A DNA stretch of 64,000 nt from NCBI GenBank assembly GCA_009777245.1, contig WRMF01000007.1:7037-71036 (forward strand). Reading direction: 5' to 3'. Positions 1 through 64,000 of this stretch are shown here, in pieces; position 1 is the stretch's first letter; each line of letters begins with the position of its first letter. A program made the translations under genes and the position numbers. The notes below the pieces were generated by a model, which worked only from the letters and a program-made list of their open reading frames with translations, did not search any database and had not been told where the DNA came from. The DNA comes from Betaproteobacteria bacterium. Its GTDB lineage: Bacteria; Pseudomonadota; Gammaproteobacteria; Burkholderiales; Rhodocyclaceae.

Positions 1-804
1 GATTACGATGAGGTAGAGAGCGAACAACATGAGCGCCAGAATCCGCCGCCGTTGTCCGGCGCGTCCGAAAAGGCGTATGATGCCCGACCACACTTGGAAG
101 GCGCGTCGAGCGGCGCGTTCGGACATGACCAGATGGGGAACAACCTTGACGGCGCAAAGGCCGCTTAACATCGGCTGCCCGGATTTTTCTTCATCGCGGG
201 CAAGCGCCTCAGCCAACGCCACGCCAAACCTCGCCGCCCCCGCTGTTTGCCTGGCGTTGATTCCGGCGGGCGGCAAGCCGAAAAAACGATTCCGTCGCCC
301 GGTCAGCATCCAGCGCGGCGTGGTTATGAAAGTCGCAAGCGGTGGGGACTCGTCAGTCAGCGCAATGTGATCGACAAGCCTTCCTCCCGCCTCCCCGACC
401 AGCATTTTCAGCGTATCGAACGCAGAAATCCACATGTTGCGGCAGGCCACCAGGCTGACGACCGGGCGTCCGGCAAGCAGGCGCTTACCCTCGGCGCTTT
501 GCAGGAAGGCGGTCATGGGTTGCGACGGGGAGAGATACCAGACTGTCCAGGCGAGAATTACCAGATCGAACGTCACATCGGCCGGGATCGCAAGAGGCTT
601 GTTGGGACGTGGGTCAAGGCGCACCGACTCCGGAAAAGCGTCGAAAAAAGCGAAAAACGACCAGGGAAACGGAAAAGCAGATTCCGGCTGCAATACTTCG
701 TGATGAACCCTGATATTCTCCGTTTCCAGCGGACGCGCCAAGGCGGCGACAATGTCGGCAAGCTGGCCGCTTTGAGAGTAGGAAACAACAAGAACGTTTT
801 TCAT
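1..804 (-). CDS. Flavodoxin-fold protein resembling the DarA (dialkylresorcinol-condensing enzyme) family; 3' end runs off the window
   Basis: Hand translation of the minus strand from ATG at 804 gives MKNVLVVSYSQSGQLADIVAALARPLETENIRVHHEVLQPESAFPFPWSFFAFFDAFPESV..., open to position 1. It is absent from the ORF track because no stop lies in the window. It has a hydrophobic C-terminal stretch (ILALMLFALYLIVI). The family call rests on my memory of DarA-like N-termini, not a search. Confidence 0.55.
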   Translation of the reverse strand, partial: MKNVLVVSYSQSGQLADIVAALARPLETENIRVHHEVLQPESAFPFPWSFFAFFDAFPESVRLDPRPNKPLAIPADVTFDLVILAWTVWYLSPSQPMTAFLQSAEGKRLLAGRPVVSLVACRNMWISAFDTLKMLVGEAGGRLVDHIALTDESPPLATFITTPRWMLTGRRNRFFGLPPAGINARQTAGAARFGVALAEALARDEEKSGQPMLSGLCAVKVVPHLVMSERAARRAFQVWSGIIRLFGRAGQRRRILALMLFALYLIVI

Positions 805-1109
805 GAATCATGACTCTGTTTTTATGTCGAGCCGATTGCGGAATGTTATCGCGCATATGTCCGGCTTGGGGCAGCCCATCATAGCCAGCCAGACAGTACA
901 GGCTTGGACTACTGTCAAACCCACCTGTCAAGCCTCGCGATTTACCGACTCTCCCATAACTTCCCCAAGTATTACAGAAAAGATGCGTTGGGTCAAAGCT
1001 ATTGTTCCTCAGGTAGCGTCGCTACGGCAAGCTGCCGCAGTAAACGTGCGCTCATGGCGCAAGAAGGGATAAAATACATGACTCCCCTTCCCTACCTTCC
1101 TGTTCAGCC

Positions 1110-3164
1110 ATGAGCCGTAAAATCCTCGTCACCTCCGCCCTGCCCTATGCTAACGGCGCGATTCACATAGGCCACCTTCTGGAATACATTCAAACCGACA
1201 TCTGGGTTCGCTTCCAGAAAATGCGCGGGCATGAATGCTGGTATGTCTGCGCCGATGATACCCACGGCACATCCATCATGTTGCGCGCAGAAGCGGAAGG
1301 CATTACCCCGGAAGCCCTTATTGACCGGACGTATGGCGAGCATGTGCGGGATTTTTCCGGCTTTTGCATCGGCTTTGACAACTACTACACCACCCATTCC
1401 CCGGAAACAAAAGAGTTTGCGGAACAAATCTACGGACGGCTCCTTGAAGCGGGGCTGATCGAAAAACGCCCTGTCGAGCAATTTTTCGATCCCGTAAAGG
1501 AAATGTTCCTGCCTGACCGTTTCATCAAGGGCGAATGCCCCAAATGCGGCGCGAAAGACCGCTATGGCGATAATTGCGAAGTCTGCGGCGCGGCCTATTC
1601 GCCGACTGAACTCATAAACCCCTATTCCGCCATCTCCGGCGCAAAGCCGGAATTACGCGAATCCGAACACTATTTTTTCAAACTTTCCGACCCGCGTTGC
1701 GAAGCCTTCCTGCGCCGTTATACCGCCCCTGAAAACGGCGTCCTGCAAAGCGAAGCCGCAAACAAGATGCGGGAATGGCTGGGACAAGAAGGAGAAAGCC
1801 TGCTATCCGACTGGGACATCTCCCGCGACGCGCCCTATTTCGGCTTTGAAATTCCCAATGCGCCGGGCAAATTTTTCTATGTCTGGCTGGATGCGCCAAT
1901 CGGCTACATGGGTTCGTTCAAAAACCTGTGCGCAAAGATCGGCCTTGATTTCGACGAGTATTTCAAGCCGGATTCCGCCACCGAGTTGTATCACTTCATC
2001 GGCAAGGACATTCTCTATTTCCACGCCCTTTTCTGGCCTGCGGAACTGGCAAACGCCAACTTTCGCACACCCTGCAAAATTTGCGTGCACGGCTTTCTGA
2101 CCGTGGACGGCGTTAAAATGTCCAAGTCGCGCGGCACATTCATCACGGCGGAAAGCTATCTTGCAGAAGGACTTAACCCGGAATGGCTGCGCTATTACTT
2201 CGCCGGAAAACTCTCCAACAGCCTGGAAGATATTGATCTCAATCTGGAAGATTTTGTCGCCCGCGTCAATTCAGACCTTATCGGAAAGTACATCAACATT
2301 GCCAGCCGCGCCGCCGGATTCATCGTGAAACGCTTTGACGGAGAACTTTCCGCCGCCGACTCGTCGCTTCCCGCTTTTCAGGCGATTCAGGAAGCCGCGC
2401 CGCGCATTGCCGAATTCTTCGAGAACCGCGAGTTTTCCAAAGCCATGCGCGAGATCATGGCGCTCTCCGACATAGCCAACCAGTATGTCGACAGCGTAAA
2501 ACCCTGGGAACTCGCCAGACAGGCAGGCGCGGAGGCTTTGCTGCATCAATCCTGTAGCCATGCCATCAACCTATTCAGACTGCTCACGATTCTTTTGAAG
2601 CCCGTTCTGCCTGCGCTTGCGGAACAGGTGGAAGCCTTCCTCAAGATTGACCCGCTCCTCTGGCGGGATGTGGACTCCCTGTTGCCTGCCGGACACGTCA
2701 TTGCCCCCTACCAGCACCTGATGACCCGGATTGACCCGAAACAGATCTCCGCGCTCATAGAGGCCAATCGTGAATCTGCCCCTGCCCCTGCCTCTGCCGC
2801 CGCTTCCCTGCCGACGGAGAAAACTGCAAGCGAGATGGTCGGTATCGAAGATTTCCTGAAAGTGGATTTGCGTATTGCCCGCATTGCCGAGGCTCATCCT
2901 GTCGAAGGCGCGGACAAGCTCGTGCGGCTTGTCCTTGACATCGGCGAAGAGAAGCCGCGCCAGGTCTTTGCCGGAATCAAATCCGCCTACGACCCGGCTG
3001 CGTTGACCGGCAGACTGACCGTGATGGTTGCCAACCTTCTGCCGCGCAAGATGAAATTCGGCCTGAGCGAAGGTATGGTGCTTGCCGCTTCGGGCGGCGA
3101 CGAATCCGGTATTTATCTACTCTCGCCGGATGACGGCGCAATGCCGGGAATGCGCGTGAAATGA
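1110..3164 (+). CDS. metG: Methionine--tRNA ligase with C-terminal tRNA-binding domain
   Basis: 684 aa. HIGH-type motif ([13 protein letters not shown]), KMSKS motif (VKMSKSRG), Zn knuckle CPKCG...CEVCG, and a C-terminal EMAP/Trbp111-like domain ([19 protein letters not shown]). Confidence 0.97.
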
Positions 3165-6100
3165 TTGACACCCCGCCCTTTCGTTTTGTGCATCTGCGCT
3201 GTCATAGCGAGTATTCGATCACCGATGGAATCCTGCGTCTGGACGAGGCGGTCGGACGCGCGGCAGCGGACGGAATGCCTGCGCTTGCCGTCACTGACCT
3301 GATGAACCTCTTTGCTCTGGTTAAGTTCTACAAAAGCGCGAGAAACAAGGGCTTAAAGCCAATCGTGGGCGCAGACTGCTGGATTCTTAACCCAAACGAC
3401 CCGGAACGCCCCTGTCGTCTCTTGCTTCTGGTCAAAAACCGGAAAGGCTATCGGCAGCTTTGCGAGCTTTTGACCCGCGCCCATATAGCCCCGGAGCGTC
3501 TGGAAAAGGCGCAGGCTCGTCCGCAAATCGCACGGGAATGGCTTGCCGAAATCGGATCAGACGGCCTGATTGCCCTGTCCGGCGGGGCAATGGGCGATGT
3601 GGGCGAGGCCATTCTTACGCGCCGCCCGCAGGAAGCGAAAAAGCGGGCAGAAGTCTGGCGCGATCTTTTTCCCGGCGCGTTTTATCTGGAAGTCCAGCGC
3701 CCCGGCCTTCCCGAAGACGAGCGGCTGATTCAGGCCACAGTCAGTCTGGCTGTTGAACTGGAACTGCCGATTGTGGCGACTCATCCGGTGCAGTTCTCGA
3801 AACAGGAAGATTTTCGCGCCCATGAGGCCAGAGTATGCATCGCGGAAGGCTATACCCTGGGCGACACCCGCCGTCCGCGCCTCTTTACCGAAGCCCAATA
3901 CTTCAAGACCCAGGACGAAATGGAGGAGCTTTTTGAAGACCTGCCGGAAGCGTTGGAAAACTCCCTGGAAATCGCCAAACGCTGCAATCTTGAGCTGGCG
4001 CTGGACGAAAATTTCCTGCCTCATTTTTCCACACCGGAAGGCATAAGCCTGGAAGACTACCTGACCCGGCAAGCCGAGGAAGGTCTGGAAAATCGCCTTC
4101 GAGAAATTTTCCCCGATTCTGACACGCGCATGTCATGCCGTCCTGAATACCATGAACGCCTGAAAACGGAACTGGCGACCATAATCCAGATGGGCTTTTC
4201 CGGCTACTTCCTCATCGTTGCCGACTTCATCAACTGGAGCAAGCAAAACGGCGTGCCTGTAGGCCCCGGTCGCGGCTCCGGCGCGGGTTCCCTGGTCGCT
4301 TTCTCGCTTGGCATCACCGACCTTGACCCCATACCATATGCCCTGCTGTTTGAGCGTTTCCTGAATCCTGAGCGGGTATCCATGCCCGACTTCGACATTG
4401 ACTTCTGTCAGGACAATCGCCACCGAACCATTGAATATGTGCGAAAGCATTACGGCTCTGACGCCGTATCCCAGATCGTCACCTTCGGAACCATGTCTTC
4501 CAAGGCGGTGGTGCGCGATGTGGGAAGGGCGCTTGATCTGCCCTTTTCCCTCTGCGACCGCATCGCCAAGCTGATTCCGGTCAAGGAAAACAAGCCCGTT
4601 CCGCTCGCTGTCGCGCTGGAGACGGAGCCGCTGCTGCGGGAAATGATGATAGGTGAGGACAAGGAAGCTCTGGAAGAATTGTTCGGACTTGCCATGCGCC
4701 TTGAAGACCTGACGCGCAATGTCGGGATGCACGCGGGCGGCGTTTTGATCGCGCCGGGCAAGATTGTGGATTTCTGCCCCATATATCAGGCCGCAGGCAA
4801 TGACGCTTCGCCGGTCTCCCAGTTCGACAAGGACGACGTGGAAAAAATCGGGCTGGTCAAGTTCGATTTTCTCGGCCTGAAGAACCTAACCATCATCGAG
4901 CTTGCGTTGAAGTACATCGAACGGATGACGGGCGAGCGTCCCGACATGATGAAGCCGGGGTTTTCCGACCCGGAGGTTTATCGGGTCTTGCGGGAAGCCA
5001 ATACGACGGCGATTTTTCAGGTCGAGTCGGAAGGCATGAAAAAGCTCCTGAAAAAACTGGGGCCTGATTGCTTTGAAGACATCATCGCCGTGCTTGCCCT
5101 TTATCGTCCCGGTCCTTTGGGTTCGGGGATGGTGGATGATTTTTGCCGCCGCAAAAAAGGCCAGCAGCGAATTGACTATTTCCACCCTGCTCTGGAATCC
5201 TGCCTTGCTCCGACTTACGGGGTCATCGTCTATCAGGAGCAGGTGATGCAAATCTCCCAGATCATCGGCGGCTATACCCTGGGCGGCGCGGATTTGCTGC
5301 GCCGCGCCATGGGCAAGAAAAAACCGGAGGAGATGGCGGAGCACCGCGAAAGCATTGCCGAAGGCGCCAGAAAAAAAGGATTCTCGCCCGCCCTGGCCGA
5401 GCGTCTTTTCGACCTGATGGCGCAATTTGCCGAATACGGATTCAACAAATCGCACAGCGCCGCCTATGCGGTCGTCACCTACCAGACCGCATGGCTGAAA
5501 GCGTATCACCCCGCAGCTTTCATGGCGGCTACCCTGTCCTCGGACATGAATGACACCGATGCCGTCAAGAATCTTTATGATGATTGCCTGAAAAACAAAA
5601 TCCGCGTCCTGGGGCCGGACATCAATACTTCCGCTTATCGTTTCGAGCCGGTTGACCAGGACACTATCCGTTATGGTCTGGGCGCGATCAAGGGCACGGG
5701 CGAACATGCCATTCGCGTCATTGAAAAAGCGCGGAATGAAGGGGGACATTTCCGGGATTTGTTCGATTTCTGCCGCCGCGTCGACAAACGTCAGGTAAAC
5801 CGTGGCTCCGTTGAATCCCTGATTCGCGCGGGCGCGTTCGATAGCATTGATCCGGAGCGCAACAAACTCATCGCCTCTGTCGGCATTGCCCTGGAAGCTG
5901 CCGAACAGGCGGAAAAAAACGCCCTGCAATCCAGCCTGTTCGATGCCTTTGGGGCGGACGAAAAAAAGATGCTGGCTCCGCAATATATCGCCGCTCTGCC
6001 CTGGGGCGAACGCGAGCGACTGACCCAGGAAAAGGCCGCGCTTGGTTTTTCCTTTTCCGGTCATCTTTATGACGGCGCGCGTCAGGAGCTTTCCCGTTTA

Positions 6101-6631
6101 ATTCCCCGCGAGCTTGCCAAACTTACGCCGGGGCGGGAAGCGACGCTCGTCGCCGGAATCGTGAGCGGGCAACGCGCCCAGATTACAAGACGCGGCAAGA
6201 TATTGTTCGTCCAGCTTGATGACGGAACCGCTCAGGCCGAGGTTTCCGTTTTCAATGAGCTTTTTGAAAAGGAAGGGAAAAGGATAAAAAACGACGAGGT
6301 GTTGATCGTAGAAGGCAAAGTCAGCAATGACGAATACAACGGCAGTTGTCGCATTGTCGCCGACCGATTGATGACTTTGGGCGAACTGCGCGGGCGCTTT
6401 GCTTCAAGTCTTACGCTGGCCCTGGACGGAAAAACCAGCCTTTCCCAACTGAAAGATATTCTCGCGCCCTTCCCCGGCGCAGCTCCCGTTTGCGTCAGAT
6501 ACCGAAACGACAAGGCCAGTTGCGAATTTACCCTTGGCTCCGACTATCGCGTCACCCCCGAGAACGCCCTTCTTGAAGAACTCGCCGCCCTTGCAGGCAC
6601 AGGAAACGTAGAGGTGAAATACGGTAGTTGA
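3161..6631 (+). CDS. dnaE: DNA polymerase III alpha subunit
   Basis: 1156 aa. N-terminal PHP domain ([15 protein letters not shown]), [33 protein letters not shown], and an OB-fold region near the C-terminus. The ATG overlaps the metG stop (ATGA). Confidence 0.97.
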
Positions 6632-6638
6632 ACACGGG

Positions 6639-6691
6639 TCTCGCTTCTCTCCGCCATTTATGGCGGAGAGAAGCGAGAGCGGTTTTGATTT
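6639..6691 (+). terminator. Rho-independent terminator after dnaE
   Basis: Perfect 18-bp stem tctcgcttctctccgcca / tggcggagagaagcgaga with loop ttta, followed by the T-rich tail gcggttttgattt. Confidence 0.65.
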
Positions 6692-6721
6692 AACCCTGTA
6701 CAGCAGACATGGATTTTTGCT

Positions 6722-6844
6722 GGATTCCCGCCTTCGCGTTCATTTCGAGTGGAAAGGTTGGAACAGTGGGAGCAGCAGGTACGCTGCCACAGCAGAGAAA
6801 ACATGACCACATTTCAGGCGTCATTCCCGCGAAGGCGGGAATCC
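6722..6844. repeat. Two REP-type hairpin units in opposite orientation
   Basis: The units are ggattcccgccttcgcg (6722-6738) and gtcattcccgcgaaggcgggaatcc (6820-6844). Each unit folds as attcccgc-gaag-gcgggaat. The same unit recurs at 60713-60737 and 60829-60853. It translates to the spurious IPAFAGMT / VIPAKAGIQ peptides seen in the ORF track. Confidence 0.8.
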
Positions 6845-6970
6845 AGAATGGATGTATCCGCTTAAACCGAAGCCGCTCTAGACAAAGCGTAACAGGGAGC
6901 CGAAGGCTCCCCAAGACCGTACCGTGTCGAGGAATCCCCTGCCTTCAGGCAGGGGTGACTCAAAAATATC

Positions 6971-7819
6971 CTAAACTTCAGGCGGCTGAAAGATTTTCAG
7001 GCGGTTTTCGAGCGTGTCCATGTCAGTATTCAGGAATTTCGCAATTTCAGACAAGTCGCTTGGTATGGCCGGATCATCCCAACCGTTGGCAAGGTGGCGG
7101 GCAAATATAACCGCGAGGCTTACGTTTTTTACTTTCGGGTTGTCCGTCTTTCTGCCATCAATCAGTTGCAGGAGTAAATCAGGCAATTTCCAGTTGCGGC
7201 AAAGCTGAAGCTGAACATCGGCAAGCGTGCAACCCAAAACTTCCTTCTGCGCGTCCACGCTTCGCAAACCCGGATTGGCTTTCAGCATCGCGCGAACTTT
7301 CATAGCCTGCAAAGGCTCCAGAACATAGAGGAGAATCTCCGCCAAATCGTACAACAAGGCAGCCAGCGTGATCTCCTGAATGTCAGGATCAACCCGCCAG
7401 AGCGCAAATCTATGGGCATAATTCGCGGCATTTCTGGAGCGGCTTATGGTTTTCAAAGCCTCCAGAAGCGCATGTGGCGCATTGCGCTGCAAAATTTCTT
7501 CCAGACTTTTCAGATTGTCAAAGGCATGTAAAAACGGCTCAACGCCCATCATGATGATTGAGCTGCCGATGGTGGAAATTTCGTTATGCAGCGCCCTTCC
7601 CAGCCCGCGAGTCACCTTGCTATGGGTAATCATCCGCACGGCAAGCAAAGGGTCTTGCGCCACAATCCTGGAAAGGTCGCGGGCGTTTACGACCTCCATA
7701 TGCTCCCGCGCCTCATCAAGCAGTTGCCTGGTATGCCGCAAAACCGGCAACTCCTGCACCCGAAGGTCAAGATACGATAATGTGCAAAAAGGCGTTTGTT
7801 CTGACATTTCAGAAGACAT
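6971..7819 (-). CDS. HDOD-domain signal-transduction protein
   Basis: 282 aa. The pattern LPVLRHTRQLLDEA...DLSRIVAQDPLLAVRMI...LGRALHNEISTIGSSIIMMG matches HDOD domains as I recall them. No other ORF competes on the opposite strand. Confidence 0.75.
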   Translation of the reverse strand: MSSEMSEQTPFCTLSYLDLRVQELPVLRHTRQLLDEAREHMEVVNARDLSRIVAQDPLLAVRMITHSKVTRGLGRALHNEISTIGSSIIMMGVEPFLHAFDNLKSLEEILQRNAPHALLEALKTISRSRNAANYAHRFALWRVDPDIQEITLAALLYDLAEILLYVLEPLQAMKVRAMLKANPGLRSVDAQKEVLGCTLADVQLQLCRNWKLPDLLLQLIDGRKTDNPKVKNVSLAVIFARHLANGWDDPAIPSDLSEIAKFLNTDMDTLENRLKIFQPPEV

Positions 7820-8177
7820 GGAACACCTAGCAATGCCTTTTAGATATTGTGGCGGACAAATTGTTGATTTTGCAAGTATTTTTTGTAAAGCATGATATGC
7901 CGCTCCAAAAAACGCCTGACTTCTGTCCTGTTGAAAAGCATCCTCGTCTTATTGAGGATCTATGTCCCTCAATGGTAAACCAAAATCGCGCAACAGGTAA
8001 TAAATGCAATCATGTGCGTTCAGTAATTCCTGCAAGTAATTATCCTCTGCCCAACAAGCAAACAGATCAGGAACGCCTGTCTCTCCTTTCCCCCGCCGCC
8101 TTTCCCGCACAGCACTTGACCGTCGCTTTATTAACGGAAAGCATTATATATCGCATTCCAGGCATGATACGTGTCAT

Positions 8178-8813
8178 TCAGGCAACGGATTTTTCATTCC
8201 ACGCGCAGAGGTCGGAGATTGTGCAGCGTTGGCATTCCGGCTTCCTCGCCTTGCAAACGTAACGCCCATGCAAAATCAGCCAATGGTGCGCGTTTTGCCG
8301 GAATCTGGCCGGAGTAACTCGTTCCAGCCCGTCTTCCACCTCGCGCGCGGTTTTGCCGACGGCTAGGCCAGTGCGATTGGCCACGCGAAAAACATGGGTA
8401 TCCACGGCAATCGTCGGCTGATTGAAAGCAGTGTTCAACACCACATTGGCAGTCTTTCGCCCCACTCCGGGCAAGGCTTCCAGGAGGTCGCGATCACAGG
8501 GAAGCTCGCCGCCGTGTCGCTCCAGCAACAGATGACAGGCCGCAATCACATTTTTGGCCTTGTTCCGGTAAAGGCCGATTGTCTTTATGGCTTCACGAAG
8601 CCCCTCCTCTCCCAGGGAAAGCATGGCCTCCGGCGTTGGAGCATCCTGAAAAAGACGGCGGGTAGCCTTGTTTACGCCAACATCGGTCGCCTGCGCGGAA
8701 AGCATGACAGCCACCAAAAGCTGAAAAGGAGAGCCATATTGAAGCTCGGTCTTCGGCGCAGGATTGTCTGCTTCCAGGCGTTCATATAGCAAACGGCAGT
8801 TTTTTGGATTCAT
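8178..8813 (-). CDS. nth: Endonuclease III
   Basis: 211 aa. HhH-GPD motif (LPGVGRKTANVVLNTAF...AVDTHVFRV) and a C-terminal 4Fe-4S cluster loop (CKARKPECQRCTISDLC). Confidence 0.95.
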   Translation of the reverse strand: MNPKNCRLLYERLEADNPAPKTELQYGSPFQLLVAVMLSAQATDVGVNKATRRLFQDAPTPEAMLSLGEEGLREAIKTIGLYRNKAKNVIAACHLLLERHGGELPCDRDLLEALPGVGRKTANVVLNTAFNQPTIAVDTHVFRVANRTGLAVGKTAREVEDGLERVTPARFRQNAHHWLILHGRYVCKARKPECQRCTISDLCAWNEKSVA

Positions 8814-8853
8814 ACGGAAACATCAATTAAACAAGAAATTCTGTACGCTTCGC

Positions 8854-8882
8854 TTGACCAATACCGATAGCGCGATTATCTT
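8854..8882 (+). promoter_or_regulatory. Possible sigma-70 promoter for ilvI
   Basis: TTGACC (8854-8859), a 17-nt spacer, then TATCTT (8877-8882), about 30 nt upstream of the ilvI start. Motif match only. Confidence 0.25.
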
Positions 8883-8912
8883 TTCAGATTCTCACATACA
8901 TCGGTAACGATA

Positions 8913-10613
8913 ATGATGAAAAGCGGCGCAGAAATTGTAATCAAATGCCTCCAGGAAGAAAAGGTGGAGTACGTGTTCGGCTATCCGGGCGGAGCCGTGC
9001 TGCACATTTATGACGAACTGTTCAAACAGGACGAAATCAAGCATATTCTGGTGCGGCATGAGCAGGCTGCCGTCCATGCGGCGGATGCCTACTCCCGTTC
9101 TTCCAACCGGGTCGGCATCGCAATGGTCACTTCAGGCCCCGGCGTGACCAATGCGGTCACAGGCATTGCCACCGCATATTCGGATTCCGTGCCGATAATC
9201 GTGCTCTGCGGCCAGGTGGCTACCGCCTTCATCGGGCAGGATGCCTTTCAGGAATGCGACACGGTGGGCATAACCCGTCCGTGCGTCAAGCATAATTTTC
9301 TGGTCAAGGATGTCCGTGATCTGGCAACGACCATAAAAAAAGCGTTCCAAATCGCCACGACAGGCCGTCCGGGGCCGGTCGTAATCGATCTCCCCAAGGA
9401 CATGACGGCGGAAAAATGTGAATTTCATTATCCCGCAGCCGTCGCTATGCGCTCCTATAACCCGATTGTCAAGGGACATCTTGGGCAAATAAAGAAAGCG
9501 GCGCAACTCCTCGCGGAAGCAAGACGCCCCATCATCTATATCGGCGGCGGGGTTATCCTTTCCGATTCCGCGCCCAAGCTGACAGAATTTGCGCGGCGGC
9601 TCAATTTTCCAGTCACCAACACCCTGATGGGACTGGGCGGATTTCCCGGCACGGACAGGCAAAACCTCGGAATGCCCGGAATGCATGGCACTTATGAAGC
9701 CAATATGGCGCTTCACCACGCGGATGTAGTGCTGGCGGTCGGTGCGCGTTTCGATGATCGGGTTATCGGAAACGTCGCCCATTTTGCCGCCGAGCCGCGC
9801 AAGGTCATTCACATTGACATTGACCCTTCTTCCATATCCAAACGAGTCAAGGCGGACGTGCCAATCGTCGGAAACGTCGCCGATGTGCTTGATGAAATGC
9901 TGAAGCTGCTGGACGAAGGGCTTGCCGCTTCCCCCGACCTGCCGTCATGGTGGGAGCATATCGAGGAATGGCGCGGCAGGCGCGGCCTTGCCTACCTGCA
10001 AAAAGAGCGCATCATGCCGCAATTCGTCGTGGAAACTCTCTACGAGGTCACTCGCGGCGAAGCCTTTGTGACTTCCGATGTAGGGCAACATCAGATGTTC
10101 ACCGCGCAGTTTTACAAATTCGACCGTCCCCGCCGCTGGATCAATTCCGGCGGGCTTGGCACGATGGGCGTAGGGTTGCCCTACGCGATGGGAACCTGCT
10201 TTGCCAATCCGGGCGAGCCGGTCGCCTGCGTCACCGGAGAAGGCTCCATTCAAATGTGCATTCAGGAGCTTTCCACCTGCAAACAGTTCGAGTTGCCGAT
10301 CAAGATCATCAATCTCAACAACGGAATGCTGGGCATGGTGCGGCAATGGCAGGAGATGTTCTACTCCAAGCGCTACTCCCAGTCTTACGTCACTTCGCTG
10401 CCTGATTTCGTCCGGCTTGCCGAAGCCTACGGGCATATCGGCATGAAAATCGAGAAGCCGGAAGAAGTGAAGCCCACGCTTGAAAAAGCCTTTACCGAGT
10501 ACCGCGACCGTCTGGTATTCATGGACTTCATCATTGATCCGACCGCCAACGTCTTCCCCATGGTAGCCTCCGGCAAGGGGCTGACCGAAATGGTGCTGGC
10601 CAAAGACCTGTAA
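8913..10613 (+). CDS. ilvI: Acetolactate synthase, large (catalytic) subunit
   Basis: 566 aa. TPP-enzyme N-terminal, central and C-terminal regions (GYPGGAVLHIYDEL; GGLGTMGVGLPYAMG; NNGMLGMVRQWQ). The small subunit follows. The ilvI versus ilvB naming is a convention choice. Confidence 0.93.
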   Translation: MMKSGAEIVIKCLQEEKVEYVFGYPGGAVLHIYDELFKQDEIKHILVRHEQAAVHAADAYSRSSNRVGIAMVTSGPGVTNAVTGIATAYSDSVPIIVLCGQVATAFIGQDAFQECDTVGITRPCVKHNFLVKDVRDLATTIKKAFQIATTGRPGPVVIDLPKDMTAEKCEFHYPAAVAMRSYNPIVKGHLGQIKKAAQLLAEARRPIIYIGGGVILSDSAPKLTEFARRLNFPVTNTLMGLGGFPGTDRQNLGMPGMHGTYEANMALHHADVVLAVGARFDDRVIGNVAHFAAEPRKVIHIDIDPSSISKRVKADVPIVGNVADVLDEMLKLLDEGLAASPDLPSWWEHIEEWRGRRGLAYLQKERIMPQFVVETLYEVTRGEAFVTSDVGQHQMFTAQFYKFDRPRRWINSGGLGTMGVGLPYAMGTCFANPGEPVACVTGEGSIQMCIQELSTCKQFELPIKIINLNNGMLGMVRQWQEMFYSKRYSQSYVTSLPDFVRLAEAYGHIGMKIEKPEEVKPTLEKAFTEYRDRLVFMDFIIDPTANVFPMVASGKGLTEMVLAKDL

Positions 10614-10625
10614 GGGAGCAAAGCA

Positions 10626-12160
<1,535 letters not shown>

Positions 12161-12170
12161 TTTTTCCAGC

Positions 12171-12212
12171 TTCCGGCGGCGCTGACTCGTCCAACGCCGC
12201 CGGAATTTTCCC
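12171..12212 (+). terminator. Hairpin plus T-tract between ilvC and psd (possible terminator or attenuating structure)
   Basis: ttccggcggcg (12171-12181) pairs with cgccgccggaa (12195-12205) across a 13-nt loop, followed by ttttccctttaa. Confidence 0.4.
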
Positions 12213-12234
12213 TTTAACCTTGACCGAGATATTC

Positions 12235-12897
12235 ATGAATTATCCACATCCGCTGATTGCCCGCGAAGGCTGGCCTTTTCTGATTGTCGCCTTCATAGCC
12301 TCCGTCATCTGTAGCTTGTTTGGATGGGTGCTTCCGTTCGTCCTCACGGGACTTGCATTTTTGTTTATCCTGCAATTTTTCCGTGATCCGCCCCGCGCCA
12401 TTGCGGGCGGGGACAGTCTTGCCATTATCGCTCCGGCTGACGGGCGCGTCATTGCCATTGAAGAATGCGACGACCCCTGGCTTTCCAGACGCGCCCTCAA
12501 AATCAGCGTGTTCATGAATGTGTTCAATGTCCACTCCAACCGCTCGCCCATTGACGGCGAGGTAAGGCAGGTGACGTATCATCCCGGGCGCTTCTTCAAT
12601 GCCGCGCTTGCCAAGGCGTCCACGGAAAACGAACGCTGCGCCATGCACCTTGTCGGTACGGAAGGGCAGGACGTGACCTGCGTTCAGGTTGCCGGACTGG
12701 TTGCCCGCCGTGTTCTGAATTATATGGAACCAGGCAAAAAACTCGAACGCGGGGAGCGTTACGGCTTTATCCGTTTTGGCTCGCGCGTTGATCTCTACCT
12801 TCCGACGGATGTTCGAGTACTTGCCACCGTTGGGGACAAAGTGCTCGCTTCCAGCACGCTCTTAGCCGAATTTGCCAAGGCGGCTCCCGATGCTTAA
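12235..12897 (+). CDS. psd: Phosphatidylserine decarboxylase proenzyme (short, Asd-type)
   Basis: The track ORF 11821..12897 is open upstream into ilvC. The plausible start is ATG 12235 ([16 protein letters not shown]...). There are N-terminal TM helices and a GS self-cleavage motif in [14 protein letters not shown]. Confidence 0.88.
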
Positions 12898-13711
12898 ACG
12901 AAAACATCTTTTCAATCCTGAGTCCAGACGGCGCGGCATTTACATCCTGCCCAGTCTTTTTACCACGGCGGCGCTTTTCTCCGGCTTTTTCGCCATTATT
13001 CAGGCCATGCAGGGCAATTTTGACCTCGCCGGCATTGCAATCTTCATTGCCATGCTAATGGACGGGGTGGACGGTAGAGTTGCGCGGCTTACCAAAACCC
13101 AATCCGCCTTCGGCGCGGAATACGATTCCCTGTCCGACATGGTTTCCTTTGGCGTCGCTCCGGCGCTGATTGTATACGCATGGGCGCTCTCCGACCTGGG
13201 GCGTATCGGCTGGCTTGCGGCCTTTATCTACTGTGTCGGCGCGGCGCTTCGCCTTGCCCGTTTCAATACAACCATTGCGGCCGTAGACAAACGCTACTTT
13301 CAGGGTCTGCCAAGCCCTGTCGCCGCTATATTTGTCGTAGCTCTGGTCTGGCTTGTGCATGATATGGGCATCACGCAGGAGAACATGCGCTGGATGAGCT
13401 GGCTTGCCGCTTTTGTGACTGCCCTTGCCGGCATTACAATGATTTCCAACATTCCTTTTTACAGCTTCAAGGACATCAACCCGAAAGCGCGCGTTCCTTT
13501 GATGACTGCTGTCGCTCTGATTCTGGGCTGTGTGATTATCCCCAGCATCAATAGCGCCGCCTTTCTTCTTGCGTGCTCTTCCACCTATCTCTGTTCCGGT
13601 TATATACTGGCGACCATGCGTTTATTCTCCAGGAAACGCGCCGCCTTGAAGCCGCCTGTCCAAACCGACAGGACGGAAGGCTCGCCTTCCCCTGATACGG
13701 AAAAGTCATAG
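12872..13711 (+). CDS. pssA: CDP-diacylglycerol--serine O-phosphatidyltransferase
   Basis: CDP-alcohol phosphatidyltransferase motif [31 protein letters not shown], and multiple TM helices. The start could instead be the downstream MLKRK (12890). Confidence 0.9.
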
Positions 13712-13905
13712 GAATGCAGCGGCAAGCTAAACGAAAGATTGGCTATGGACATCCAACTGACGCTTGAAAACATTCGATTTTTTCCCCGCAGATTCCCGTA
13801 AGAAGAAATCCTGTGCATCAGAAAACATAAAGACGCGGTAATCCCCGCTTTATTGGAATATGTCAGGGCGATTCTGTAAATAACACGACTGTCGGGGAGA
13901 ACGCT

Positions 13906-13985
13906 TTGCTTCCCTCTCCCGCTTACGACGCAGGGGTTAAAAATTTTTAACCCCTGCAGCGGCGTGGTTAGCCCCCTTTTTATAG
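13906..13985 (+). repeat. Mosaic intergenic repeat with a 24-nt perfect palindrome (copy 1 of 3)
   Basis: tccctctcccgcttacgacgc-aggggttaaaaatttttaacccct-gcagcggcgtggttagcccccttttta. The palindrome is at 13932-13955. Homologous copies lie at 60466-60601 (same orientation) and 43369-43510 (inverted). Confidence 0.85.
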
Positions 13986-14009
13986 CAGTTTCTGCAAGTA
14001 ACGCATTTT

Positions 14010-16676
14010 TCAGCCCTTTTCATTGTTAAAGGCGGCCTTGGACAGGTTCGCCAGATTCACCATACGAATGGGCACAAGCTCAACGGGGACGGTTTTTGCC
14101 GCTTCCGCAAACTCGGCTATCCGGTCAAAATTCATGTAGCGGTAAATTTCAGAGGCTTTTTCGTTCACCCGCCGGATATGCTGCATGTATTCAGGCAGGC
14201 TCGGAATCCTGCCCAGCAAGGCGCAAACGGCGGCAAGCTCGGCGGAAGACAGGTAAACATTGGTATCCAGCCCCATGCGATTGGGAAAATTACGGGTGGA
14301 TGTGGAAACCGCAGTAGCGCCCCTCTTCATCTGCGCCTGATTGCCCATGCAAAGCGAACATCCGGGCATTTCAATACGCGCGCCGGATTTACCCAGCACG
14401 CTGTAATAACCTTCTTCGGTCAGCATCATCGCGTCCATGCGGGTAGGCGGCACAATCCAGAGCCGTACCGGAATGTCCGATGCTCCGTCCAGAATCTTTC
14501 CCGCCGCGCGAAAATGACCGATATTGGTCATGCAGGAGCCGATGAACACTTCATCCACCTTGTCGCCCGCGACTTCCGACAACAATTTCACATCATCCGG
14601 GTCGTTCGGGCAGGCAAGGATTGGCTCCTTCACATCGGCAAGGTCAATTTCGATAATCGCCGCGTATGTCGCGTCCGCATCCGCCTCAAGCAATTCGCCC
14701 TTTTCAATCCACTCCTGCATCGCTTCAATCCGGCGTGTCAATGCGTCGCTATCCTGATAGCCGTTGGCGCGCATCCATTTCATCAGGGTAACGTTGGAAT
14801 TCAGGTACTCAATCACCGGAGCGCGATTCAACGCTACCGCGCAGGCGGCGGCGGAACGCTCCGCAGAAGCGTCGGTAAGCTCAAACGCCTGTTCCACCTT
14901 CAAATCGGGCAAACCTTCGATCTCCAGAATGCGCCCGGAAAAAATGTTTTTCTTCCCCTCTTTCGCCACGGTCAAAAGCCCGGCCTTGATCGCGTAATAT
15001 GGAATGGCATTGACCAGATCGCGCAGGGTAATGCCGGGCTGCATCTCGCCCTTGAAGCGCACCAGCACGGATTCCGGCATATCGAGCGGCATTGCGCCGG
15101 TCGCGGCGGCAAAGGCGACAAGGCCGGAACCCGCCGGAAAGGAAATCCCGACGGGAAAACGGGTATGGGAATCGCCGCCCGTGCCGACGGTATCTGGCAG
15201 AAGCAGGCGATTTAGCCATGAATGGATAACTCCGTCGCCAGGACGCAGCGTAACGCCGCCCCGTTCGCTGATAAAGTCCGGCAGTTCGCGGTGCGTTTTT
15301 ATATCCACCTGCTTAGGGTATGCCGCTGTATGGCAGAAGGACTGCATCACCATGTCGGCGGAAAAGCCAAGGCAGGCCAGGTCTTTCAATTCGTCGCGGG
15401 TCATGGGGCCGGTCGTGTCCTGGGAGCCTACCGTAGTCATCTTCGGCTCGCAGTAAGCGCCCGGTCGCACCCCCACGCCTTCCGGCAGGCCACAGGCGCG
15501 TCCTACCATTTTTTGCGCCAAGGTATAACCTGTGCCCGGGTCAACCGGCTGAACCGGCTGACGGAAAAGTGTGGATGCAGGAAGCCCCAACACAGCGCGG
15601 GCGCGAGCGGTCAAACCGCGCCCGATAATGAGCGGGATGCGCCCGCCTGCGCGAACTTCATCCAGAATGACCGGCGTTTTCAGCATGGCTTCCGCAATTA
15701 TCGCGCCGTCCTTTTTCACGGCGACTCTCGCGCTTGCAGCGTCAATCAGAAGCTCTATCGTATCGCCCATGTTCATGCCGGATACGTCAATCTCCACCGG
15801 CAGCGCGCCCGCGTCTTCCATTGTGTTAAAGAAAATCGGGGCGATCTTGCCGCCCAGACACACTCCGCCAAAACGCTTGTTCGGCACAAAGGGAATATCC
15901 TCGCCGGTAAACCAGAGCACGGAGTTGGCAGCCGATTTGCGCGAAGAGCCGGTTCCGACAACATCGCCCACATAGGCTATTTTGTGTCCGTTCGCCGCGA
16001 GTTTTGCGAGTTGTTTGACCGGCCCCCTCGCGCCCGCTTCATCCGCCTCGATGCCGGGACGCGGGTTTTTCAGCATGGCAAGGGCGTGCAGGGGAATATC
16101 AGGCCGCGACCAGGCATCCGGCGCGGGGGAAAGATCATCGGTATTGGTCTCCCCCGTCACCTTGAATACCGTCAGTTTCTGCGCGGCGGGCGCTTCCGGC
16201 CTTGACGTGAACCATTCGCCTTCCGCCCAGGATTGAAGCACGGCCTGGGCGTTTTGGTTCCCCGCCTTCGCCAACGCTACAACATCGTTGAAACCATCAA
16301 AGACGAGCAGCGTTTTTTTCAGACCTTTAGCCGCGATAGCGCCGATTTTCGGGTCATTCAGGAGTGCTATCAGGGGCTTGACGTTGAAGCCGCCCAGCAT
16401 GGTTCCCAAAAGCTCCGTCGCCTTTTCCGGGGAACCAAGGGGAGAGGACACCCTGCCTTTGGCAATGTCGGCGAGAAATTCGGCCTTCACTTCCGCCGCC
16501 TCGTCCACACCGGCGGGCACGCGGAAGGTCAGCAATTCCAGCAGAAAATCTTCCTCGCCCGCAGGCGGATTTTTCAAAAGCGCAATAAGGTCGACGGTCT
16601 GTTGCCTGGATAACGGCAACGCAGGGATACCGAGCGCGGCACGTTCGGCGCTATGGGCGCGGTAGGCTTCCAGCAT
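14010..16676 (-). CDS. acnB: Aconitate hydratase B (bifunctional aconitase 2 / 2-methylisocitrate dehydratase)
   Basis: The likely start is [22 protein letters not shown] (ATG at 16676), not the track start at 16718. About 888 aa, with AcnB-type N-terminal HEAT-like and swivel domains and Fe-S ligand regions ([22 protein letters not shown]). Confidence 0.95.
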
Positions 16677-16767
16677 GGTGATTCCTTTCCAAAAATGGGA
16701 TATGGCTTTGCGGGGCATGGCTATGCCATCGCCTAGCTTCTCATGGAAGCCAATGATCCTCTATATT

Positions 16768-16800
16768 TTATCCGCCCCGACAGAAAAAGCCCAATTTTGA
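16768..16800 (+). repeat. Intergenic repeat module (tatccgccccgacagaaaaagcccaattttga)
   Basis: Near-identical to 60568-60601 (tatatccgccccgacggaaaaagcccaattttga). Confidence 0.8.
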
Positions 16801-17078
16801 AAGTTGGATCACGCTACGGGGTGGCGAGAGCAAACCCCTAGCCCGGATATTCATCATGCTCCAAAAAGCGCTGCGTTATGTGCGATCGGCATAAAAAGAC
16901 GCATCAGGCGATCCGAAAGGGGCAAAATGGGCGAAATCCTGCTTTTTGGGCGCAATTTCCCCTTACCCAATTGTTTATAGCGCTTTATCTCCAAAGCGTT
17001 AAGGTTCGCTTCGCTCACCTGCAACCTACAAAACTTCGCGGATTTTCCTGATGCCTGATACCTGACATCTGATACCTG

Positions 17079-17543
17079 TTAACGCCCCAGCTTTTTCATG
17101 CGCTCCGAAGGAGTGATGATGTCGGTCAGACGAATCCCGAATTTTTCGTTTACCACGACGACTTCCCCCTGGGCAATCAGGGTTCCGTTCACCAGAACAT
17201 CCATCGGCTCGCCGGCCAGTGCGTCCAACTCAACAACAGAACCATGCGCCAGTTGGAGCAGGTTTTTGATGGTGATTTTGGTGCGCCCCAACTCGACCGA
17301 CAGCTGAACCGGAATATCAAGAATGACATCCAGCTCGTTCATTACGCTATCCGCTCCGGCAGAAACGCTAAAGGAAGGGAAAATGTTGGCGGGTTGGGCA
17401 GCCGGAGCGGACGCCGCCGGAGGCTCCGTCTGCTCCGCCATCGCGGCAGCCCAGTCGTCCTCGGAAATCGCCTCGTCCCCGGCAGCGGCTTCGGCGCTCA
17501 TGCCCATGCTCGCCAGCGCGTCGGAAAGTTCGTCGTCAGCCAT
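17079..17543 (-). CDS. fliN: Flagellar motor switch protein FliN
   Basis: 154 aa. Acidic N-terminal region and a C-terminal SpoA domain (IPVQLSVELGRTKITIKNLLQLAHGSVVELDALAGEPMDVLVNG). Confidence 0.9.
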   Translation of the reverse strand: MADDELSDALASMGMSAEAAAGDEAISEDDWAAAMAEQTEPPAASAPAAQPANIFPSFSVSAGADSVMNELDVILDIPVQLSVELGRTKITIKNLLQLAHGSVVELDALAGEPMDVLVNGTLIAQGEVVVVNEKFGIRLTDIITPSERMKKLGR

Positions 17544-17577
17544 GTCTTATCCTTTCGTTTCTTTTACAAGCGCCCCG

Positions 17578-18588
17578 TCAGTTAATGGAAGGAATCGGCT
17601 CTGTAGGCGAGAGATCCGGTTCCATCGGGGTGAATTTTTCCACTTTCAGCGCGTATTGCCCGCCCTGTTGCCCATAACGGCATTCCATGACTGCAATGTT
17701 ATCCACAACAACGCGCAGGGTTTCGGGAATATGGATGGGTACGACATCGCCCGCCCTGAGGTTGAGGATTTGCCGCAACGTGATGGTATTCGTGCCCAGG
17801 TTCGCGACCAGTTCAATCTCCGCGTCCTGCAACTGCCGCCGCAACATACTGGTCCAGCGTTTATCCTGCGACACCTGATCGCTCTGCATGGAACTGTGCA
17901 GCAGATCGCGGATAGGCTCTATCATCGAGTAGGGAAAACAGATATGCATGTCCGCCGCCGTGCCGCCGAATTCAAGGGTAAACGTGGTGGAAATGACTAT
18001 TTCCGAAGGAGTTGCAATGTTTGCAAACTGGGAATTCATTTCCGAACGGATGTATTCGAGATGAATCTGAAAGACCGGCTTCCAGGAATTGCCGTAGTCG
18101 TTGAACACCACGCCCAGCAATCCCTGAATGATGCGCTGCTCGGTCGCGGTGAAATCCCGTCCCTCGACCCTTGAGTGAAAACGCCCGTCGCCGCCGAACA
18201 TGTTGTCGACAACCAGAAACACAAGACTTGGGTCAAAAACAAACAGCGCCGAGCCGCGCAAGGGCTTTACAGTCACGAGATTAAGATTGGTTGGCACTAC
18301 CAGATTGCGGATAAATTCGCTGTATTTCTGAACCCGGATCGGCCCCACGGAAATCTCGACCGGACGATGCATGTAGTTGAATATGCCAATCCGAAGATAA
18401 CGCGCAAATCGTTCATTTATGAGTTCCAGCGTGGGCATCCGCCCGCGCACGATCCGCTCCTGCGTCCCCAGGTTGTAGGCGCGCACGCTGCCCGCGTCCT
18501 GAGCGGAAGTATCAGGTTCGTCCTCTTCTCCAGTCACGCCTTTCAAGAGGGCGTCAATTTCGTCCTGGGAGAGAAAATCACCGGCCAT
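17578..18588 (-). CDS. fliM: Flagellar motor switch protein FliM
   Basis: 336 aa. N-terminal CheY-P-binding motif LSQDEIDALL, and central and C-terminal FliM/FliN-like domains. Confidence 0.95.
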   Translation of the reverse strand: MAGDFLSQDEIDALLKGVTGEEDEPDTSAQDAGSVRAYNLGTQERIVRGRMPTLELINERFARYLRIGIFNYMHRPVEISVGPIRVQKYSEFIRNLVVPTNLNLVTVKPLRGSALFVFDPSLVFLVVDNMFGGDGRFHSRVEGRDFTATEQRIIQGLLGVVFNDYGNSWKPVFQIHLEYIRSEMNSQFANIATPSEIVISTTFTLEFGGTAADMHICFPYSMIEPIRDLLHSSMQSDQVSQDKRWTSMLRRQLQDAEIELVANLGTNTITLRQILNLRAGDVVPIHIPETLRVVVDNIAVMECRYGQQGGQYALKVEKFTPMEPDLSPTEPIPSIN

Positions 18589-18606
18589 AAATGCAAATCT
18601 CCGTGT

Positions 18607-19170
18607 TTATTGGATGATGATGTGTTCAAACAACACCTCTGCCACCGGGCCTTCCGGCGGTTTTTCATTGGGGCGTCGGGGAGGGCTGATGATGCGGTTG
18701 ATGGCATAGCGGATTTCTTCGGCAAGAACTTCCTTGCCTTCCCTGGTTATCAGGAAACTCGCCTGCTTGTCCGACATAATCAGGGTGAGATCGTTACGAA
18801 TACGGGGCATAAGGCCACTCAAGCTGGTCTCCGCAGCCGTGCTCTCCACTTGCAGGGTGATGTCTACCTGCATATAAGCGGCGTCGCTGCCGTCATCAGC
18901 CGGTTTCAGATTGACCGTGAATTTATCGAGCCTGACGAATACGGGCGGGATGCCTGATCCTGGCTTTTTCTGGCTAATCGTTTGCTCATCGTCGTCGTAA
19001 TCGGAGCCGGACTTTGACCACCACCATACAAGCCCGCCCACGGCGGCAATCGAAAATAGCAGAATCGTCCCAACCAAAACGGCAAGAACCATTTTTTTGC
19101 TTTTATTGGGAGCGGCTACCGGCGCGGCTGCCGGTGCGGCTTGCGCGGGCGGATTTTTTTCGTTGGCCAT
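18607..19170 (-). CDS. fliL: Flagellar basal-body-associated protein FliL
   Basis: 187 aa. A single TM helix, then the FliL pattern (FVRLDKFTVNL...YMQVDITLQV...MPRIRNDLTLIM...VLFEHIIIQ). Confidence 0.85.
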   Translation of the reverse strand: MANEKNPPAQAAPAAAPVAAPNKSKKMVLAVLVGTILLFSIAAVGGLVWWWSKSGSDYDDDEQTISQKKPGSGIPPVFVRLDKFTVNLKPADDGSDAAYMQVDITLQVESTAAETSLSGLMPRIRNDLTLIMSDKQASFLITREGKEVLAEEIRYAINRIISPPRRPNEKPPEGPVAEVLFEHIIIQ

Positions 19171-19184
19171 GCAATTTCTCCTTT

Positions 19185-20354
19185 TTACGCGAACAGATCA
19201 ATGCCGCCGATTCTACCGTTGGCATGAGCGAACAGCATTCTATGCCCCGCATCCGTCAGTATAGACGCTCTTTCCATGTTTCCATCGTGTTCTTCGACCG
19301 TATCCGCCGATTCTTCAGCATTTTCGGCAAATTCGCCATGCGCCGGATTCCGCTCGCCAGCTCCATGTTCTTTAGCCATGTTGTACGCTTCCTCTCGGCG
19401 CGTTTGGTCGTCTACATCGGCTCGCCCCAGCGATACGCCGGCGACAGCCATCATTTCGCGCAGCCGGGGCATTGCCTCCTCAATGGCTTGGCGCACTTCC
19501 ATCGTTGCGACGGTGAACTGAATGGACGCCTTATCGCCTTGCAGATTCAAGGAAATCGAAAGCTGTCCCAAATTCGCCGGATGGAGCCTGAAGTCGACCT
19601 GCTGATGCCCGTTTCTTGTCATCCAGATAATCTGTTCGCCAAGACGTTCGCCCCAGGCGCTTGAAGCAACCGGAGCAGGAATGCTGGCAGTTGCGCGGGG
19701 AATATTATTATTGTTCGCCGCTTTTGCGAGCGCCGCAGTTTCGCGTAACAAATGGGTGAAATCGTGTTTTTCCTCTTTTGCGCCGGAGGAATGCTCGTCG
19801 GACTTTCCGGCAAGATTTGCCGCCAGCGGCAAATCCTTGGCTCCCTGCTTTGCGAGGAGCGAATTGTCTTCTGCGTCCGCCTTCTGACCGGAAGCGGGAA
19901 GGGCTGCGCCCTTGCCTGCCTCGGCAATTTCCGGCGCTGCAGGGTAAACCTGCGCCGCATTGGCTATTTGCACGGGACTGAAAGGGACTGCGATGATGCT
20001 GTCTGCTTCATCGTCATCGCCTTCGTCTTTCTTTTCCTTTGCAAGCAGACGCGCCAGAACTGAAGACAGATGCGCGTCTTCATGCCCCGCAGGAATCTGA
20101 ATCCCGGCAGCCGCCGTAAACTCGGCAGGCAGCGGAATTTCGGCGGTCAGGTCAGCCTGGGGCAACAGATCGGCAAGAAAATCGGCTGGCAGTTCAGGCG
20201 CAATATCCGCATCGGGCGCGGTAGTATTCAGGAGCATTGCCAATAGCCCGAAAAAACTGCCGCCCTTGCCGAGCAAGGCGGTGTCTGTCGCCGACATGTC
20301 CCCGCCGCCGGGCATGGCGGATACAAGAGCTGAGATAGGAGTAATCGTAGTCAT
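19185..20354 (-). CDS. fliK: Flagellar hook-length control protein FliK
   Basis: C-terminal FliK domain (HPANLGQLSISLNLQGDKASIQFTVATMEVRQAIEEAMPRLREMM) and an Ala/Pro-rich middle region. I set the start at MTTITPI (ATG 20354, GAGGAA SD upstream), because a sigma-54-type promoter lies inside the longer track ORF. Confidence 0.8.
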   Translation of the reverse strand: MTTITPISALVSAMPGGGDMSATDTALLGKGGSFFGLLAMLLNTTAPDADIAPELPADFLADLLPQADLTAEIPLPAEFTAAAGIQIPAGHEDAHLSSVLARLLAKEKKDEGDDDEADSIIAVPFSPVQIANAAQVYPAAPEIAEAGKGAALPASGQKADAEDNSLLAKQGAKDLPLAANLAGKSDEHSSGAKEEKHDFTHLLRETAALAKAANNNNIPRATASIPAPVASSAWGERLGEQIIWMTRNGHQQVDFRLHPANLGQLSISLNLQGDKASIQFTVATMEVRQAIEEAMPRLREMMAVAGVSLGRADVDDQTRREEAYNMAKEHGAGERNPAHGEFAENAEESADTVEEHDGNMERASILTDAGHRMLFAHANGRIGGIDLFA

Positions 20355-20388
20355 GGCTTCCTCAAGCGTCTGGTTCTGCTTCATGGAA

Positions 20389-20403
20389 GCAATTGGTGTG
20401 CCA
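20389..20403 (-). promoter_or_regulatory. Candidate sigma-54 (-24/-12) promoter for the fliK operon
   Basis: The minus strand reads TGGCACaccaaTTGC, which matches the TGGCAC-N5-TTGC core exactly, about 35 nt upstream of the MTTITPI start. Confidence 0.5.
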
Positions 20404-20609
20404 TGACTGCCTATAAATGCCGCTGCTTCAGGACTGCCGCACACGCATTTATTGAGCGCATCTTCAAAAAGTTTTTTATTATCAATGTGTTATGGTAATT
20501 ATCGTAATTAAAAATTATGCGACTTGCAAACAGAGGCCGCCAAAGGCGGGAGTCCCCTTTGATTTGCGGCAAAGCCAAAAGGGAGCTTGGCGGCGAAGCT
20601 GCACTAGGG

Positions 20610-20655
20610 TTATGTACGCGCTGAAGTAATCTAATTTTGGTCGAACCATTCCAGA
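20610..20655 (+). repeat. Repeat module adjoining the transposase relic
   Basis: ttatgtacgcgctgaagtaatctaattttggtcgaaccattcca recurs at 43369-43412 (tatgtacgcgctgaagtaattgattttttgtcgaaccactcca) in the same orientation. Confidence 0.8.
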
Positions 20656-20658
20656 TGA

Positions 20659-20976
20659 GTGACGTATTTTTGCGACATGAACAGTTGTGCAGTATTCTTG
20701 GCAAGACCAAACATACCTCCTTTAAACACGGTGGGCGGGACGCTGATCAAGGCTTGGGCATCCCGGAAGAGCTTTGTTGCGAGGGATGATTCGGGCAATC
20801 CAGGCGGTGGGAAGAACCCGACTGCTGATTTCAAGGGCAAGGAGCGCAAGAACGACTCTCTCGCCTCTAGCGCCAACCCTTATGTCACACTCTACAAGAA
20901 AAGCGAAGGAGATGAGTCGCGCCTCTGTTACATGGCTCATGCGCTTATGGAAAACCGGCTCAAATCCGGTTTTTAG
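20659..20976 (+). pseudogene. Truncated IS5-family (DUF772/DDE) transposase fragment
   Basis: The 105-aa ORF contains ...GGTLIKAWASRKSF...NPTADFKGKERKNDSLASSANPYVTLYKKSEGDESRLCYMAHALMENR. From memory, this matches the conserved VDGTLIEAWAS...DFHGEKRSN.TH.STTDP.A.LY.K...EAKLCY.GHALMENRNG block of IS5-group transposases. The ORF stops right after ENR and the DDE catalytic core is missing. Confidence 0.6.
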
Positions 20977-21146
20977 GCGACAGAAGGGCTGAACGGCAAA
21001 AAAACCTTCGCCGTCACATTGGATAATCGAAGGTGTCAGGGGATTTTTGAGCATCCTGTTAAAGTGTGGCGCGGAAGGCATGATAAAGATACACTATCAA
21101 ACTCATGATGATTTCTCGTGTATCGTGTTGTTTTTTTCAGTCCATT

Positions 21147-21896
21147 ATGGCTTCGTTGCCTGAATTTTCCTTTCGCCGCTGGAGCGCCTGGGCGCCCGCC
21201 ATGAGCGTCGCCGACAACTGGCTGGCCTGGGCGCGTTGTGAAACTTCGCTGCCCGACCATGAAGAAACTGCCGCAGTGCGGGCGATGCCGCCGCTGTTAC
21301 GACGGCGGTCGCATCCGCTCGGTCGCGCCGCGCTGGAGGCGCTGTACGCGCCGGAGTTGGCATATGCCGATCAGCCCATCATATTGTGCAGCCGCCACGG
21401 CGAGATTGACCGTTCCGCAATTCTCTTGCAGGCGCTGGCGACGGAAGGCAAAGTTTCGCCGCAGGAGTTCAGTATGTCGGTGCATAACGCCATTCCCGGC
21501 CTCTTCCTGATTGCAAGACAAAGCCGCTCGCCGGTCATTGCTCTGGCCTCGGAAAACCGTCTGGCGCTTTCCGGCATTACCGAGGCGCTGGTCAGGCTTG
21601 CCGATGGCGTGTCTTCCGTGATCCTGATATTCTGCGACGCGCCGCTGCCGATGCTGTTTCGCCCCTTCGTCTACAATGAGCCAACCTGCTTTGCCTTCGC
21701 GCTCGAAATGACTGCTGGCAGGGACTACCGCCTCGCCTGCAATGATACTGATACTGCGCCCTCCCAGGAAGCCGATTCCGCGCCGATGTCAGATTCCGCA
21801 CTGCCGTTATTGCGCTTCATCCTGGATGAAAGAGAAAGCGCCTTGCCGCTGTCGGCGGATTGGCGACTGTCGCGCCTTGAGGCCGGTCATGCCTGA
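21147..21896 (+). CDS. Beta-ketoacyl synthase chain-length-factor-like protein (ApeC-like)
   Basis: SFRRWSAWAPAM..., MPPLLRRRSHPLGRAAL, CSRHGEIDRSAILLQALA...VSPQEFSMSVHNAIPGL. This is the typical KS N-terminal-like protein lacking the active-site Cys that is found in APE clusters. I chose MASLPEF (21147) as the start. Confidence 0.75.
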   Translation: MASLPEFSFRRWSAWAPAMSVADNWLAWARCETSLPDHEETAAVRAMPPLLRRRSHPLGRAALEALYAPELAYADQPIILCSRHGEIDRSAILLQALATEGKVSPQEFSMSVHNAIPGLFLIARQSRSPVIALASENRLALSGITEALVRLADGVSSVILIFCDAPLPMLFRPFVYNEPTCFAFALEMTAGRDYRLACNDTDTAPSQEADSAPMSDSALPLLRFILDERESALPLSADWRLSRLEAGHA

Positions 21897-22722
21897 AAAC
21901 CTGCTGTCGCCCATTATGCCTATGCCTGCTGATGACAAACTGCGATTGCCGCCTGAGCGATGCTGGCGCATCATTGCGACTGCCTTTTGTTTTGCCGTGT
22001 TTGGCTTGGGCGGGTTGGTCGTCTTGTGTCTGGTATTCCCGCTGTTGCGGTTGCTGGTATGGCGGCGCGAGCTTCGTCAGGAGCTGGCGCGCGATATTGT
22101 CTGTTTTAGTTTTCGGCTTTTCTGCAAACTCATGACCTCAGTCGGAGTTATCAGCTATGAAGTGCGCGGCCTTGAAAAATTGCAGCGTCGCGGCATGTTG
22201 ATCGTTGCCAATCATCCGTCGTTGATTGACGTGGTGATGCTGATTTCGCTCCTGAAGCAGCCCGATTGCGTGGTCAAGGCCGCCGCCTGGCGCAATCCCT
22301 TCATGCTGGGGCCGGTGTCGTTGTGCGGTTTCATCCGCAACCAGGACGGCCCGCAACTGATTGACGATTGCATCGCGTCAGTGCGTCGCGGTAGCAATCT
22401 CGTCATTTTTCCGGAAGGAACCCGCACTCGGATAGAAGCGTTGCTCAAACGGCAAATCAATCCGTTGCAGCGTGGCGTAGCCAACATTGCGGTGCGCGGA
22501 CATCTTCCGCTTACGCCGGTCGTCATCACCGTCACCGAGCCGATGCTGCCCAAGCAACTGCCTTGGTATCACGCGCCAAAGCGACGTCCGCATTTCGTGC
22601 TGACCGTGCATGACGACATTGATTCCCTTGTTTCCGCCGATACCGCGCCAACATTGATGGCGCGTGTCCTGACGGAACGCCTTTCCGATTTTTTCACCCG
22701 AGAACTGCAAAACTTGCCATGA
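21889..22722 (+). CDS. Lysophospholipid/1-acyl-glycerol-3-phosphate acyltransferase family protein (ApeD-like)
   Basis: HX4D motif (ANHPSLIDVVML) and a FPEGTRT motif. The start ATG 21889 overlaps the upstream stop (ATGCCTGA). Confidence 0.85.
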   Translation: MPENLLSPIMPMPADDKLRLPPERCWRIIATAFCFAVFGLGGLVVLCLVFPLLRLLVWRRELRQELARDIVCFSFRLFCKLMTSVGVISYEVRGLEKLQRRGMLIVANHPSLIDVVMLISLLKQPDCVVKAAAWRNPFMLGPVSLCGFIRNQDGPQLIDDCIASVRRGSNLVIFPEGTRTRIEALLKRQINPLQRGVANIAVRGHLPLTPVVITVTEPMLPKQLPWYHAPKRRPHFVLTVHDDIDSLVSADTAPTLMARVLTERLSDFFTRELQNLP

Positions 22723-22970
22723 TTGACGAAATCAAAACCCTGATTATTGAGACGCTGAACCTGGAGGATGTCGCTATTTCCGACATTGACGCCGACGCGC
22801 CGCTGTTCGTGGAGGGCCTTGGCCTCGATTCGATTGACGCGCTGGAACTTGGCGTCGCCCTGAATAAACGCTATGGCATCACGCTATCGTCGGAATCGGA
22901 AGAAACGCGGCGACACTTCGCCTCGGTTCGCAGTCTTGCCGATTACGTCGCGGCTCGCCGTGTCCGCTGA
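22719..22970 (+). CDS. Acyl carrier protein
   Basis: 83 aa, with phosphopantetheine-attachment motif GLDSIDALEL. ATGA overlap with the upstream gene. Confidence 0.9.
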   Translation: MIDEIKTLIIETLNLEDVAISDIDADAPLFVEGLGLDSIDALELGVALNKRYGITLSSESEETRRHFASVRSLADYVAARRVR

Positions 22971-22987
22971 TATATTGAGGAAATACG

Positions 22988-23248
22988 ATGTCTTCAACAA
23001 TGTCCAAAGAAGAAATTCTCGACTGGATAAAGAACGTCCTGCGCGAGCAATTTGAAATTCCCGCCGAGCACGTGGCATCAGACGCCAGGTTGTATCAGGA
23101 CCTCGATATTGACAGCATTGACGCCGTTGATCTGTTGATCAAGCTGAAACAACTGACGGGGCAGACGATCTCTCCAGAAGCGTTCAAGCAGGTGCGTACC
23201 GTAGGCGACGTGGTAGATGCAGTCCATGCCCATCTGCAAAACTCCTGA
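22988..23248 (+). CDS. Acyl carrier protein (second, divergent)
   Basis: 86 aa, with motif DLDIDSIDAVDLL. Confidence 0.9.
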   Translation: MSSTMSKEEILDWIKNVLREQFEIPAEHVASDARLYQDLDIDSIDAVDLLIKLKQLTGQTISPEAFKQVRTVGDVVDAVHAHLQNS

Positions 23249-23807
23249 CGGCATTCGCCTGCCAGCATTCGTCGCCGCGCTCTTTGCCGCAGCCATGCCG
23301 TTGTTTTTCTGGCTATGTTACCGGCAAGGCTGGCCTTTGTGGCTGTGCGGCTTTCTGCTGCTGCCGCTGGCATTGCGTCGGCATGGCTATGGAGGTCTGC
23401 TCGCCTGGCTGGGGCCGTGCGCGGCGCTGCTCGGAGTCATGGCGTTGCTGCTGCAATCTTCAGTCTCGCTCCTTTATTACCCGGCGCTGGTCAATGCCTT
23501 GTTTTTACTGGCGTTTGCGACGAGCCTCTTTCAATCGCAAACACTAATCGAGCGACTGGCGCGTCGTCTTGATCCCGAACTGCCGCCGGAGGGAGTTCGC
23601 TACACCCGCAAGGTAACAATCGCCTGGTGCGTGTTCTTTGTCATCAACGGCGGCATTGCCTTGTGGACGACTACTCAAGCCATGTCCGTCTGGGCGCTTT
23701 ATAACGGCCTGATTGCCTATGTGGCAATGGGCATAATGTTCGGCGGCGAATGGCTGATCCGCCGCCGGGTGATGCGCCGTTTATCTTCTACGATACCTAA
23801 TGGATGA
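23217..23807 (+). CDS. Integral membrane protein (ApeG/COG4648-like)
   Basis: About 5 predicted TM helices, in the conserved position between the ACPs and the AMP-ligase in APE-type clusters. The start is uncertain and may lie downstream of 23217. Confidence 0.65.
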   Translation: MQSMPICKTPDGIRLPAFVAALFAAAMPLFFWLCYRQGWPLWLCGFLLLPLALRRHGYGGLLAWLGPCAALLGVMALLLQSSVSLLYYPALVNALFLLAFATSLFQSQTLIERLARRLDPELPPEGVRYTRKVTIAWCVFFVINGGIALWTTTQAMSVWALYNGLIAYVAMGIMFGGEWLIRRRVMRRLSSTIPNG

Positions 23808-25512
23808 CTTGCCCTTGCCGCCTCTGTCGGCTTCACCGGATGCCATAGCGTTTTACCGGAAAAATATGGAGCCGGTGTCCTTCGCCGCGCTGCTTGCCGA
23901 GATCGAAGTTGCCCGTCGGGCGCTGATGCGGCTCGACGCGCCGGAAGTTGTGATATACGATGCCGATGCTTATGCATTTTTCGTATGGCTGATGGCCTGC
24001 TGGCAGAACGGTCAGACAGCTCTGTTGGCCTCTGACGATCTGCCGACTACGCGCGCATTCCTTCCTATGCCTTGGGTTGGCAACAACGAGGGCAGCACGC
24101 TACCCGATTGGTCTGGTAGCGCGACCAATGCCGCCGCATCCTACGGCCCTGCGCCGCAATTCGACCGCCCCGGCCTCGTGTTTTTCACATCCGGTTCCAG
24201 CGGCGCGCCCAGCCGTATATTCAAAACGCCGACGCAAGTGTGCCGGGAAGCGTTGATTCTGCATCAACTGCATGGCGGCCTATTGCTGCCCGGTACACGC
24301 TTTGTCGGCACTGTGCCGCACCAGCACATATTCGGTTTGGGGCATCGGCTGACTTGGCCGTTGTGGGCAGGTTATCCGGTCGTCTCCGAATTGTTCCACT
24401 ATCCCGAAGAATTGGGGCGGCTGGCGGCCTGCCCGCATGTGCTGGTAAGCGGCCCATCCATGCTGAAACGACTGGCGCAACTGGAGGAGTTTTCCTCGCC
24501 GGCGAGTTTTCTTGCGACATTTTCGGCTGGCAGTCCGTTGCATGATGATGTCGCCATCGCCTGTTCATCGAAGCTGTCGTCGCGGATAATCGATGTCTAT
24601 GGCAGTACCGAAATCGGTAGTGTCATGTGCCGCGTTGTCCCGGGCGGCGCATGGCGCGAATATCCGGGCGCTACCCTGGCGCTCGATGAGGACGGCTGCC
24701 TCAAGATACGGACGCCGCTTGCAGACAACGATGACTGGTTCTGCACCCAGGATACCGCCGTGTTCGATGACAACGGTTTGCAATTGACCGGACGCGCTGA
24801 TCGCGTCGCCAAGATCGAAGGGCGGCGAGTGGCGTTGGATGCGCTTGAGGCGGCGCTACTGAAGTTGCCCGAAGTGGCGGAGGCGCGTACCGCGCCGTTG
24901 TGCCGCGAGCGCGACGAGATTGTCGCCGCCGTGGTGTTGAGCGAAGCGGGACGCGCCCAATTACAAGAGGCTGGCAAGGTGCGTTTTGATCGCTGGATAA
25001 GACAGCGCCTGTCGCTATCGTTTGAGCTTATTGCCATACCACGCCGCTGGCGTTATCTGTCGGCGCTGCCTTACAACGCAATGGGCAAACTTACTGTCGC
25101 TTCTATCGTGCAGTTGTTCGAGCGGCAGGCTTTGCCTCCGTTCGCCGTTACTGCCCGGATAGCAGGGGCGGCGCATGAAATGGAGCTTGCCCTGGCGCTA
25201 CGCGATTGTATGCAGGCGTTTGACGGTCATTTCCCGCAAGTGGCGATTCTGCCCGGCGTCACCCAGGTCGACTGGGCATTAAGACTGGCAGAACGGTATT
25301 ACCAAATTGATGGGCGTTTCTCCGGTTTCCGCCAGCTAAAGTTCCAGCGCATTCTGCGCCCTGATGATGAGGTGTCGCTCACGCTTCGCTTTTTCCCCGA
25401 AAAAAAAGAAGTGCGTTTTGCCTATACATCAAAGCATGGCGTACATTCAGAGGGACACGCATTGTTTGCCCACCCGATCATAGCGTCACGAAACCTGTCG
25501 CGCTTGCTTTAA
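23800..25512 (+). CDS. AMP-dependent ligase fused to a hot-dog (ApeI/FabZ-like) domain, copy 1
   Basis: 570 aa. Adenylation motifs FFTSGSSGAPSRIFKT, VYGSTEIG, QDTAVFDDNGLQLTGRADRVAKIEGRRV and YNAMGKLT. The C-terminal roughly 120 aa carry FDGHFPQVAILPGVTQVDWAL, a hot-dog dehydratase-type motif. Confidence 0.85.
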   Translation: MDDLPLPPLSASPDAIAFYRKNMEPVSFAALLAEIEVARRALMRLDAPEVVIYDADAYAFFVWLMACWQNGQTALLASDDLPTTRAFLPMPWVGNNEGSTLPDWSGSATNAAASYGPAPQFDRPGLVFFTSGSSGAPSRIFKTPTQVCREALILHQLHGGLLLPGTRFVGTVPHQHIFGLGHRLTWPLWAGYPVVSELFHYPEELGRLAACPHVLVSGPSMLKRLAQLEEFSSPASFLATFSAGSPLHDDVAIACSSKLSSRIIDVYGSTEIGSVMCRVVPGGAWREYPGATLALDEDGCLKIRTPLADNDDWFCTQDTAVFDDNGLQLTGRADRVAKIEGRRVALDALEAALLKLPEVAEARTAPLCRERDEIVAAVVLSEAGRAQLQEAGKVRFDRWIRQRLSLSFELIAIPRRWRYLSALPYNAMGKLTVASIVQLFERQALPPFAVTARIAGAAHEMELALALRDCMQAFDGHFPQVAILPGVTQVDWALRLAERYYQIDGRFSGFRQLKFQRILRPDDEVSLTLRFFPEKKEVRFAYTSKHGVHSEGHALFAHPIIASRNLSRLL

Positions 25513-25521
25513 TGATACCTA

Positions 25522-27198
25522 ATGGATGACTTGCCCTTGCCGCCTCTGTCGGCTCCGCCGGATGCCATAGCGTTTTACCGGAAAAATATGGAGCCGGTGT
25601 CCTTCGCCGCGCTACGCGCCGATATTGCCGCCGCCCGCAAAGCGTTGATGAGGCTTGACACGCCGGAGGTCGTGCTGTTTGATGCCGATGCTTATCTGTT
25701 TGTCGTTTGGCTGATGGCCTGCTGGCAGAACGGTCAGACTGCCTTGCTGCCGGTTGACGATTTGCCGACTACGCGCGCATTCCTTCCTATGCCCTGGGTT
25801 GGCGGCAACGAGGGCAGCACGCTACCCGATTGGTCTGGTGGCGCGACCGATGCCGCCGCATTCCCGGAATCTTCGCCGCAATTCGACTGCCCCGGAATCG
25901 TGCTTTTCACATCAGGCTCCAGCGGCATGCCCACCCGTATTTTCAAGACGCCGACCCAGTTGTGCCGTGAAGCCATGTTATTGCAACAGGCATTCGGCGA
26001 TGGCCTTCCTTCCGACGCTCGCTTTGTCGGAACCGTGCCGCATCAGCACATGTTCGGCTTGCCGTTCCGGCTGATATGGCCATTGTGGGCAGGTTATCCG
26101 ATCATCGTCGAACAGTTCCACCATCCGGAAGAATTCGGGCGACTGGAAACCTGCCCGCATGTGCTGATCAGCAGTCCGGCCACACTGAAACGATTGGCGC
26201 AACTGGAGGAGTTTTCCTCGCCGGCGAGTTTCCTTGCGACATTTTCGGCTGGCAGTCCGCTGCATGATGATGTCGCCGCCGCTTGCTCCGCAAGGCTGGC
26301 TACGCGGATAGTTGAAATCTACGGCAGTACTGAAGCGGGCAACATCATGCGCCGCATTGCTCCGGGCGGAGTCTGGCGCGAACAGCCGGGCGTCGCGCTA
26401 TCAATCAATGAGGATGGCTGCCTCAAAATACGCTCGCCGCTTTTGCCCAATGATGACTGGTTCCACACCCAGGATACCGCCGCGCGTGATGGCGATGGCT
26501 GGCGGTTGACCGGACGCGCCGACCGCGTCGCCAAGATCGAAGGGCGGCGGGTGTCTCTGGATGCGCTTGAATCGGCGCTGCTTGAGTTGCCGGAAGTGGC
26601 GGAGGCGCGCGCCGCGCCGTTTTATCGCGAGCGCGACGAGATTGTCGCCGCTGTGGTATTGAGCGAAGAGGGACATGCAAAATTACAGGCGCTTGGCAAA
26701 ATGCGTTTTGATCGCCGGATGCGGCGACTCCTGTCGGCATCTTTCGACCGCATTGCATTGCCGCGCCGCTGGCGTTATCTGTCGGCTCTGCCTTACAACG
26801 CAATGGGCAAAATCACTACCGCTTCCATCATGCAACTCTTTGAACGGCAAGCTCTGCCGCCGTTTGTCGTCGCTTCGCGGGCGGCGCATGAAATGGAGCT
26901 TACCCTGACGCTACGCGATTGTACGCAGGCGTTTGCCGGTCATTTCCCGCAAATAGCGATTCTTCCCGGCGTCACCCAGGCCGACTGGGCATTAAGACTG
27001 GCGGAACGGTATTTTCCCATTGCGGGGCGTTTCTCCGGTTTCCGCCAGTTGAAGTTCCAGCGCATTCTCCGCCCTGATGACGAGGTGTCGCTTACGCTTC
27101 GCTTTTCCCCTGAGAAAAACGAAGTGCGTTTTGCCTATGCGTCAAAGCATGGCGCACATTCACAAGGGCAAGCCTTGTTTGCCCATGCCGCCTCATGA
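25522..27198 (+). CDS. AMP-dependent ligase fused to a hot-dog domain, copy 2 (tandem paralog)
   Basis: 558 aa, collinear with copy 1 and about three-quarters identical by eye. It has the same motifs (LFTSGSSGMPTRIFKT, IYGSTEAG, FAGHFPQIAILPGVTQADWAL). Confidence 0.85.
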   Translation: MDDLPLPPLSAPPDAIAFYRKNMEPVSFAALRADIAAARKALMRLDTPEVVLFDADAYLFVVWLMACWQNGQTALLPVDDLPTTRAFLPMPWVGGNEGSTLPDWSGGATDAAAFPESSPQFDCPGIVLFTSGSSGMPTRIFKTPTQLCREAMLLQQAFGDGLPSDARFVGTVPHQHMFGLPFRLIWPLWAGYPIIVEQFHHPEEFGRLETCPHVLISSPATLKRLAQLEEFSSPASFLATFSAGSPLHDDVAAACSARLATRIVEIYGSTEAGNIMRRIAPGGVWREQPGVALSINEDGCLKIRSPLLPNDDWFHTQDTAARDGDGWRLTGRADRVAKIEGRRVSLDALESALLELPEVAEARAAPFYRERDEIVAAVVLSEEGHAKLQALGKMRFDRRMRRLLSASFDRIALPRRWRYLSALPYNAMGKITTASIMQLFERQALPPFVVASRAAHEMELTLTLRDCTQAFAGHFPQIAILPGVTQADWALRLAERYFPIAGRFSGFRQLKFQRILRPDDEVSLTLRFSPEKNEVRFAYASKHGAHSQGQALFAHAAS

Positions 27199-27932
27199 AG
27201 CCCGTCGCGCTCGTGCCGGTGTATAACCATGCCGCCAAGGTTGGCGCTGTGGCGCAGGCGTTGCGCGATCTCATGCTGCCGGTAATTCTTATTGACGACG
27301 GCTCCGACGCGGAATGCGCGGCTGCGCTTGATACTCTGGCTACGGCTCCGACAACCTCATTACTGCGGCTGCATAAGAACAGCGGCAAGGGTAGCGCGGT
27401 CATCATGGGTCTGCGCGAAGCGCACAAAATAGGATATAGCCACGCCTTGCAACTGGACGCCGACGGTCAGCATGACGCAGCAGTATTGCCGATGTTCCTT
27501 GAAGCGATGCTTGAAACTCCGCAGGCGGTTATTGTCGGCTTCCCGCAGTATGACGCGGATGTGCCGACTTCCCGTCTGTTTGGCCGTTATGCGACGCACA
27601 TCTGGGTCTGGATCAATACATTGTCAAGGCGTATCCGTGATTCGATGTGCGGGTTGCGAATTTATCCGCTTGCCGCCACGCTGCCGGTTCTCGATACGAT
27701 GCCGTCCATTAGCCGGATGGAGTTCGACACCGAAATTCTGGTGCGGCTGGATTGGGCTGGCGTGCCGATTCAGAACCTGCCGGTTCCCGTCTCCTATCCC
27801 CAGGATGGCATATCCCATTTTCGTCTTTTGCGTGACAATGCGCGGATCAGTTGGATGCACACTCGCCTGTTTTTCGGCATGTTGCGGCGGCTGCCGATGC
27901 TTCTTGGCCGCCACTTTTCGAGGCATGGCTGA
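27195..27932 (+). CDS. Family 2 glycosyltransferase (ApeJ-like)
   Basis: 245 aa, with VILIDDGSD and LDADGQHD motifs. ATGA overlap with the upstream gene. Confidence 0.85.
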   Translation: MKPVALVPVYNHAAKVGAVAQALRDLMLPVILIDDGSDAECAAALDTLATAPTTSLLRLHKNSGKGSAVIMGLREAHKIGYSHALQLDADGQHDAAVLPMFLEAMLETPQAVIVGFPQYDADVPTSRLFGRYATHIWVWINTLSRRIRDSMCGLRIYPLAATLPVLDTMPSISRMEFDTEILVRLDWAGVPIQNLPVPVSYPQDGISHFRLLRDNARISWMHTRLFFGMLRRLPMLLGRHFSRHG

Positions 27933-28870
27933 TGCACTGGGCAAAAATACAGGAAGCGGGCAGTTTGGCGGGGATGCGTTTTCTGCTCTCTGTCTACCGT
28001 ATTTTCGGGCGCTGGCCGTTTCGTTTTTTTCTGTTCTTCGTTCTCTTGTGGTTTTATGCGCGAAGGCGCGCTGCCCGCGAGGCGTCGCGCGATTATCTGC
28101 GACGACTGCGCGGCTTCAGCAATGGAGCTACGCCGCTGCCGACGCGGCTTAACGTCTTCCGGCATTTTCTGGCGTTTTCCGAAATCGCGCTTGACAAGCT
28201 CCTGGCTGTTGGCGCGGTCAATCCGCCGGAAGATTATCGTTTGGACGGACTCGAACACATTGACTCATTGCTCGCACAAAAGCGCGGGGCTGTTCTTGTC
28301 ACCGCGCATCTTGGCAATACCGACCTGTGCCGCAAGCTGGGGGAGCATTATGTCGACGCGCGCATAACGGTTTTAGCGCACACGAAAAATGCTGTCCGTT
28401 TCAACCGGCTGCTGAAAGAATGCAATTCCGAATACGACGTTGACCTGATTCAGGTGACTGATATTAATATCGGAACCGCCATTCTGCTGGCAGAGCGGGT
28501 CGAATCCGGCGGTTTGATCGTCATTGCCGGTGATCGCGTGCCGGTGGGCGATTCTGCGGCGACTGTGCGGGTTCCGTTCCTGGGGGCTGAGGCAAGTTTT
28601 CCGATCAGCCCCTATGTGCTTGCCGCTGCGCTGCAATGCCCGCTGCTTGCCATTTTCGGCGTTCGCCGCCTTGATGGCTTCGTCGTTATTCTGCGACCGA
28701 TTGCCGAATCGGTTTTGCTGCCGCGCCGCGCCAGAAGCGCGGCTGTCGTGCCATACGCCGCCGCTTTTGCCGAACTCCTGGAAGCGGAGTGCCTGAAAGC
28801 TCCTTTCCAATGGTCGAATTTTTACCAGTTCTGGGCGCTGCCGGAACCCGCCAATAAGGAGAGCAGCTAA
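27932..28870 (+). CDS. LpxL/HtrB-family (lipid A lauroyl-type) acyltransferase
   Basis: I chose MHWAKIQEAG as the start (ATG 27932, overlapping the upstream TGA). It has an N-terminal TM helix and an HX4D motif (TAHLGNTD). The length and profile fit LpxL-like proteins. Confidence 0.78.
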   Translation: MHWAKIQEAGSLAGMRFLLSVYRIFGRWPFRFFLFFVLLWFYARRRAAREASRDYLRRLRGFSNGATPLPTRLNVFRHFLAFSEIALDKLLAVGAVNPPEDYRLDGLEHIDSLLAQKRGAVLVTAHLGNTDLCRKLGEHYVDARITVLAHTKNAVRFNRLLKECNSEYDVDLIQVTDINIGTAILLAERVESGGLIVIAGDRVPVGDSAATVRVPFLGAEASFPISPYVLAAALQCPLLAIFGVRRLDGFVVILRPIAESVLLPRRARSAAVVPYAAAFAELLEAECLKAPFQWSNFYQFWALPEPANKESS

Positions 28871-29280
28871 TGCCGCTTACCGCTCGCATTGACTTGATCG
28901 TGCCGTTTCATGACCTTGACCCTATGGAAATATGCTGGCATGGCAACTATGTCCGCTATTTTGAACTGGCGCGTGTCGCGCTGTTGCAGCGGATAGATTA
29001 CGATTACCCGGAAATGCGCACTTCCGGTTACGCCTGGCCGGTGATCGAATTGTTCATTCGCTACGCGCATCCGCTGACATACCAACAACGCCTGCATATA
29101 GACGCCAGTCTTGTCGAATGGGAAAACCGGCTGAAAATCGCCTACGAAATTCGTGACGCGGCAAGCCAAAAACGGCTTACGCGCGGACATACTGTGCAGG
29201 TTGCCTTCGACATGCGGGCTAATGAAATGTGTTTTGTCAGCCCCGATGTTTTGCTCGAAAAATTGCAAGGTCATATATGA
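28870..29280 (+). CDS. 4HBT/YbgC-type acyl-CoA (acyl-ACP) thioesterase (ApeK-like)
   Basis: 136 aa, hot-dog thioesterase N-terminal pattern IVPFHDLDPMEICWHGNYVRYFELARV. Confidence 0.8.
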   Translation: MPLTARIDLIVPFHDLDPMEICWHGNYVRYFELARVALLQRIDYDYPEMRTSGYAWPVIELFIRYAHPLTYQQRLHIDASLVEWENRLKIAYEIRDAASQKRLTRGHTVQVAFDMRANEMCFVSPDVLLEKLQGHI

Positions 29281-29897
29281 TAATGAAACGAACATTCTTG
29301 CTGTCATGGTTCTGGCTTCTCCTTGCCGCTCCGGCGCTGGCTGCCGACCCGGCCTTGCTGGACGCTGTTCAATCCCGATTGACTGTTGACGCGGTAATTC
29401 GCGGCGAATTCACCCAGACCAGACAACTGGCAGGCATTAAAAAGCCGCTGGTGGCGACTGGCTCGTTCGTTGTTGAAAAAACAAGGGGGGTATTGTGGCG
29501 CGCATTGGCTCCTTTTCCGCAGACGACAAGAATCACCCAGGGCGAAATCCTGCAAAAGGATGGGGAACGTGTGCTGATGGCCTTGCGAGCCGACAGGGAA
29601 CCGGCGGTAAATTCCATCAGCCGCGTCTTGTTTTCGCTGTTCGCCAGTGACATGTCGGCATTGGCTGAATACTTCGATCACGAAGGTCAAACAGTCGGCG
29701 ATACCGGCTGGCAATTGTCTTTTACGCCGCGCGAGGCTGGCTTGAAGACCGTCATAGGTTCGCTGGTTCTGGAAGGCGACGATGTTGTCCGCAAGGTGAT
29801 ACTGACCGGCGCAGCAGGTGACATTACTGTTATTTCCTTCTCCAACATCGCTACTGCCGCCCTGCTGACCGCCGATGAACTCGCCCAATTCGAGTAA
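29277..29897 (+). CDS. LolA-like outer-membrane lipoprotein carrier family protein (ApeL-like)
   Basis: Signal peptide MIMKRTFLLSWFWLLLAAPALA. About 200 aa, LolA-fold size, in the conserved position before the MMPL exporter. Confidence 0.72.
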   Translation: MIMKRTFLLSWFWLLLAAPALAADPALLDAVQSRLTVDAVIRGEFTQTRQLAGIKKPLVATGSFVVEKTRGVLWRALAPFPQTTRITQGEILQKDGERVLMALRADREPAVNSISRVLFSLFASDMSALAEYFDHEGQTVGDTGWQLSFTPREAGLKTVIGSLVLEGDDVVRKVILTGAAGDITVISFSNIATAALLTADELAQFE

Positions 29898-32268
29898 CGA
29901 GCTGCGCTATGCCCGCTGCCATCGCGCGTTGGCCTGGGGTTGGCTCTGCGTTCTGGCATTGCTGGCCGCCATGCTCTTCGCGCATGTTCTACCCTGGCGC
30001 GGGCAGATAGATACCGACCTTCTGGCGCTGCTTCCCGTTGATGAGCGAAACCCGCATGCCGAAGCCGCGCTTAAAACCATGACGCAACGCGGCGAGCGGG
30101 AGTTGGCGTTGCTCCTGGTCGCGCCGGATGCCGCCACAGCGGAGCGAGCCGCCCATCGAGTCCGCGAAGTATTGCATGACGCGCCGCTGATAGCGCAAGC
30201 TCCCCAGGCGCAAATCGAGGCCATGCGCGACCTGTACTTCCCATATCGCGCCGGGTTCATTACCGAGCAGGACATGCGCTGGATTGCAGAAACCAATCAA
30301 GAGGCGCAGGCGGAGCGCGCCTTGTCGCTTGCTTATCAGTTATTTACCGGCAGCGCTTTGAACTGGCGCGATGATCCTTTCGGCTTTTTCGGCAACTGGA
30401 TGATGCGACTGGGAGAGGCCAGTCCGGCGCGACCCTATGGCGATATATTGATGGTACAGAAGGCGGATCGCCATTATGCGGTTTTGCTTTATCAATTGAC
30501 AGACAGCGCGTTTTCGTCAGATCTTCAGACGCGCCTTGCCGCTGATTTGCAGGCTGTCCGAAATGATCTGGCAGAGCGGTTTCCCGATGTGGAAATGCTG
30601 CGGGCGGGCGTCGTTCTCTTTGCGGCAGCGGCGGCGGAGCAGGCTCGTTTTGAAATGTCGCTGATCGGTAGCGGCGCGTTGCTTGGTTGCTTGTTGCTCG
30701 TCTGGGCGATTTTTCGCAATTTCAGGGCATTGCGCCTGATCCTGCTTTCGCTTGCCGCAGGCGCATTGGCGGGAGTGTCGTTGACATGGTTGATATTTGA
30801 CCGCATCCACGCGCTGACATTGGTGTTCGGCGCAAGTCTGATCGGGGTTGCCGTTGACTACGGCGTTCTGACGCTGGCGCAACATCTGGACGGCTCCGGC
30901 GCAAGGGAGCGTTGGCTTCGTTTCCGCCGTCTGTTGCCGCCATTGGCTCTGGTGCTGATTGCGCCTGCGCTGGCCTATCTCGGTTTGTTGCTTATGCCGT
31001 TTCCGGGGTTGCGGCAGATGGCTTGCTTTGCCGTTAGCGGCATCATAGGCGCATGGCTTACGGTCATGCTGTGGTATCCATATTTGCTGCCTTCGTCATT
31101 GCCGACAACGCCCCTTGCCGCACGCTTGATGCAAATGTTGCAACATTGGCCACGCTGGCGGGGAACTCCCGCGCAATGGCTCGTCGCCGCGTTGGCAGCC
31201 ATTGTCATCGGCGCGGGTATGCTGCAACTGAAAACGAATGATGATGTCCGTAGCCTCGTAAATACCGATCCTGAACTGCTGCGCGAACAGGTTGATGTTG
31301 CCGTAGCGCTTGAACTACCAAGCCCGGCGCAGCTTTTTTTGATTACCGCCGCTACTCCAGAAGAAGTGTTGCGGCATGAAGAGGCGTTATTGGCGAAGCT
31401 CTCGCCGTTCTTTGCCGACGGCAAATTGAGCGGATATGACGCAATCAGCCGTTGGCTGCCTTCAGAACAACGGCAACAGGAGGCGCGAGAGGCGCAGCGG
31501 AAATTGACCAATGCCCGCGCCATGCTGGCGGAAGAATTTGAACTTTCCGCCGATTGGGTCGCCGTATCGCATACAGCGTCATTGACGGCGGGTGAATGGC
31601 TGGAAAGTCCGGCGGCGGCTTCATTGCGTTATTTATGGCAGGGCGAGCGCGATGGGCGCTATTCGAGCATCGTTTTGCTGAAAGGATTGCGCGATGCGGA
31701 TACCGCGCGTCAATTAGCGACATTGAGCGGCGCCAATGTTCAATGGGTCGACAAGACCGCTGATGTCTCAATGTTGATGGGACACTACCGAACGTTGTTG
31801 TCGTCGGTGCTGATCGCCGCCTATCTGCTGGTTCCGCTGGTGTTGTTGCCGTTCTTCCGCCGCCGGACATGGCGGGTCATCATGCCTTCGTTGCTGGCGA
31901 CGTTGGGGACATTGGCGATAATGGGACATGTCGGCATTCCCTTGCAGCTTTTGAACGTGCTGACGCTCCTCCTGGTGTTCGGCATGGGCATTGACTACGG
32001 CCTGTTTCTGGTGGCGCAGAAGAGCGATGCCCGCGCCTTTCTCGCCATTTGCGTCGCCGCGTTGCTGACATTGGCGGCATTCGGCCTCTTGGCCGCAAGC
32101 AGCACTCCGGCGTTACGGACGATTGGACTGACCACCGCGCTTGGCATTGGTCTGGCATGGCTATTCACGCCGCTATTTCGCCTGCCGGAGCCGGAAGGGT
32201 CTATACTGTCCGACCTTGATACGCAGGCGAACAGATCGTCATATACTGAATTGAAAGCCACTGATTGA
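29875..32268 (+). CDS. MMPL/RND-superfamily exporter (ApeM-like)
   Basis: 797 aa. Two bundles of about 6 TM helices separated by soluble loops, with repeated GxGIDYG motifs (GVAVDYGVL, GMGIDYGLF). Confidence 0.85.
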   Translation: MNSPNSSNELRYARCHRALAWGWLCVLALLAAMLFAHVLPWRGQIDTDLLALLPVDERNPHAEAALKTMTQRGERELALLLVAPDAATAERAAHRVREVLHDAPLIAQAPQAQIEAMRDLYFPYRAGFITEQDMRWIAETNQEAQAERALSLAYQLFTGSALNWRDDPFGFFGNWMMRLGEASPARPYGDILMVQKADRHYAVLLYQLTDSAFSSDLQTRLAADLQAVRNDLAERFPDVEMLRAGVVLFAAAAAEQARFEMSLIGSGALLGCLLLVWAIFRNFRALRLILLSLAAGALAGVSLTWLIFDRIHALTLVFGASLIGVAVDYGVLTLAQHLDGSGARERWLRFRRLLPPLALVLIAPALAYLGLLLMPFPGLRQMACFAVSGIIGAWLTVMLWYPYLLPSSLPTTPLAARLMQMLQHWPRWRGTPAQWLVAALAAIVIGAGMLQLKTNDDVRSLVNTDPELLREQVDVAVALELPSPAQLFLITAATPEEVLRHEEALLAKLSPFFADGKLSGYDAISRWLPSEQRQQEAREAQRKLTNARAMLAEEFELSADWVAVSHTASLTAGEWLESPAAASLRYLWQGERDGRYSSIVLLKGLRDADTARQLATLSGANVQWVDKTADVSMLMGHYRTLLSSVLIAAYLLVPLVLLPFFRRRTWRVIMPSLLATLGTLAIMGHVGIPLQLLNVLTLLLVFGMGIDYGLFLVAQKSDARAFLAICVAALLTLAAFGLLAASSTPALRTIGLTTALGIGLAWLFTPLFRLPEPEGSILSDLDTQANRSSYTELKATD

Positions 32269-32277
32269 GGATAGAAG

Positions 32278-35200
32278 ATGCCGAGAATTTTCGACAATAT
32301 CAAAACATCTTTGTTGCCAGCTCTGCAAGAGACGCTCAAGGTTGCCGAGCGCGCGGATTTTTGCGTTGGATACTTCAATCTTCGCGGCTGGCGACACCTT
32401 TCTGATTATGTTGATAAGTGGGCAGGGGGCGACGGCCAATGTTGCCGATTGCTGGTTGGTATGCACGTTGCACCGAACGATGAACTCCGGCAAGCCCTTC
32501 GTACTTGTGCGAATGGCGACAGCCTGGATAACCAGACAGTGCACCGGGAAAAACGCCGCATTGCCGAGGGGTTTCGTCAACAACTGACTTTTGGCGCTCC
32601 GACCAATAAAGATGAGGCTGTGTTGCGCCAGCTTGCGGCGCAACTTCGCGCCAGAAAGTTGGTCGTCAAGGTCTATCTGCGTACTCCATTGCATGCCAAG
32701 CTATATTTGTCGTATAGGCAAGATGCCAATAATCCGGTGACTGGCTTTCTGGGCAGTTCAAACCTGACGCTTGCCGGTCTAGTCAAACAGGGCGAACTGA
32801 ATGTTGATGTGCTTGAACATGACGCCTGCAACAAGTTGGTGGATTGGTTTGAAGAACGCTGGAATGAGAATCCCCGCTTGTGTCTTGACATCTCGCAGGA
32901 ACTCGCTGAAATCATTGATGAGAGTTGGGCGGGAGATCGTCTTGTGCTGCCGTATCATGTCTATCTCAAGATGGCCTATCACTTGGCGCAGGAAGCGAGG
33001 GCTGGTCTCTCGGAGTTTCGTATTCCTTCGGTATTTGGGGACTCGCTTTTCGATTTTCAGGTCGCGGCGGTCAAGATTGCCGCGCACCACCTGAACAAAC
33101 GTGGGGGCGTACTGATCGGGGATGTGGTTGGTTTGGGCAAATCAATGATGGCTACTGCGCTGGCAAAGATATTCGAGGATGATTACAACACTGAAACACT
33201 CATTATCTGCCCCAGGAACCTGGTTCCGATGTGGGAAGACTATGTATATCGTTATCGCCTGCGCGCCAAGGTACTGTCACTGTCAAGGGTCATCAATGAG
33301 TTGCCGGAGAAAATGCCGCGCTACCGACTGGTCTTGATTGACGAATCGCACAATCTGCGCAATAAGGAGGGCAAACGCTGGAAAGTGATCCGTGAGTATA
33401 TCGAGCGCAATGAAAGTCTGACCATTCTGCTTTCAGCCACGCCCTACAACAAGACTCACCTTGATCTTTCGGCGCAACTTGCATTGTTCCTGAATGCAGA
33501 TACCGACATAGGCATTCGCCCGGAAAAACTGCTTGCCGAGTTGGGGGGAGAACATGAATTTATTCGTCGTCACCAATGCGGCGTGCGGTCGCTGGCGGCG
33601 TTTGAAAAGAGCGAATTTACCGATGATTGGCGCGATCTTATGCGTTTGTATATGGTGCGTCGCACGCGCGGCTTCATCATGCAACACTATTCCAGCGAAG
33701 ACGAGCGCGGTAAATATCTGTTGTTTTCGGATGGGCGCAAGTCCTATTTTCCGAAGCGTCTGCCCAAAAACCTGAGCTTTGAGATTGACGATACGAATCT
33801 GTCTGACCCTTATGCGCGGTTCTATAGCGATCATGTGGTCAATGCGATCAATGAGCTGATTTTGCCGCGTTATGGACTTGGCAATTACATTGCTCCCAAG
33901 CCGAAGGCTCCGCCAACACCTGGTCAGGCCAAAATAATTGAGGGACTCTCGCGTGCCGGTATGCGCCTGAAGGGCTTTTGCCGCACCAATCTCTTCAAGC
34001 GGCTGGAGAGCGCGGGACCGGCGTTTATCCTGTCCATTGAGCGCCATATTCTGCGTAATTTCATCGTATTGCATGCTTTGGAAAACGGTCTTGATATTCC
34101 GCTTGGCGCGCAAGGCTCGGAATTGCTGGACCCGCGCCATTACGACGAAGACCAGGACGGAGCGCTTGCCGATGATGAAGGCGATGAGGAGGCCGATACC
34201 ACCATCAGTAACGGGCTGCGAAGTGAGACAGACTATCGAGCGCAAGCCGCAAAGGCGTATGCCAAGTACAGAGGCGCGTTGAAAACCCGCTTCAAATGGC
34301 TGCCTGGCTCGCTTTTTGTCAATGCTCTGGCCAATGACTTGCTTGCCGACGCAACAGCCTTGCTGGACGTGCTGCGCGCCTGCGGTGAATGGTCGCCGGA
34401 TGCGGACAACAAGCTTGCTGCCTTGATCGAGCTTATCCAGAAAAAACACCCAAGGGAAAAACTCCTCGTTTTTACCCAGTTTGCGGATACCGCCCGTTAT
34501 TTAGGCGCACAGCTAGCCGCGCGTGGTGTCAAGCAGGTAGGAGAGGTCACCGGCCATAGCGTTGACCCTACCCAACTGGCCTGGCGTTTTTCGCCTGCAT
34601 CGAGCGGCAAGCGCGAAGAAATAAAAAAGACCGACGAATTACGAGTGCTTATTGCTACTGATGTGCTCTCCGAAGGGCAAAATCTGCAAGACGCGCATAT
34701 CATCGTCAACCATGACTTGCCCTGGGCCATCATTCGCCTGATTCAGCGCGCGGGGCGGGTGGATCGTATCGGTCAGCAGTCTGATGTCATTTTGTGTTAT
34801 TCCTTTGTTCCTGCTGATGGCGTTGAGCGTCTCATCAATCTGCGCGCCCGGGTCAAGCAACGCCTGATCCAGAATGCTGAAGTTGTAGGTTCTGACGAGA
34901 GCTTTTTTGATGACGACACGGAAGAAAAATTGATTCGTGATCTCTATACGGAGAAAAACGGCATTCTGGACGATGACGATACTGAGGTCGATCTGGCGTC
35001 TTATGCCTATCAAATCTGGAAAAACGCCACGGATGCCGATCCTTCGCTTGCCACCAGGATTGAAGCTATGCCCAACGTTGTTTTTGCCACCAAAGCGCAC
35101 GAACACAGTCCGATGTCGCCCAAGGGTGTGCTGGTGTATATGCGCACTGCCCAGGACAACGATGTGCTTTCCTGGATAGATGAAGCGGGCGAGCCGGTCA

Positions 35201-35658
35201 CACAATCGCAATTTACCATTTTGAAAGCTGCTGCCTGTGCGGCGGATACCCCTGCATTGCCACGTACCGAGCGCCACCACGAACTCACGCAGCAAGGCAT
35301 GAAATATATCGCCGAAGAAGAAAAATCCTTCGGCGGCGCGCTTGGTCGTCCATCCGGCGCGCGATTCAAAACCTACGAGCGCATCAAACGGTGGCGCGAG
35401 AGACAAGGCGACACGCGCGATCTATTCATTTCCGAAGAGCGTATGCGCCTGATTGACAAGGCGATGGAAGAAATCTACCGTTATCCTCTTTATCCGTCGG
35501 CTACTGATACGCTCAATCGGCAGATCAAGGCGGGCATCAACGATGACGACCTGCTGCGGCTCGTTCTTGCGCTGCGCGAGGATGACCGCCTTTGTTTGAT
35601 TGACGAACAGGAACAGCAGCGCGAGCCGAAGTTAATCTGTTCGCTGGGGCTGGCCTGA
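32278..35658 (+). CDS. HKD (phospholipase-D-type) nuclease domain fused to an SNF2-family helicase
   Basis: 1126 aa. Single HKD motif TPLHAKLYLSY...GFLGSSNLTLAG. SNF2 motifs GDVVGLGKS (I), LIDESHNLRN (II), LLSATPYN (III) and QRAGRVDRIGQ (VI). The C-terminal region of about 300 aa is unassigned. Confidence 0.9.
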   Translation: MPRIFDNIKTSLLPALQETLKVAERADFCVGYFNLRGWRHLSDYVDKWAGGDGQCCRLLVGMHVAPNDELRQALRTCANGDSLDNQTVHREKRRIAEGFRQQLTFGAPTNKDEAVLRQLAAQLRARKLVVKVYLRTPLHAKLYLSYRQDANNPVTGFLGSSNLTLAGLVKQGELNVDVLEHDACNKLVDWFEERWNENPRLCLDISQELAEIIDESWAGDRLVLPYHVYLKMAYHLAQEARAGLSEFRIPSVFGDSLFDFQVAAVKIAAHHLNKRGGVLIGDVVGLGKSMMATALAKIFEDDYNTETLIICPRNLVPMWEDYVYRYRLRAKVLSLSRVINELPEKMPRYRLVLIDESHNLRNKEGKRWKVIREYIERNESLTILLSATPYNKTHLDLSAQLALFLNADTDIGIRPEKLLAELGGEHEFIRRHQCGVRSLAAFEKSEFTDDWRDLMRLYMVRRTRGFIMQHYSSEDERGKYLLFSDGRKSYFPKRLPKNLSFEIDDTNLSDPYARFYSDHVVNAINELILPRYGLGNYIAPKPKAPPTPGQAKIIEGLSRAGMRLKGFCRTNLFKRLESAGPAFILSIERHILRNFIVLHALENGLDIPLGAQGSELLDPRHYDEDQDGALADDEGDEEADTTISNGLRSETDYRAQAAKAYAKYRGALKTRFKWLPGSLFVNALANDLLADATALLDVLRACGEWSPDADNKLAALIELIQKKHPREKLLVFTQFADTARYLGAQLAARGVKQVGEVTGHSVDPTQLAWRFSPASSGKREEIKKTDELRVLIATDVLSEGQNLQDAHIIVNHDLPWAIIRLIQRAGRVDRIGQQSDVILCYSFVPADGVERLINLRARVKQRLIQNAEVVGSDESFFDDDTEEKLIRDLYTEKNGILDDDDTEVDLASYAYQIWKNATDADPSLATRIEAMPNVVFATKAHEHSPMSPKGVLVYMRTAQDNDVLSWIDEAGEPVTQSQFTILKAAACAADTPALPRTERHHELTQQGMKYIAEEEKSFGGALGRPSGARFKTYERIKRWRERQGDTRDLFISEERMRLIDKAMEEIYRYPLYPSATDTLNRQIKAGINDDDLLRLVLALREDDRLCLIDEQEQQREPKLICSLGLA

Positions 35659-35674
35659 AACAGGAGAAAATCCT

Positions 35675-38600
35675 ATGCACCCCGAACAATTTCAGCAACT
35701 GCTTGACCAATTCGCGCTGGAGCAGCTTTTCAACGAGCTTGGCTGGGATAGCCCTGCCTTGAAGCAACTGTCAGAAGTCAAGGTAAATGGCGAGACTTTC
35801 AAGCTTGTCCAGATAGCGCACAAGCGCGGTGTTCAGGTGTTCCTTTGTTCGCCGGATAGGCGAGGCCGGATTCCGGAGCGTTCTGTATTGCTGCAAATAG
35901 AAAAAGAAGCCGCCAGGATCGCTTATGAGCATCTGCTGATATTCGCCGACACGGACAAAACCATGTTGACGTGGTTGTGGGTCTTGCGTGCGCCGGGGCA
36001 ACCGATGCGCGCCCGTACCCACACCTGGCGCAAGGGGCAAACGGGTGAATCGCTGCGGCAAAAGCTCATGCAAATCGTTTGGAAGATCGAAGAAGAAGAG
36101 GCCATTACGCTTAACGATGTAATCACAGGTATGGGCAGAGCCTTTGATCGTGATCGAGTTACCAGGAGTTTTTATGACAAATTCAAGGATCAGCACAAAG
36201 ACTTTGCTGAATTTATCGAGGGATTGAGCGTTGTCAGCGACAGGGACTGGTATGCCTCGCTGATGTTGAATCGCCTTATGTTTGTCTATTTCATCCAGAA
36301 AAAGGGCTTTCTTGATGGCGACGACAACTATCTAGTCAATCGCATGGCAGAGGTTCGGGATACTGTCGGCAAAGGCAGATTCCACAGCTTCTACCGCCTG
36401 TTCCTGTACCGTTTATTCCATGAGGGATTTGGGCAGCCCAGGGGCGACCGCGATCAGGAGTTGAATGGTTTAATTGGCGATGTGCCGTACCTGAACGGGG
36501 GGCTTTTTTCTCTGCATGAACTTGAAGAAGCTAACCCCGATATAGACATTCCCGACGAGGCTTTCGAGCAGCTGTTTAAATTTTTCGGTAAATGGGAATG
36601 GCATCTGGACGACCGTCCGCTGGCCTCTGGACGCGAGATCAACCCTGACGTGCTCGGCTATATATTTGAGAAGTTCATCAACCAGAAGCAGATGGGGGCG
36701 TACTACACCAAGGAAGACATTACCGGATACATCAGCAGGAACACGGTGGTTCCTCACTTGCTGGAGCAGGCGCAAAAACGTTGCAAGGTGGCATTTGAAG
36801 GCGAGACATCTGTATGGAATCTGCTAAGGGACGACCCTGATAGCTACATATATCCGGCTATGAAAACCGGCGTCATTGATGCGAATGGCAAAATTGTGCC
36901 GGAAGCGGCCTTGCCGGATTTTGTGCAGACCTGCATGAAAGACCCCAGGGCGCGGATGTTTGAGCGTCGTTACAATTTGGGCGAAGCCGTGTTCCATACC
37001 GCTACCGGCGAGCGCGGCACGCTGCCTACCGAAACCTGGCGGGAATATGCGGATCGCCGCCAGCGTTGTCTGGATATTCGAGAAAAGCTGACCAACGGCA
37101 AAGTAAAAAGCGCCGACGATCTTATTACCCTGAATCTGGACATCAGCCAATTTATGCAGGATGTGATTGATACCTGCACCAGTCCTGTTCTGCTACGCGC
37201 TGTCTGGCAGGCCATTGCCGGGCGTGTGCCGGAAAAGTCCAACGGAAAATTCCGCTACGGCATTGCCATTCTCGATCCCACTTGCGGTTCCGGGGCGTTT
37301 TTGTTCGCCGCGCTCAACATTCTGGAGCCGCTCTACGAAGCCTGCCTGGATCGCATGGAAGATTTTGTCGAGGACGCAAAAAAGCTCGGCAGAGCCGGGG
37401 AAGCTGATTTCGTCAAGCTGTTGGACGAAGTGAAGGAACACCCTTCGCGCCGCTATTACATTCTCAAAAATATCATCCTGCACAATCTGTTCGGCGTGGA
37501 CATCATGCCCGAGGCGGTGGAAATCTGCAAGCTGCGCCTGTTTTTGAAGCTGGTGTCCCAGGTGGATGCGGGGCGTGATCTGGAGCCATTGCCTGATATT
37601 GACTTCAACATCCGCGCAGGCAATACTCTGGTGGGTTACGCTACCAAAGCGCAGTTTGACGCATCGGGCGATCTGGCCAGCAATCAAGCCCACAAAGACC
37701 GCATCAGAGCCGACATTGCCGACCTTTCCGAATATTTCGACCGTTTCCGTGAGCAGCAGATTGTTTATGGCGGCAAGGTTACGGCGCAGGACAAACGTAA
37801 TTTGCGCGACAAGCTCAAAGGTTTGAGCGAGGAACTTGATCGCTATCTTGCCAACGACTACGGCATTGACCCGGAGAAAAAGAAAACCTTTGATGCCTGG
37901 CGCAAAAGCCATCAGCCTTTTCATTGGTTCGCAGAGTTCTACGGTGTTATGAGTAAGGGCGGCTTTGATGTGGTGATTGGAAATCCGCCGTATGTCGCCA
38001 GAAGCAGAGTTACAGGCTACACAGTACAAGGCTATGCCACGGCAAACTGCGCGGACATCTACGCTTGGTGTCAAGAGCGCGTTATCGCCATTGCTAACTC
38101 CAAAGCTCGCACCGGCATGATCGTTCCGCTCAGCCTGTCGTTCAGTAGTGATTTCGATGTGCTGCGCAAGCTGATCTATACGCAATATAGCGCCAACTGG
38201 TTCTCGCATTTCGCGCGCATTCCAGCCGCGCTGTTTGCCGCTGATGTACGCGTGCGCAATACCATTCACATCGGCAAAATCGGCAGCGGCAACACACCAA
38301 GCCAGCAATACACATCGCGCCTGCACCGCTGGTTTGAAGTGGCACGCCCTTATCTCTTTGCCACGTTGTCTTACGCCAGCTTCACTCCAGAACGGTGGAA
38401 GCGCCGTATCCCCAAACTCAACACACAAGCGCTAATTTCTACTTTTGAACAGCTACTAGCGCCTAGCAACCGCCATACGGTTAAGTGCTGCTTGAGTCGC
38501 AGCGTCACGCCGCACCGCCTGCATTTCAAGAAGACTGCCTACAACTGGCTGTCCTTTACGCACGAAGAAGCGCCGTGCTTCGATGCACGCGGCAAGCGTG

Positions 38601-39028
38601 TGCCGCAAACGCAATATGATGATATCAGCTTTACTAGTACCGAAGAGCGCGAATTGCTATTCCACCTGCTCAACGGCAAACTCCAGTTTATCTTCTGGCT
38701 TGCTATTGGCGACGACTTTCACGTTACCAAATGGACTTTCAACGAATTACCGTTGCATCCGGTCAAGTTGTCGGCAGAGCATAAGCAGCAACTTAAAAAG
38801 CTGACTCCCGCGTTAAAAACGGCAGTGGAAAAAGCCGTACAATACAAGCTCAACGCAGGCAAGCGCGTAGGCAACTACAACCTGTCCAAATGTCGCCACA
38901 TCACCGACCAGGCAGACCACATCTATGCACAGGCTTTTGGTATGACTCATGTATGGGATGACATCGAATTACTCTACAGGCAAACGGTTAAGACTGACTT
39001 TGAAGATAATGGAGACGACGAAGCATGA
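35675..39028 (+). CDS. Eco57I-family gamma-class N6-adenine DNA methyltransferase with putative target-recognition region
   Basis: 1117 aa. Motif I ILDPTCGSGAFLFAA and motif IV VIGNPPYV. Helical pre-MTase region NRLMFVYFIQKKGFL...INPDVLGYIFEKFINQKQMGAYYT. A GGAG SD lies 9 nt upstream. Confidence 0.9.
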   Translation: MHPEQFQQLLDQFALEQLFNELGWDSPALKQLSEVKVNGETFKLVQIAHKRGVQVFLCSPDRRGRIPERSVLLQIEKEAARIAYEHLLIFADTDKTMLTWLWVLRAPGQPMRARTHTWRKGQTGESLRQKLMQIVWKIEEEEAITLNDVITGMGRAFDRDRVTRSFYDKFKDQHKDFAEFIEGLSVVSDRDWYASLMLNRLMFVYFIQKKGFLDGDDNYLVNRMAEVRDTVGKGRFHSFYRLFLYRLFHEGFGQPRGDRDQELNGLIGDVPYLNGGLFSLHELEEANPDIDIPDEAFEQLFKFFGKWEWHLDDRPLASGREINPDVLGYIFEKFINQKQMGAYYTKEDITGYISRNTVVPHLLEQAQKRCKVAFEGETSVWNLLRDDPDSYIYPAMKTGVIDANGKIVPEAALPDFVQTCMKDPRARMFERRYNLGEAVFHTATGERGTLPTETWREYADRRQRCLDIREKLTNGKVKSADDLITLNLDISQFMQDVIDTCTSPVLLRAVWQAIAGRVPEKSNGKFRYGIAILDPTCGSGAFLFAALNILEPLYEACLDRMEDFVEDAKKLGRAGEADFVKLLDEVKEHPSRRYYILKNIILHNLFGVDIMPEAVEICKLRLFLKLVSQVDAGRDLEPLPDIDFNIRAGNTLVGYATKAQFDASGDLASNQAHKDRIRADIADLSEYFDRFREQQIVYGGKVTAQDKRNLRDKLKGLSEELDRYLANDYGIDPEKKKTFDAWRKSHQPFHWFAEFYGVMSKGGFDVVIGNPPYVARSRVTGYTVQGYATANCADIYAWCQERVIAIANSKARTGMIVPLSLSFSSDFDVLRKLIYTQYSANWFSHFARIPAALFAADVRVRNTIHIGKIGSGNTPSQQYTSRLHRWFEVARPYLFATLSYASFTPERWKRRIPKLNTQALISTFEQLLAPSNRHTVKCCLSRSVTPHRLHFKKTAYNWLSFTHEEAPCFDARGKRVPQTQYDDISFTSTEERELLFHLLNGKLQFIFWLAIGDDFHVTKWTFNELPLHPVKLSAEHKQQLKKLTPALKTAVEKAVQYKLNAGKRVGNYNLSKCRHITDQADHIYAQAFGMTHVWDDIELLYRQTVKTDFEDNGDDEA

Positions 39029-39522
39029 AACCCTTGCCCATCGCCTTGCCGCCTCAATGCGCCCGGCGGATAGAGCCTGAAATTGCCGAGCGAATCGTCG
39101 GCGTCGGCAATGCGGATTTACTTGAAACACACTTGCTTGGTTTCGTCGCTTCACGCGAATGCCCCGGTCATGTCCTGCTCGAAATTCTCGACCGCATACC
39201 GGAATGGGTAGAAGCCAACCGCGTCATCATCAGCGGTTTTCACTCGCCGCTGGAACAACAGGTGTTGCGCTCGACGCTACGCCGCAACGGGCGCGTGGTC
39301 AAGGCGCTGGCGCGGAGCATGAGCGACTACCGACCAACCGCCGAAGAGCGCGAACCACTGGCGGATGGCAGGATGCTGGTCATTACCGCCTGCCTGCCGA
39401 AAGTGCGCCGCGTCACCCGCGAAACCGCGCTGGCGCGCAACCGCCTGGTATTGGCTCTGGCAACGGAGATTGTCGCGCCCTATCTCTCCGCCAGCAGCCC
39501 GCTTGCCGACATGTTGATTTAG
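39025..39522 (+). CDS. Stand-alone DprA/Smf-like Rossmann (SLOG) domain protein
   Basis: 165 aa. By-eye alignment to the DprA core: LGFVASRECPG (vs IGSR), VIISGFHSPLEQ (vs SGxAxGID), ALARNRLVLALATEIVAP (vs ARNRiIaaLsd.vvV). ATGA overlap with the MTase stop. Confidence 0.7.
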   Translation: MKPLPIALPPQCARRIEPEIAERIVGVGNADLLETHLLGFVASRECPGHVLLEILDRIPEWVEANRVIISGFHSPLEQQVLRSTLRRNGRVVKALARSMSDYRPTAEEREPLADGRMLVITACLPKVRRVTRETALARNRLVLALATEIVAPYLSASSPLADMLI

Positions 39523-39717
39523 AGGCGTACACCCCAAGCTATCCAGAATGGCTGAATCGCTGCCATGATCATCTATCCGCCCGAAAAGCATTCATGATGA
39601 AATGCGAAAATCATTGCATTGCGTGCTGCGAACGCCGCGAACGCGAATGTCTGAAAATTTGCTATCCTGTTATTTCTTCATGGAGTATGCGGTTTATTTT
39701 CACAGGCAAAGGACAAC

Positions 39718-42700
39718 ATGAGCGGCATTACCGATTTCATTGGACGCTGGAAGGTTTCCGGCGGTTCAGAGCAGGCAAACTCGCAGTCATTCCTCAAGGA
39801 ATTGTGCGATGTTCTGGATTTGCAGCAGCCAGACCCCGCCGATCCTGTCAATGAAAAGAACGCCTATGTCTTTGAGCGCAAGGTTTATGTCACACGCGGC
39901 GACGGCACGAAAGAACTCAAAAAGCTCGATCTGTATTACAAGGGTCGTTTTGTGCTGGAGTCCAAACAAGGGCAGGACGCCGTAGGGGCGAAAAGTTTTT
40001 CGTCCCTGCTATCCGGGGGGATGACCGCGTCAAGCGCAGTCAAGCGGGGAACGCGCCAGTGGGAGGATTCCATGCAGCGCGCCAAGCGGCAGGCGGAAAA
40101 CTACATCCGCAGCCTGCCTGCCTCTGAAGGTCGCCCGCCCTTTCTCATCGTCACAGATGTGGGCTACTGCTTTGACCTCTACACGGAATTTACCTGCACC
40201 GGCGGCCTGTACCTGCATTTTCCCGATACCAGGACTTACCGCGTCATGCTGGATGATTTGGCAAGGCCGGAAGTTCGCGCTTTGTTTCAGGCTATCTGGA
40301 AAGACCCGCTTTCCCTTGACCCGTCCAGACGGTCGGCCAAAGTAACCGAGGAAATAGCCGACCATTTGGCGCTGCTTGCGCGTTTGCTGGAAAAGGACGG
40401 GCATGAGCCGGAGCAGGTCTCGCAATTTCTCATGCGTTGTATTTTTTCGATGTTTGCCGAGGATATGAGCCTTATTCCGGCAGGCAGCTTTACGGATATT
40501 ATCCAGAAATCCATTTTGCAACCGGGCGGATACAAGCATTACTTAAATGATTTATGGAATGCCATGAACAAGGGCGAGTTTTCCGTGCTTCTGGACAAAC
40601 AACTGCTGCGCTTCAACGGTCACATTTTTTACGACCCGGAAGTATTGCCGCTGGAGCGTGAGCATCTGGGCATTCTCCTTGAAGCCGCGAAAGCCGACTG
40701 GCGGGAAGTGGAGCCGGCCATTTTCGGGACATTGCTGGAACACGCACTGAATCCGAAAGAGCGGCACAAGCTGGGGGCGCATTACACGCCTCGCGCCTAT
40801 GTGGAACGTCTGGTCATCCCCACGGTCATGCAGCCATTACGGAAGGAATGGGATGATGTGCAGACCACGGCAAGCGTCTTGTTCAATCAGGGCAAGGAAA
40901 AGGAAGCGTGCAAGACCGTTGCCGGATTTCACGAACGGCTACGCGGCATTCGAGTTCTTGACCCGGCCTGCGGCTCCGGCAATTTCCTCTATGTCACGAT
41001 GGAGCACATGAAGCGGCTCGAAGGCGAAGTGCTGCAAGCTCTCGCAAGCTACGGCGAGCGGCAGGCAAGCCTGTTGCAGATTGACCCGCACCAGTTTCTG
41101 GGGTTGGAAATCAACCCCCGCGCCGCGCATATTGCGGAAATGGTGTTGTGGATCGGTTTTTTGCAATGGCATTTCAGGACGTGCGGCAATGTGAACCCGC
41201 CAGAGCCGGTAATTCGGCAATTCGACAACATCCAGCACAAGGACGCGCTGATTGCCTATAAAGGCTGGAAATACGCCACGGATGAGGACGGCAAGCCGAT
41301 AACCCGCTGGGATGGCGAGACTTACAAGACCGATCCCGCAACCGGACGGCAAATGCCGGATGAAAAGGCCGTTGTCGTGGATGAAGTCTATGAGGGCGTG
41401 AAGGCGGCAGAATGGCCGGAAGCTGATTTTATTGTGGGCAATCCGCCGTTTATTGGCGGTTGGATGAAGCGCAGCGTTTTGGGACATGGCATGTTTGACG
41501 CGCTGACGAAGACTTACGCGCGACTTCCTGAATCCTGCGATTTTGTCATGTACTGGTGGCACAAGGCTGCGGATTTGGTACGCGCGGGCAAGGTCAAACG
41601 CTTTGGCTTCATCACTACCAACAGCATTACCCATGTCTTTAACCGCCGCGTGGTTTCCCTGCATCTGGGAGACAAAAAACCGCTGCGCCTCGTCTTTGCC
41701 GTGTCGGATCATCCCTGGGTGGAAGCCTCTGACAGCGCGGCGGTGCGTATTGCCATGACTGTCGGGGAGAAGGGCAAAGGCGAAGGCGTGCTCGCCACTG
41801 TTGTGGAAGAACGCGAGACAGGCGACAAGGAAATAGCTGTAACCATGACTGAGCAAAATGGCGTCATCCACGCGAATTTGCGCCAGGGAACCGATGTGAC
41901 AAAAGCTGAATCATTGGCAGCTAATGATGAACTCTGCTGCCCGGGGGTAAAACTACATGGTTCAGGTTTCATTGTTACCCCGATGCAGGCGGCTTCTCTG
42001 GGATTGGGGCATATTTCAGGATTGGAGCGGCATATCCGACTCTACAGAAACGGACGGGACATAGCTAATGGTCTGCGCGGCGTAATGGTTATTGACTTGT
42101 TCGGGCTTACGGCGAAAGAAGTACGCCATAAATACCCGGAGGTTTACCAGTGGGTATATACGCGAGTAAAGCCAGAACGGGACGCTAATAACAGGAACAG
42201 CTACCGCGAGAATTGGTGGGTATTTGGAGAACCACGGAAAGAATTTCGTCCGGCTCTGGCAGGTTTGCCTCGTTATATTTCCACAATTGAAACTGCCAAG
42301 CACAGATTTTTTTTATTTTTGCCTGCTGAGGTGTTGCCGGATAATAGACTGGTGAACATAGCTAGCGCAGATGCCTACCATCTTGGAGTGTTGTCCAGCA
42401 ACATTCATGTGCGTTGGGCGATGGCAGCAGGAGGCACATTAGGGCCTGGTCGGGTATACACCAAATCCCGTTGCTTTGATACTTACCCATTCCCCGATGC
42501 CAACCCCGAACAACAAGCCCGCATCCGCGATTTGGGCGAACAACTGGATGCTCACCGGAAGAAACGGCAGAGCCTTCATCCTGACCTCACGATGACCGAT
42601 ATGTATAACGTGCTGGAAGCCTTGCGTCAGAGCCGGATGCTTACGGATCGGGAAAGAAACATCCATGAACAAGGACTTGTGTCTGTGTTGCGTAATTTGC

Positions 42701-43137
42701 ATGATGAACTGGATGCCGCCGTATTCGATGCTTACGGCTGGTCTGCCAATCTCACAGACGAAGAAATCCTCTCCCGCCTTGTCGCCCTGAACGCCGAGCG
42801 CGCGGAAGAAGAAAAGAACGGACAAATCCGCTGGCTGCGTCCGGAATACCAGAGCAAATCCAGGGCGGAGCGCAGCAAAATGGTTCAGGATGCGCTTGCC
42901 CTGGATTCCCGGCCGGAACCTGCCGCCAGGGGCAAAAAAGGCGCCAAGACCGCGCCCAAGTCTGCCTGGCCTTCCGATCAGCTGGAACAAACCCAGGCCG
43001 TGCGCGACGCGATAAATACCCTGCGGGAAACCGCCATAGCCATCACGCCGGAGACTGTGGCAAAACGCTTCACCCGCCCCAACAACGACAGAGTGAAGGA
43101 AATTCTACGGGCGTTGGAAACGCTGGGGTTTGTGTAG
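39718..43137 (+). CDS. MmeI-family type IIL/IIG restriction-modification enzyme (nuclease + N6-adenine MTase + TRD)
   Basis: 1139 aa. N-terminal D-X9-E-X-K motif ([15 protein letters not shown]), MTase motif [15 protein letters not shown] and motif [11 protein letters not shown], with a long C-terminal region. Confidence 0.82.
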
Positions 43138-43165
43138 ACCGGAACCATCTCCCTTTGCCTACGGC

Positions 43166-43207
43166 CACCCTCTACCACTCGCGGTGTAGCCACAAGTGGG
43201 AGAGGGG
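43166..43207. repeat. ccctct...gggagaggg-type hairpin repeat (interrupted copy)
   Basis: ccaccctctaccactcgcggtgtagccacaagtgggagaggggatgc is related to the hairpins at 51351-51376 and 51404-51428 and to the ccctctcccgc arm of the palindrome repeat. Confidence 0.6.
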
Positions 43208-43368
43208 ATGCGTTTGCGGCATTTAAGGCATCATCTCCTGGATTTTCATGCTCCTGCCTGTCTCTTTATCCAATGAATATATATCCGGCAAACCCCCGGT
43301 GCTTCGCGCCCCCCCCTTTTGGGAAAGGGGGCTAACCCCAATGCAGCCTTGGCGCAAAGCCCCCTTTT

Positions 43369-43510
43369 TATGTACGCGCTGAAGTAATTGATTTTTTGTC
43401 GAACCACTCCAAGGTGTTTTCCGCAAATAACGCGACTATAAGGGAGCTAACCACGCCGCTGTAGGGGTTAAAATTTTTTAACCCCTACTCGCGGGCAGGA
43501 ATAGGGGGCG
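43369..43510 (-). repeat. Mosaic intergenic repeat with 24-nt palindrome (copy 2, inverted)
   Basis: Its reverse complement aligns by eye over about 130 nt with 60466-60601. The palindrome aggggttaaaattttttaacccct is at 43463-43486. The left 45 nt equal the module at 20610-20655. Confidence 0.85.
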
Positions 43511-43576
43511 GCGCAGGGACGACCGGCTGGCCGCCCCTACTCCCCTCTTCCGATTCAATTGGGATAGCGGAACGCT

Positions 43577-46024
43577 CTAAGCGGCATCATCCCGCAGGAT
43601 TTTTTCCGGCGGCAGATATTTGAGCAGCACATCCTGCAAGTGAGAGATGATAATGGGCTTGGAGAGAAAATCGTTCATCCCTGCCTCGATGAAAGCCGCG
43701 CGCGCGTCAATAACGGCATTGGCAGTCAGCGCGACAATGATGGAATACTTGTGCCTGCCGCCCAGGGCGCGGATGGCTTTAGTGGCTTTCAGGCCGTCAA
43801 TTTCCGGCATCATGTGATCCATGAAGATGATGTCGTATTCCTTGGCGCTCGCCATTTCAATGCCTGCCCGTCCTCCGTCGGCCTGTTCGACCTCTATGCC
43901 GTACTGCTCCAACAATCCGGCTGCCACCACCAGATTGATCTGATTGTCATCAATAACCAATACCCGCGCATTAAGAGTCTTGAATGCCTTGTCCTTTGCG
44001 CCCTGATCCCGGATGATGCTCGGCTCGTGCCTGGGACGATCATTCAAAAGGCTGACCAGACTTGTGATGATGAGCGGTCTTTCCAACGTTTCGCCGATGC
44101 CGCTGTTGTTCTTATCGCCGCTCCACAACAGAACGATTGTTTTTACGTATGCCGGAATGATTCGAGCCGCGCTTTTGGCCAACGCAAGATCAATGATGGC
44201 ATGGCTGTAGTCGCTTTTTGCAAAGGCGTTTATCGCCTCTTCATGAGTCTTTATCATGGTATGGGGCAACTCCAGGGAAGTCAGCATTTCAGCCAGCGCC
44301 TCCGCGTTGCAAGTCAGCGGCTCGTAACAGAGAATGTGGGTGATTTGCTCCGGTTTCTCAACGCGAGCGACAGGGACAATTGCATTGTCTTCCTCCTTAT
44401 ATCCGCAGAAGATATGCCATGAGAAAGTAGAGCCTTTGCCATAAATACTTTGCGCGCCAATCTCTCCGCCCATCATTTCAACCAGCCGACGGGTAATTGC
44501 AAGGCCGAGGCCTGTTCCCAACACATTCCGGTTCCTTTGGGTATCCAATCGCTGAAAGTCGCTGAAAAGTTTGCCCATATCCGCTTCGCGGATACCAACC
44601 CCGGTATCGCGCACCGAGAAACAAAGTTTCAGCGTCCTGATTTCCTGATCATCATCAGACATTGATTGTCCGACAACTTTTTTATCCGGCGCGGCCTCCT
44701 CGCTCCAGACCCTAAGGTTGATATTACCCTCCCGCGTATATTTGACCGCATTGTTCAGGATGTTGGTAAGAGTCTGCCGAATACGGAGAGCGTCGCCAAT
44801 CAGGGTAAACGGAATGACGGGTGAAACAACGACAGTCAATGCCACCTTGGAATTGCCGGTTCGCATCCCGATCATGGTAACTGTGTCGTAGATAAATGAG
44901 GCAAAATCGAAAGGTCGGCAGTCAATTTCCATCTTCCGCGCCTCAATTTTGGAAAAATCCAGAATGTCGTTGATAATGCCAAGGAGCGCCATGGCGGAAT
45001 TGCGGACAGTTATCGCGCGCGCGGTCTGAGCGGGATCAAGCGGGTTGGCAAGCATCAATTCTGTCATTCCGATGATGGCATTCATTGGAGTGCGAATCTC
45101 GTGGCTGACCAAAGCCAGGAACTGGCTTTTTGCCATGGTCGCCCGTTCCGCTTCTTCCTTGGCTTTCATGATCGGGCTGATGTCTATCCATTCAAAGGAG
45201 CGGGCAATGCTCTCTTCCGCCATGGGCGAGGAACGAAGCGAAAACCAGTGTTTTTTCCCCTGCACGATCGCGGAAAACTCCTGTTCCACAAAACCGCTTT
45301 GCTCCATGATTTCCTGAAATACCCTTTTCAGATCATCGTCCGGAAAAAGGTCAAGCACAGGCCTTGACTGCCTGTGGAGACGGCGTGGAATTCCCAGCCA
45401 GCTGGCAAGCGATGCGCTGATATAACTTGAGGCAGCCTTGCTGTCGCTAATCAAAGTATAGTTAGGCGTAGTATTCATGATGGCTTCAAAAGTCTGGCTG
45501 TTTTTCTCCAGAATAAAAATCCGCTTTTGAATGACGATGAGCGATCCATAAAGAAGCAGGCAGAAAACATCAAAAATAAGCAACCAGGAAAAATACTGGA
45601 GACCGTCACTATCAGGCGATTGTCGCGCTATCATCGCCAACATGACCAATAGCAACAGATTAACCAATGAGAGAAAAATCCAGAAACTCTTTTTGTCAAG
45701 ATAGGTAAAATTAATAAAAGCCGCGCCAATGGGAACCAACGCATAAACGGCATAATCCTTGCTTTCAAACATCATGAAAGCATAAATAAGCACGACTAAA
45801 AACGGATTCAACCATGCCTGGGTAGAAACCGGGAAGTAAATCCATGTGGTGCGCAGTAGCGCCACCGCAATCAGACCGGAAACGAGTTGCCAGAGTTCCA
45901 TCTGGCTTATCGTCATGAAGAGCGCGTAAATCGCAACCAGAATGACTGCAAAACGTTGCCGTGAACGGTCAAACAACTGTTCTTGCTTCAAGTCAAAAGC
46001 GTAGCGCGTAGCTTCTTGTTTCAT
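43577..46024 (-). CDS. Hybrid sensor histidine kinase / response regulator
   Basis: 815 aa. Multi-TM N-terminus, PAS-like region, H-box [21 protein letters not shown], HATPase G-boxes ([24 protein letters not shown]), a degenerate receiver-like linker, and a C-terminal REC domain ([11 protein letters not shown]...[13 protein letters not shown]...SKP). Confidence 0.9.
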
Positions 46025-47001
46025 GCGTTTCTTGCTCCTGTCCTTGTGGCAGAATCGGCGTCGCGCACAGATTCTGCTTCCTCAGCAACTGTCGGGCAGG
46101 CAAAATCCAGCGCGCCGGGCATTATCTCAAACTCCGCTTCCGTCTGATAAAATAATTCGCCGTCCATGGAAATGGCTATCAGGTCGTCGGATTTAATAGT
46201 CATCTTCCGAAAACGATAATGCTGGATATATTCCGGCCAGGCATGGTATTGCCCGCGCATGTAATCATTCACGATTTTAAGCGCCCCGACTCTGGGAGCC
46301 TTGTTCCAGAGATAGAGATCAAGCTCTCCATCGTCCGGGAGCGCATCTGTGCCCGGGCGAAAAGTTCTGCCATGACAAGGCTGATTGGCAACCAAAGCGC
46401 CCAGAAAATTTCCTTCCAGAGCAATCACATCATCCAGCAAAATCCGGTAATTCTGTTCCGTATCCGAACGGAACATATTGTACATAACCGCCCAGAAATA
46501 GCAGGTGTCCGACGAGATTACCCTGTACCTGGAAAACCACTCTTTACCCTGAATATCCGCCATTGCCTCCATGCCGAACATGGAAAAGGACAGCCCATAA
46601 TTGGCATCGCAGCGAATCAGGTCAACCTGCCTGGTTTCCGCAAACACAAGGTCGCTTACAGAATCAAGCGGAGAAGCTGCGTTTTGGCCCAATGAATGAA
46701 TGAATGTATGACCCCCTTCCCTTGAGTAGCAGGCAACCTGCACATTCGGCAGACCCATTGCGCCATTGACAACCTCGTAGAGTATGCCGTTCCCTCCGAC
46801 CGCATAAATACGAACCAGACCAGGCTCATTCTGGCAATAGCGCCTGATGAACCCAACAGCATCGCGCTGCCAACGGGTAACGTGAATGTCGTAAGAAAGC
46901 CAGGGATAATGGACAAAACAGCTTTCAATTTCCGCGCGAATGTCAGACAGGTAATTGACGACTCCTTCAGCGACAGGATTGATGATGAACAAGTGTTTCA
47001 T
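46021..47001 (-). CDS. Diacylglycerol-kinase catalytic-domain (YegS/BmrU-type lipid kinase fold) protein with variant GGNG motif
   Basis: 326 aa. [13 protein letters not shown]... then [16 protein letters not shown] where the family consensus is GGDGT. Overlaps the downstream HK start by 4 nt. Confidence 0.8.
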
Positions 47002-47008
47002 GTTTTTC

Positions 47009-48787
47009 TCACCCCAGACTCATTTCCTGATCCGCAAGGAGGTGCGCGATTTGCTCTGCCATGAAAACAGCATGAAGCTCAGCTTCCTCCGACAGCGGCG
47101 TGTCAAAAGAGAGGAAGATGCCGCCTGCAAGTTCTCCTGTCGCCACACGCAGCGGGAAGGCGCAAACAGTCATGTTCTCTTCGGAGTTCCCTTTAATGTC
47201 GCGCCAAACCATGCCGGTTCTGTCGGCGCTCTGTAACGACGCGCGTAAGGCGGTTTGCCAGTTATCCAAATCCTCATTGCCCGTTCCGAAACCAAGAACC
47301 GGATCATAATGGATGACCACGTGTCTCGAAGAAGCCTCGCCATTTATGGCGGGGTGAGCGAGACAGTTGTTTTGTGTGGAGCATTGAGGCTCCCTCATCT
47401 GTGGCGAGGAAGTCCCAACCTTCAGGTTGGGGCGACTCACAGTCTCTCTATCTCCCGCGCCATATATACGCAAGGTAGCGCCTGTTGCCTGATAGACGCT
47501 GACAAAACGCTCTGCGGCATTACGGAAAAAATCAGATAAATCAGCGCCGGGGAAAAGCGCGCTTTCCAGAAACAAATAAAAATCAAGCATTTCCTGTTGC
47601 CAGTTTGTTTTATCAATGCGGGTGTGAAACACGGTCATCATTTGCTGGAAAGAGATTGCAAACCGGCCAAAGTCATGCTCCGGCAACATCATGGGTTTCT
47701 GGCCTTCCGAGTTTAAATCTTCGGCAATGCCGCTCATCGCGCGTATCGGTTTGGAAATGATCAGCGCAACATATCGCAATGACAACAAAAGCAGAATGGA
47801 GAAAAACAGCATCGCCATTATTGCCACCGCAATCACCAAATACATGGATGCGTAAATTGAAGAGCGCGGAAGCGCCGTTACAACCCAGGTCAATTCACCA
47901 AACGGCTCAAGCTGAATCATTGCTAAAGAAACCATGGCGCTGCCGCCATCAAAGCGCGCATTGCGGAAAAACCCGGCCTTTTTGTCACGCAAGGCATTTT
48001 CAACGGGAACCGAATCGGCAAACTCAAGCGCATCAATGAATCTGCCAATGTTTTTACCATCCAGCGTACCCGTATTGTGCAAGGATTCCGAAAAGATCGA
48101 AGAAGAAGTTTTTTCGTCAAGCCCACCGAAGAGTTCGTCAACGCTGCCATTTGCGCCCAGGCAACCAATCACTAAGCCATCACGGAACAAGGGAATGCTT
48201 ATAGAATAAACACTTGTCTTTTCATCATTGTGATCGTAGACTATCGTTTCATCAATGCTGATATGCGGTTTTTTACTCTTGATCGTGTCAGTGTACCAGG
48301 GAGATTCCTGCGGATCGTCAATGGTATCCTCATCCATATGCGGCGCGACCAGAATCGTTCCGTCATCGTTGATATAGGATCTGATAAAACGCCCGCTCGG
48401 CGCGCCCGGATAACCGTAACGATCATCGGAATCTTTACCGTCAAAGGCGTCTGCCTCATAGACCAGCCGGACGTTGTATATATTCCGGTTCCTGAGCGTT
48501 TGCCGAATGATACGTTCAGCCTGCTCGCGCGCGTCCGGCCTGGTTGTGTCAATCCGGGACAAGAGTTCCGCCCCGCTCTCCAAAGTCAGGCGGATACTGT
48601 CAAGAGTAAACTTCAGGCGTTCTGAATTAAAGCTGGTTTTGTTCACCAGCAACTGATTTGCCAGATTTACCTTGCTTTCATAGACAGAATAAACGATGCA
48701 AAACAAAATCAGCCCCAATACTGCCAGACAGGGAACAGCGACAAAAAAGAGGAGCTTCTGCCAGATGGTATTTTTCAGTTTTTTCAT
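47009..48787 (-). CDS. Membrane Cache-domain sensor with C-terminal GAF-like domain and no recognisable output domain
   Basis: 592 aa. TM, periplasmic Cache-like region (YPGAPSGRFIRSYINDDG...SPWYTD), second TM, then a HAMP-like segment and a GAF-like C-terminus. Its sensor region is paralogous to the upstream gene. Confidence 0.72.
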   Translation of the reverse strand: MKKLKNTIWQKLLFFVAVPCLAVLGLILFCIVYSVYESKVNLANQLLVNKTSFNSERLKFTLDSIRLTLESGAELLSRIDTTRPDAREQAERIIRQTLRNRNIYNVRLVYEADAFDGKDSDDRYGYPGAPSGRFIRSYINDDGTILVAPHMDEDTIDDPQESPWYTDTIKSKKPHISIDETIVYDHNDEKTSVYSISIPLFRDGLVIGCLGANGSVDELFGGLDEKTSSSIFSESLHNTGTLDGKNIGRFIDALEFADSVPVENALRDKKAGFFRNARFDGGSAMVSLAMIQLEPFGELTWVVTALPRSSIYASMYLVIAVAIMAMLFFSILLLLSLRYVALIISKPIRAMSGIAEDLNSEGQKPMMLPEHDFGRFAISFQQMMTVFHTRIDKTNWQQEMLDFYLFLESALFPGADLSDFFRNAAERFVSVYQATGATLRIYGAGDRETVSRPNLKVGTSSPQMREPQCSTQNNCLAHPAINGEASSRHVVIHYDPVLGFGTGNEDLDNWQTALRASLQSADRTGMVWRDIKGNSEENMTVCAFPLRVATGELAGGIFLSFDTPLSEEAELHAVFMAEQIAHLLADQEMSLG

Positions 48788-51261
48788 TCCGCCCTCCCCT
48801 CTTCCTTGCTAATGAGCAGAAGCAATTCCTGCACGACCTTATTAGCCTCCTCATACTTGATGTTGTCCAGATAGGCCGAAATAATTTCCAGCTTTTCGGC
48901 AATCGCCGCCTCATTCAACTTCCGCGTTATGTAGGAAAATCGCATGGTGTTTCGCATACGTTCGATCGCCACAGCCATTTTGTGGCCTTCCAGCGCGGCG
49001 CGGACAGCTTCAAGATCGGCAATCAATTCCGCGACGCTTCGCCTGCCAAAGACCGACTCCTCACTCTTTGGCAGCGTTGCATGGAGCGTGTCGACAAAGT
49101 CGGCAAGCTCCTTTTCAAAATCAGGATAAGACAGGCGACAACCTTCGAGATCGCCTTCATTGGCTGCTATTTCCAGGCGACTAGCCTTTTCACCCAAGTA
49201 AGGCGCGCCGATGGTATTCAACACCCCCTTGCTGCCATGCGCTTCAATGGCGAAGGCATTAATGTCGCCCGAAGCGAGAAATTCGCGCATTTGATCCATG
49301 GCAATGGAAAGCTCGCGCGCGGAAAGGGACAGCATTCCCATGTACAGTTGCGAGTTATCGCCCAACATGGAAAGCGCACTGTCAACCTCCAGACCGGGAA
49401 TCAGCCGCGCCGCATTCATGAAATATTGCGCGTCTACCCGGTTATCCTTTCTTGGCTCGGGGACAGGCGGGGACACTTCAGGGGATGTCCAAATCGAAGT
49501 CGCATTGCCTTCCCTGGATGTTACTTCTGTTCCGACAATTTGTTGCAGCATTTCAGCTTCCAGGGCAGGCGTATACCGGACAAAAAAGCCTGATAATCGC
49601 TCGGCAATGAAATTCAGCGCGGAGTCATCATGCAGGATGACTTGCCGGGAATCGCTCGCCTCCAAAATAATAAAGGCGCGTAGCTGGTCTTCAGCCCGAA
49701 TCGGCAAAATACAGACCGACCAGGCTTTTGGCGCGACAAATTCAAGGCCAAGCGCGCGCATTGCATAGGGCTTCATAAGCAGATAATGCTTGCCTTCAAG
49801 CGCACTGGCAAGAATTTCGTGTCCCTCAAACTCCGGCGCCAACGCCACTTTGCGGATATGAAACTCGCCTGCCTTGCCGGAAATGGCAAACAATCGCGTC
49901 TGTCCGCCCATGTAGATGAAAAAACGCGCCGTATCCGCCTTGCAACTGACTCGCAGCAGCCGCAGGATGTGTTTGGACGCTTCCTCAAAAGTCAAACTTT
50001 TGTGAATGGCTTTCTGGATGGCAAGGTAGTTCTCCAGTTTTACTTTTACGATGTTCAGATAATTCAGGCGCATTCGGAAATATTGCCAGAGCCTTGATAC
50101 GGAACGCGCCAGATCGCCTATTTCATCCTGCCGTTTCAGATAGGGCAAATCCTGCACGACACCCGTACCACTAATCATGTTCATGGAATACATCAGCCGA
50201 TTGAGCGGATTGGACACATAATAAGCAACGAGAAAGAGCAGCGCGACAAAAGCAAAGAGCAGTATGACCAAAGAGATGACAATGGGGAAAAGCGCCGTGG
50301 AAACCGCCTGGTTAACCAGGGAAGACGGCAGCGCGGCATAGATATAGACTACGCCCAAATCTTCGAGCAGCACCGGCTTCAGGTAGATAAAAGCAGCCGC
50401 GTCCAGAAACCAGGAAAACTCGTTTTTCAGGAAAATATCCCTTCCGTCGCGCATCGCCCCCCGAATCCGGTTGAGGTTGGAGAAACGCATGTCCTCTATC
50501 GTCATGCCGACCTGCTCGGTCTCTCTGGAAAAGATGAGCGTTCCATCCGGAGAAAACACCGCCGTCACTACCTGCATGTTCAATTTGTCGGCCAATACCA
50601 GATCGCGCGCCAGAATATCTCCGCCTACCACGCCTACCGGCTTGCCATCACGCAGGACAGGGCTGCTGATCGTAATGCTTGAGGCATTGCCTTCGTCTGT
50701 TTTATAGTCATACAAGGTGACAGTATCGAAATCATAGAATACCTTGCCGTCATTCAAGGGAGTCGTGTACCACCGGCTTACATCAGGGTCGTTCAACTCA
50801 TTTTCATCCATGTCCGGAATGAGGACAATGCCTTCATCGCTGCGGACGTAGGAACGAATATAGCGACCGCTGGGCGCGCCGGGATATTCATTGCCGCTTG
50901 CTAAGTCCTTACCGTCGAAACTGTCCGGCTCATAAGCGCCCCAGGCATTGTAGATGTAGACATCATTGAACATCAACGCAAGGATGGCGTCCCCTTCGCG
51001 GCGACGCTTTTCTTCGGGAATCCTGTCCAGATTTTCGAATGCTGCGGCAGCGCCGATTACCGTCGCGTAACTCGCGGATAGCAAGCTCTTCAGCTTAACT
51101 TCATTGAGTGCGGCAATCTCCTCTACCCGTGATTCGGCGTCCTTCTTCACGCCATGCATCACGCCCCAGACAATAGCGCACGAAAACAACACAAACCCCA
51201 GCAAAAATGCCGACCCCAGCAAAAACAGGACTTTCTTCCAGAGGAAACGGCTGTTGCTCAT
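48784..51261 (-). CDS. Membrane Cache-HAMP-GAF-like sensor with C-terminal HPt domain
   Basis: 825 aa. TM, Cache-like region (YPGAPSGRYIRSYVRSDEG...SRWYTTP), TM, HAMP-like segment, GAF-like middle, and the HPt motif FAIEAHGSKGVLNTIGA near the C-terminus. 4-nt overlap with the downstream gene. Confidence 0.78.
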   Translation of the reverse strand: MSNSRFLWKKVLFLLGSAFLLGFVLFSCAIVWGVMHGVKKDAESRVEEIAALNEVKLKSLLSASYATVIGAAAAFENLDRIPEEKRRREGDAILALMFNDVYIYNAWGAYEPDSFDGKDLASGNEYPGAPSGRYIRSYVRSDEGIVLIPDMDENELNDPDVSRWYTTPLNDGKVFYDFDTVTLYDYKTDEGNASSITISSPVLRDGKPVGVVGGDILARDLVLADKLNMQVVTAVFSPDGTLIFSRETEQVGMTIEDMRFSNLNRIRGAMRDGRDIFLKNEFSWFLDAAAFIYLKPVLLEDLGVVYIYAALPSSLVNQAVSTALFPIVISLVILLFAFVALLFLVAYYVSNPLNRLMYSMNMISGTGVVQDLPYLKRQDEIGDLARSVSRLWQYFRMRLNYLNIVKVKLENYLAIQKAIHKSLTFEEASKHILRLLRVSCKADTARFFIYMGGQTRLFAISGKAGEFHIRKVALAPEFEGHEILASALEGKHYLLMKPYAMRALGLEFVAPKAWSVCILPIRAEDQLRAFIILEASDSRQVILHDDSALNFIAERLSGFFVRYTPALEAEMLQQIVGTEVTSREGNATSIWTSPEVSPPVPEPRKDNRVDAQYFMNAARLIPGLEVDSALSMLGDNSQLYMGMLSLSARELSIAMDQMREFLASGDINAFAIEAHGSKGVLNTIGAPYLGEKASRLEIAANEGDLEGCRLSYPDFEKELADFVDTLHATLPKSEESVFGRRSVAELIADLEAVRAALEGHKMAVAIERMRNTMRFSYITRKLNEAAIAEKLEIISAYLDNIKYEEANKVVQELLLLISKEEGRAE

Positions 51262-51350
51262 GGCTGGCCTTTTGCCTCAGCAGAGTTACTACAGCGGTTC
51301 AAGCATGTGCGCTTTTTTTCCAGGCGGAAAGCGGAGCGTTCAGCCCCCGC

Positions 51351-51428
51351 CCCCTCTCCCACAAGTGGGAGAGGGGAGAAATGCCCGCTCAGCCTGCCGT
51401 TGTCCCCTCTCCCATTTATAGGAGAGGG
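51351..51428. repeat. Two ccctctccc-N-gggagaggg hairpin repeats
   Basis: cccctctcccacaagtgggagagggg (51351-51376) and cccctctcccatttataggagagggta (51404-51428). They translate to the spurious SPLPQVGEG / PLSHKWERG peptides in the ORF track. Confidence 0.75.
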
Positions 51429-51874
51429 TAGCCACTTGCTTTGGTACCACGCGCTTTGATGCCACTCACGGCGCAGCCAAATGCCGGGAGAGGGCGCTTC
51501 CTGTGAGAGCTTTGCAATCTTCCGTCCCGGGAGCGCATGCCATCTTGACCACGCCAGAAAAGCTCGGCAACTCTGTCCGACGGTATAATTGACCGGATTA
51601 TCGTAAACGATCAGGATAACGCTGTTGTCCATTTGAAGTGAGAAAGCAGTTGCAAAACAAGCCGCTCGCGGCGAACCTGTAACGAAGACGCTCAAATTCG
51701 CGGCGGAAAACGGGTGATTTGCTCTTGAAAATGCAGCATTATTAACCCTATGGAGCAGGATGGCAACCTGATAGCAAAGATGAAATGAAATTTTCCAATA
51801 TTTTTCCGACCGGACTGCCGCGCCGTTTGCCGTTGTGCTAGACTGTAAAGACTTTACATTGAGCGAGATTCGAC

Positions 51875-52219
51875 ATGAAAAAACTTTCTTTCCTTCTTCT
51901 CTTCTTTGCCGCCACGGCGTTGGCGCAGGAACCCGCCTACATCCACAAGCAGTTTGGCTTCTCTCCAAAGGGTTACAATGGCACGCTCACCGCCTCGCAA
52001 AAGGCCGAGCTTGATTCCTGTCTGGATGTTGCCAAGGCTCATGAGACTCGCGCAAAATCCAACAATCAGACTTTTGGCGACCTGTTCGGCGTTTCAATCA
52101 GCGACTGTCTGGCCAGCGCGGAAACGGGCAAGGGCTGGAACGCGCTGGAAAACACCCCTAACGGCTGGAAAGATATTCCGACTTCTATGGTCATCCGAAA
52201 ACTCATTGGCCTTGACTGA
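51875..52219 (+). CDS. Small secreted hypothetical protein
   Basis: 114 aa, with a clear Sec signal peptide MKKLSFLLLFFAATALA|QE. I recognise no family. Confidence 0.55.
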   Translation: MKKLSFLLLFFAATALAQEPAYIHKQFGFSPKGYNGTLTASQKAELDSCLDVAKAHETRAKSNNQTFGDLFGVSISDCLASAETGKGWNALENTPNGWKDIPTSMVIRKLIGLD

Positions 52220-52286
52220 CATCCCCTGAAAATTCCGGATACTGGCGCTTCCCGCCCCGGTATCCCTTGTCGCGCAAATTACCTCT

Positions 52287-54458
52287 TTGGTTGATTTTCT
52301 CTCTTCCCTCAATTCCCGGCAACGCGAAGCTGTCACTCTGCCGATTACCGATCCTCCGACTCACGGCCTGATTCTGGCCGGAGCAGGCAGCGGGAAAACC
52401 CGCGTTTTGACCACCCGCATTTCCTGGCTTCTGGCTACTGGACAAGCTCTGCCACATGCCATGCTGGCCGTCACCTTCACCAACAAGGCGGCCAGGGAGA
52501 TGCGCGCCCGCCTGTCAATGGCCTCGCCCCTGCATGCCCTCTGGATCGGCACGTTTCACGGTCTTTGCAATCGCATGTTGCGTCTGCATCATCGGGACGC
52601 AAACCTGCCGCAAACCTTCCAGATTCTTGATGTCAGCGACCAGTTGGCTGCCATCAAGCGTCTTCTGAAATCCATGAATGTGGATGATGAGGCGCATTCG
52701 CCGCGCGACCTGATGTATTACATCAACGCGCACAAGGAAAAGGGTATCCGCGCCGACCATACGGAGGCGCACGACTCTTTCACCCGGACTCGCGCGGCAA
52801 TCTACGCCGAATATGAAGCGCAATGCCAGCGGGAAGGAGTGGCGGATTTTGCCGAGCTGCTCCTGCGTTCCTACGAATTGCTGACCATGAACGAGCCGTT
52901 GCGATGCCATTACCAGGAGCGTTTTCGCCACATTCTGGTGGACGAATTCCAGGATACCAACCGTCTGCAATACAAATGGCTGCAATGTCTGGCGGGCGGC
53001 GGCGCCGCGCTCTTTGCCGTAGGCGACGACGACCAGAGCATATATGCCTTTCGCGGCGCGGAAATAGGCAACATGCAGGATTTTGAGCGCCGCTACACCA
53101 ATGGATGCGTTATCCGTCTGGAGCAGAATTACCGCTCCCAGGGTAATATTCTTGACGCTGCCAACGCGTTGATCAAAAACAATCAGGCTCGGCTGGGTAA
53201 AAATCTGTGGACGGAAGCGGGAGCGGGCGAGCCGATTCGGGTATTCATCGGCTTTTCCGACATGGACGAGGCAAGGTTTGCGGTTGATGAAGCCGAGCAA
53301 TTACGCATGGAAGGGCAAAATTTCAACGACATTGCCTTTCTCTACCGCGCGAACGCCCAATCGCGCGTGCTGGAGCACGAACTTTTCACACGCGGGATTC
53401 CTTATCGTGTCTATGGCGGGCTTCGCTTTTTCGAGCGACAGGAGATCAAACACGCTCTTGCCTATCTGCGCCTGCTTGCCAATCAATGTGACGACACGGC
53501 TTTTTTGCGGGTTGTCAATTTTCCGGCCAGGGGCATTGGCGCTCGTACCCTGGCGAATCTGGACGCGCGCGCAAAAATGCTGAATGTCAGCCTTTTTGAA
53601 GCGGCAGACTCATTGTCGGGCAAGGCTGGCGGCCAGGTACAGAATTTTCTCGCCGCAATCGGACACATGCGGGAAGCGACCGGCTCTCTCTCTCTGCCGG
53701 AAATGGTCGAGCATGTCCTTGAAGCGAGCGGTCTTGTAGCCCATTACCGGACTGCCAGAGAAGGCGCGGAGCGGCTGGAGAACCTGAACGAACTCATCAA
53801 TGCCGCAACCCACTTTGCCAGAGGCGAGATCACGGGCGAGGCCGTATCGGAAGACGATATGCTTGTCGCCTTTCTAAACCATGCTTCGCTTGAATCCGGC
53901 GAGCATCAGGCGGGCGAATCCGAACCCGCCGTGCAATTGATGACCATTCACGCCGCCAAGGGACTGGAATTCAATGTAGTATTTGTCACCGGACTGGAAG
54001 AAGGATTGTTTCCGCACGATAATGCCTTGAATGAAGGCGCATTGGAGGAAGAACGCCGTTTGATGTACGTCGCCATGACCCGCGCCCGCCAGCGTCTGTA
54101 CCTGACTTCCGCGCAAACGCGCCTGTTGCACGGACAAACGCGCTACTGCCTGCCTTCCCGCTTTTTGGGCGAAATACCGGAAAACACGCAGAGCAGACTG
54201 GATGTGGCGAGCCTCGGCAAACGCCCTGCTTGGAGCGCCGCCTGGACAACCGCCAATGCCGGAGCCGCCGCGCCTTCTCTCAACGCGCCTGAACTTCCGG
54301 GGGGCTTACAGGTCGGCATGAATGTTCGTCACACCAAATTCGGTTTTGGGGTTATCGTGGATGCCAAGTTCGGCGAGGATGTGCGCGTACATGTCAATTT
54401 CGGCAGCGCCGGCATGAAATGGCTATCGTTGTCGCACACCCATCTTGACGCCGCATAA
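52287..54458 (+). CDS. uvrD: DNA helicase II (UvrD)
   Basis: 723 aa, TTG start. LNSRQREAV, Walker A AGAGSGKT, VDEFQDTN, and C-terminal motifs (TIHAAKGLEF, VAMTRAR). Confidence 0.95.
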   Translation: MVDFLSSLNSRQREAVTLPITDPPTHGLILAGAGSGKTRVLTTRISWLLATGQALPHAMLAVTFTNKAAREMRARLSMASPLHALWIGTFHGLCNRMLRLHHRDANLPQTFQILDVSDQLAAIKRLLKSMNVDDEAHSPRDLMYYINAHKEKGIRADHTEAHDSFTRTRAAIYAEYEAQCQREGVADFAELLLRSYELLTMNEPLRCHYQERFRHILVDEFQDTNRLQYKWLQCLAGGGAALFAVGDDDQSIYAFRGAEIGNMQDFERRYTNGCVIRLEQNYRSQGNILDAANALIKNNQARLGKNLWTEAGAGEPIRVFIGFSDMDEARFAVDEAEQLRMEGQNFNDIAFLYRANAQSRVLEHELFTRGIPYRVYGGLRFFERQEIKHALAYLRLLANQCDDTAFLRVVNFPARGIGARTLANLDARAKMLNVSLFEAADSLSGKAGGQVQNFLAAIGHMREATGSLSLPEMVEHVLEASGLVAHYRTAREGAERLENLNELINAATHFARGEITGEAVSEDDMLVAFLNHASLESGEHQAGESEPAVQLMTIHAAKGLEFNVVFVTGLEEGLFPHDNALNEGALEEERRLMYVAMTRARQRLYLTSAQTRLLHGQTRYCLPSRFLGEIPENTQSRLDVASLGKRPAWSAAWTTANAGAAAPSLNAPELPGGLQVGMNVRHTKFGFGVIVDAKFGEDVRVHVNFGSAGMKWLSLSHTHLDAA

Positions 54459-54477
54459 AAAATTTCGGATGCCCACC

Positions 54478-54699
54478 ATGTCCTTTTTTCGCCTTCTTCT
54501 CCTGTTTTTGCTTGGCTGGATCGTCTGGCGGCTGTTGCGCCCGTCTTCCAGGAAGACTACGGAAAAGAGAGATGATCCGGAAACCATCGCGGCCTGCGCA
54601 TTGTGCGGCGTGTATGTCCCGGAAAGCGAGATGGTCAGGGACAGGAATGGGCAAAAGTATTGCTGTCAGGCGCATTTGCGTCAGGCCAACACACAATAA
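54478..54699 (+). CDS. PP0621-family small membrane/zinc-finger protein
   Basis: MSFFRLLLLFLLGWIVWRLL (TM), then CALCGVYVPESE...YCCQAHL (Cys/His cluster). It sits directly upstream of pilS-pilR-type genes, as I recall for this family. Confidence 0.6.
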   Translation: MSFFRLLLLFLLGWIVWRLLRPSSRKTTEKRDDPETIAACALCGVYVPESEMVRDRNGQKYCCQAHLRQANTQ

Positions 54700-54717
54700 G
54701 CCCGTAAGGCCACGACG

Positions 54718-56490
54718 ATGAAAACCTCCGCAGACTCTCCCCAGGAAATTCCGGCTTTCGGGTCTTATGCTCCGGAGCCTGTCCGGGAGTTTCAGGCTTC
54801 CTCTGACCACTCCCCTACTCCGCCTCCGCTTATCTACGCCTCGCCCGCTCCCGCTCAACAAGCGCCAGGATATTTTCTTGCCTCGCTTTGGCGCTCATTG
54901 CAACTTTTCAACGGGTATCGGCTGGCGCTTGCCTTGACGCTTGCCCTGATGCCTTTTTATTACAATCCGCCCGAATACCTGCTGTCTGCACATTACCGCG
55001 ATATTGCCGTGGGAGCGGGCGCAATTTTCATCTCATTGGCATTGGCCGGTTTCCTGCTTTCATTCGTGTGGAAGCGGCATTTTTTCGTCCAGCTATCCGC
55101 CCAGGCGCTGATTGACGCGGCAGGCATCGGAACCATCGCTTTTTTCTACGGCGGCGTCCAAAGCGGCCTGCATCTGGCGCTCCTGCTCTCCATCGCGGGC
55201 GCAAGCCTGTTAACGCAAGGCAGACTTGCGCTTTTTTATGCGGCGGTTGCCTCTCTGGCTGTCCTTTCCGCAGAATCGCTACTCTTTTTGCTGCACAAGA
55301 CCGACAGTAATCCGAATTTCTTTTTCGCCGGACTTTTGTGCGTCGTTTTTTTTGCCATAGCCATTTCCGTCAACCATTTCGGACAACGGCTGGTAAAGAA
55401 CGAAGCCCTCGCCCACCAGCGCGACATCGAGCGGAACAACCAGATGCAGATCAACACGCAGGTGATGGAATACATGCAGGATGGCGTGATTGTGGTCGAT
55501 CACGCCGGACACATCGTAAGCCTCAATCTCAAGGCGCGCGAGATACTCCATGCAGCAGACTCGCAGCAACTGGACGATCTTTTCCCCGCGCTTGCAAAAG
55601 CCTACCAGGAATGGCAAAGGGCAAAAAGCGGAGCGCCCGTTATCCTGAAACAATCCGGGCAGGCCGGACTTGCCAAAAGCAATGCCAGGGAAATCTCTGT
55701 CCGCTTTGTTCCCACTAAAACAAGCGACATGACGGCGTTGATCTTCATTGAAGACATGGAGCATTTGCGTAACGAAGCGTTGCAACTGAAGCTGGCTTCT
55801 CTGGGGCGTCTTACTGCCAATATCGCGCACGAAATCAGAAATCCGCTCGCTGCCATCAGCCATGCCGCCGAGCTGTTAAGGGAGGAGGTCAAGACTACCG
55901 TGCAGACTCGCCTGACCCGCATCATCGGCGACAACACTTTGCGTCTTGATCAGATCATTAAAGAGATACTCACACTCGGACGCCGCAGGGGCGACGAACC
56001 GGAGTCGGAAAGCATCTGGCTTGCCCCTTATCTTGACGAGTTTATCAGCGAATTTTCGGTGCAGGCCGGACTGGAAGAAAAAGTTTTACGCGCCAGCTCG
56101 CCGGAAGAAGCGACGATCCACTTCAACCCGGCGCAGTTGCAGCAAGTGCTTTGGAACATCGTCAATAACGCGCTGCAATATTCCACCCGACGGCGGGGAG
56201 CGGTGCGGATAGAAGCGCGCCTGCACGATAATGGCGTAGAATTGCACATCATTGACGATGGTCCCGGCATCAGACAAGACCTGCGGGATCAGATCTTCGA
56301 GCCTTTTTTTACGACATCCACGCGCGGAACCGGCTTGGGTCTGCACATTGCGCGCGAATTGTGCGAAGCTAACCGGGCGAAGCTGATAGCGGGTCTTGAA
56401 GGAGGCGGACATTTCATCATTTCGCAGCTTGTAGAGGAACAATGGAAAAATACACAAACAGAACAACCAGACAGCGCCCGCGCATTCTGA
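54718..56490 (+). CDS. pilS: PilS-type sensor histidine kinase
   Basis: 590 aa. About 6 N-terminal TM helices, a PAS-like region, H-box LTANIAHEIRNPLAAISHA, and the HATPase domain (DDGPGI, GTGLGLHIAREL). Confidence 0.72.
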   Translation: MKTSADSPQEIPAFGSYAPEPVREFQASSDHSPTPPPLIYASPAPAQQAPGYFLASLWRSLQLFNGYRLALALTLALMPFYYNPPEYLLSAHYRDIAVGAGAIFISLALAGFLLSFVWKRHFFVQLSAQALIDAAGIGTIAFFYGGVQSGLHLALLLSIAGASLLTQGRLALFYAAVASLAVLSAESLLFLLHKTDSNPNFFFAGLLCVVFFAIAISVNHFGQRLVKNEALAHQRDIERNNQMQINTQVMEYMQDGVIVVDHAGHIVSLNLKAREILHAADSQQLDDLFPALAKAYQEWQRAKSGAPVILKQSGQAGLAKSNAREISVRFVPTKTSDMTALIFIEDMEHLRNEALQLKLASLGRLTANIAHEIRNPLAAISHAAELLREEVKTTVQTRLTRIIGDNTLRLDQIIKEILTLGRRRGDEPESESIWLAPYLDEFISEFSVQAGLEEKVLRASSPEEATIHFNPAQLQQVLWNIVNNALQYSTRRRGAVRIEARLHDNGVELHIIDDGPGIRQDLRDQIFEPFFTTSTRGTGLGLHIARELCEANRAKLIAGLEGGGHFIISQLVEEQWKNTQTEQPDSARAF

Positions 56491-57863
56491 TTGTTGATGA
56501 CGAGCCGGACATCCTCGAACTCATTGACCTTACCCTGGCGCGCATGGGGATGGATACCGATTGCGCCGGTTCCGTAGGCGAGGCTATCGGTTTTTTGAAA
56601 GCGCGCGATTACCAGCTTTGCCTGACCGACATGCGTCTGCCGGACGGAGAGGGTCTGGAAATTGTCCGCCATATATCCGAACATGATATGCCGACTCCGG
56701 TAGCCGTCATTACCGCCTACGGCAGCGCCGAAAATGCCGTTTCCGCCCTGAAGGCGGGAGCCTTTGATTATCTCTCCAAGCCGGTTTCTCTTGAATCGTT
56801 ACGCACATTGGTACGCCATGCCATCCGCGAAGATAACGCGGAAGGAGAAAAAAAAGCGCGGGGGAAGGAGGCTCCCGGCAAGATGCTTACCGGCCTGTCG
56901 CCCGCCATGGCGAAGGTTTCCGCCATGATCGGCAAACTTGCCCAAAGCCAGGCTCCTATCTACATTTCCGGCGAATCCGGCAGCGGCAAGGAAGTCGCCG
57001 CCCGTGCCATTCATGCTTCCGGCAATCGCGCTCAGGCTCCTTTTGTGCCGGTAAATTGCGGCGCTATTCCCGAAACCCTGATGGAAAGCGAATTTTTCGG
57101 CTATAAAAAGGGGGCTTTTACCGGCGCGGATGCCGACCGCAACGGTTTTTTCCAAACGGCGGAAGGCGGAACTCTGTTTCTGGACGAAGTGGCTGATCTG
57201 CCGCTCCCGATGCAGGTCAAACTGCTTCGCGCCATTCAGGAGAAGAAAGTGCGAAAAGTCGGCGCGCCGGTGGAGGAAAATGTGGATGTCCGCATCATCT
57301 CCGCCACCCACAAGAATCTTGGGGCTTGTGTTGAAACAGGCATTTTCCGGCAAGACCTTTACTATCGTTTGAATGTTATCGAGCTTGCCATGCCGCCGCT
57401 TCGGGAGCGGCGCGAGGATTTGCCCGAACTTGTCGAAACAATTTTGCATCGCATTGCCCACGCGAACGCGGCAGGGCTTATACCGATGCTGGATGATTCC
57501 GCATGGCATATGCTCAATCTCTACCCTTTTCCCGGCAATGTCCGCGAATTGGAAAACATTCTGGAACGCGCCACCGCGCTCTGCGTAGATAATTTAATCT
57601 CTGCCGACGATTTGCAACTGGATTCGATTAAGCCTGTCGCCCTTCATTCCGGCATTCATACGGACAGTAAACGCGAATCACGCCGCACCTCTTTGCCGGA
57701 AACTTTGGCGGAATACCTTGATCGTATTGAGCGCGCGGTATTGCTGAATGCGCTTGAAAAAGCCGACAGTTCTCCCCTTGAAGCCGCGTCCATGATTGGC
57801 ATATCGCCTGAATCATTCAAGTTTCGCGCAAAACGCCTGCGCGTCGCTTTGCGTAATGTGTAA
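56442..57863 (+). CDS. pilR: Sigma-54-dependent response regulator, PilR-type
   Basis: 473 aa. REC domain (ILIVDDEPDILELIDLTLARMG...CLTDMRLPDGEGLEIV), AAA+ sigma-54 interaction domain (GESGSGKE, GAFTGA, ESEFFGY), and a C-terminal HTH. The ATG with its GAGGA SD overlaps the end of pilS by 49 nt. Confidence 0.85.
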   Translation: MEKYTNRTTRQRPRILIVDDEPDILELIDLTLARMGMDTDCAGSVGEAIGFLKARDYQLCLTDMRLPDGEGLEIVRHISEHDMPTPVAVITAYGSAENAVSALKAGAFDYLSKPVSLESLRTLVRHAIREDNAEGEKKARGKEAPGKMLTGLSPAMAKVSAMIGKLAQSQAPIYISGESGSGKEVAARAIHASGNRAQAPFVPVNCGAIPETLMESEFFGYKKGAFTGADADRNGFFQTAEGGTLFLDEVADLPLPMQVKLLRAIQEKKVRKVGAPVEENVDVRIISATHKNLGACVETGIFRQDLYYRLNVIELAMPPLRERREDLPELVETILHRIAHANAAGLIPMLDDSAWHMLNLYPFPGNVRELENILERATALCVDNLISADDLQLDSIKPVALHSGIHTDSKRESRRTSLPETLAEYLDRIERAVLLNALEKADSSPLEAASMIGISPESFKFRAKRLRVALRNV

Positions 57864-57909
57864 GCCGGGAAGACAAACGAGTGCCCCCCCGGCAGCGCAA
57901 ATCTCAGGA

Positions 57910-57938
57910 TTCGCAAGCCCCCTTGCTCAGGCTATAAT
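57910..57938 (+). promoter_or_regulatory. Candidate sigma-70 promoter of rnpB
   Basis: TTCGCA (57910-57915), a 17-nt spacer, then TATAAT (57933-57938), 7 nt before the predicted RNA 5' end. Confidence 0.45.
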
Positions 57939-57945
57939 CTCCTTC

Positions 57946-58325
57946 GGGAGTCGTCCAGGCAGTCGCTGTCCGCTTAGCGGGGGGAGGAAAGTCCGGGCTT
58001 CACAGGGCAGGATGCTGGCTAACAGCCAGGCGCTATAAGTCTTACAAGACCCAAGGCGACGGAAAGCGCAACAGAAAGCAAACCGCCAATGGCTCCGGAA
58101 GGAGAACAGGCAAGGGTGAAACGGTAGGGTAAGAGCCTACCGCAGTTCTGGCGACAGGACTGGCACTGCAAGCCCCATCCGAAGCAAGACCAAACAGGAG
58201 CGCAAGACGCGGCCCGCGTTGCTCCGGGTAGGTCGCTTGAGCCGCGCAGCAATGCGCGGCCCAGACGAATGGCTGCCGGGGGAAACCCCTACAGAACCCG
58301 GCTTATCGGACGGCTCCCGATTCAC
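57946..58325 (+). ncRNA. rnpB: RNase P RNA, bacterial type A
   Basis: Collinear with E. coli M1 RNA as I recall it: 5' gggagtcgtccaggcagtcgc, universally conserved GGAGGAAAGTCCGGGCT, aacagaaagcaaaccgcc, ggtaagagc, and 3' acagaacccggcttatcggacggctccc pairing with the 5' end (P1). The ends are accurate to about 5 nt. Confidence 0.92.
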
Positions 58326-58390
58326 TCTTTTAGAGTGTGTCATCTGCTCGAGTAAAGGCTCTGCCTGCATATCCATTAAAATGCGTAACC

Positions 58391-60415
58391 ATGAGCGTCC
58401 TTCATCCCCCCAAATCTATTTTCTCTTACCGGAAATTCTGGGCTTATCGTTTTGGCGTTGCGCCGTTCCTGCCCATGTCCCGCGCCGAGATGGAAGATAT
58501 GGGCTGGGATTCCTGCGACGTTATCCTGATTACCGGCGACGCGTATGTGGATCATCCGAGTTTCGGTATGGCGTTGATAGGGCGATTGCTGGAAGCGCAA
58601 GGTTTTCGGGTTGGCATCATCAGCCAGCCGGATTGGCGTTCGGTTGAGGATTTCCGACGGTTGGGTCGTCCCAATCTCTATTTCGGCGTGACTGCCGGAA
58701 ATATGGATTCGATGGTCAATCACTACACTTCCGAGCGCAAGATTCGCTCGGACGACGCCTATACGCCGGGCGGTATGGCAGGGCGGCGACCGGACAGAGC
58801 CGCCACGGTATACGCACAGCGGGCGAAGGAAGCCTATCCCGCACCGGTGGTGCTGGGCTCAATCGAGGCAAGCCTGCGGCGGCTTGCCCATTACGATTAT
58901 TGGAGCGATAGCGCGCGTCGCTCAATCCTCATTGACTCCAAGGCGGACTTACTGATTTACGGGAACGCCGAGCGGGCGTTGGTTGAACTCACCCATCGCA
59001 TGGCGGGCGGCGAATCAATTCGGGATATTCGGGACTTGCGCGGCACCGCGTTTGTGGTAGTGGAAGGCTGGAAGCCGGATGCCGATTGGCAGGAATCAGA
59101 CCAAAGCCGTCTGGAAGGCGAAGACGGCAGGCATCCAACACGCCTTGCCGCAAAGTCGGAAGAGCGCCGGAAAACCGTGCTTCGTCTTCCTTCTTTCGAG
59201 GCGATAAAAAAATCGCCCATCCTCTATGCCCATGCCTCTCGTATCATCCATCTGGAATCCAATCCGGGCAATGCCAGAGCCTTGGCACAGGCGCATGGGG
59301 GACGCGACGTGTGGGTCAATCCACCGCCGCTGCCGCTCACCACGCCGGAATTGGACGGCGTATATGAATTGCCTTACGCTCGCGCGCCGCATCCCGCTTA
59401 TGGCGCGGCGAAAATTCCCGCCTGGGAGATGATCCGCTTTTCCGTGAATATCATGCGCGGCTGCTTTGGCGGCTGCGCCTTTTGTTCGCTCACCGAGCAT
59501 GAAGGGCGCATTATACAGAGCCGCTCGGAGGCTTCCGTGCTGCGGGAGATAGAAGCAGTCCGCGACAAGACTCCGGGCTTTACCGGCATCATCTCCGATC
59601 TGGGCGGGCCGACAGCCAACATGTATCGGCTTGCCTGCAGGGACAAGGCTATTGAAGCGGCCTGTCGGCGTTTTTCCTGCATCTATCCCGACATCTGCAA
59701 ACGGCTGGATACCAACCATGCGCCGCTGATTTCGCTTTATCGGAACGCTCGCGCCATTCCCCGTGTCAAAAAGGTTTTGATAGGCTCCGGCGTGCGCTAC
59801 GATTTGGCGATCCGCTCGCCGGAATATGTGCGGGAATTGGTCACGCATCATGTCGGCGGCTATCTCAAAATCGCGCCCGAACATACGGAAAGCTGCCCCC
59901 TTGCCAAAATGATGAAGCCGGGGATGGAATGCTATGAGCGTTTTTCACGTCTCTTTATGCAATTCTCGCAGGCGGCGGGCAAGGAACAATATCTGATTCC
60001 CTACTTTATCGCCGCGCATCCCGGCACGAGCGACGAAGACATGCTGAATCTCGCGCTCTGGCTGAAGACCAACCGCTTTCGTCCCGAACAGGTGCAAACC
60101 TTTCTCCCGACGCCGATGGCGCTTGCCACCGCCATGTGGCACAGCGGCAAAAATCCTTTGAAGCCGGTGACAAAGACCAGCGAAAGCATGGAAGTTGTCC
60201 GGGCAGGCAAGCAGCGCAAATTACAAAAGGCTTTTTTGCGCTACCACGATCCCGCGAATTGGCCGCTTTTGCGTGAAGCCTTGAAGAATATGGGACGCGC
60301 CGACCTTATCGGCAACGGCAAACGGCATCTGATCCCGACATTTCAGCCGTCGGGAGAAGGCGTTAAAATCCGCGAAACCCGACCCGCCGCAAGAAAGAAA
60401 ACTACGCGCCGGTAA
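58391..60415 (+). CDS. ygiQ: YgiQ-family radical SAM protein (UPF0313)
   Basis: I chose MSVLHPPKS (58391) as the start because the track start at 58337 lies only about 10 nt downstream of the rnpB 3' end. N-terminal YgiQ pattern [34 protein letters not shown], and radical-SAM Cys motif CFGGCAFCS. Confidence 0.9.
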
Positions 60416-60465
60416 AATGCAAAAAAGCACGAAGGCATGATTTGCGGGAGAGACAAAATACCACA

Positions 60466-60601
60466 ACGCATCCCCTCTCCCGCAAGCGGCGTAGGGGTTA
60501 AAAAATTTTAACCCCTACAGCGGTGTGGTTACCCTCCTCTGATAGTAACGTTGCTTGCGGAAATAACTATATCCGCCCCGACGGAAAAAGCCCAATTTTG
60601 A
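60466..60601 (+). repeat. Mosaic intergenic repeat with 24-nt palindrome (copy 3)
   Basis: cccctctcccgcaagcggcgt-aggggttaaaaaattttaacccct-acagcggtgtggttaccc...gatagtaacgttgcttgcggaaataactatatccgccccgacggaaaaagcccaattttga. The palindrome is at 60493-60516. Confidence 0.85.
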
Positions 60602-60712
60602 TTGTCCAGGCAGTCACCAAGCTACTGTCCGGAACATAGCCATGCCCGCAAATAATCGCACTTTTCGCAGAGCGCACAGGAGGGAGAGCCTTGCCCCAGC
60701 GACCAATCACCC

Positions 60713-60853
60713 GTCATTACCGCGAAGGCGGGAATCCGGACAAGCCTTTCCGTTCCTCTGGCGTTTCCATATGGGAATGCCGCTCCTATCCTGTTCTGGA
60801 AAAATGCCATGGCTGTCAACTCCGTACCGGATTCCCGCCTTCGCGGGAATGAC
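60713..60853. repeat. Inverted pair of REP hairpin units (MITE-like 141-bp unit)
   Basis: gtcattaccgcgaaggcgggaatcc (60713-60737) and ggattcccgccttcgcgggaatgac (60829-60853), separated by 91 nt. Same family as 6722-6844. Confidence 0.8.
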
Positions 60854-61104
60854 GAATTAATTGGTGTACGCGCAGAAATGAATACTGCGGTTGTTGGAAG
60901 GTAAAATGTTGGGGTGCGCTCTGCTCACCTACCGAACCACCACACTCCTCTTGACGTTGAGATTATTGGCAGCAGGCTGTACGACTTTATCGCACAGCGT
61001 CTAGTGGACATGCGCGCTGCCCCGAAACCTGCCCGCCCAAATTCCCCGTCTATCCTGTATAATTGAATGTTTTTCATAATCAAACCCTGCCGCCGCTCCG
61101 CCTC

Positions 61105-62895
61105 ATGAAGCATATCCGCAACTTTTCCATCATCGCGCACATTGACCACGGCAAATCCACTCTGGCCGACCGCCTGATCCACTACTGCGGCGGCCTGTCC
61201 GACCGCGAAATGGAAGCGCAGGTGCTCGACTCGATGGACATCGAGCGCGAACGCGGAATCACAATCAAGGCGCAGACGGCCGCCTTGAACTACCGCGCCA
61301 AAAACGGCGACAACTATCTCCTGAACCTGATTGACACGCCGGGACACGTTGATTTTTCCTACGAAGTCTCCCGTTCGCTCTCGGCCTGCGAAGGCGCGTT
61401 ACTGGTGGTCGACGCATCCCAGGGAGTAGAAGCGCAGACTGTGGCAAATTGCTACACCGCAATCGAACTGGATGTCGAAGTGCTCCCCGTCCTGAACAAG
61501 ATTGACCTTCCCGCCGCCGACCCGGATAGCGCCCGCGCCGAAATCGAGGATGTAATCGGCATTGACGCCTCGGAAGCGATACTTGCCTCCGCAAAAACCG
61601 GCCTGGGCGTGGAGGAAATTCTGGAAGCCGTCATTGCCCGCATCCCCCCCCCCGTGGGCAATCCTGCCGCGCCCCTGAAGGCGCTTATCATAGACTCATG
61701 GTTCGATAACTACGTTGGCGTGGTAATGCTTGTCAAGGTGGTAGACGGCGAGCTACGCCCCAAAGACAGGCTATGCCTCATGTCCAACGGCAAGGAATAT
61801 CTCTGCGAACAAGTAGGTGTATTCACGCCTAAATCCGTTTCCAAAGACGCTCTGGCCGCCGGAGAAGTAGGATTCGTCATCTCCAATATCAAGGAACTGG
61901 ATTCCGCCAAGGTAGGAGATACCATCACCCTGGCAAGCCGTCCGGCGACAGCGCCGCTGCCCGGATTCAAGGAAATCAAGCCGCAGGTTTTCGCCGGACT
62001 CTATCCGGTGGAAGCCAACCAGTACGACCAGTTGCGCGAATCGCTGGAAAAACTGAAACTGAACGACGCCGCCCTGCACTATGAGCCGGAAGTATCGCAG
62101 GCGCTGGGATTTGGCTTTCGCTGCGGATTCTTGGGACTCCTGCACATGGAAATAGTGCAGGAACGGCTGGAACGCGAATTCGGGCAGGATTTGATCACCA
62201 CCGCGCCTACTGTGGTCTATGAAGTCAAACTTCGGGATCAGACAATGCTGCGGGTGGAAAATCCATCCCGTCTGCCGGAAATTCAGAAAATCGAGGAAAT
62301 CCGGGAACCAATCATCACCGCGACCATCTTCGTGCCGCAGGATTATCTTGGAGGCGTAATCACCCTATGCAACCAGAAGCGCGGCAGTCAGGCAGACCTG
62401 CATTACCACGGACGGCAGGTGAAAGTCGTCTATGACATTCCGATGGCGGAAGTGGTCATGGATTTTTTCGACCGCCTGAAATCCATTTCACGCGGCTATG
62501 CTTCGCTCGACTACGATTTCAAGGAATATCGCGCCGCCGATGTGGTGAAGCTCGACATTCTCATCAACGGAGAGCGGGTTGACGCCCTGTCTCTTATCGT
62601 GCACCGTTCCACCTCGCAATACCGGGGGCGGGAATTGGCTGTGAAAATGCGTACTCTGATCCCCAGGCAAATGTACGATGTCGCCATTCAGTCCGCCATC
62701 GGCTCCCACATTCTGGCGCGAGAAAACGTCAAGGCGCTAAGAAAAGACGTGCTCGCAAAATGCTATGGCGGCGACATCACCCGCAAGAAAAAATTGCTGG
62801 AAAAACAAAAGGCCGGCAAAAAACGAATGAAACAGGTCGGCAGCGTGGAAATCCCCCAGGAAGCCTTCCTCGCCGTCCTGCGCGTTGATAATTAA
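61105..62895 (+). CDS. lepA: Translation elongation factor 4 (LepA)
   Basis: I chose [23 protein letters not shown] (61105) as the start. GTPase motifs DTPGHVDF and NKID, and the LepA-specific C-terminal domain. Confidence 0.97.
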
Positions 62896-62911
62896 CACTG
62901 AAGATCGCGAC

Positions 62912-63712
62912 ATGAATTTCGCCCTCTTTCTCTTTATTCTGGTAATCATAACCGGCGCAGCCTGGGCGTTAAATGCGTTCTGGCTGAAAAAGAAACGCGC
63001 TGACGGCGCGCCCAATCCTTGGTGGGTAGAAAATGGAGCAAGTCTGTTCCCGATTTTTCTCATCATTTTTCTGCTGCGCTCCTTCGTCGCGGAGCCGTTT
63101 CGCATCCCGTCCGATTCCATGATGCCGACCCTCCTTGACGGAGATTTCATTCTGGTCAATAAATACATCTACGGTATACGCCTGCCCCTGCTTGATGTTA
63201 AAATAGCAGAGATAGGCAAACCTGAACGTGGAGATGTCATGGTATTTCGTTATCCGGTGAGTCCTGATGAAAATTACATCAAGCGGGTCGTCGGCCTGCC
63301 CGGCGATACTGTGGCCTATCAGGACAAGCAGCTTTTCATCAACGGCGAGGCAGCGCCGCTCGCCCGTGAGGAAAATTACCTGCACGCCGGACGCTTGCAG
63401 TATTCAATGCAATTCCAGGAAACTCTGGGCACGGCAAACCACAGGATTCTTAACGACGAATATATGCCTGCCTACGTCTCCGACCCCGGCAATTTCCCCG
63501 GCAGAGAGTACTGCCAATACAACACTACAGGAATTATTTGCGACGTGCCCGCCGGACATTATTTCGTCATGGGTGATAACAGGGATAATAGCCGTGACAG
63601 CCGCTTCTGGGGATTCGTCCCGGAAGAGAACATTGTCGGCAAAGCCTTTTTCATCTGGTTCAACTTTACCTGGCCGAAGCCCGACCTTGGGCGAATCGGC
63701 GCTTTCAACTAA
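62912..63712 (+). CDS. lepB: Signal peptidase I
   Basis: I chose MNFALFLFILV (62912) as the start. Catalytic Ser box IPSDSMMPTL, Lys box YIKRVVGLPGD, and GDNRDNSRDSRFWGFV. Confidence 0.93.
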   Translation: MNFALFLFILVIITGAAWALNAFWLKKKRADGAPNPWWVENGASLFPIFLIIFLLRSFVAEPFRIPSDSMMPTLLDGDFILVNKYIYGIRLPLLDVKIAEIGKPERGDVMVFRYPVSPDENYIKRVVGLPGDTVAYQDKQLFINGEAAPLAREENYLHAGRLQYSMQFQETLGTANHRILNDEYMPAYVSDPGNFPGREYCQYNTTGIICDVPAGHYFVMGDNRDNSRDSRFWGFVPEENIVGKAFFIWFNFTWPKPDLGRIGAFN

Positions 63713-63726
63713 AAGGAGTAGTCATC

Positions 63727-64000
63727 ATGCACAAACAACGTGGTTCTATGTGGGTCTTCATTTCGTGGCTCATCATCGGTTTGACTCTGGTCTGGCTTGG
63801 CTACCAAACCGTACCCGCTTACCTTGAGTACCGCGCCATCTTGAAAACGGCACGAACCATCACTCTGGATTCCCAGGGCAATTCTGGAGCGCCTGAGTTT
63901 TCCGACAGCTCAATCCGCGACCGTTTTCGAAAACAGGCTGACACCGGTTACTTTACCACGCCGGAAAGCCTCAAAATCTCCAGGGGAGGCGGGCAAGTTG
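63727..64000 (+). CDS. DUF4845-like small membrane protein (3' end outside the window)
   Basis: MHKQRGSMWVFISWLIIGLTLVWLGYQTVPAYLEYRAILKT... It occupies the usual position between lepB and rnc in Betaproteobacteria, from memory. The frame is open to the window end. Confidence 0.6.
   Translation, partial: MHKQRGSMWVFISWLIIGLTLVWLGYQTVPAYLEYRAILKTARTITLDSQGNSGAPEFSDSSIRDRFRKQADTGYFTTPESLKISRGGGQV

Follow-up and report, generated by a model that had tools for sequence, protein, structure and literature searches.

Do three adjoining genes that encode a nuclease-ATPase, an adenine methyltransferase and a DprA-like protein form one restriction system, and does that system already bear a name? The genes lie in DNA of a Betaproteobacteria bacterium (Rhodocyclaceae; assembly GCA_009777245.1, contig WRMF01000007.1, forward-strand positions 7,037-71,036), and this whole stretch of 64,000 nt is called the window here. 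An earlier note on this DNA had proposed an ATP-dependent, methylation-discriminating restriction-like system. The checks that we ran point the same way, and it is from them that we infer the function: the trio probably encodes an ATP-dependent restriction-modification system in which ORF1 and ORF2 are the core subunits and ORF3 is an accessory. It looks like a widespread system which has so far received neither a name nor an experimental description.

Gene organization and genomic setting

The three open reading frames claimed for the + strand were found again as ORF1 (32278..35658, 1126 aa, proposed restriction or Res-like subunit), ORF2 (35675..39028, 1117 aa, proposed Mod-like specificity and methylation subunit) and ORF3 (39025..39522, 165 aa, proposed accessory subunit). 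Both claimed spacings were also read in the sequence. ORF1 and ORF2 are separated by a 16-nt intergenic spacer (35659..35674, + strand, aacAGGAGaaaatcct) with the AGGAG ribosome-binding site of ORF2, and ORF2 and ORF3 share a 4-nt ATGA overlap (39025-39028), which couples ORF3 translationally to ORF2. No promoter was detected for the operon.

GC content drops across the locus, and the insertion is flanked by an aryl-polyene cluster on one side and a sensor kinase on the other. The adjoining gene (39718-43137) encodes an MmeI-family restriction-modification enzyme unrelated to ORF1-ORF3 and is a system apart from the trio. The remaining large ORFs of the window are housekeeping genes (metG, dnaE, ilv, acnB, the aryl-polyene cluster, uvrD and two-component systems), in agreement with the earlier statement that DrmA and DrmB are missing from it.

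ORF1 is a single-HKD nuclease fused to an SNF2-type ATPase

In ORF1, a PLD-type nuclease domain with a single HKD motif occupies the N-terminus (about aa 1-210). The SNF2-type SF2 ATPase spans about aa 240-890, and the protein ends in a C-terminal region, itself conserved, of about aa 890-1126. The motifs claimed for ORF1, one HKD and a full SNF2 set, are all present: the HKD catalytic motif HAKLYLSYRQDANNPVTGFLGSSN (HAKLYL...GSSN; 32692..32763, + strand, aa 139-162, found by regex on the translation), SF2 motif I GLGKS (aa 285-289) through motif II DESH (aa 355-358) at 33130..33351 (+ strand), SAT at aa 386 as read from the translation, and motif VI QRAGRVDRIGQ (aa 823-833) at 34744..34776 (+ strand). 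The only HxK of the whole protein is that of the HKD motif. Residues H139, K141, G159, S160, S161 and N162 are invariant in an alignment of 20 homologues, GLGKS, DESH and motif VI are invariant in the family alignment, and identity within the family across phyla is 59-83%. In Pfam, PLDc_2, RE_NgoFVII, SNF2-rel_dom and Helicase_C each exceeded their cut-off, while no target-recognition or modified-base reader domain was found in ORF1; PADLOC matched it to 'HKD+Snf2' (C3a139, E=3e-46). Since each chain carries one HKD motif, a dimer would be needed for one active site, as inferred from Nuc, BfiI, SauUSI and MtsD. The ATPase core resembles RapA and chromatin remodellers, and the annotation of some relatives reads 'RNA polymerase-associated protein'.

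ORF2 is an adenine methyltransferase with an exchangeable C-terminal module

The call of ORF2 as an adenine methyltransferase was borne out by both claimed motifs in the translation and by Pfam Eco57I (87 bits, 1.7e-24). An alpha/beta and helical region without conserved nuclease triad (aa 1-330) precedes the gamma-class N6-adenine methyltransferase (about aa 330-850), which contains the AdoMet-binding motif I DPTCGSGAFL (37274..37303, + strand, aa 534; invariant in the family alignment) and the catalytic motif IV NPPY (37982..37993, + strand, aa 770; N770, P771 and P772 invariant). Judged from this invariance, shared by HKD, Walker A, DExH, motif VI, motif I and NPPY, both proteins are likely to be catalytically competent. 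Fold matches of ORF2 were CamA, M.TaqI, BREX PglX and BpuSI.

The C-terminus (aa 851-1117; 38225..39025, + strand), where the earlier note had placed a target-recognition domain, is the region of lowest conservation across phyla, and homologues that are 70-75% identical to ORF2 at aa 1-850 drop to about 20% there. The AF2 model of ORF2, mediocre overall (pLDDT 63), was confident for this module (pLDDT 80-93). Judging by the alignments, the module is swapped between related methylases and is a putative target-recognition domain.

ORF2 could itself be a self-contained type IIG restriction-methylase, in line with its PADLOC and REBASE-style labels, with ORF1 as a stand-alone defence nuclease (e.g. 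SauUSI-like type IV) that is merely its neighbour. The PADLOC model REase_MTase_IIG (PDLC03628) spans the whole of ORF2 (E=2.6e-249), BpuSI is a type IIG enzyme, PLD-SF2 enzymes such as SauUSI can act alone, and aa 1-105 were modelled by AF2 as a compact alpha/beta domain in which the arrangement of helices and strands might fit a restriction-endonuclease-like fold. However, comparison across phyla revealed no conserved D...(D/E)xK triad in aa 1-130, the Synechocystis homologue differs at the candidate nuclease positions, and profile comparison gave no homology to the MmeI N-terminal nuclease. ORF2 thus appears to lack conserved nuclease residues of its own, though a cryptic nuclease might conceivably reside in the N-terminus. 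The missing reader domain in ORF1 and the operon-like coupling of the two genes described below also speak against this explanation, as does the Synechocystis gene slr6050, the product of which is 40% identical to ORF2 over its full length. This methylase, M.Ssp6803IV, was assigned to GAm6AGGC by elimination and REBASE, its full deletion was not achieved, and it was reported as 'essential' (PMC6105098), whereas the gene of a bifunctional enzyme would be expected to be deletable. The slr6050 gene adjoins an intact HKD-SNF2 gene, and its resistance to deletion fits a partner nuclease acting in trans. Taken together, we consider the type IIG explanation unlikely and retain the two-subunit reading. 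The other strand of GAm6AGGC holds no adenine at the site, so only hemimethylation results.

Distribution of the gene pair

In 69 of 72 loci the ORF1-family gene is followed directly, on the same strand, by an ORF2-family gene; the loci come from proteobacteria, cyanobacteria, Chloroflexota, Acidobacteriota, Latescibacterota and others. No gap separates the two genes in Pelobacter and Rhodococcus plasmids, where they abut or overlap. The two families are a near-obligate pair, and the system occurs in at least 586 species. The trio recurs in the same gene order in unrelated phyla, as the co-occurrence check recommended earlier revealed, and within the proteobacterial clade the identity levels run parallel (ORF1 about 75-83%, ORF2 60-77%, ORF3 71-77%). 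The distribution is patchy with copies on plasmids, and operons of relatives contain cargo genes (PIN, AAA_21, DUF1016, PDDEXK_3, Schlafen-AlbA_2), which resembles type I restriction-modification loci. With its GC dip, insertion, MmeI neighbour, plasmid copies and cargo, the locus behaves like a mobile defence island. No further conserved gene cluster was found around the pair across 80 loci.

These data also bear on a role outside defence, in which an orphan methylase and a RapA-like SNF2 remodeller would serve as an epigenetic or chromatin-type regulator. The RapA-like core, the annotation of relatives and the 'essential' slr6050 would suit such a regulator, but an invariant HKD nuclease motif, a swapped recognition module, a patchy and horizontal distribution and a place within a defence islet with toxin or Abi cargo would not, and we regard it as highly improbable.

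Comparison with named systems

The claim that the trio is assignable to no named system was sustained: PADLOC and NCBIfam assigned it to no curated family or named multi-gene system, no NCBIfam model reached its cut-off for the trio, and PADLOC labels ORF2 alone ('REase_MTase_IIG'). DISARM, MANTIS/Gao_RL, type ISP, type III and BREX were each considered, and the locus departs from each in at least one defining feature.

Class 1 DISARM (DrmA, DrmB, DrmC, DrmD, DrmMI) likewise brings together a PLD nuclease, an SNF2 helicase and an N6-adenine methylase, and the earlier note had compared the locus with it. The absence of the defining DrmA/DrmB(DUF1998) pair stood, while the analogy of ORF1 with DrmC plus DrmD gave way to its closest characterised analogue, MtsD of MANTIS/Gao_RL, together with SauUSI; ORF1 carries PLD and SNF2 on one chain. 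In MANTIS (MtsA-D; formerly Gao_RL, 'Type-2 BREX-related'), the effector MtsD joins a PLD nuclease with a single HKD motif, at its N-terminus, to an SF2 helicase-like ATPase. MtsD is a dimer with one PLD site (bioRxiv 10.64898/2026.09.23.753747) and acts downstream of an adenine methyltransferase whose short asymmetric sites become hemimethylated (bioRxiv 10.64898/2026.09.23.753747; PMC12839542). However, MANTIS requires the DUF499 AAA+ ATPase MtsA, the DUF3780 protein MtsB and a DUF1156-type methylase, has no DprA-like gene, and its models match ORF1 over the helicase C-lobe only, far under cut-off.

Gene loss could have left a degenerate or minimal class 1 DISARM (DrmMI with a DrmC-DrmD fusion) or what remains of another BREX-related system (MANTIS/Gao_RL, Hma, ARMADA II). 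Such an origin could be suggested by the shared domain types, by matches of ORF1 and ORF2 to the DrmD and DrmMI models (2.4e-32 and 9.5e-23) and to BrxHI/II and PglX, and by NCBIfam matches to DISARM_DrmD and 'phospholipD_antiphage'. Those matches are partial and far under cut-off (124 bits vs 1100; 119 vs 610), the window contains no gene for DrmA, DUF1998, DUF499, DUF3780, DUF1156, PglZ or BrxC, and the surroundings of the pair show no additional conserved cluster across the 80 loci. Since the two-gene core is conserved across phyla, it is not a remnant, and we judge this origin very unlikely.

The preferred reading, a two-subunit restriction-modification system, follows the logic of type III (EcoP15I) and type ISP (LlaGI/LlaBIII) enzymes: an asymmetric site is hemimethylated, unmodified sites far apart are linked by an SF2 ATPase-nuclease, and both reactions take their specificity from a methylase-recognition unit. 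Where the locus has PLD and SNF2 domains, those enzymes have nucleases of the PD-(D/E)xK or Mrr type and motors that are Rad25/RecG-like or type I-like; type ISP enzymes are single chains, and type III Mod is beta-class with an internal recognition domain, whereas ORF2 is gamma-class with a C-terminal one. The Eco57I-type gamma-class core with C-terminal recognition domain is shared with type IIG/IIL enzymes (Eco57I, MmeI, BpuSI) and BREX PglX, but in ORF2 the N-terminus showed no conserved nuclease residues and the protein is paired with a separate motor-nuclease, and the BREX partners PglZ and BrxC are missing. SauUSI (type IV) is likewise ATP-dependent, with a nuclease of the PLD family and an SF2 helicase-like motor; a recognition domain of its own directs it to methylated DNA, it has no methylase, and it gave no sequence match to ORF1 in the PDB search. 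CglI and NgoAVII are reportedly also ATP-dependent restriction systems with a PLD-family nuclease and an SF2 helicase-like motor, but their methylase is of the C5 type and their R protein carries a B3 domain.

Proposed mechanism

The C-terminal module of ORF2 would read a short asymmetric DNA site, and its gamma-class NPPY methyltransferase would mark one adenine of the host site, giving hemimethylation. Since ORF1 has no sequence-reading domain, it would depend on ORF2 at an unmethylated site for recruitment or licensing, presumably in an ORF1-ORF2 complex. Two ORF1 chains may then contribute one HKD half-site each to a shared PLD-type nuclease centre, while the SNF2 motors would use ATP to travel on double-stranded DNA and connect distant unmodified sites. 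DNA cleavage would follow in the mode proposed for type III, type ISP, SauUSI and MANTIS MtsD.

ORF3 is a frequent DprA-like accessory

ORF3 had been described as a 165-aa DprA-type Rossmann domain, and Pfam agreed (DNA_processg_A, 36.2 bits vs cut-off 29.6; 4.6e-9), as with the other Pfam domains recommended for checking (PLDc_2, SNF2-rel_dom, Helicase_C, Eco57I). The family profile aligns with the Rossmann domain of S. pneumoniae DprA (3uqz) over 175 positions, PADLOC matched PsyrA (8.5e-17) and ShosA (2.5e-4), and the NCBIfam dprA equivalog model gave 27 bits vs its cut-off of 191. More precisely, ORF3 is the Rossmann-fold (SLOG) core alone; it differs from canonical DprA and from the PsyrTA and ShosTA antitoxins in that SAM and winged-helix domains are missing and neither PsyrT nor ShosT accompanies it. 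The view that the DprA-like gene is the unusual part was upheld.

Among the 51 loci with enough flank, 34 carry an ORF3-type gene beside the pair, always on the same strand and at an operon end, 33 downstream and one immediately upstream of ORF1; in control upstream 10-kb flanks this one adjacent gene was the sole DprA-like match. With a gene in about two thirds of the loci, ORF3 counts as a frequent accessory without core status. It is not universal, and cyanobacterial and actinobacterial plasmid copies lack it; with about one third of loci devoid of it, its tie to the mechanism may be loose.

ORF3 might instead be a hitch-hiker, e.g. the antitoxin of a decayed PsyrTA/ShosTA-type module lodging at the ends of restriction-modification operons. 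Its absence from one third of loci and from the plasmid copies would agree with this, as would the few DprA-like genes behind other methylases (loci L104 and L128), PsyrTA known inside a BREX operon, and the tendency of restriction-modification operons to gather cargo. Yet neither PsyrT (RecQ) nor ShosT (PRTase) was found next to ORF3 in the window or in related loci, strand and terminal place stay constant in 33 loci even where toxin or Abi-type cargo is inserted before it, the 4-nt overlap with ORF2 recurs in relatives, the converse search from the DprA-like gene mostly met the same methylase and helicase upstream, and the three proteobacterial clades have the parallel identity levels given above. 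A hitch-hiker is thus a minority possibility, although a less remote one than the type IIG explanation.

As an accessory of the restriction-modification system, ORF3 would most likely curb or repair self-damage from the motor-nuclease, and could coat single-stranded or nicked host DNA and favour methylation or RecA-dependent repair. This role is modelled on the DprA-like 'antitoxins' of ShosTA and PsyrTA and on H. pylori DprA toward restriction-modification enzymes: PsyrA pairs with a RecQ-like helicase (PsyrT), ShosA binds ssDNA and requires this binding for toxicity neutralisation (PMC11961720), and HpDprA inhibits restriction enzymes and stimulates methyltransferases (PMC3597690). ORF3, of which the AF2 model was mediocre (pLDDT 54), belongs to a C-terminally shortened clade (165-176 aa vs about 210 aa in other phyla) without the final beta-alpha unit and glycine-rich loop of the long form, which may alter its DNA binding.

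Gene organisation and genomic setting

The three plus-strand genes were located at 32278-35658 (ORF1, 1126 aa, PLD-SNF2 protein), 35675-39028 (ORF2, 1117 aa, Eco57I-type adenine methylase) and 39025-39522 (ORF3, 165 aa, DprA-like protein). ORF1 and ORF2 were separated by a 16-nt spacer with AGGAG, while ORF2 and ORF3 were joined by an ATGA overlap; for all of these features, the coordinates in the earlier note were exact. The window is chromosomal, and its contents by Pfam included metG, dnaE, nth, ilvBHC, acnB, an aryl-polyene cluster, uvrD and several two-component systems. The aryl-polyene-type biosynthetic cluster (21105-32268, plus strand) encodes a ketoacyl synthase, acyltransferases, two AMP-binding/ApeI-dehydratase proteins, a glycosyltransferase, a thioesterase, a LolA-like protein and, at its end, an MMPL/RND exporter (29875-32268). 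Since the ORF1 ATG lies 9 nt past the exporter stop codon, no separate promoter is apparent for the defence operon; a promoter and terminator scan of the operon gave fewer matches than shuffled sequences and was uninformative. The GC content fell from ~0.58 to ~0.52 across 32-39 kb.

At 196 nt past ORF3, a complete MmeI-family type IIG/IIL restriction-methylase of 1139 aa (ORF4) is encoded at 39718-43137 on the plus strand (MmeI_N, MmeI_hel, MmeI_Mtase and MmeI_TRD; PADLOC PDLC03627, E = 0), with a convergent hybrid sensor kinase gene on its 3' side. As the trio and the MmeI-type enzyme adjoin, the region 32278-43137 was considered a small defence islet. ORF4 was found in 0 of 80 related loci, and the MmeI-type gene was therefore taken as an independent second system in the islet. 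A repeat search of 31.5-44.2 kb found neither flanking direct repeats nor invertible cassettes of the recognition domain. A 231-aa ORF (39159-39854, plus strand) in another frame shares sequence with the 3' half of ORF3 and with the start of the MmeI-type gene, and is probably a non-coding shadow ORF.

ORF1 is a conserved PLD-SNF2 protein

Pfam analysis identified PLDc_2, RE_NgoFVII, SNF2-rel_dom and Helicase_C on ORF1, Eco57I on ORF2 (87 bits) and DNA_processg_A on ORF3 above the gathering score. The domain calls of the earlier note were thus confirmed, and all motifs that it had listed for ORF1 and ORF2 were present in the translations. The lone HKD motif of ORF1 (HAKLYL...GSSN) spans aa 139-162, no other HxK occurs in the protein, and the SF2 motifs GLGKS, DESH, SAT and QRAGRVDRIGQ were all read in the translation. 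In the family alignment, the His and Lys of HKD, GSSN, Walker A, DExH and motif VI were invariant, and the catalytic residues were kept in the Synechocystis, Pelobacter and Rhodococcus copies. In Nuc, BfiI and SauUSI, paired HKD half-sites in a dimer build one active centre. Two single-HKD half-sites of MtsD, the PLD-SF2 effector of MANTIS, also form one active centre in the dimer (bioRxiv 10.64898/2026.09.23.753747). No recognisable DNA-sequence-reading domain was found in ORF1 by Pfam, no stretch of its ResIII match passed the threshold alone, and a PDB sequence search returned generic SNF2 and DEAD-box matches only.

The ORF1 family showed 75-83% identity among more than 100 Beta- and Gammaproteobacteria clusters, and members at least 59% identical occurred in Cyanobacteria, Chloroflexota, Acidobacteriota, Latescibacterota, Nitrospirota, Planctomycetota, Bacillota and others. 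Among ~185,000 species-representative genomes, at least 586 from many phyla carried it. On ORF1, PADLOC reported a generic 'HKD+Snf2' model, which may come from a list of CRISPR-associated accessory clusters.

ORF2 is a methylase with an exchangeable C-terminal module

ORF2 carries DPTCGSGAFL and NPPY, with motif I preceding NPPY in the translation, and its methylase motifs were invariant in the family alignment. The PADLOC type IIG model PDLC03628 covered its full length (E = 2.6e-249). The AF2 model of ORF2 was patchy (pLDDT 63, methylase core poorly predicted); in a PDB fold search, its confident parts resembled the class of CamA, M.TaqI, M.BseCI, BREX PglX and BpuSI, which are gamma methylases with a C-terminal recognition domain. 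The search with the whole model supports only this methylase plus recognition-domain class and is silent on the N-terminal domain. A PDB sequence search with ORF2 found nothing. Homologues were 70-75% identical over aa 1-850 versus ~20% over aa 851-1117, a divergence that, read from the alignments, is a classic case of specificity-module exchange.

The N-terminal 130 residues were confidently predicted by AF2 as an alpha/beta domain. No conserved D...(D/E)xK triad was found in this region across 40 homologues, the candidate nuclease positions differ in the Synechocystis protein, and neither Pfam nor profile comparison revealed similarity to the MmeI_N nuclease. In this profile comparison, of the ORF2 family with the neighbouring MmeI-type protein, only motif I aligned, which gives no evidence for an MmeI_N-like nuclease in ORF2.

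Linkage of the three genes across genomes

For linkage between ORF1 and ORF2, the 80 best loci were collected and the 72 loci with at least 1.5 kb of flank were used as denominator. An ORF2-family gene lay immediately 3' of the ORF1-family gene on the same strand in 69 of these 72, and the two homologues abut or overlap on annotated Pelobacter and Rhodococcus plasmids. Across the 80 related loci no further conserved gene cluster was detected. The pair also occurs on plasmids of model organisms, e.g. Synechocystis PCC 6803 and Nostoc punctiforme. Only 9 matches were on viral contigs; therefore the system is not mainly phage-borne.

Linkage of the DprA-like gene was counted in the 51 loci that had 7 kb or more of flanking sequence. 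An ORF3-family gene was found downstream on the same strand in 33, and immediately upstream of ORF1 in one more; in the 10-kb upstream flanks, which served as internal control, a DprA-like gene occurred only in that one adjacent case. The earlier note had treated the DprA-like protein as a third subunit: its recurrence with the pair held up, but it behaves as an optional accessory, since cyanobacterial and actinobacterial plasmid copies consist of the ORF1-ORF2 pair without it. The system consists of two core genes that are often accompanied by a third.

The distance from the methylase gene to the DprA-like gene varied from 18 to ~5000 nt; the intervening DNA held variable cargo, including AAA_21 ATPases, DUF1016/YhcG, VapC/PIN toxins, PDDEXK_3, Schlafen-AlbA_2/HATPase_c_4 and AAA_14/DUF4143. 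The same pattern is known from type I restriction-modification operons, in which unrelated genes are inserted among the conserved subunits. The persistence of a terminal ORF3 despite such insertions is better explained by a component than by another passenger.

The converse test used 80 metagenome loci anchored on a long-form DprA-like protein and a scan with six closer sequences. Most loci with at least 4 kb upstream had an ORF2-family methylase gene, together with an HKD-SNF2 gene where the contig was long enough; the exceptions had cargo genes or, at two loci, another N6 methylase. In one of these (L104, 5125-10615), the long-form DprA-like gene lies downstream of an HSDR_N_2+N6_Mtase gene with a Methylase_S subunit, and in the other (L128, 3533-5870), downstream of a 392-aa N6_Mtase gene. 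From these two loci, the DprA-like accessory may work with restriction-modification systems of more than one kind.

ORF3 is a shortened DprA-type Rossmann core

In PADLOC, ORF3 matched the DprA-like antitoxins PsyrA (8.5e-17) and ShosA. A 27-member ORF3-family profile and the Rossmann-fold domain of S. pneumoniae DprA could be aligned over 175 positions, while the score of ORF3 against the dprA equivalog TIGR00732 was 27 bits (cut-off 191). Canonical DprA has a SAM domain and a full Rossmann fold with or without a winged helix, whereas ORF3 consists of the Rossmann core only and is C-terminally shortened. The fold assignment was taken from this sequence-profile evidence; the AF2 model (28 close homologues) was rejected, with a pLDDT of 54 and only noise in the PDB fold search (best E = 0.11).

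The ORF3 family comprised ~611 clusters (50% identity) at E<=1e-10, and nearly all members listed were stand-alone and 165-260 aa long. No fusion of a DprA-like domain to a helicase or methylase was seen in the best 150 of 1621 representative matches, all of which were stand-alone proteins except for one IS200-transposase fusion. Compared with the long form, the clade of the window's ORF3 (165-176 aa, more than 100 clusters) is without the PGGKTE-type loop and the last beta-alpha unit.

Comparison with known systems

The proposal that the gene set matches no named system was borne out by PADLOC, NCBIfam and the literature. No NCBIfam model reached its cut-off on the trio, PADLOC recognised ORF2 only, as type IIG, and literature searches for the exact trio or for 'PLD/HKD-SNF2' returned only BREX-related and MANTIS papers, in which the pair or trio is not described.

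Compared with class 1 DISARM, the defining DrmA (YprA-type helicase) and DrmB (DUF1998) are missing: both were absent by Pfam from all large ORFs of the 64-kb window, as the earlier note had stated, and the 80 related loci had no extra conserved cluster. The model matches were partial: DISARM_DrmD of NCBIfam (cut-off 610) reached 119 bits, over the C-lobe only, and PADLOC matched ORF2 to DrmMI at 9.5e-23 but to type IIG at 2.6e-249. For BREX, PglZ and BrxC were absent from the window and related loci, and the NCBIfam PglX models gave at most 68 bits against cut-offs of at least 400.

MANTIS/Gao_RL ('Type-2 BREX-related') shares with ORF1 an effector architecture of N-terminal HKD nuclease plus SF2 helicase. 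However, the other parts that it needs (PMC12839542; bioRxiv 10.64898/2026.09.23.753747), namely the DUF499 AAA+ ATPase (MtsA), DUF3780 (MtsB) and the DUF1156 methylase, were absent from the window and neighbours, and the methylase here has an Eco57I Pfam match instead. By sequence, ORF1 falls outside 'phospholipD_antiphage' of NCBIfam (124 bits, cut-off 1100).

Type ISP and type III enzymes would have a common logic with the trio but differ in nuclease, motor, methylase class and chain organisation. For hemimethylation at an asymmetric site, the motif GAm6AGGC assigned to the ORF2 homologue slr6050 (PMC6105098) gives indirect evidence. In type ISP, an Mrr/PD-(D/E)xK nuclease, ATPase, methylase and recognition domain are on one chain, while here there are two polypeptides and a PLD/HKD nuclease. 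Type III Res combines an SF2 helicase with a PD-(D/E)xK nuclease, unlike the PLD nuclease and SNF2 motor of ORF1; type III Mod is beta-class with an internal recognition domain, whereas in ORF2 motif I precedes NPPY and the variable module is at the C-terminus. With type IIG enzymes (Eco57I/MmeI-like), ORF2 shares a gamma methylase and recognition domain in one chain. In PsyrTA and ShosTA, the antitoxin adjoins RecQ-like PsyrT or the PRTase ShosT, whereas ORF3 is without either, and no PsyrT or ShosT gene lay next to the DprA-like gene in the window or related loci.

The Synechocystis methylase slr6050

On plasmid pSYSX of Synechocystis PCC 6803 (record 43696-51129), an HKD-SNF2 gene, a small ORF, a VapC toxin gene and slr6050 follow in this order. 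The HKD-SNF2 gene is intact and 51% identical to ORF1, and slr6050 is 40% identical to ORF2 along the entire protein. Hagemann et al. described slr6050 as M.Ssp6803IV, with the motif GAm6AGGC assigned by elimination and REBASE; slr6050 could not be segregated fully and was termed 'essential', and the neighbouring HKD-SNF2 gene was not mentioned (PMC6105098). Methylation of GAAGGC must be hemimethylation, because the complementary strand has no adenine. If slr6050 were a bifunctional type IIG enzyme, deletion would remove both activities and an undeletable methylase would not be expected; with a separate active cognate nuclease it is expected. Self-restriction by the neighbouring HKD-SNF2 nuclease would explain the failed deletion.

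Proposed mechanism and meaning

Judged from its sequences, the trio appears to be an ATP-dependent restriction-modification system with a PLD-SNF2 Res-like protein, a type IIG-like Mod-like protein and an optional DprA-fold accessory, and the restriction-like interpretation made earlier is supported, with corrections. We regard the core model, restriction-modification by PLD-SNF2 protein and methylase, as likely. ORF2 would read an asymmetric site and hemimethylate it; at unmethylated sites it would license an ORF1 dimer, the SNF2 motors of which would track along DNA with ATP and the single PLD site of which would cut. Hemimethylating systems must spare freshly replicated host DNA. In type III, type ISP and apparently MANTIS, cutting is restrained by site communication in particular orientations (bioRxiv 10.64898/2026.09.23.753747), and we infer that the ORF1/ORF2 system likewise requires orientation-dependent site communication.

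The trio is not categorically new, as all of its building blocks have precedents and so does its overall logic; it is widespread but uncharacterised. Its parts are currently labelled 'helicase-related protein', 'Eco57I methylase' or 'type IIG', and 'DprA'. If they were recognised as one system, many type IIG annotations would be corrected and the slr6050 result in Synechocystis accounted for. With two proteins and no AAA+ loader, the system would offer a minimal tractable model for methylase licensing of PLD-SF2 motor nucleases, a step still open for MANTIS, where MtsD activity is yet to be reconstituted. The trio as one system would also hold the first DprA-fold protein recruited as a dedicated restriction accessory.

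The least secure step is the role of ORF3, for which self-protection or modulation is tentatively suggested, at somewhat below even chances, because of three precedents. ShosA needs ssDNA binding to neutralise toxicity and was proposed to promote recombinational repair (PMC11961720), the partner of PsyrA is a helicase toxin, and H. pylori DprA inhibits restriction enzymes and stimulates methyltransferases (PMC3597690). That the DprA-like subunit is a built-in recombination mediator or single-strand sensor of the restriction system is considered unlikely. In one version, ORF3 would check the motor-nuclease on host DNA via RecA loading or methylation stimulation, at single-stranded gaps and at replication forks with transiently unmethylated sites, which would solve the autoimmunity problem of every hemimethylating system. 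In the other version, ORF3 would direct the system to DNA entering single-stranded (conjugation, transformation, ssDNA phage). If the mediator or sensor reading were true, an entire class of REBASE-style 'type IIG' methylases would be Mod subunits of an overlooked restriction type, two- or three-component and ATP-dependent, with a PLD-SNF2 motor.

Additional genes in related loci

A recurrent gene pair without Pfam match (~210 aa, then ~1000-1280 aa; clusters C21 and C7) was inserted between the methylase and the DprA-like gene in L060 and L076, and also in L029, L048 and L049. In L174-L176, a 276-aa gene is coupled to the DprA-like gene; being confined to those loci, it was rejected as a candidate component. 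A 65-aa HTH_17 (AlpA/MerR-like) gene, absent from the window, was located ~50-250 nt 5' of the HKD-SNF2 gene in L174-L176, L037, L056, L070 and L072, and may encode a controller protein. On Nostoc punctiforme pNPUN01 (L163, 14078-18103), the HKD-SNF2 gene is followed by a gene for a 1341-aa 'RNA-binding domain-containing protein', which may be a methylase fused to an extra N-terminal domain.

Follow-up and report, generated by a model that had tools for sequence, protein, structure and literature searches.

The 64,000-nucleotide stretch of DNA analysed here (the window) contains a three-gene operon that ends with a small gene of the DprA fold. This gene is best explained, if tentatively, as encoding the accessory third subunit of an ATP-dependent restriction-modification-like defence system, in which it would act as a DNA-binding protein beside the methyltransferase. 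The order of the genes, i.e., HKD/PLD-SNF2 helicase-nuclease, Eco57I-type methyltransferase with a hypervariable C-terminal target-recognition domain (TRD), and DprA-like gene (genes 1, 2, and 3 in Table 1), is conserved among related loci, and the probable task of gene 3 is the handling of DNA on behalf of the methyltransferase, not in natural competence.

Table 1. Features of the operon, with positions in the window
Feature	Position	Strand	Description
Gene 1	32278..35658	+	1126-aa HKD/PLD nuclease fused to SNF2-family ATPase
Single HKD motif of gene 1, H139-x-K141...GSSN	about 32692-32769	+	motif reading
Walker A of gene 1, GLGKS	33130-33144	+	motif reading
DESH of gene 1	33340-33351	+	motif reading
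Gene 2	35675..39028	+	1117-aa gamma-class N6-adenine DNA methyltransferase, Eco57I/PglX type
Motif I of gene 2, DPTCGSGAF	37274-37300	+	motif reading
Motif IV of gene 2, NPPY	37982-37993	+	motif reading
Putative TRD of gene 2	38042..39025	+	hypervariable C-terminal ~330 aa, directly upstream of gene 3
ATGA start/stop overlap	39025..39028	+	ATG of gene 3 at 39025-39027, TGA of the methyltransferase (ORF 35675-39028) at 39026-39028
Gene 3	39025..39522	+	165-aa DprA-fold (SLOG) protein, one domain, truncated at the C-terminus; GFHSPxE clade; pI 9.0
Counterpart of ssDNA motif 1, A42-S43-R44	39148..39156	+	alignment; R44 opposite SpDprA R115 and HpDprA R52
Clade signature S70-G-F-H-S-P-L-E77	39232..39255	+	alignment; in place of the DprA SG(L/G)AxG(I/V)D loop
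Counterpart of ssDNA motif 2, A135-L-A-R138-N139	39427..39441	+	R138 invariant, N139 at least 90% conserved in the clade

Concerning the reading frame itself, gene 3 is a genuine gene and no chance ORF, because 839 homologues were found at E<=1e-3 in a set of 5.8 billion proteins, every one of them 165-181 aa long (best non-self match, E=4e-73), and because three rival overlapping ORFs (39159-39854 on the forward strand, 39277-39591 and 38969-39154 on the reverse strand) gave no Pfam or family match. The preliminary description of this DNA had placed the start of the frame inside the stop codon of the methyltransferase gene; the ATGA overlap is indeed there, implying translational coupling of the two genes. 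The peptide strings quoted in that description as belonging to a DprA core are likewise all found in gene 3 (VASRECP, aa 41-47; VIISGFHSPLEQ, aa 67-78; ARNRLVLALATEIVAP, aa 137-152; SASS, aa 154-157).

The Pfam DprA/Smf profile PF02481 matches gene 3 with 36.2 bits (gathering score 29.6) and is covered at positions 33-160 of 212, whereas the NCBIfam dprA equivalog (TIGR00732) yields 27.3 bits against a cut-off of 191; by these profiles, gene 3 is a relative of the DprA domain, yet fails as a dprA equivalog. In the Foldseek comparison of its AlphaFold model (pLDDT 96.9) with the PDB, ranks 1-14 are all occupied by DprA or ShosA (E 1e-9 to 1e-6, TM 0.65-0.78), and the next matches are MoCo carrier (2IZ7, 6Y01) and LOG proteins (1T35, 5ZBK, 2A33), with E 7e-3 to 6e-2 and a probability of 0.97-1.0; a fold search of BFVD gave weak generic SLOG matches only. 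The predicted structure is that of a SLOG (SMF/DprA-LOG) Rossmann-like fold. The DprA/SLOG relationship proposed at first sight was thus found by profile (above the gathering score) and by structure, the two kinds of search to which its refutation had been left.

The SAM and winged-helix domains are absent from gene 3, as judged by sequence and, for SAM, also by the AlphaFold model; this had been seen before, whereas it had been missed that the Rossmann domain itself is also short. Residues 27-150 align with SpDprA 98-220, beyond which only about 15 residues follow up to the end at aa 165; the domain is short by its last ~50 residues, and nothing in the alignment matches SpDprA ~235-282. In SpDprA, this segment holds the RecA-binding EDE triad (E235, D243, E265), M238, and the dimerisation zone 249-275 (PMC4066776). 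The wider clade to which gene 3 belongs retains the C-terminal part of the Rossmann domain, whereas the subfamily of the window is without it. Gene 3 is not a competence-type DprA, in agreement with the opinion of the preliminary description that it is no competence factor: it lacks the segment for dimerisation and RecA binding, its base-pocket loop is altered (see below), it falls well short of the equivalog cut-off, and it stands in a defence operon. Members of the clade are currently annotated as 'DNA-processing protein DprA', and the competence role thereby implied is probably wrong.

Both ssDNA motifs of DprA have counterparts in gene 3. Motif 1 of DprA reads G-S/T/A-R (HpDprA G50-R52) and motif 2 reads F/L/Y-x-x-R-N/D or, as a variant, A-M-x-R-N/D (PMC3950713). 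Motif 1 of gene 3 retains S-R but has A for G; across the wider clade, S43 is invariant and the position of R44 variable. In motif 2, the HpDprA counterparts of R138-N139 are R143-N144, by which the inserted base is held (PMC3950713). Between the two motifs, where the helix that lines the base-binding pocket of DprA begins, stands the loop in which gene 3 departs from its known relatives: SGLAKGID in SpDprA, SGLAYGID in ShosA, and SGGARGVD in PsyrA. The reading SGFHSPLEQ at the GxAxGID position, noted earlier by eye, is borne out by alignment with SpDprA and ShosA and turns out to be a signature of the whole clade, in which G71 and F72 are invariant and H73, P75, and E77 at least 90% conserved (36 sequences, down to 26% identity). 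By this loop, the GFHSPxE proteins (373 clusters at 50% identity, E<1e-10) form a clade distinct from DprA, ShosA, and PsyrA. No account of a GFHSP DprA-like clade or of the three-gene arrangement was found in the full-text literature searched, a scope that does not include the SLOG-defining paper.

The residues conserved in the clade (S43, H73, P75, E77, R97, R103, R129, R138, and N139) are all situated on pocket elements of HpDprA, namely the loop beta3-alpha3, alpha4, and alpha6, and the pocket tyrosine HpDprA Y108 is replaced by R103 in gene 3. The basic pI (clade median 9.4) and the pocket residues R44 and R138-N139 are proposed to confer a potential for DNA binding; because the GxAxGID loop and the pocket tyrosine are replaced, the ligand may be other than DNA. 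A sensor of nucleotides or small molecules, in which the remodelled SLOG pocket with its His, Glu, and three to four Arg gates the methyltransferase or the motor-nuclease allosterically, is an unlikely alternative; nucleotides of phage or stress origin, SAM/SAH, NAD, or ADPR derivatives could be imagined as ligands. SLOG relatives do bind nucleotides, LOG-AMP and MoCo carrier being the next Foldseek matches after the DprA group; SLOG domains of ThsA are reported to bind cADPR isomers (PMC11204291); and H73, E77, R97, R103, and R129 resemble a phosphate/base-binding site, not the hydrophobic base pocket of DprA. However, the conserved cassette includes neither a cyclase nor a TIR nor any other gene for making a signal, the R-N motif of DprA and the basic charge suit DNA at least equally well, and the likeness to DprA and ShosA is far above that to any ligand-binding SLOG.

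Rather improbable, too, is a reading of the GFHSPxE clade as a novel type of pocket reader on the DprA fold, in which the read-out of an extruded base or nucleotide licenses the SNF2-PLD motor nuclease; unmethylated versus N6-methylated adenine on opened DNA, or a phage-derived nucleotide, might be what is read. If true, this would be a regulatory principle undescribed for restriction-modification-like systems, and it would explain the occurrence of the domain beside other helicases and in a five-gene block on viral contigs, both described below.

The partners of gene 3 possess recognisable catalytic motifs (Table 1). Gene 1 matches PLDc_2, RE_NgoFVII, SNF2-rel_dom, and Helicase_C in Pfam, the PADLOC model 'HKD+Snf2' C3a139 (3e-46), and, by sequence, Chd1, ISWI, Rad54, and RapA in the PDB, and its motor is classified on these matches as a bona fide SNF2; it is ~81% identical among close loci. 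Gene 2 matches Eco57I in Pfam (1.7e-24) and, over its full length, the PADLOC profile REase_MTase_IIG PDLC03628 (2.6e-249). Although PADLOC labels gene 2 as Type IIG, Pfam and PDB sequence searches found no nuclease domain in its N-terminal 500 aa, and the recognisable nuclease is on gene 1. Compared with 12 full-length homologues, the identity of gene 2 per 40 residues drops from 0.65-0.93 (aa 41-760) to 0.21-0.38 (aa 801-1117), whereas gene 3 keeps an identity of ~72% between loci where the TRD has 21-38%. Gene 3 thus varies independently of the TRD and is not a specificity subunit. Between 31.5 and 43.6 kb, no inverted repeats suggestive of TRD shuffling were found, and Rfam, repeat, promoter, and terminator scans gave nothing above background.

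Among de-duplicated loci with at least 3.5 kb of upstream sequence, the methyltransferase gene lies upstream of the DprA-like gene in 27 of 35 (15/17 close and 12/18 distant loci); among those with at least 7.5 kb, the helicase gene does so in 11 of 13 close and 9 of 15 distant loci. The ATGA (-4) overlap occurs in 30 of the 52 loci that show both genes, a set not de-duplicated (25/31 in the close subfamily, 5/21 in the distant clade). Anchored on the helicase instead, eight of nine complete IMG/VR loci contain the DprA-like gene. The cassette is widespread in environmental Proteobacteria and in other phyla; its order, strand, and ATGA overlap are kept in several phyla and in chromosomal settings that are otherwise unrelated, over a span of identities from 76% down to about 30%. 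The survey of genomic context called for in the preliminary description thus revealed a non-random linkage to methyltransferase and helicase-nuclease genes. A 797-aa ORF upstream was rejected as a further part of the system, since it encodes an MMPL/HpnN-like exporter, is the last gene of an aryl-polyene-type lipid cluster, and is not conserved beside the system elsewhere.

The linkage has exceptions. In several loci, ParE/Phd, Hsp70-TPR with UvrD, or AlbA_2-HATPase_c_4 genes stand as cargo between methyltransferase and DprA-like gene; the clade also occurs without helicase and methyltransferase (L018, L035, L069, L087, L113-L122), the share of such cases among informative loci being about a fifth to a third; and members of the clade stand beside other helicases, UvrD-like in one locus (L097) and SF1 with an RNase H-like domain in another (L057). 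The same small domain also occurs in an uncharacterised five-gene block on contigs of the viral collection IMG/VR. Conversely, the DprA-like gene is found in none of five helicase-methyltransferase pairs inspected on plasmids; tblastn of the DprA-like protein against 72,556 plasmids gave no match, and neither did a search of a phage collection. As judged by protein lengths, the helicase and methyltransferase genes of systems without the DprA-like gene carry no compensating extra domain. The gene is dispensable in some lineages, and because helicase-methyltransferase pairs occur without it, its product is an accessory protein, not an obligate loader. The earlier suggestions of an ssDNA or nucleotide sensor and of a loader for the helicase-nuclease stay conjectural; the one physical hint, the conserved translational coupling, points to the methyltransferase and not to the helicase.

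These exceptions also bear on two further alternatives. The first is that gene 3 restrains the helicase-nuclease in the manner of the antitoxin PsyrA/RqlI until infection, e.g., until phage ssDNA or SSB appears. PsyrA is the nearest PADLOC profile to gene 3 (8.5e-17), hhalign assigns a probability of 97.9% to the match between the GFHSPxE clade and true PsyrA, RqlI/PsyrA physically binds and restrains a RecQ-like partner (PMC4670107), and the UvrD-like and SF1 helicases beside other members of the clade would suit such a role. However, no PRTase domain is present here, pairs of helicase-nuclease and methyltransferase persist without any DprA-like gene, the methyltransferase appears to be the protective partner in such pairs because slr6050 could not be deleted, and translational coupling is to the methyltransferase, not to the helicase, such that a brake of this kind is rather improbable.

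The second is that gene 3 is an independent hitch-hiker, i.e., a self-standing small gene of defence or DNA metabolism that lodges at the 3' end of the operon with no functional tie. Its occurrence without helicase and methyltransferase, the cargo lying between it and the methyltransferase in several loci, and the natural existence of a working two-gene core that lacks it would all fit, but conservation of order, strand, and overlap down to about 30% identity across several phyla, together with its presence in all but one of the helicase-anchored loci, makes this very unlikely. A similarly slight probability is given to an enzyme in which H73 and E77 would be the catalytic residues and DNA or a nucleotide the substrate, e.g., LOG-like N-glycoside hydrolysis or the removal or trimming of bases, gene 3 being then a second effector or a repair step. 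SLOG enzymes of the LOG family carry a PGGxGTxxE loop with Glu at the equivalent position (PMC3950713), and His and Glu are highly conserved in the clade; however, no sequence match to LOG is detectable, the fold similarity is weak, and the proteins of the DprA branch characterised so far (DprA, ShosA, RqlI) are binders, not enzymes. Finally, a RecA-blind decoy that competes with host DprA or SSB for ssDNA entering by transformation, conjugation, or ssDNA phage, leaving it unrecombined and thus an unmethylated duplex to be restricted, would agree with the kept ssDNA-pocket motifs and the absence of the SpDprA RecA-binding and dimerisation segment, but is wholly inferential and very unlikely, since the wider clade keeps the C-terminal Rossmann part and the loss is not clade-defining.

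According to the favoured explanation of an accessory subunit beside the methyltransferase, gene 2, with its swappable C-terminal TRD, would read a short asymmetric site and mark host DNA, and gene 1 would be the restriction effector against unmarked DNA; its SNF2 motor carries a single HKD nuclease half-site, so that a dimer would be the expected active form. Gene 3 would be made in step with the methyltransferase by way of the ATGA overlap, its DprA base/ssDNA pocket presumably kept and remodelled and the dimerisation and RecA-binding part lost. We infer that its ligand is ssDNA, a locally opened stretch of DNA, or an extruded base, bound at or beside the methyltransferase, and that it tunes methylation versus restriction, e.g., as a stimulator of methylation or as a link between site recognition and the motor-nuclease; RecA loading would not be part of its role. 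By analogy, the system would be expected to behave as a restriction-modification system, since the homologous methyltransferase Slr6050, which has a tentative motif and is refractory to deletion, is likewise encoded beside a PLD-SNF2 gene. SNF2 motors translocate on duplex DNA, so that a role for ssDNA is not obvious. Tight ssDNA binding by HpDprA needs a dimer with two pockets (PMC3950713), and it counts against ssDNA binding of the HpDprA kind that the SpDprA dimerisation zone has no aligned counterpart in gene 3. The variable position of R44 in the wider clade, the inserted cassettes, the clade members without helicase and methyltransferase, and the plasmid pairs without DprA-like gene count against the favoured explanation as well.

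In methylation-based defence outside classical R-M (BREX, DISARM, and MANTIS), it is decided by poorly understood accessory proteins whether DNA is methylated or cut. New here is a compact three-gene system of motor-nuclease, methyltransferase-TRD, and a 165-aa DprA-fold protein, the core methyltransferase family of which has a tentative motif in a model cyanobacterium. If gene 3 controls methylation or restriction, it would offer a tractable minimal model for the control of self and non-self in these systems, and it would constitute the third independent recruitment of the DprA fold to phage defence, after ShosA and PsyrA.

Despite the fold that gene 3 has in common with competence DprA/Smf (PF02481; best PDB matches 3UQZ, 4LJK, 5MLL, and 3MAJ), and despite a start with GN..LL and the retention of S-R (motif 1) and R-N (motif 2), it differs in several respects: SAM, winged-helix, and the last ~50 residues are lacking, the loop is GFHSPxE, the pocket Tyr is an Arg, and the setting is a defence operon. 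The DprA-like antitoxin of PsyrTA/RqlHI, PsyrA/RqlI, resembles gene 3 in that a DprA-like module serves in defence; PsyrTA itself has been found embedded within R-M and BREX operons. True PsyrA, however, scores 577 bits, is ~400-460 aa long, and keeps GSR, SGGARGVD, and an HTH tail, whereas gene 3 reaches 59 bits over the core only (model positions 122-245 of 398); with this partial match and with no RecQ or PRTase domain in its neighbours, gene 3 was rejected as a PsyrA. ShosA, the DprA-like antitoxin of ShosTA (PDB 8ZVA, 9VZO), has the top TM-score of all matches of gene 3 (0.78). It is a phage-defence protein that binds ssDNA and RecA, dimerises, and pairs with a PRTase toxin (PMC12961424). 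ShosA possesses SAM and a full DprA domain, whereas gene 3 is without either and without a PRTase partner; the PADLOC ShosA match is 2.5e-4, no SAM domain or PRTase gene is present, and this assignment was also rejected.

Concerning the operon as a whole, the effector logic is the same as in MANTIS, or BREX-related type 2 (Gao_RL; MtsA-D), with its N6-adenine methyltransferase acting on an asymmetric site, its fusion of PLD nuclease and SF2 motor, and its small accessory MtsB. The window operon contains both a methyltransferase (NPPY and DPTCGSGAF in gene 2) and a PLD-SF2 protein (HxK...GSSN, GLGKS, and DESH in gene 1). MtsB, a small protein, stimulates methylation by a related pair of methyltransferase and PLD-SF2 (bioRxiv 10.64898/2026.09.23.753747) and serves as a precedent for the role proposed for gene 3. 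Unlike in MANTIS, the accessory protein of the window has a DprA fold and the motor is, by its matches, SNF2. A DUF499/BrxC-like ATPase (MtsA) or DUF3870 is found neither in nor beside the operon, the ATPase is also missing among the recurrent neighbours of related loci, and an assignment to MANTIS or BREX-related systems was rejected, as was DISARM class 1, for which partial DrmD and DrmMI matches exist but no DrmA or DrmB (DUF1998), either here or in related loci.

The locus of Slr6050 (M.Ssp6803IV) on pSYSX of Synechocystis contains a homologous PLD-SNF2 gene (51% identity) and methyltransferase gene (40%, full length) in the same order; the methyltransferase has been tied tentatively to GAm6AGGC, and its deletion was not obtained. 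In such two-gene modules without DprA-like gene, the slot after the methyltransferase holds DUF2513 (pSYSX), an 88-aa hypothetical protein (Pelobacter), or nothing (Rhodococcus). The DprA of H. pylori, finally, binds methyltransferases, stimulates methylation, and blocks restriction (PMC3597690). HpDprA is a chromosomal competence protein that acts in trans on unrelated Type II systems, whereas gene 3 is dedicated, divergent, and situated within the operon; its behaviour toward R-M enzymes, however, is the very function that is proposed here for gene 3.

The DprA-like gene of the window (gene 3) is a real gene. In a collection of 5.8 billion proteins it has 839 homologues at E<=1e-3, all of them 165-181 aa long, with E=4e-73 for the best non-self match, and an exhaustive HMMER search of proteins clustered at 50% identity (1.84 billion representatives, one for each cluster) gave 1091 matches at E<=1e-3, 373 at <=1e-10 and 14 at <=1e-30; the ORFs overlapping it in other frames had no match in the family search. 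Its position and length, as well as the ATGA overlap with the stop of the methyltransferase gene, are those given in the preliminary description, and all peptide strings quoted there were found in the translation.

The relationship to DprA/SLOG proteins proposed in that description is sound, because the Pfam score, a confident structure model and the Foldseek ranking all point to it. Pfam DNA_processg_A (PF02481) matches with 36.2 bits (gathering score 29.6), over profile positions 33-160 of 212 only, and the NCBIfam dprA equivalog with 27 bits (cut-off 191). Using the AlphaFold2 model (mean pLDDT 96.9, pTM 0.92; 36-sequence alignment as input), Foldseek ranks 1-14 in the PDB are all DprA of S. 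pneumoniae, H. pylori or R. palustris or ShosA of E. coli (E 1e-9 to 1e-6, TM 0.65-0.78). The next matches (E about 1e-2) are MoCo-carrier and LOG proteins, which represent the other branches of the SLOG superfamily.

Features of the window, with positions in window coordinates
Feature	Position	Strand	Characteristics
Aryl-polyene-like lipid cluster	23800-32268	+	two AMP-binding and ApeI-dehydratase proteins, GT2, LpxL-type acyltransferase, MMPL/HpnN-like exporter
Gene 1, HKD/PLD nuclease fused to SNF2 ATPase	32278-35658		single H139-x-K...GSSN motif, GLGKS, DESH
Gene 2, Eco57I/PglX-type gamma-class N6-adenine methyltransferase	35675-39028		DPTCGSGAF, NPPY
Gene 2, hypervariable C-terminal third, last ~330 residues (aa ~790-1117)	38042-39025		21-38% identity between loci
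Gene 3, DprA-like, 165 aa	39025-39522	+	ATG overlaps TGA of ORF 35675-39028 as ATGA
Complete MmeI-family type IIG restriction-modification enzyme	39718-43137	+	Pfam MmeI_N, MmeI_hel, MmeI_Mtase, MmeI_TRD; PADLOC PDLC03627 1504 bits

As already described, gene 3 lacks the SAM and winged-helix domains of competence DprA. The Rossmann domain itself is also shortened: aa 27-150 align with SpDprA 98-220. Since the alignment stops there and the chain ends at aa 165, a counterpart of SpDprA ~235-282 is missing, a region holding the RecA-binding triad E235/D243/E265, M238 and the dimerisation zone G249-D275 (PMC4066776). Concerning the two ssDNA motifs by which the DprA domain is defined (PMC3950713), motif 2 is retained (A135-L-A-R138-N139), and motif 1 only as A42-S43-R44, with R44 aligned to SpDprA R115. 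Where DprA has SG(L/G)AxG(I/V)D, gene 3 reads SGFHSPLE, in agreement with the earlier reading of this loop.

Among 36 short relatives with identities down to 26%, G28, S43, G71, F72 and R138 are invariant and L33, P47, H73, P75, E77, R97, R103, R129 and N139 at least 90% conserved, the consensus being GN..LL / (C)S..CPG / ISGFHSPxE / AR......R / R.T...A..RN. The nearest profile is PsyrA (PADLOC 8.5e-17; hhalign of the clade against PsyrA, 97.9%); nevertheless, judged by sequence, GFHSPxE is the mark of a distinct branch, since GxAxG(I/V)D is still present in SpDprA, in ShosA and in a bona fide PsyrA, which scores 577 bits with the PADLOC model. The conserved positions map to elements of the HpDprA base-binding pocket (loop beta3-alpha3, alpha4, alpha6), of which the tyrosine Y108 is replaced by R103 in gene 3. 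The proteins are basic (clade median pI 9.4; gene 3 9.0). Most clade members possess the C-terminal ~35-45 residues missing from gene 3, in whose subfamily (at least 48% identity to the window protein) the domain ends after SASSPL. Among the Pfam, NCBIfam and PADLOC models matched against the window proteins, none is dedicated to the clade.

Concerning the partner genes, gene 1 matches the sequences of Chd1, ISWI, Rad54 and RapA in the PDB. Upstream of its hypervariable part, gene 2 is 65-93% identical among otherwise similar loci; the variability of its end is the pattern expected of a target-recognition domain (TRD). Conserved sequence lies on either side of this end (the body of the methyltransferase and the DprA-like gene), an arrangement that would make an exchange of TRDs by recombination easier. 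The MmeI-family gene begins 195 nt downstream of the three-gene operon, which makes the pair of methylation-based systems a small defence islet. On the other side, the lipid cluster (GC 57-61% vs 51-55% in the defence genes) ends 10 nt upstream of gene 1 with a 797-aa MMPL/HpnN-like exporter, which was not found conserved beside the system in related loci.

A synteny set anchored on the DprA-like gene comprised 116 loci from genomes, metagenomes and IMG/VR (100 without near-identical copies). After de-duplication, the methyltransferase is found upstream on the same strand in 15/17 close-subfamily loci with at least 3.5 kb of upstream sequence, and the helicase in 11/13 with at least 7.5 kb. 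In this context survey, as had been suggested for homologs with the GFHSP signature, the link to both genes is non-random. In the distant clade (about 30-45% identity), the respective numbers are 12/18 and 9/15. The -4 ATGA overlap exists in 25/31 close and 5/21 distant loci with both genes seen (near-identical copies included), and a clade member follows the methyltransferase in eight of nine complete helicase-anchored IMG/VR loci. Surrounding genes vary from locus to locus, and the named hosts include Competibacteraceae, Rhodocyclaceae, Burkholderiales, Gallionella, Verrucomicrobiia and Nitrospirales.

Gene 3 is not obligatory for the helicase-methyltransferase pair. Homologous pairs without it are situated on plasmids of Synechocystis, Pelobacter and Rhodococcus, where the slot after the methyltransferase is empty or holds another small gene, and no plasmid in PLSDB encodes the DprA-like gene. 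Helicase homologues also exist on Nostoc and Dolichospermum plasmids, with less clear partners; in Nostoc punctiforme pNPUN01 (L108, 11078-15103) the partner (1341 aa) bears the annotation 'RNA-binding domain-containing protein', and its N-terminus is 40% identical to gene 2 over 366 aa.

The slot between methyltransferase and DprA-like gene can take cassettes: exactly there, L004 (9517-9982) and L008 contain a ParE/Phd toxin-antitoxin pair, whose ParE ORF begins at the ATGA of the methyltransferase gene, and other loci an Hsp70-TPR protein and a UvrD-like helicase (L083), AlbA_2-HATPase_c_4 (L070, L093) or AAA_14/DUF4143 (L058). In a subset of close loci (L001 10513-11343; L002, L003, L014, L025, L026, L032, L036), the DprA-like gene overlaps by 1 nt with the gene behind it, a possible fourth component. 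The encoded protein (276-277 aa, 81-100% identical among these loci) has no Pfam or PADLOC match and is missing from the window. A SLFN_AlbA_2 + HATPase_c_4 + wHTH protein recurs beside the DprA-like gene at 12 loci (L018 8368-9786; L010 10508-12514; L001-3, L019, L025, L032, L038, L070, L078, L093), at two of which, L018 and L038, helicase and methyltransferase were not found. Outside the system, clade members occur next to a UvrD-like helicase, next to an SF1 helicase with RNase H-like domain and near a RadA-like protein. One is fused to a Y1_Tnp (IS200/RAYT-type, ssDNA-acting) transposase domain (L024 1056-2402, P0195; 448 aa), and IMG/VR contigs of 54-93 kb carry a short one in a conserved five-gene block (L113 2473-12778; similar L114, L115, L117-L122) encoding 561 / 756 / 436 / DprA-like / 1395 aa, the uncharacterised proteins of which have no Pfam or PADLOC match.

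Tentatively, and with slightly less than even confidence, we regard gene 3 as a DNA-binding accessory of the methyltransferase, which would bind ssDNA, locally opened DNA or an extruded base. This is favoured by the translational coupling, the basic charge, the retained R-N pocket motif and the independence from TRD variation, as well as by two precedents: HpDprA, which binds and stimulates methyltransferases and blocks restriction (PMC3597690), and MtsB of MANTIS. Against it speak the remodelled pocket, the motif-1 arginine position (R44 in gene 3), which varies over the 36-sequence alignment, and the loss of any counterpart to the dimerisation zone of SpDprA, whereas tight ssDNA binding by HpDprA requires a dimer with two pockets (PMC3950713). 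The pocket-like nature of the clade-conserved residues would also suit a nucleotide sensor, but the cassette contains no signal-making gene, and such a role is unlikely. Less probable still is a PsyrA/RqlI-like brake on the helicase-nuclease: RqlI does bind its partner, but at the partner's PRTase domain (PMC4670107), which has no equivalent in the window system, and the core pair also occurs on its own. A hitch-hiker is improbable, an enzyme more so, and a RecA-blind decoy for incoming ssDNA is the least credible role.

The operon has its nearest mechanistically studied analogue in MANTIS (BREX-related type 2). There, the methyltransferase is loaded by a DUF499 ATPase and hemimethylates a 6-bp site, with the small protein MtsB stimulating methylation, and restriction is carried out by a PLD-SF2 protein (PMC12839542; bioRxiv 10.64898/2026.09.23.753747); in contrast, domain searches found no DUF499 or DUF3870 component in the window operon. 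Judged by its Synechocystis relative, the helicase-methyltransferase core behaves like a restriction-modification system. On Synechocystis pSYSX (L105, 8001-15818), a PLD-SNF2 'helicase-related protein' gene 51% identical to gene 1 is followed by a VapC toxin gene, a small hypothetical gene, the gene of Slr6050 (40% identical to gene 2 over its full length) and a DUF2513 gene. Slr6050 was tentatively assigned M.Ssp6803IV with the asymmetric site GAm6AGGC, and a fully segregated knockout was never obtained, the helicase gene going unmentioned (PMC6105098). In our reading, and not in that of the authors of that study, its loss would be lethal through the neighbouring motor-nuclease. On an E. coli IncF plasmid (L107, NZ_OX030731, 2560-6077), a bona fide PsyrT-PsyrA pair separates hsdS from hsdR in a type I restriction-modification operon, echoing the reported position of PsyrTA within a BREX locus of Halomonas (PMC11232893). 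Searches of full-text literature found neither the GFHSPxE clade nor the three-gene combination described, a passing mention in the SLOG-defining paper being possible. Defence systems with a DprA-like module (ShosA, PsyrA) and systems that pair a methyltransferase with a PLD motor are both known, whereas the three-gene combination and the clade itself appear to be new.
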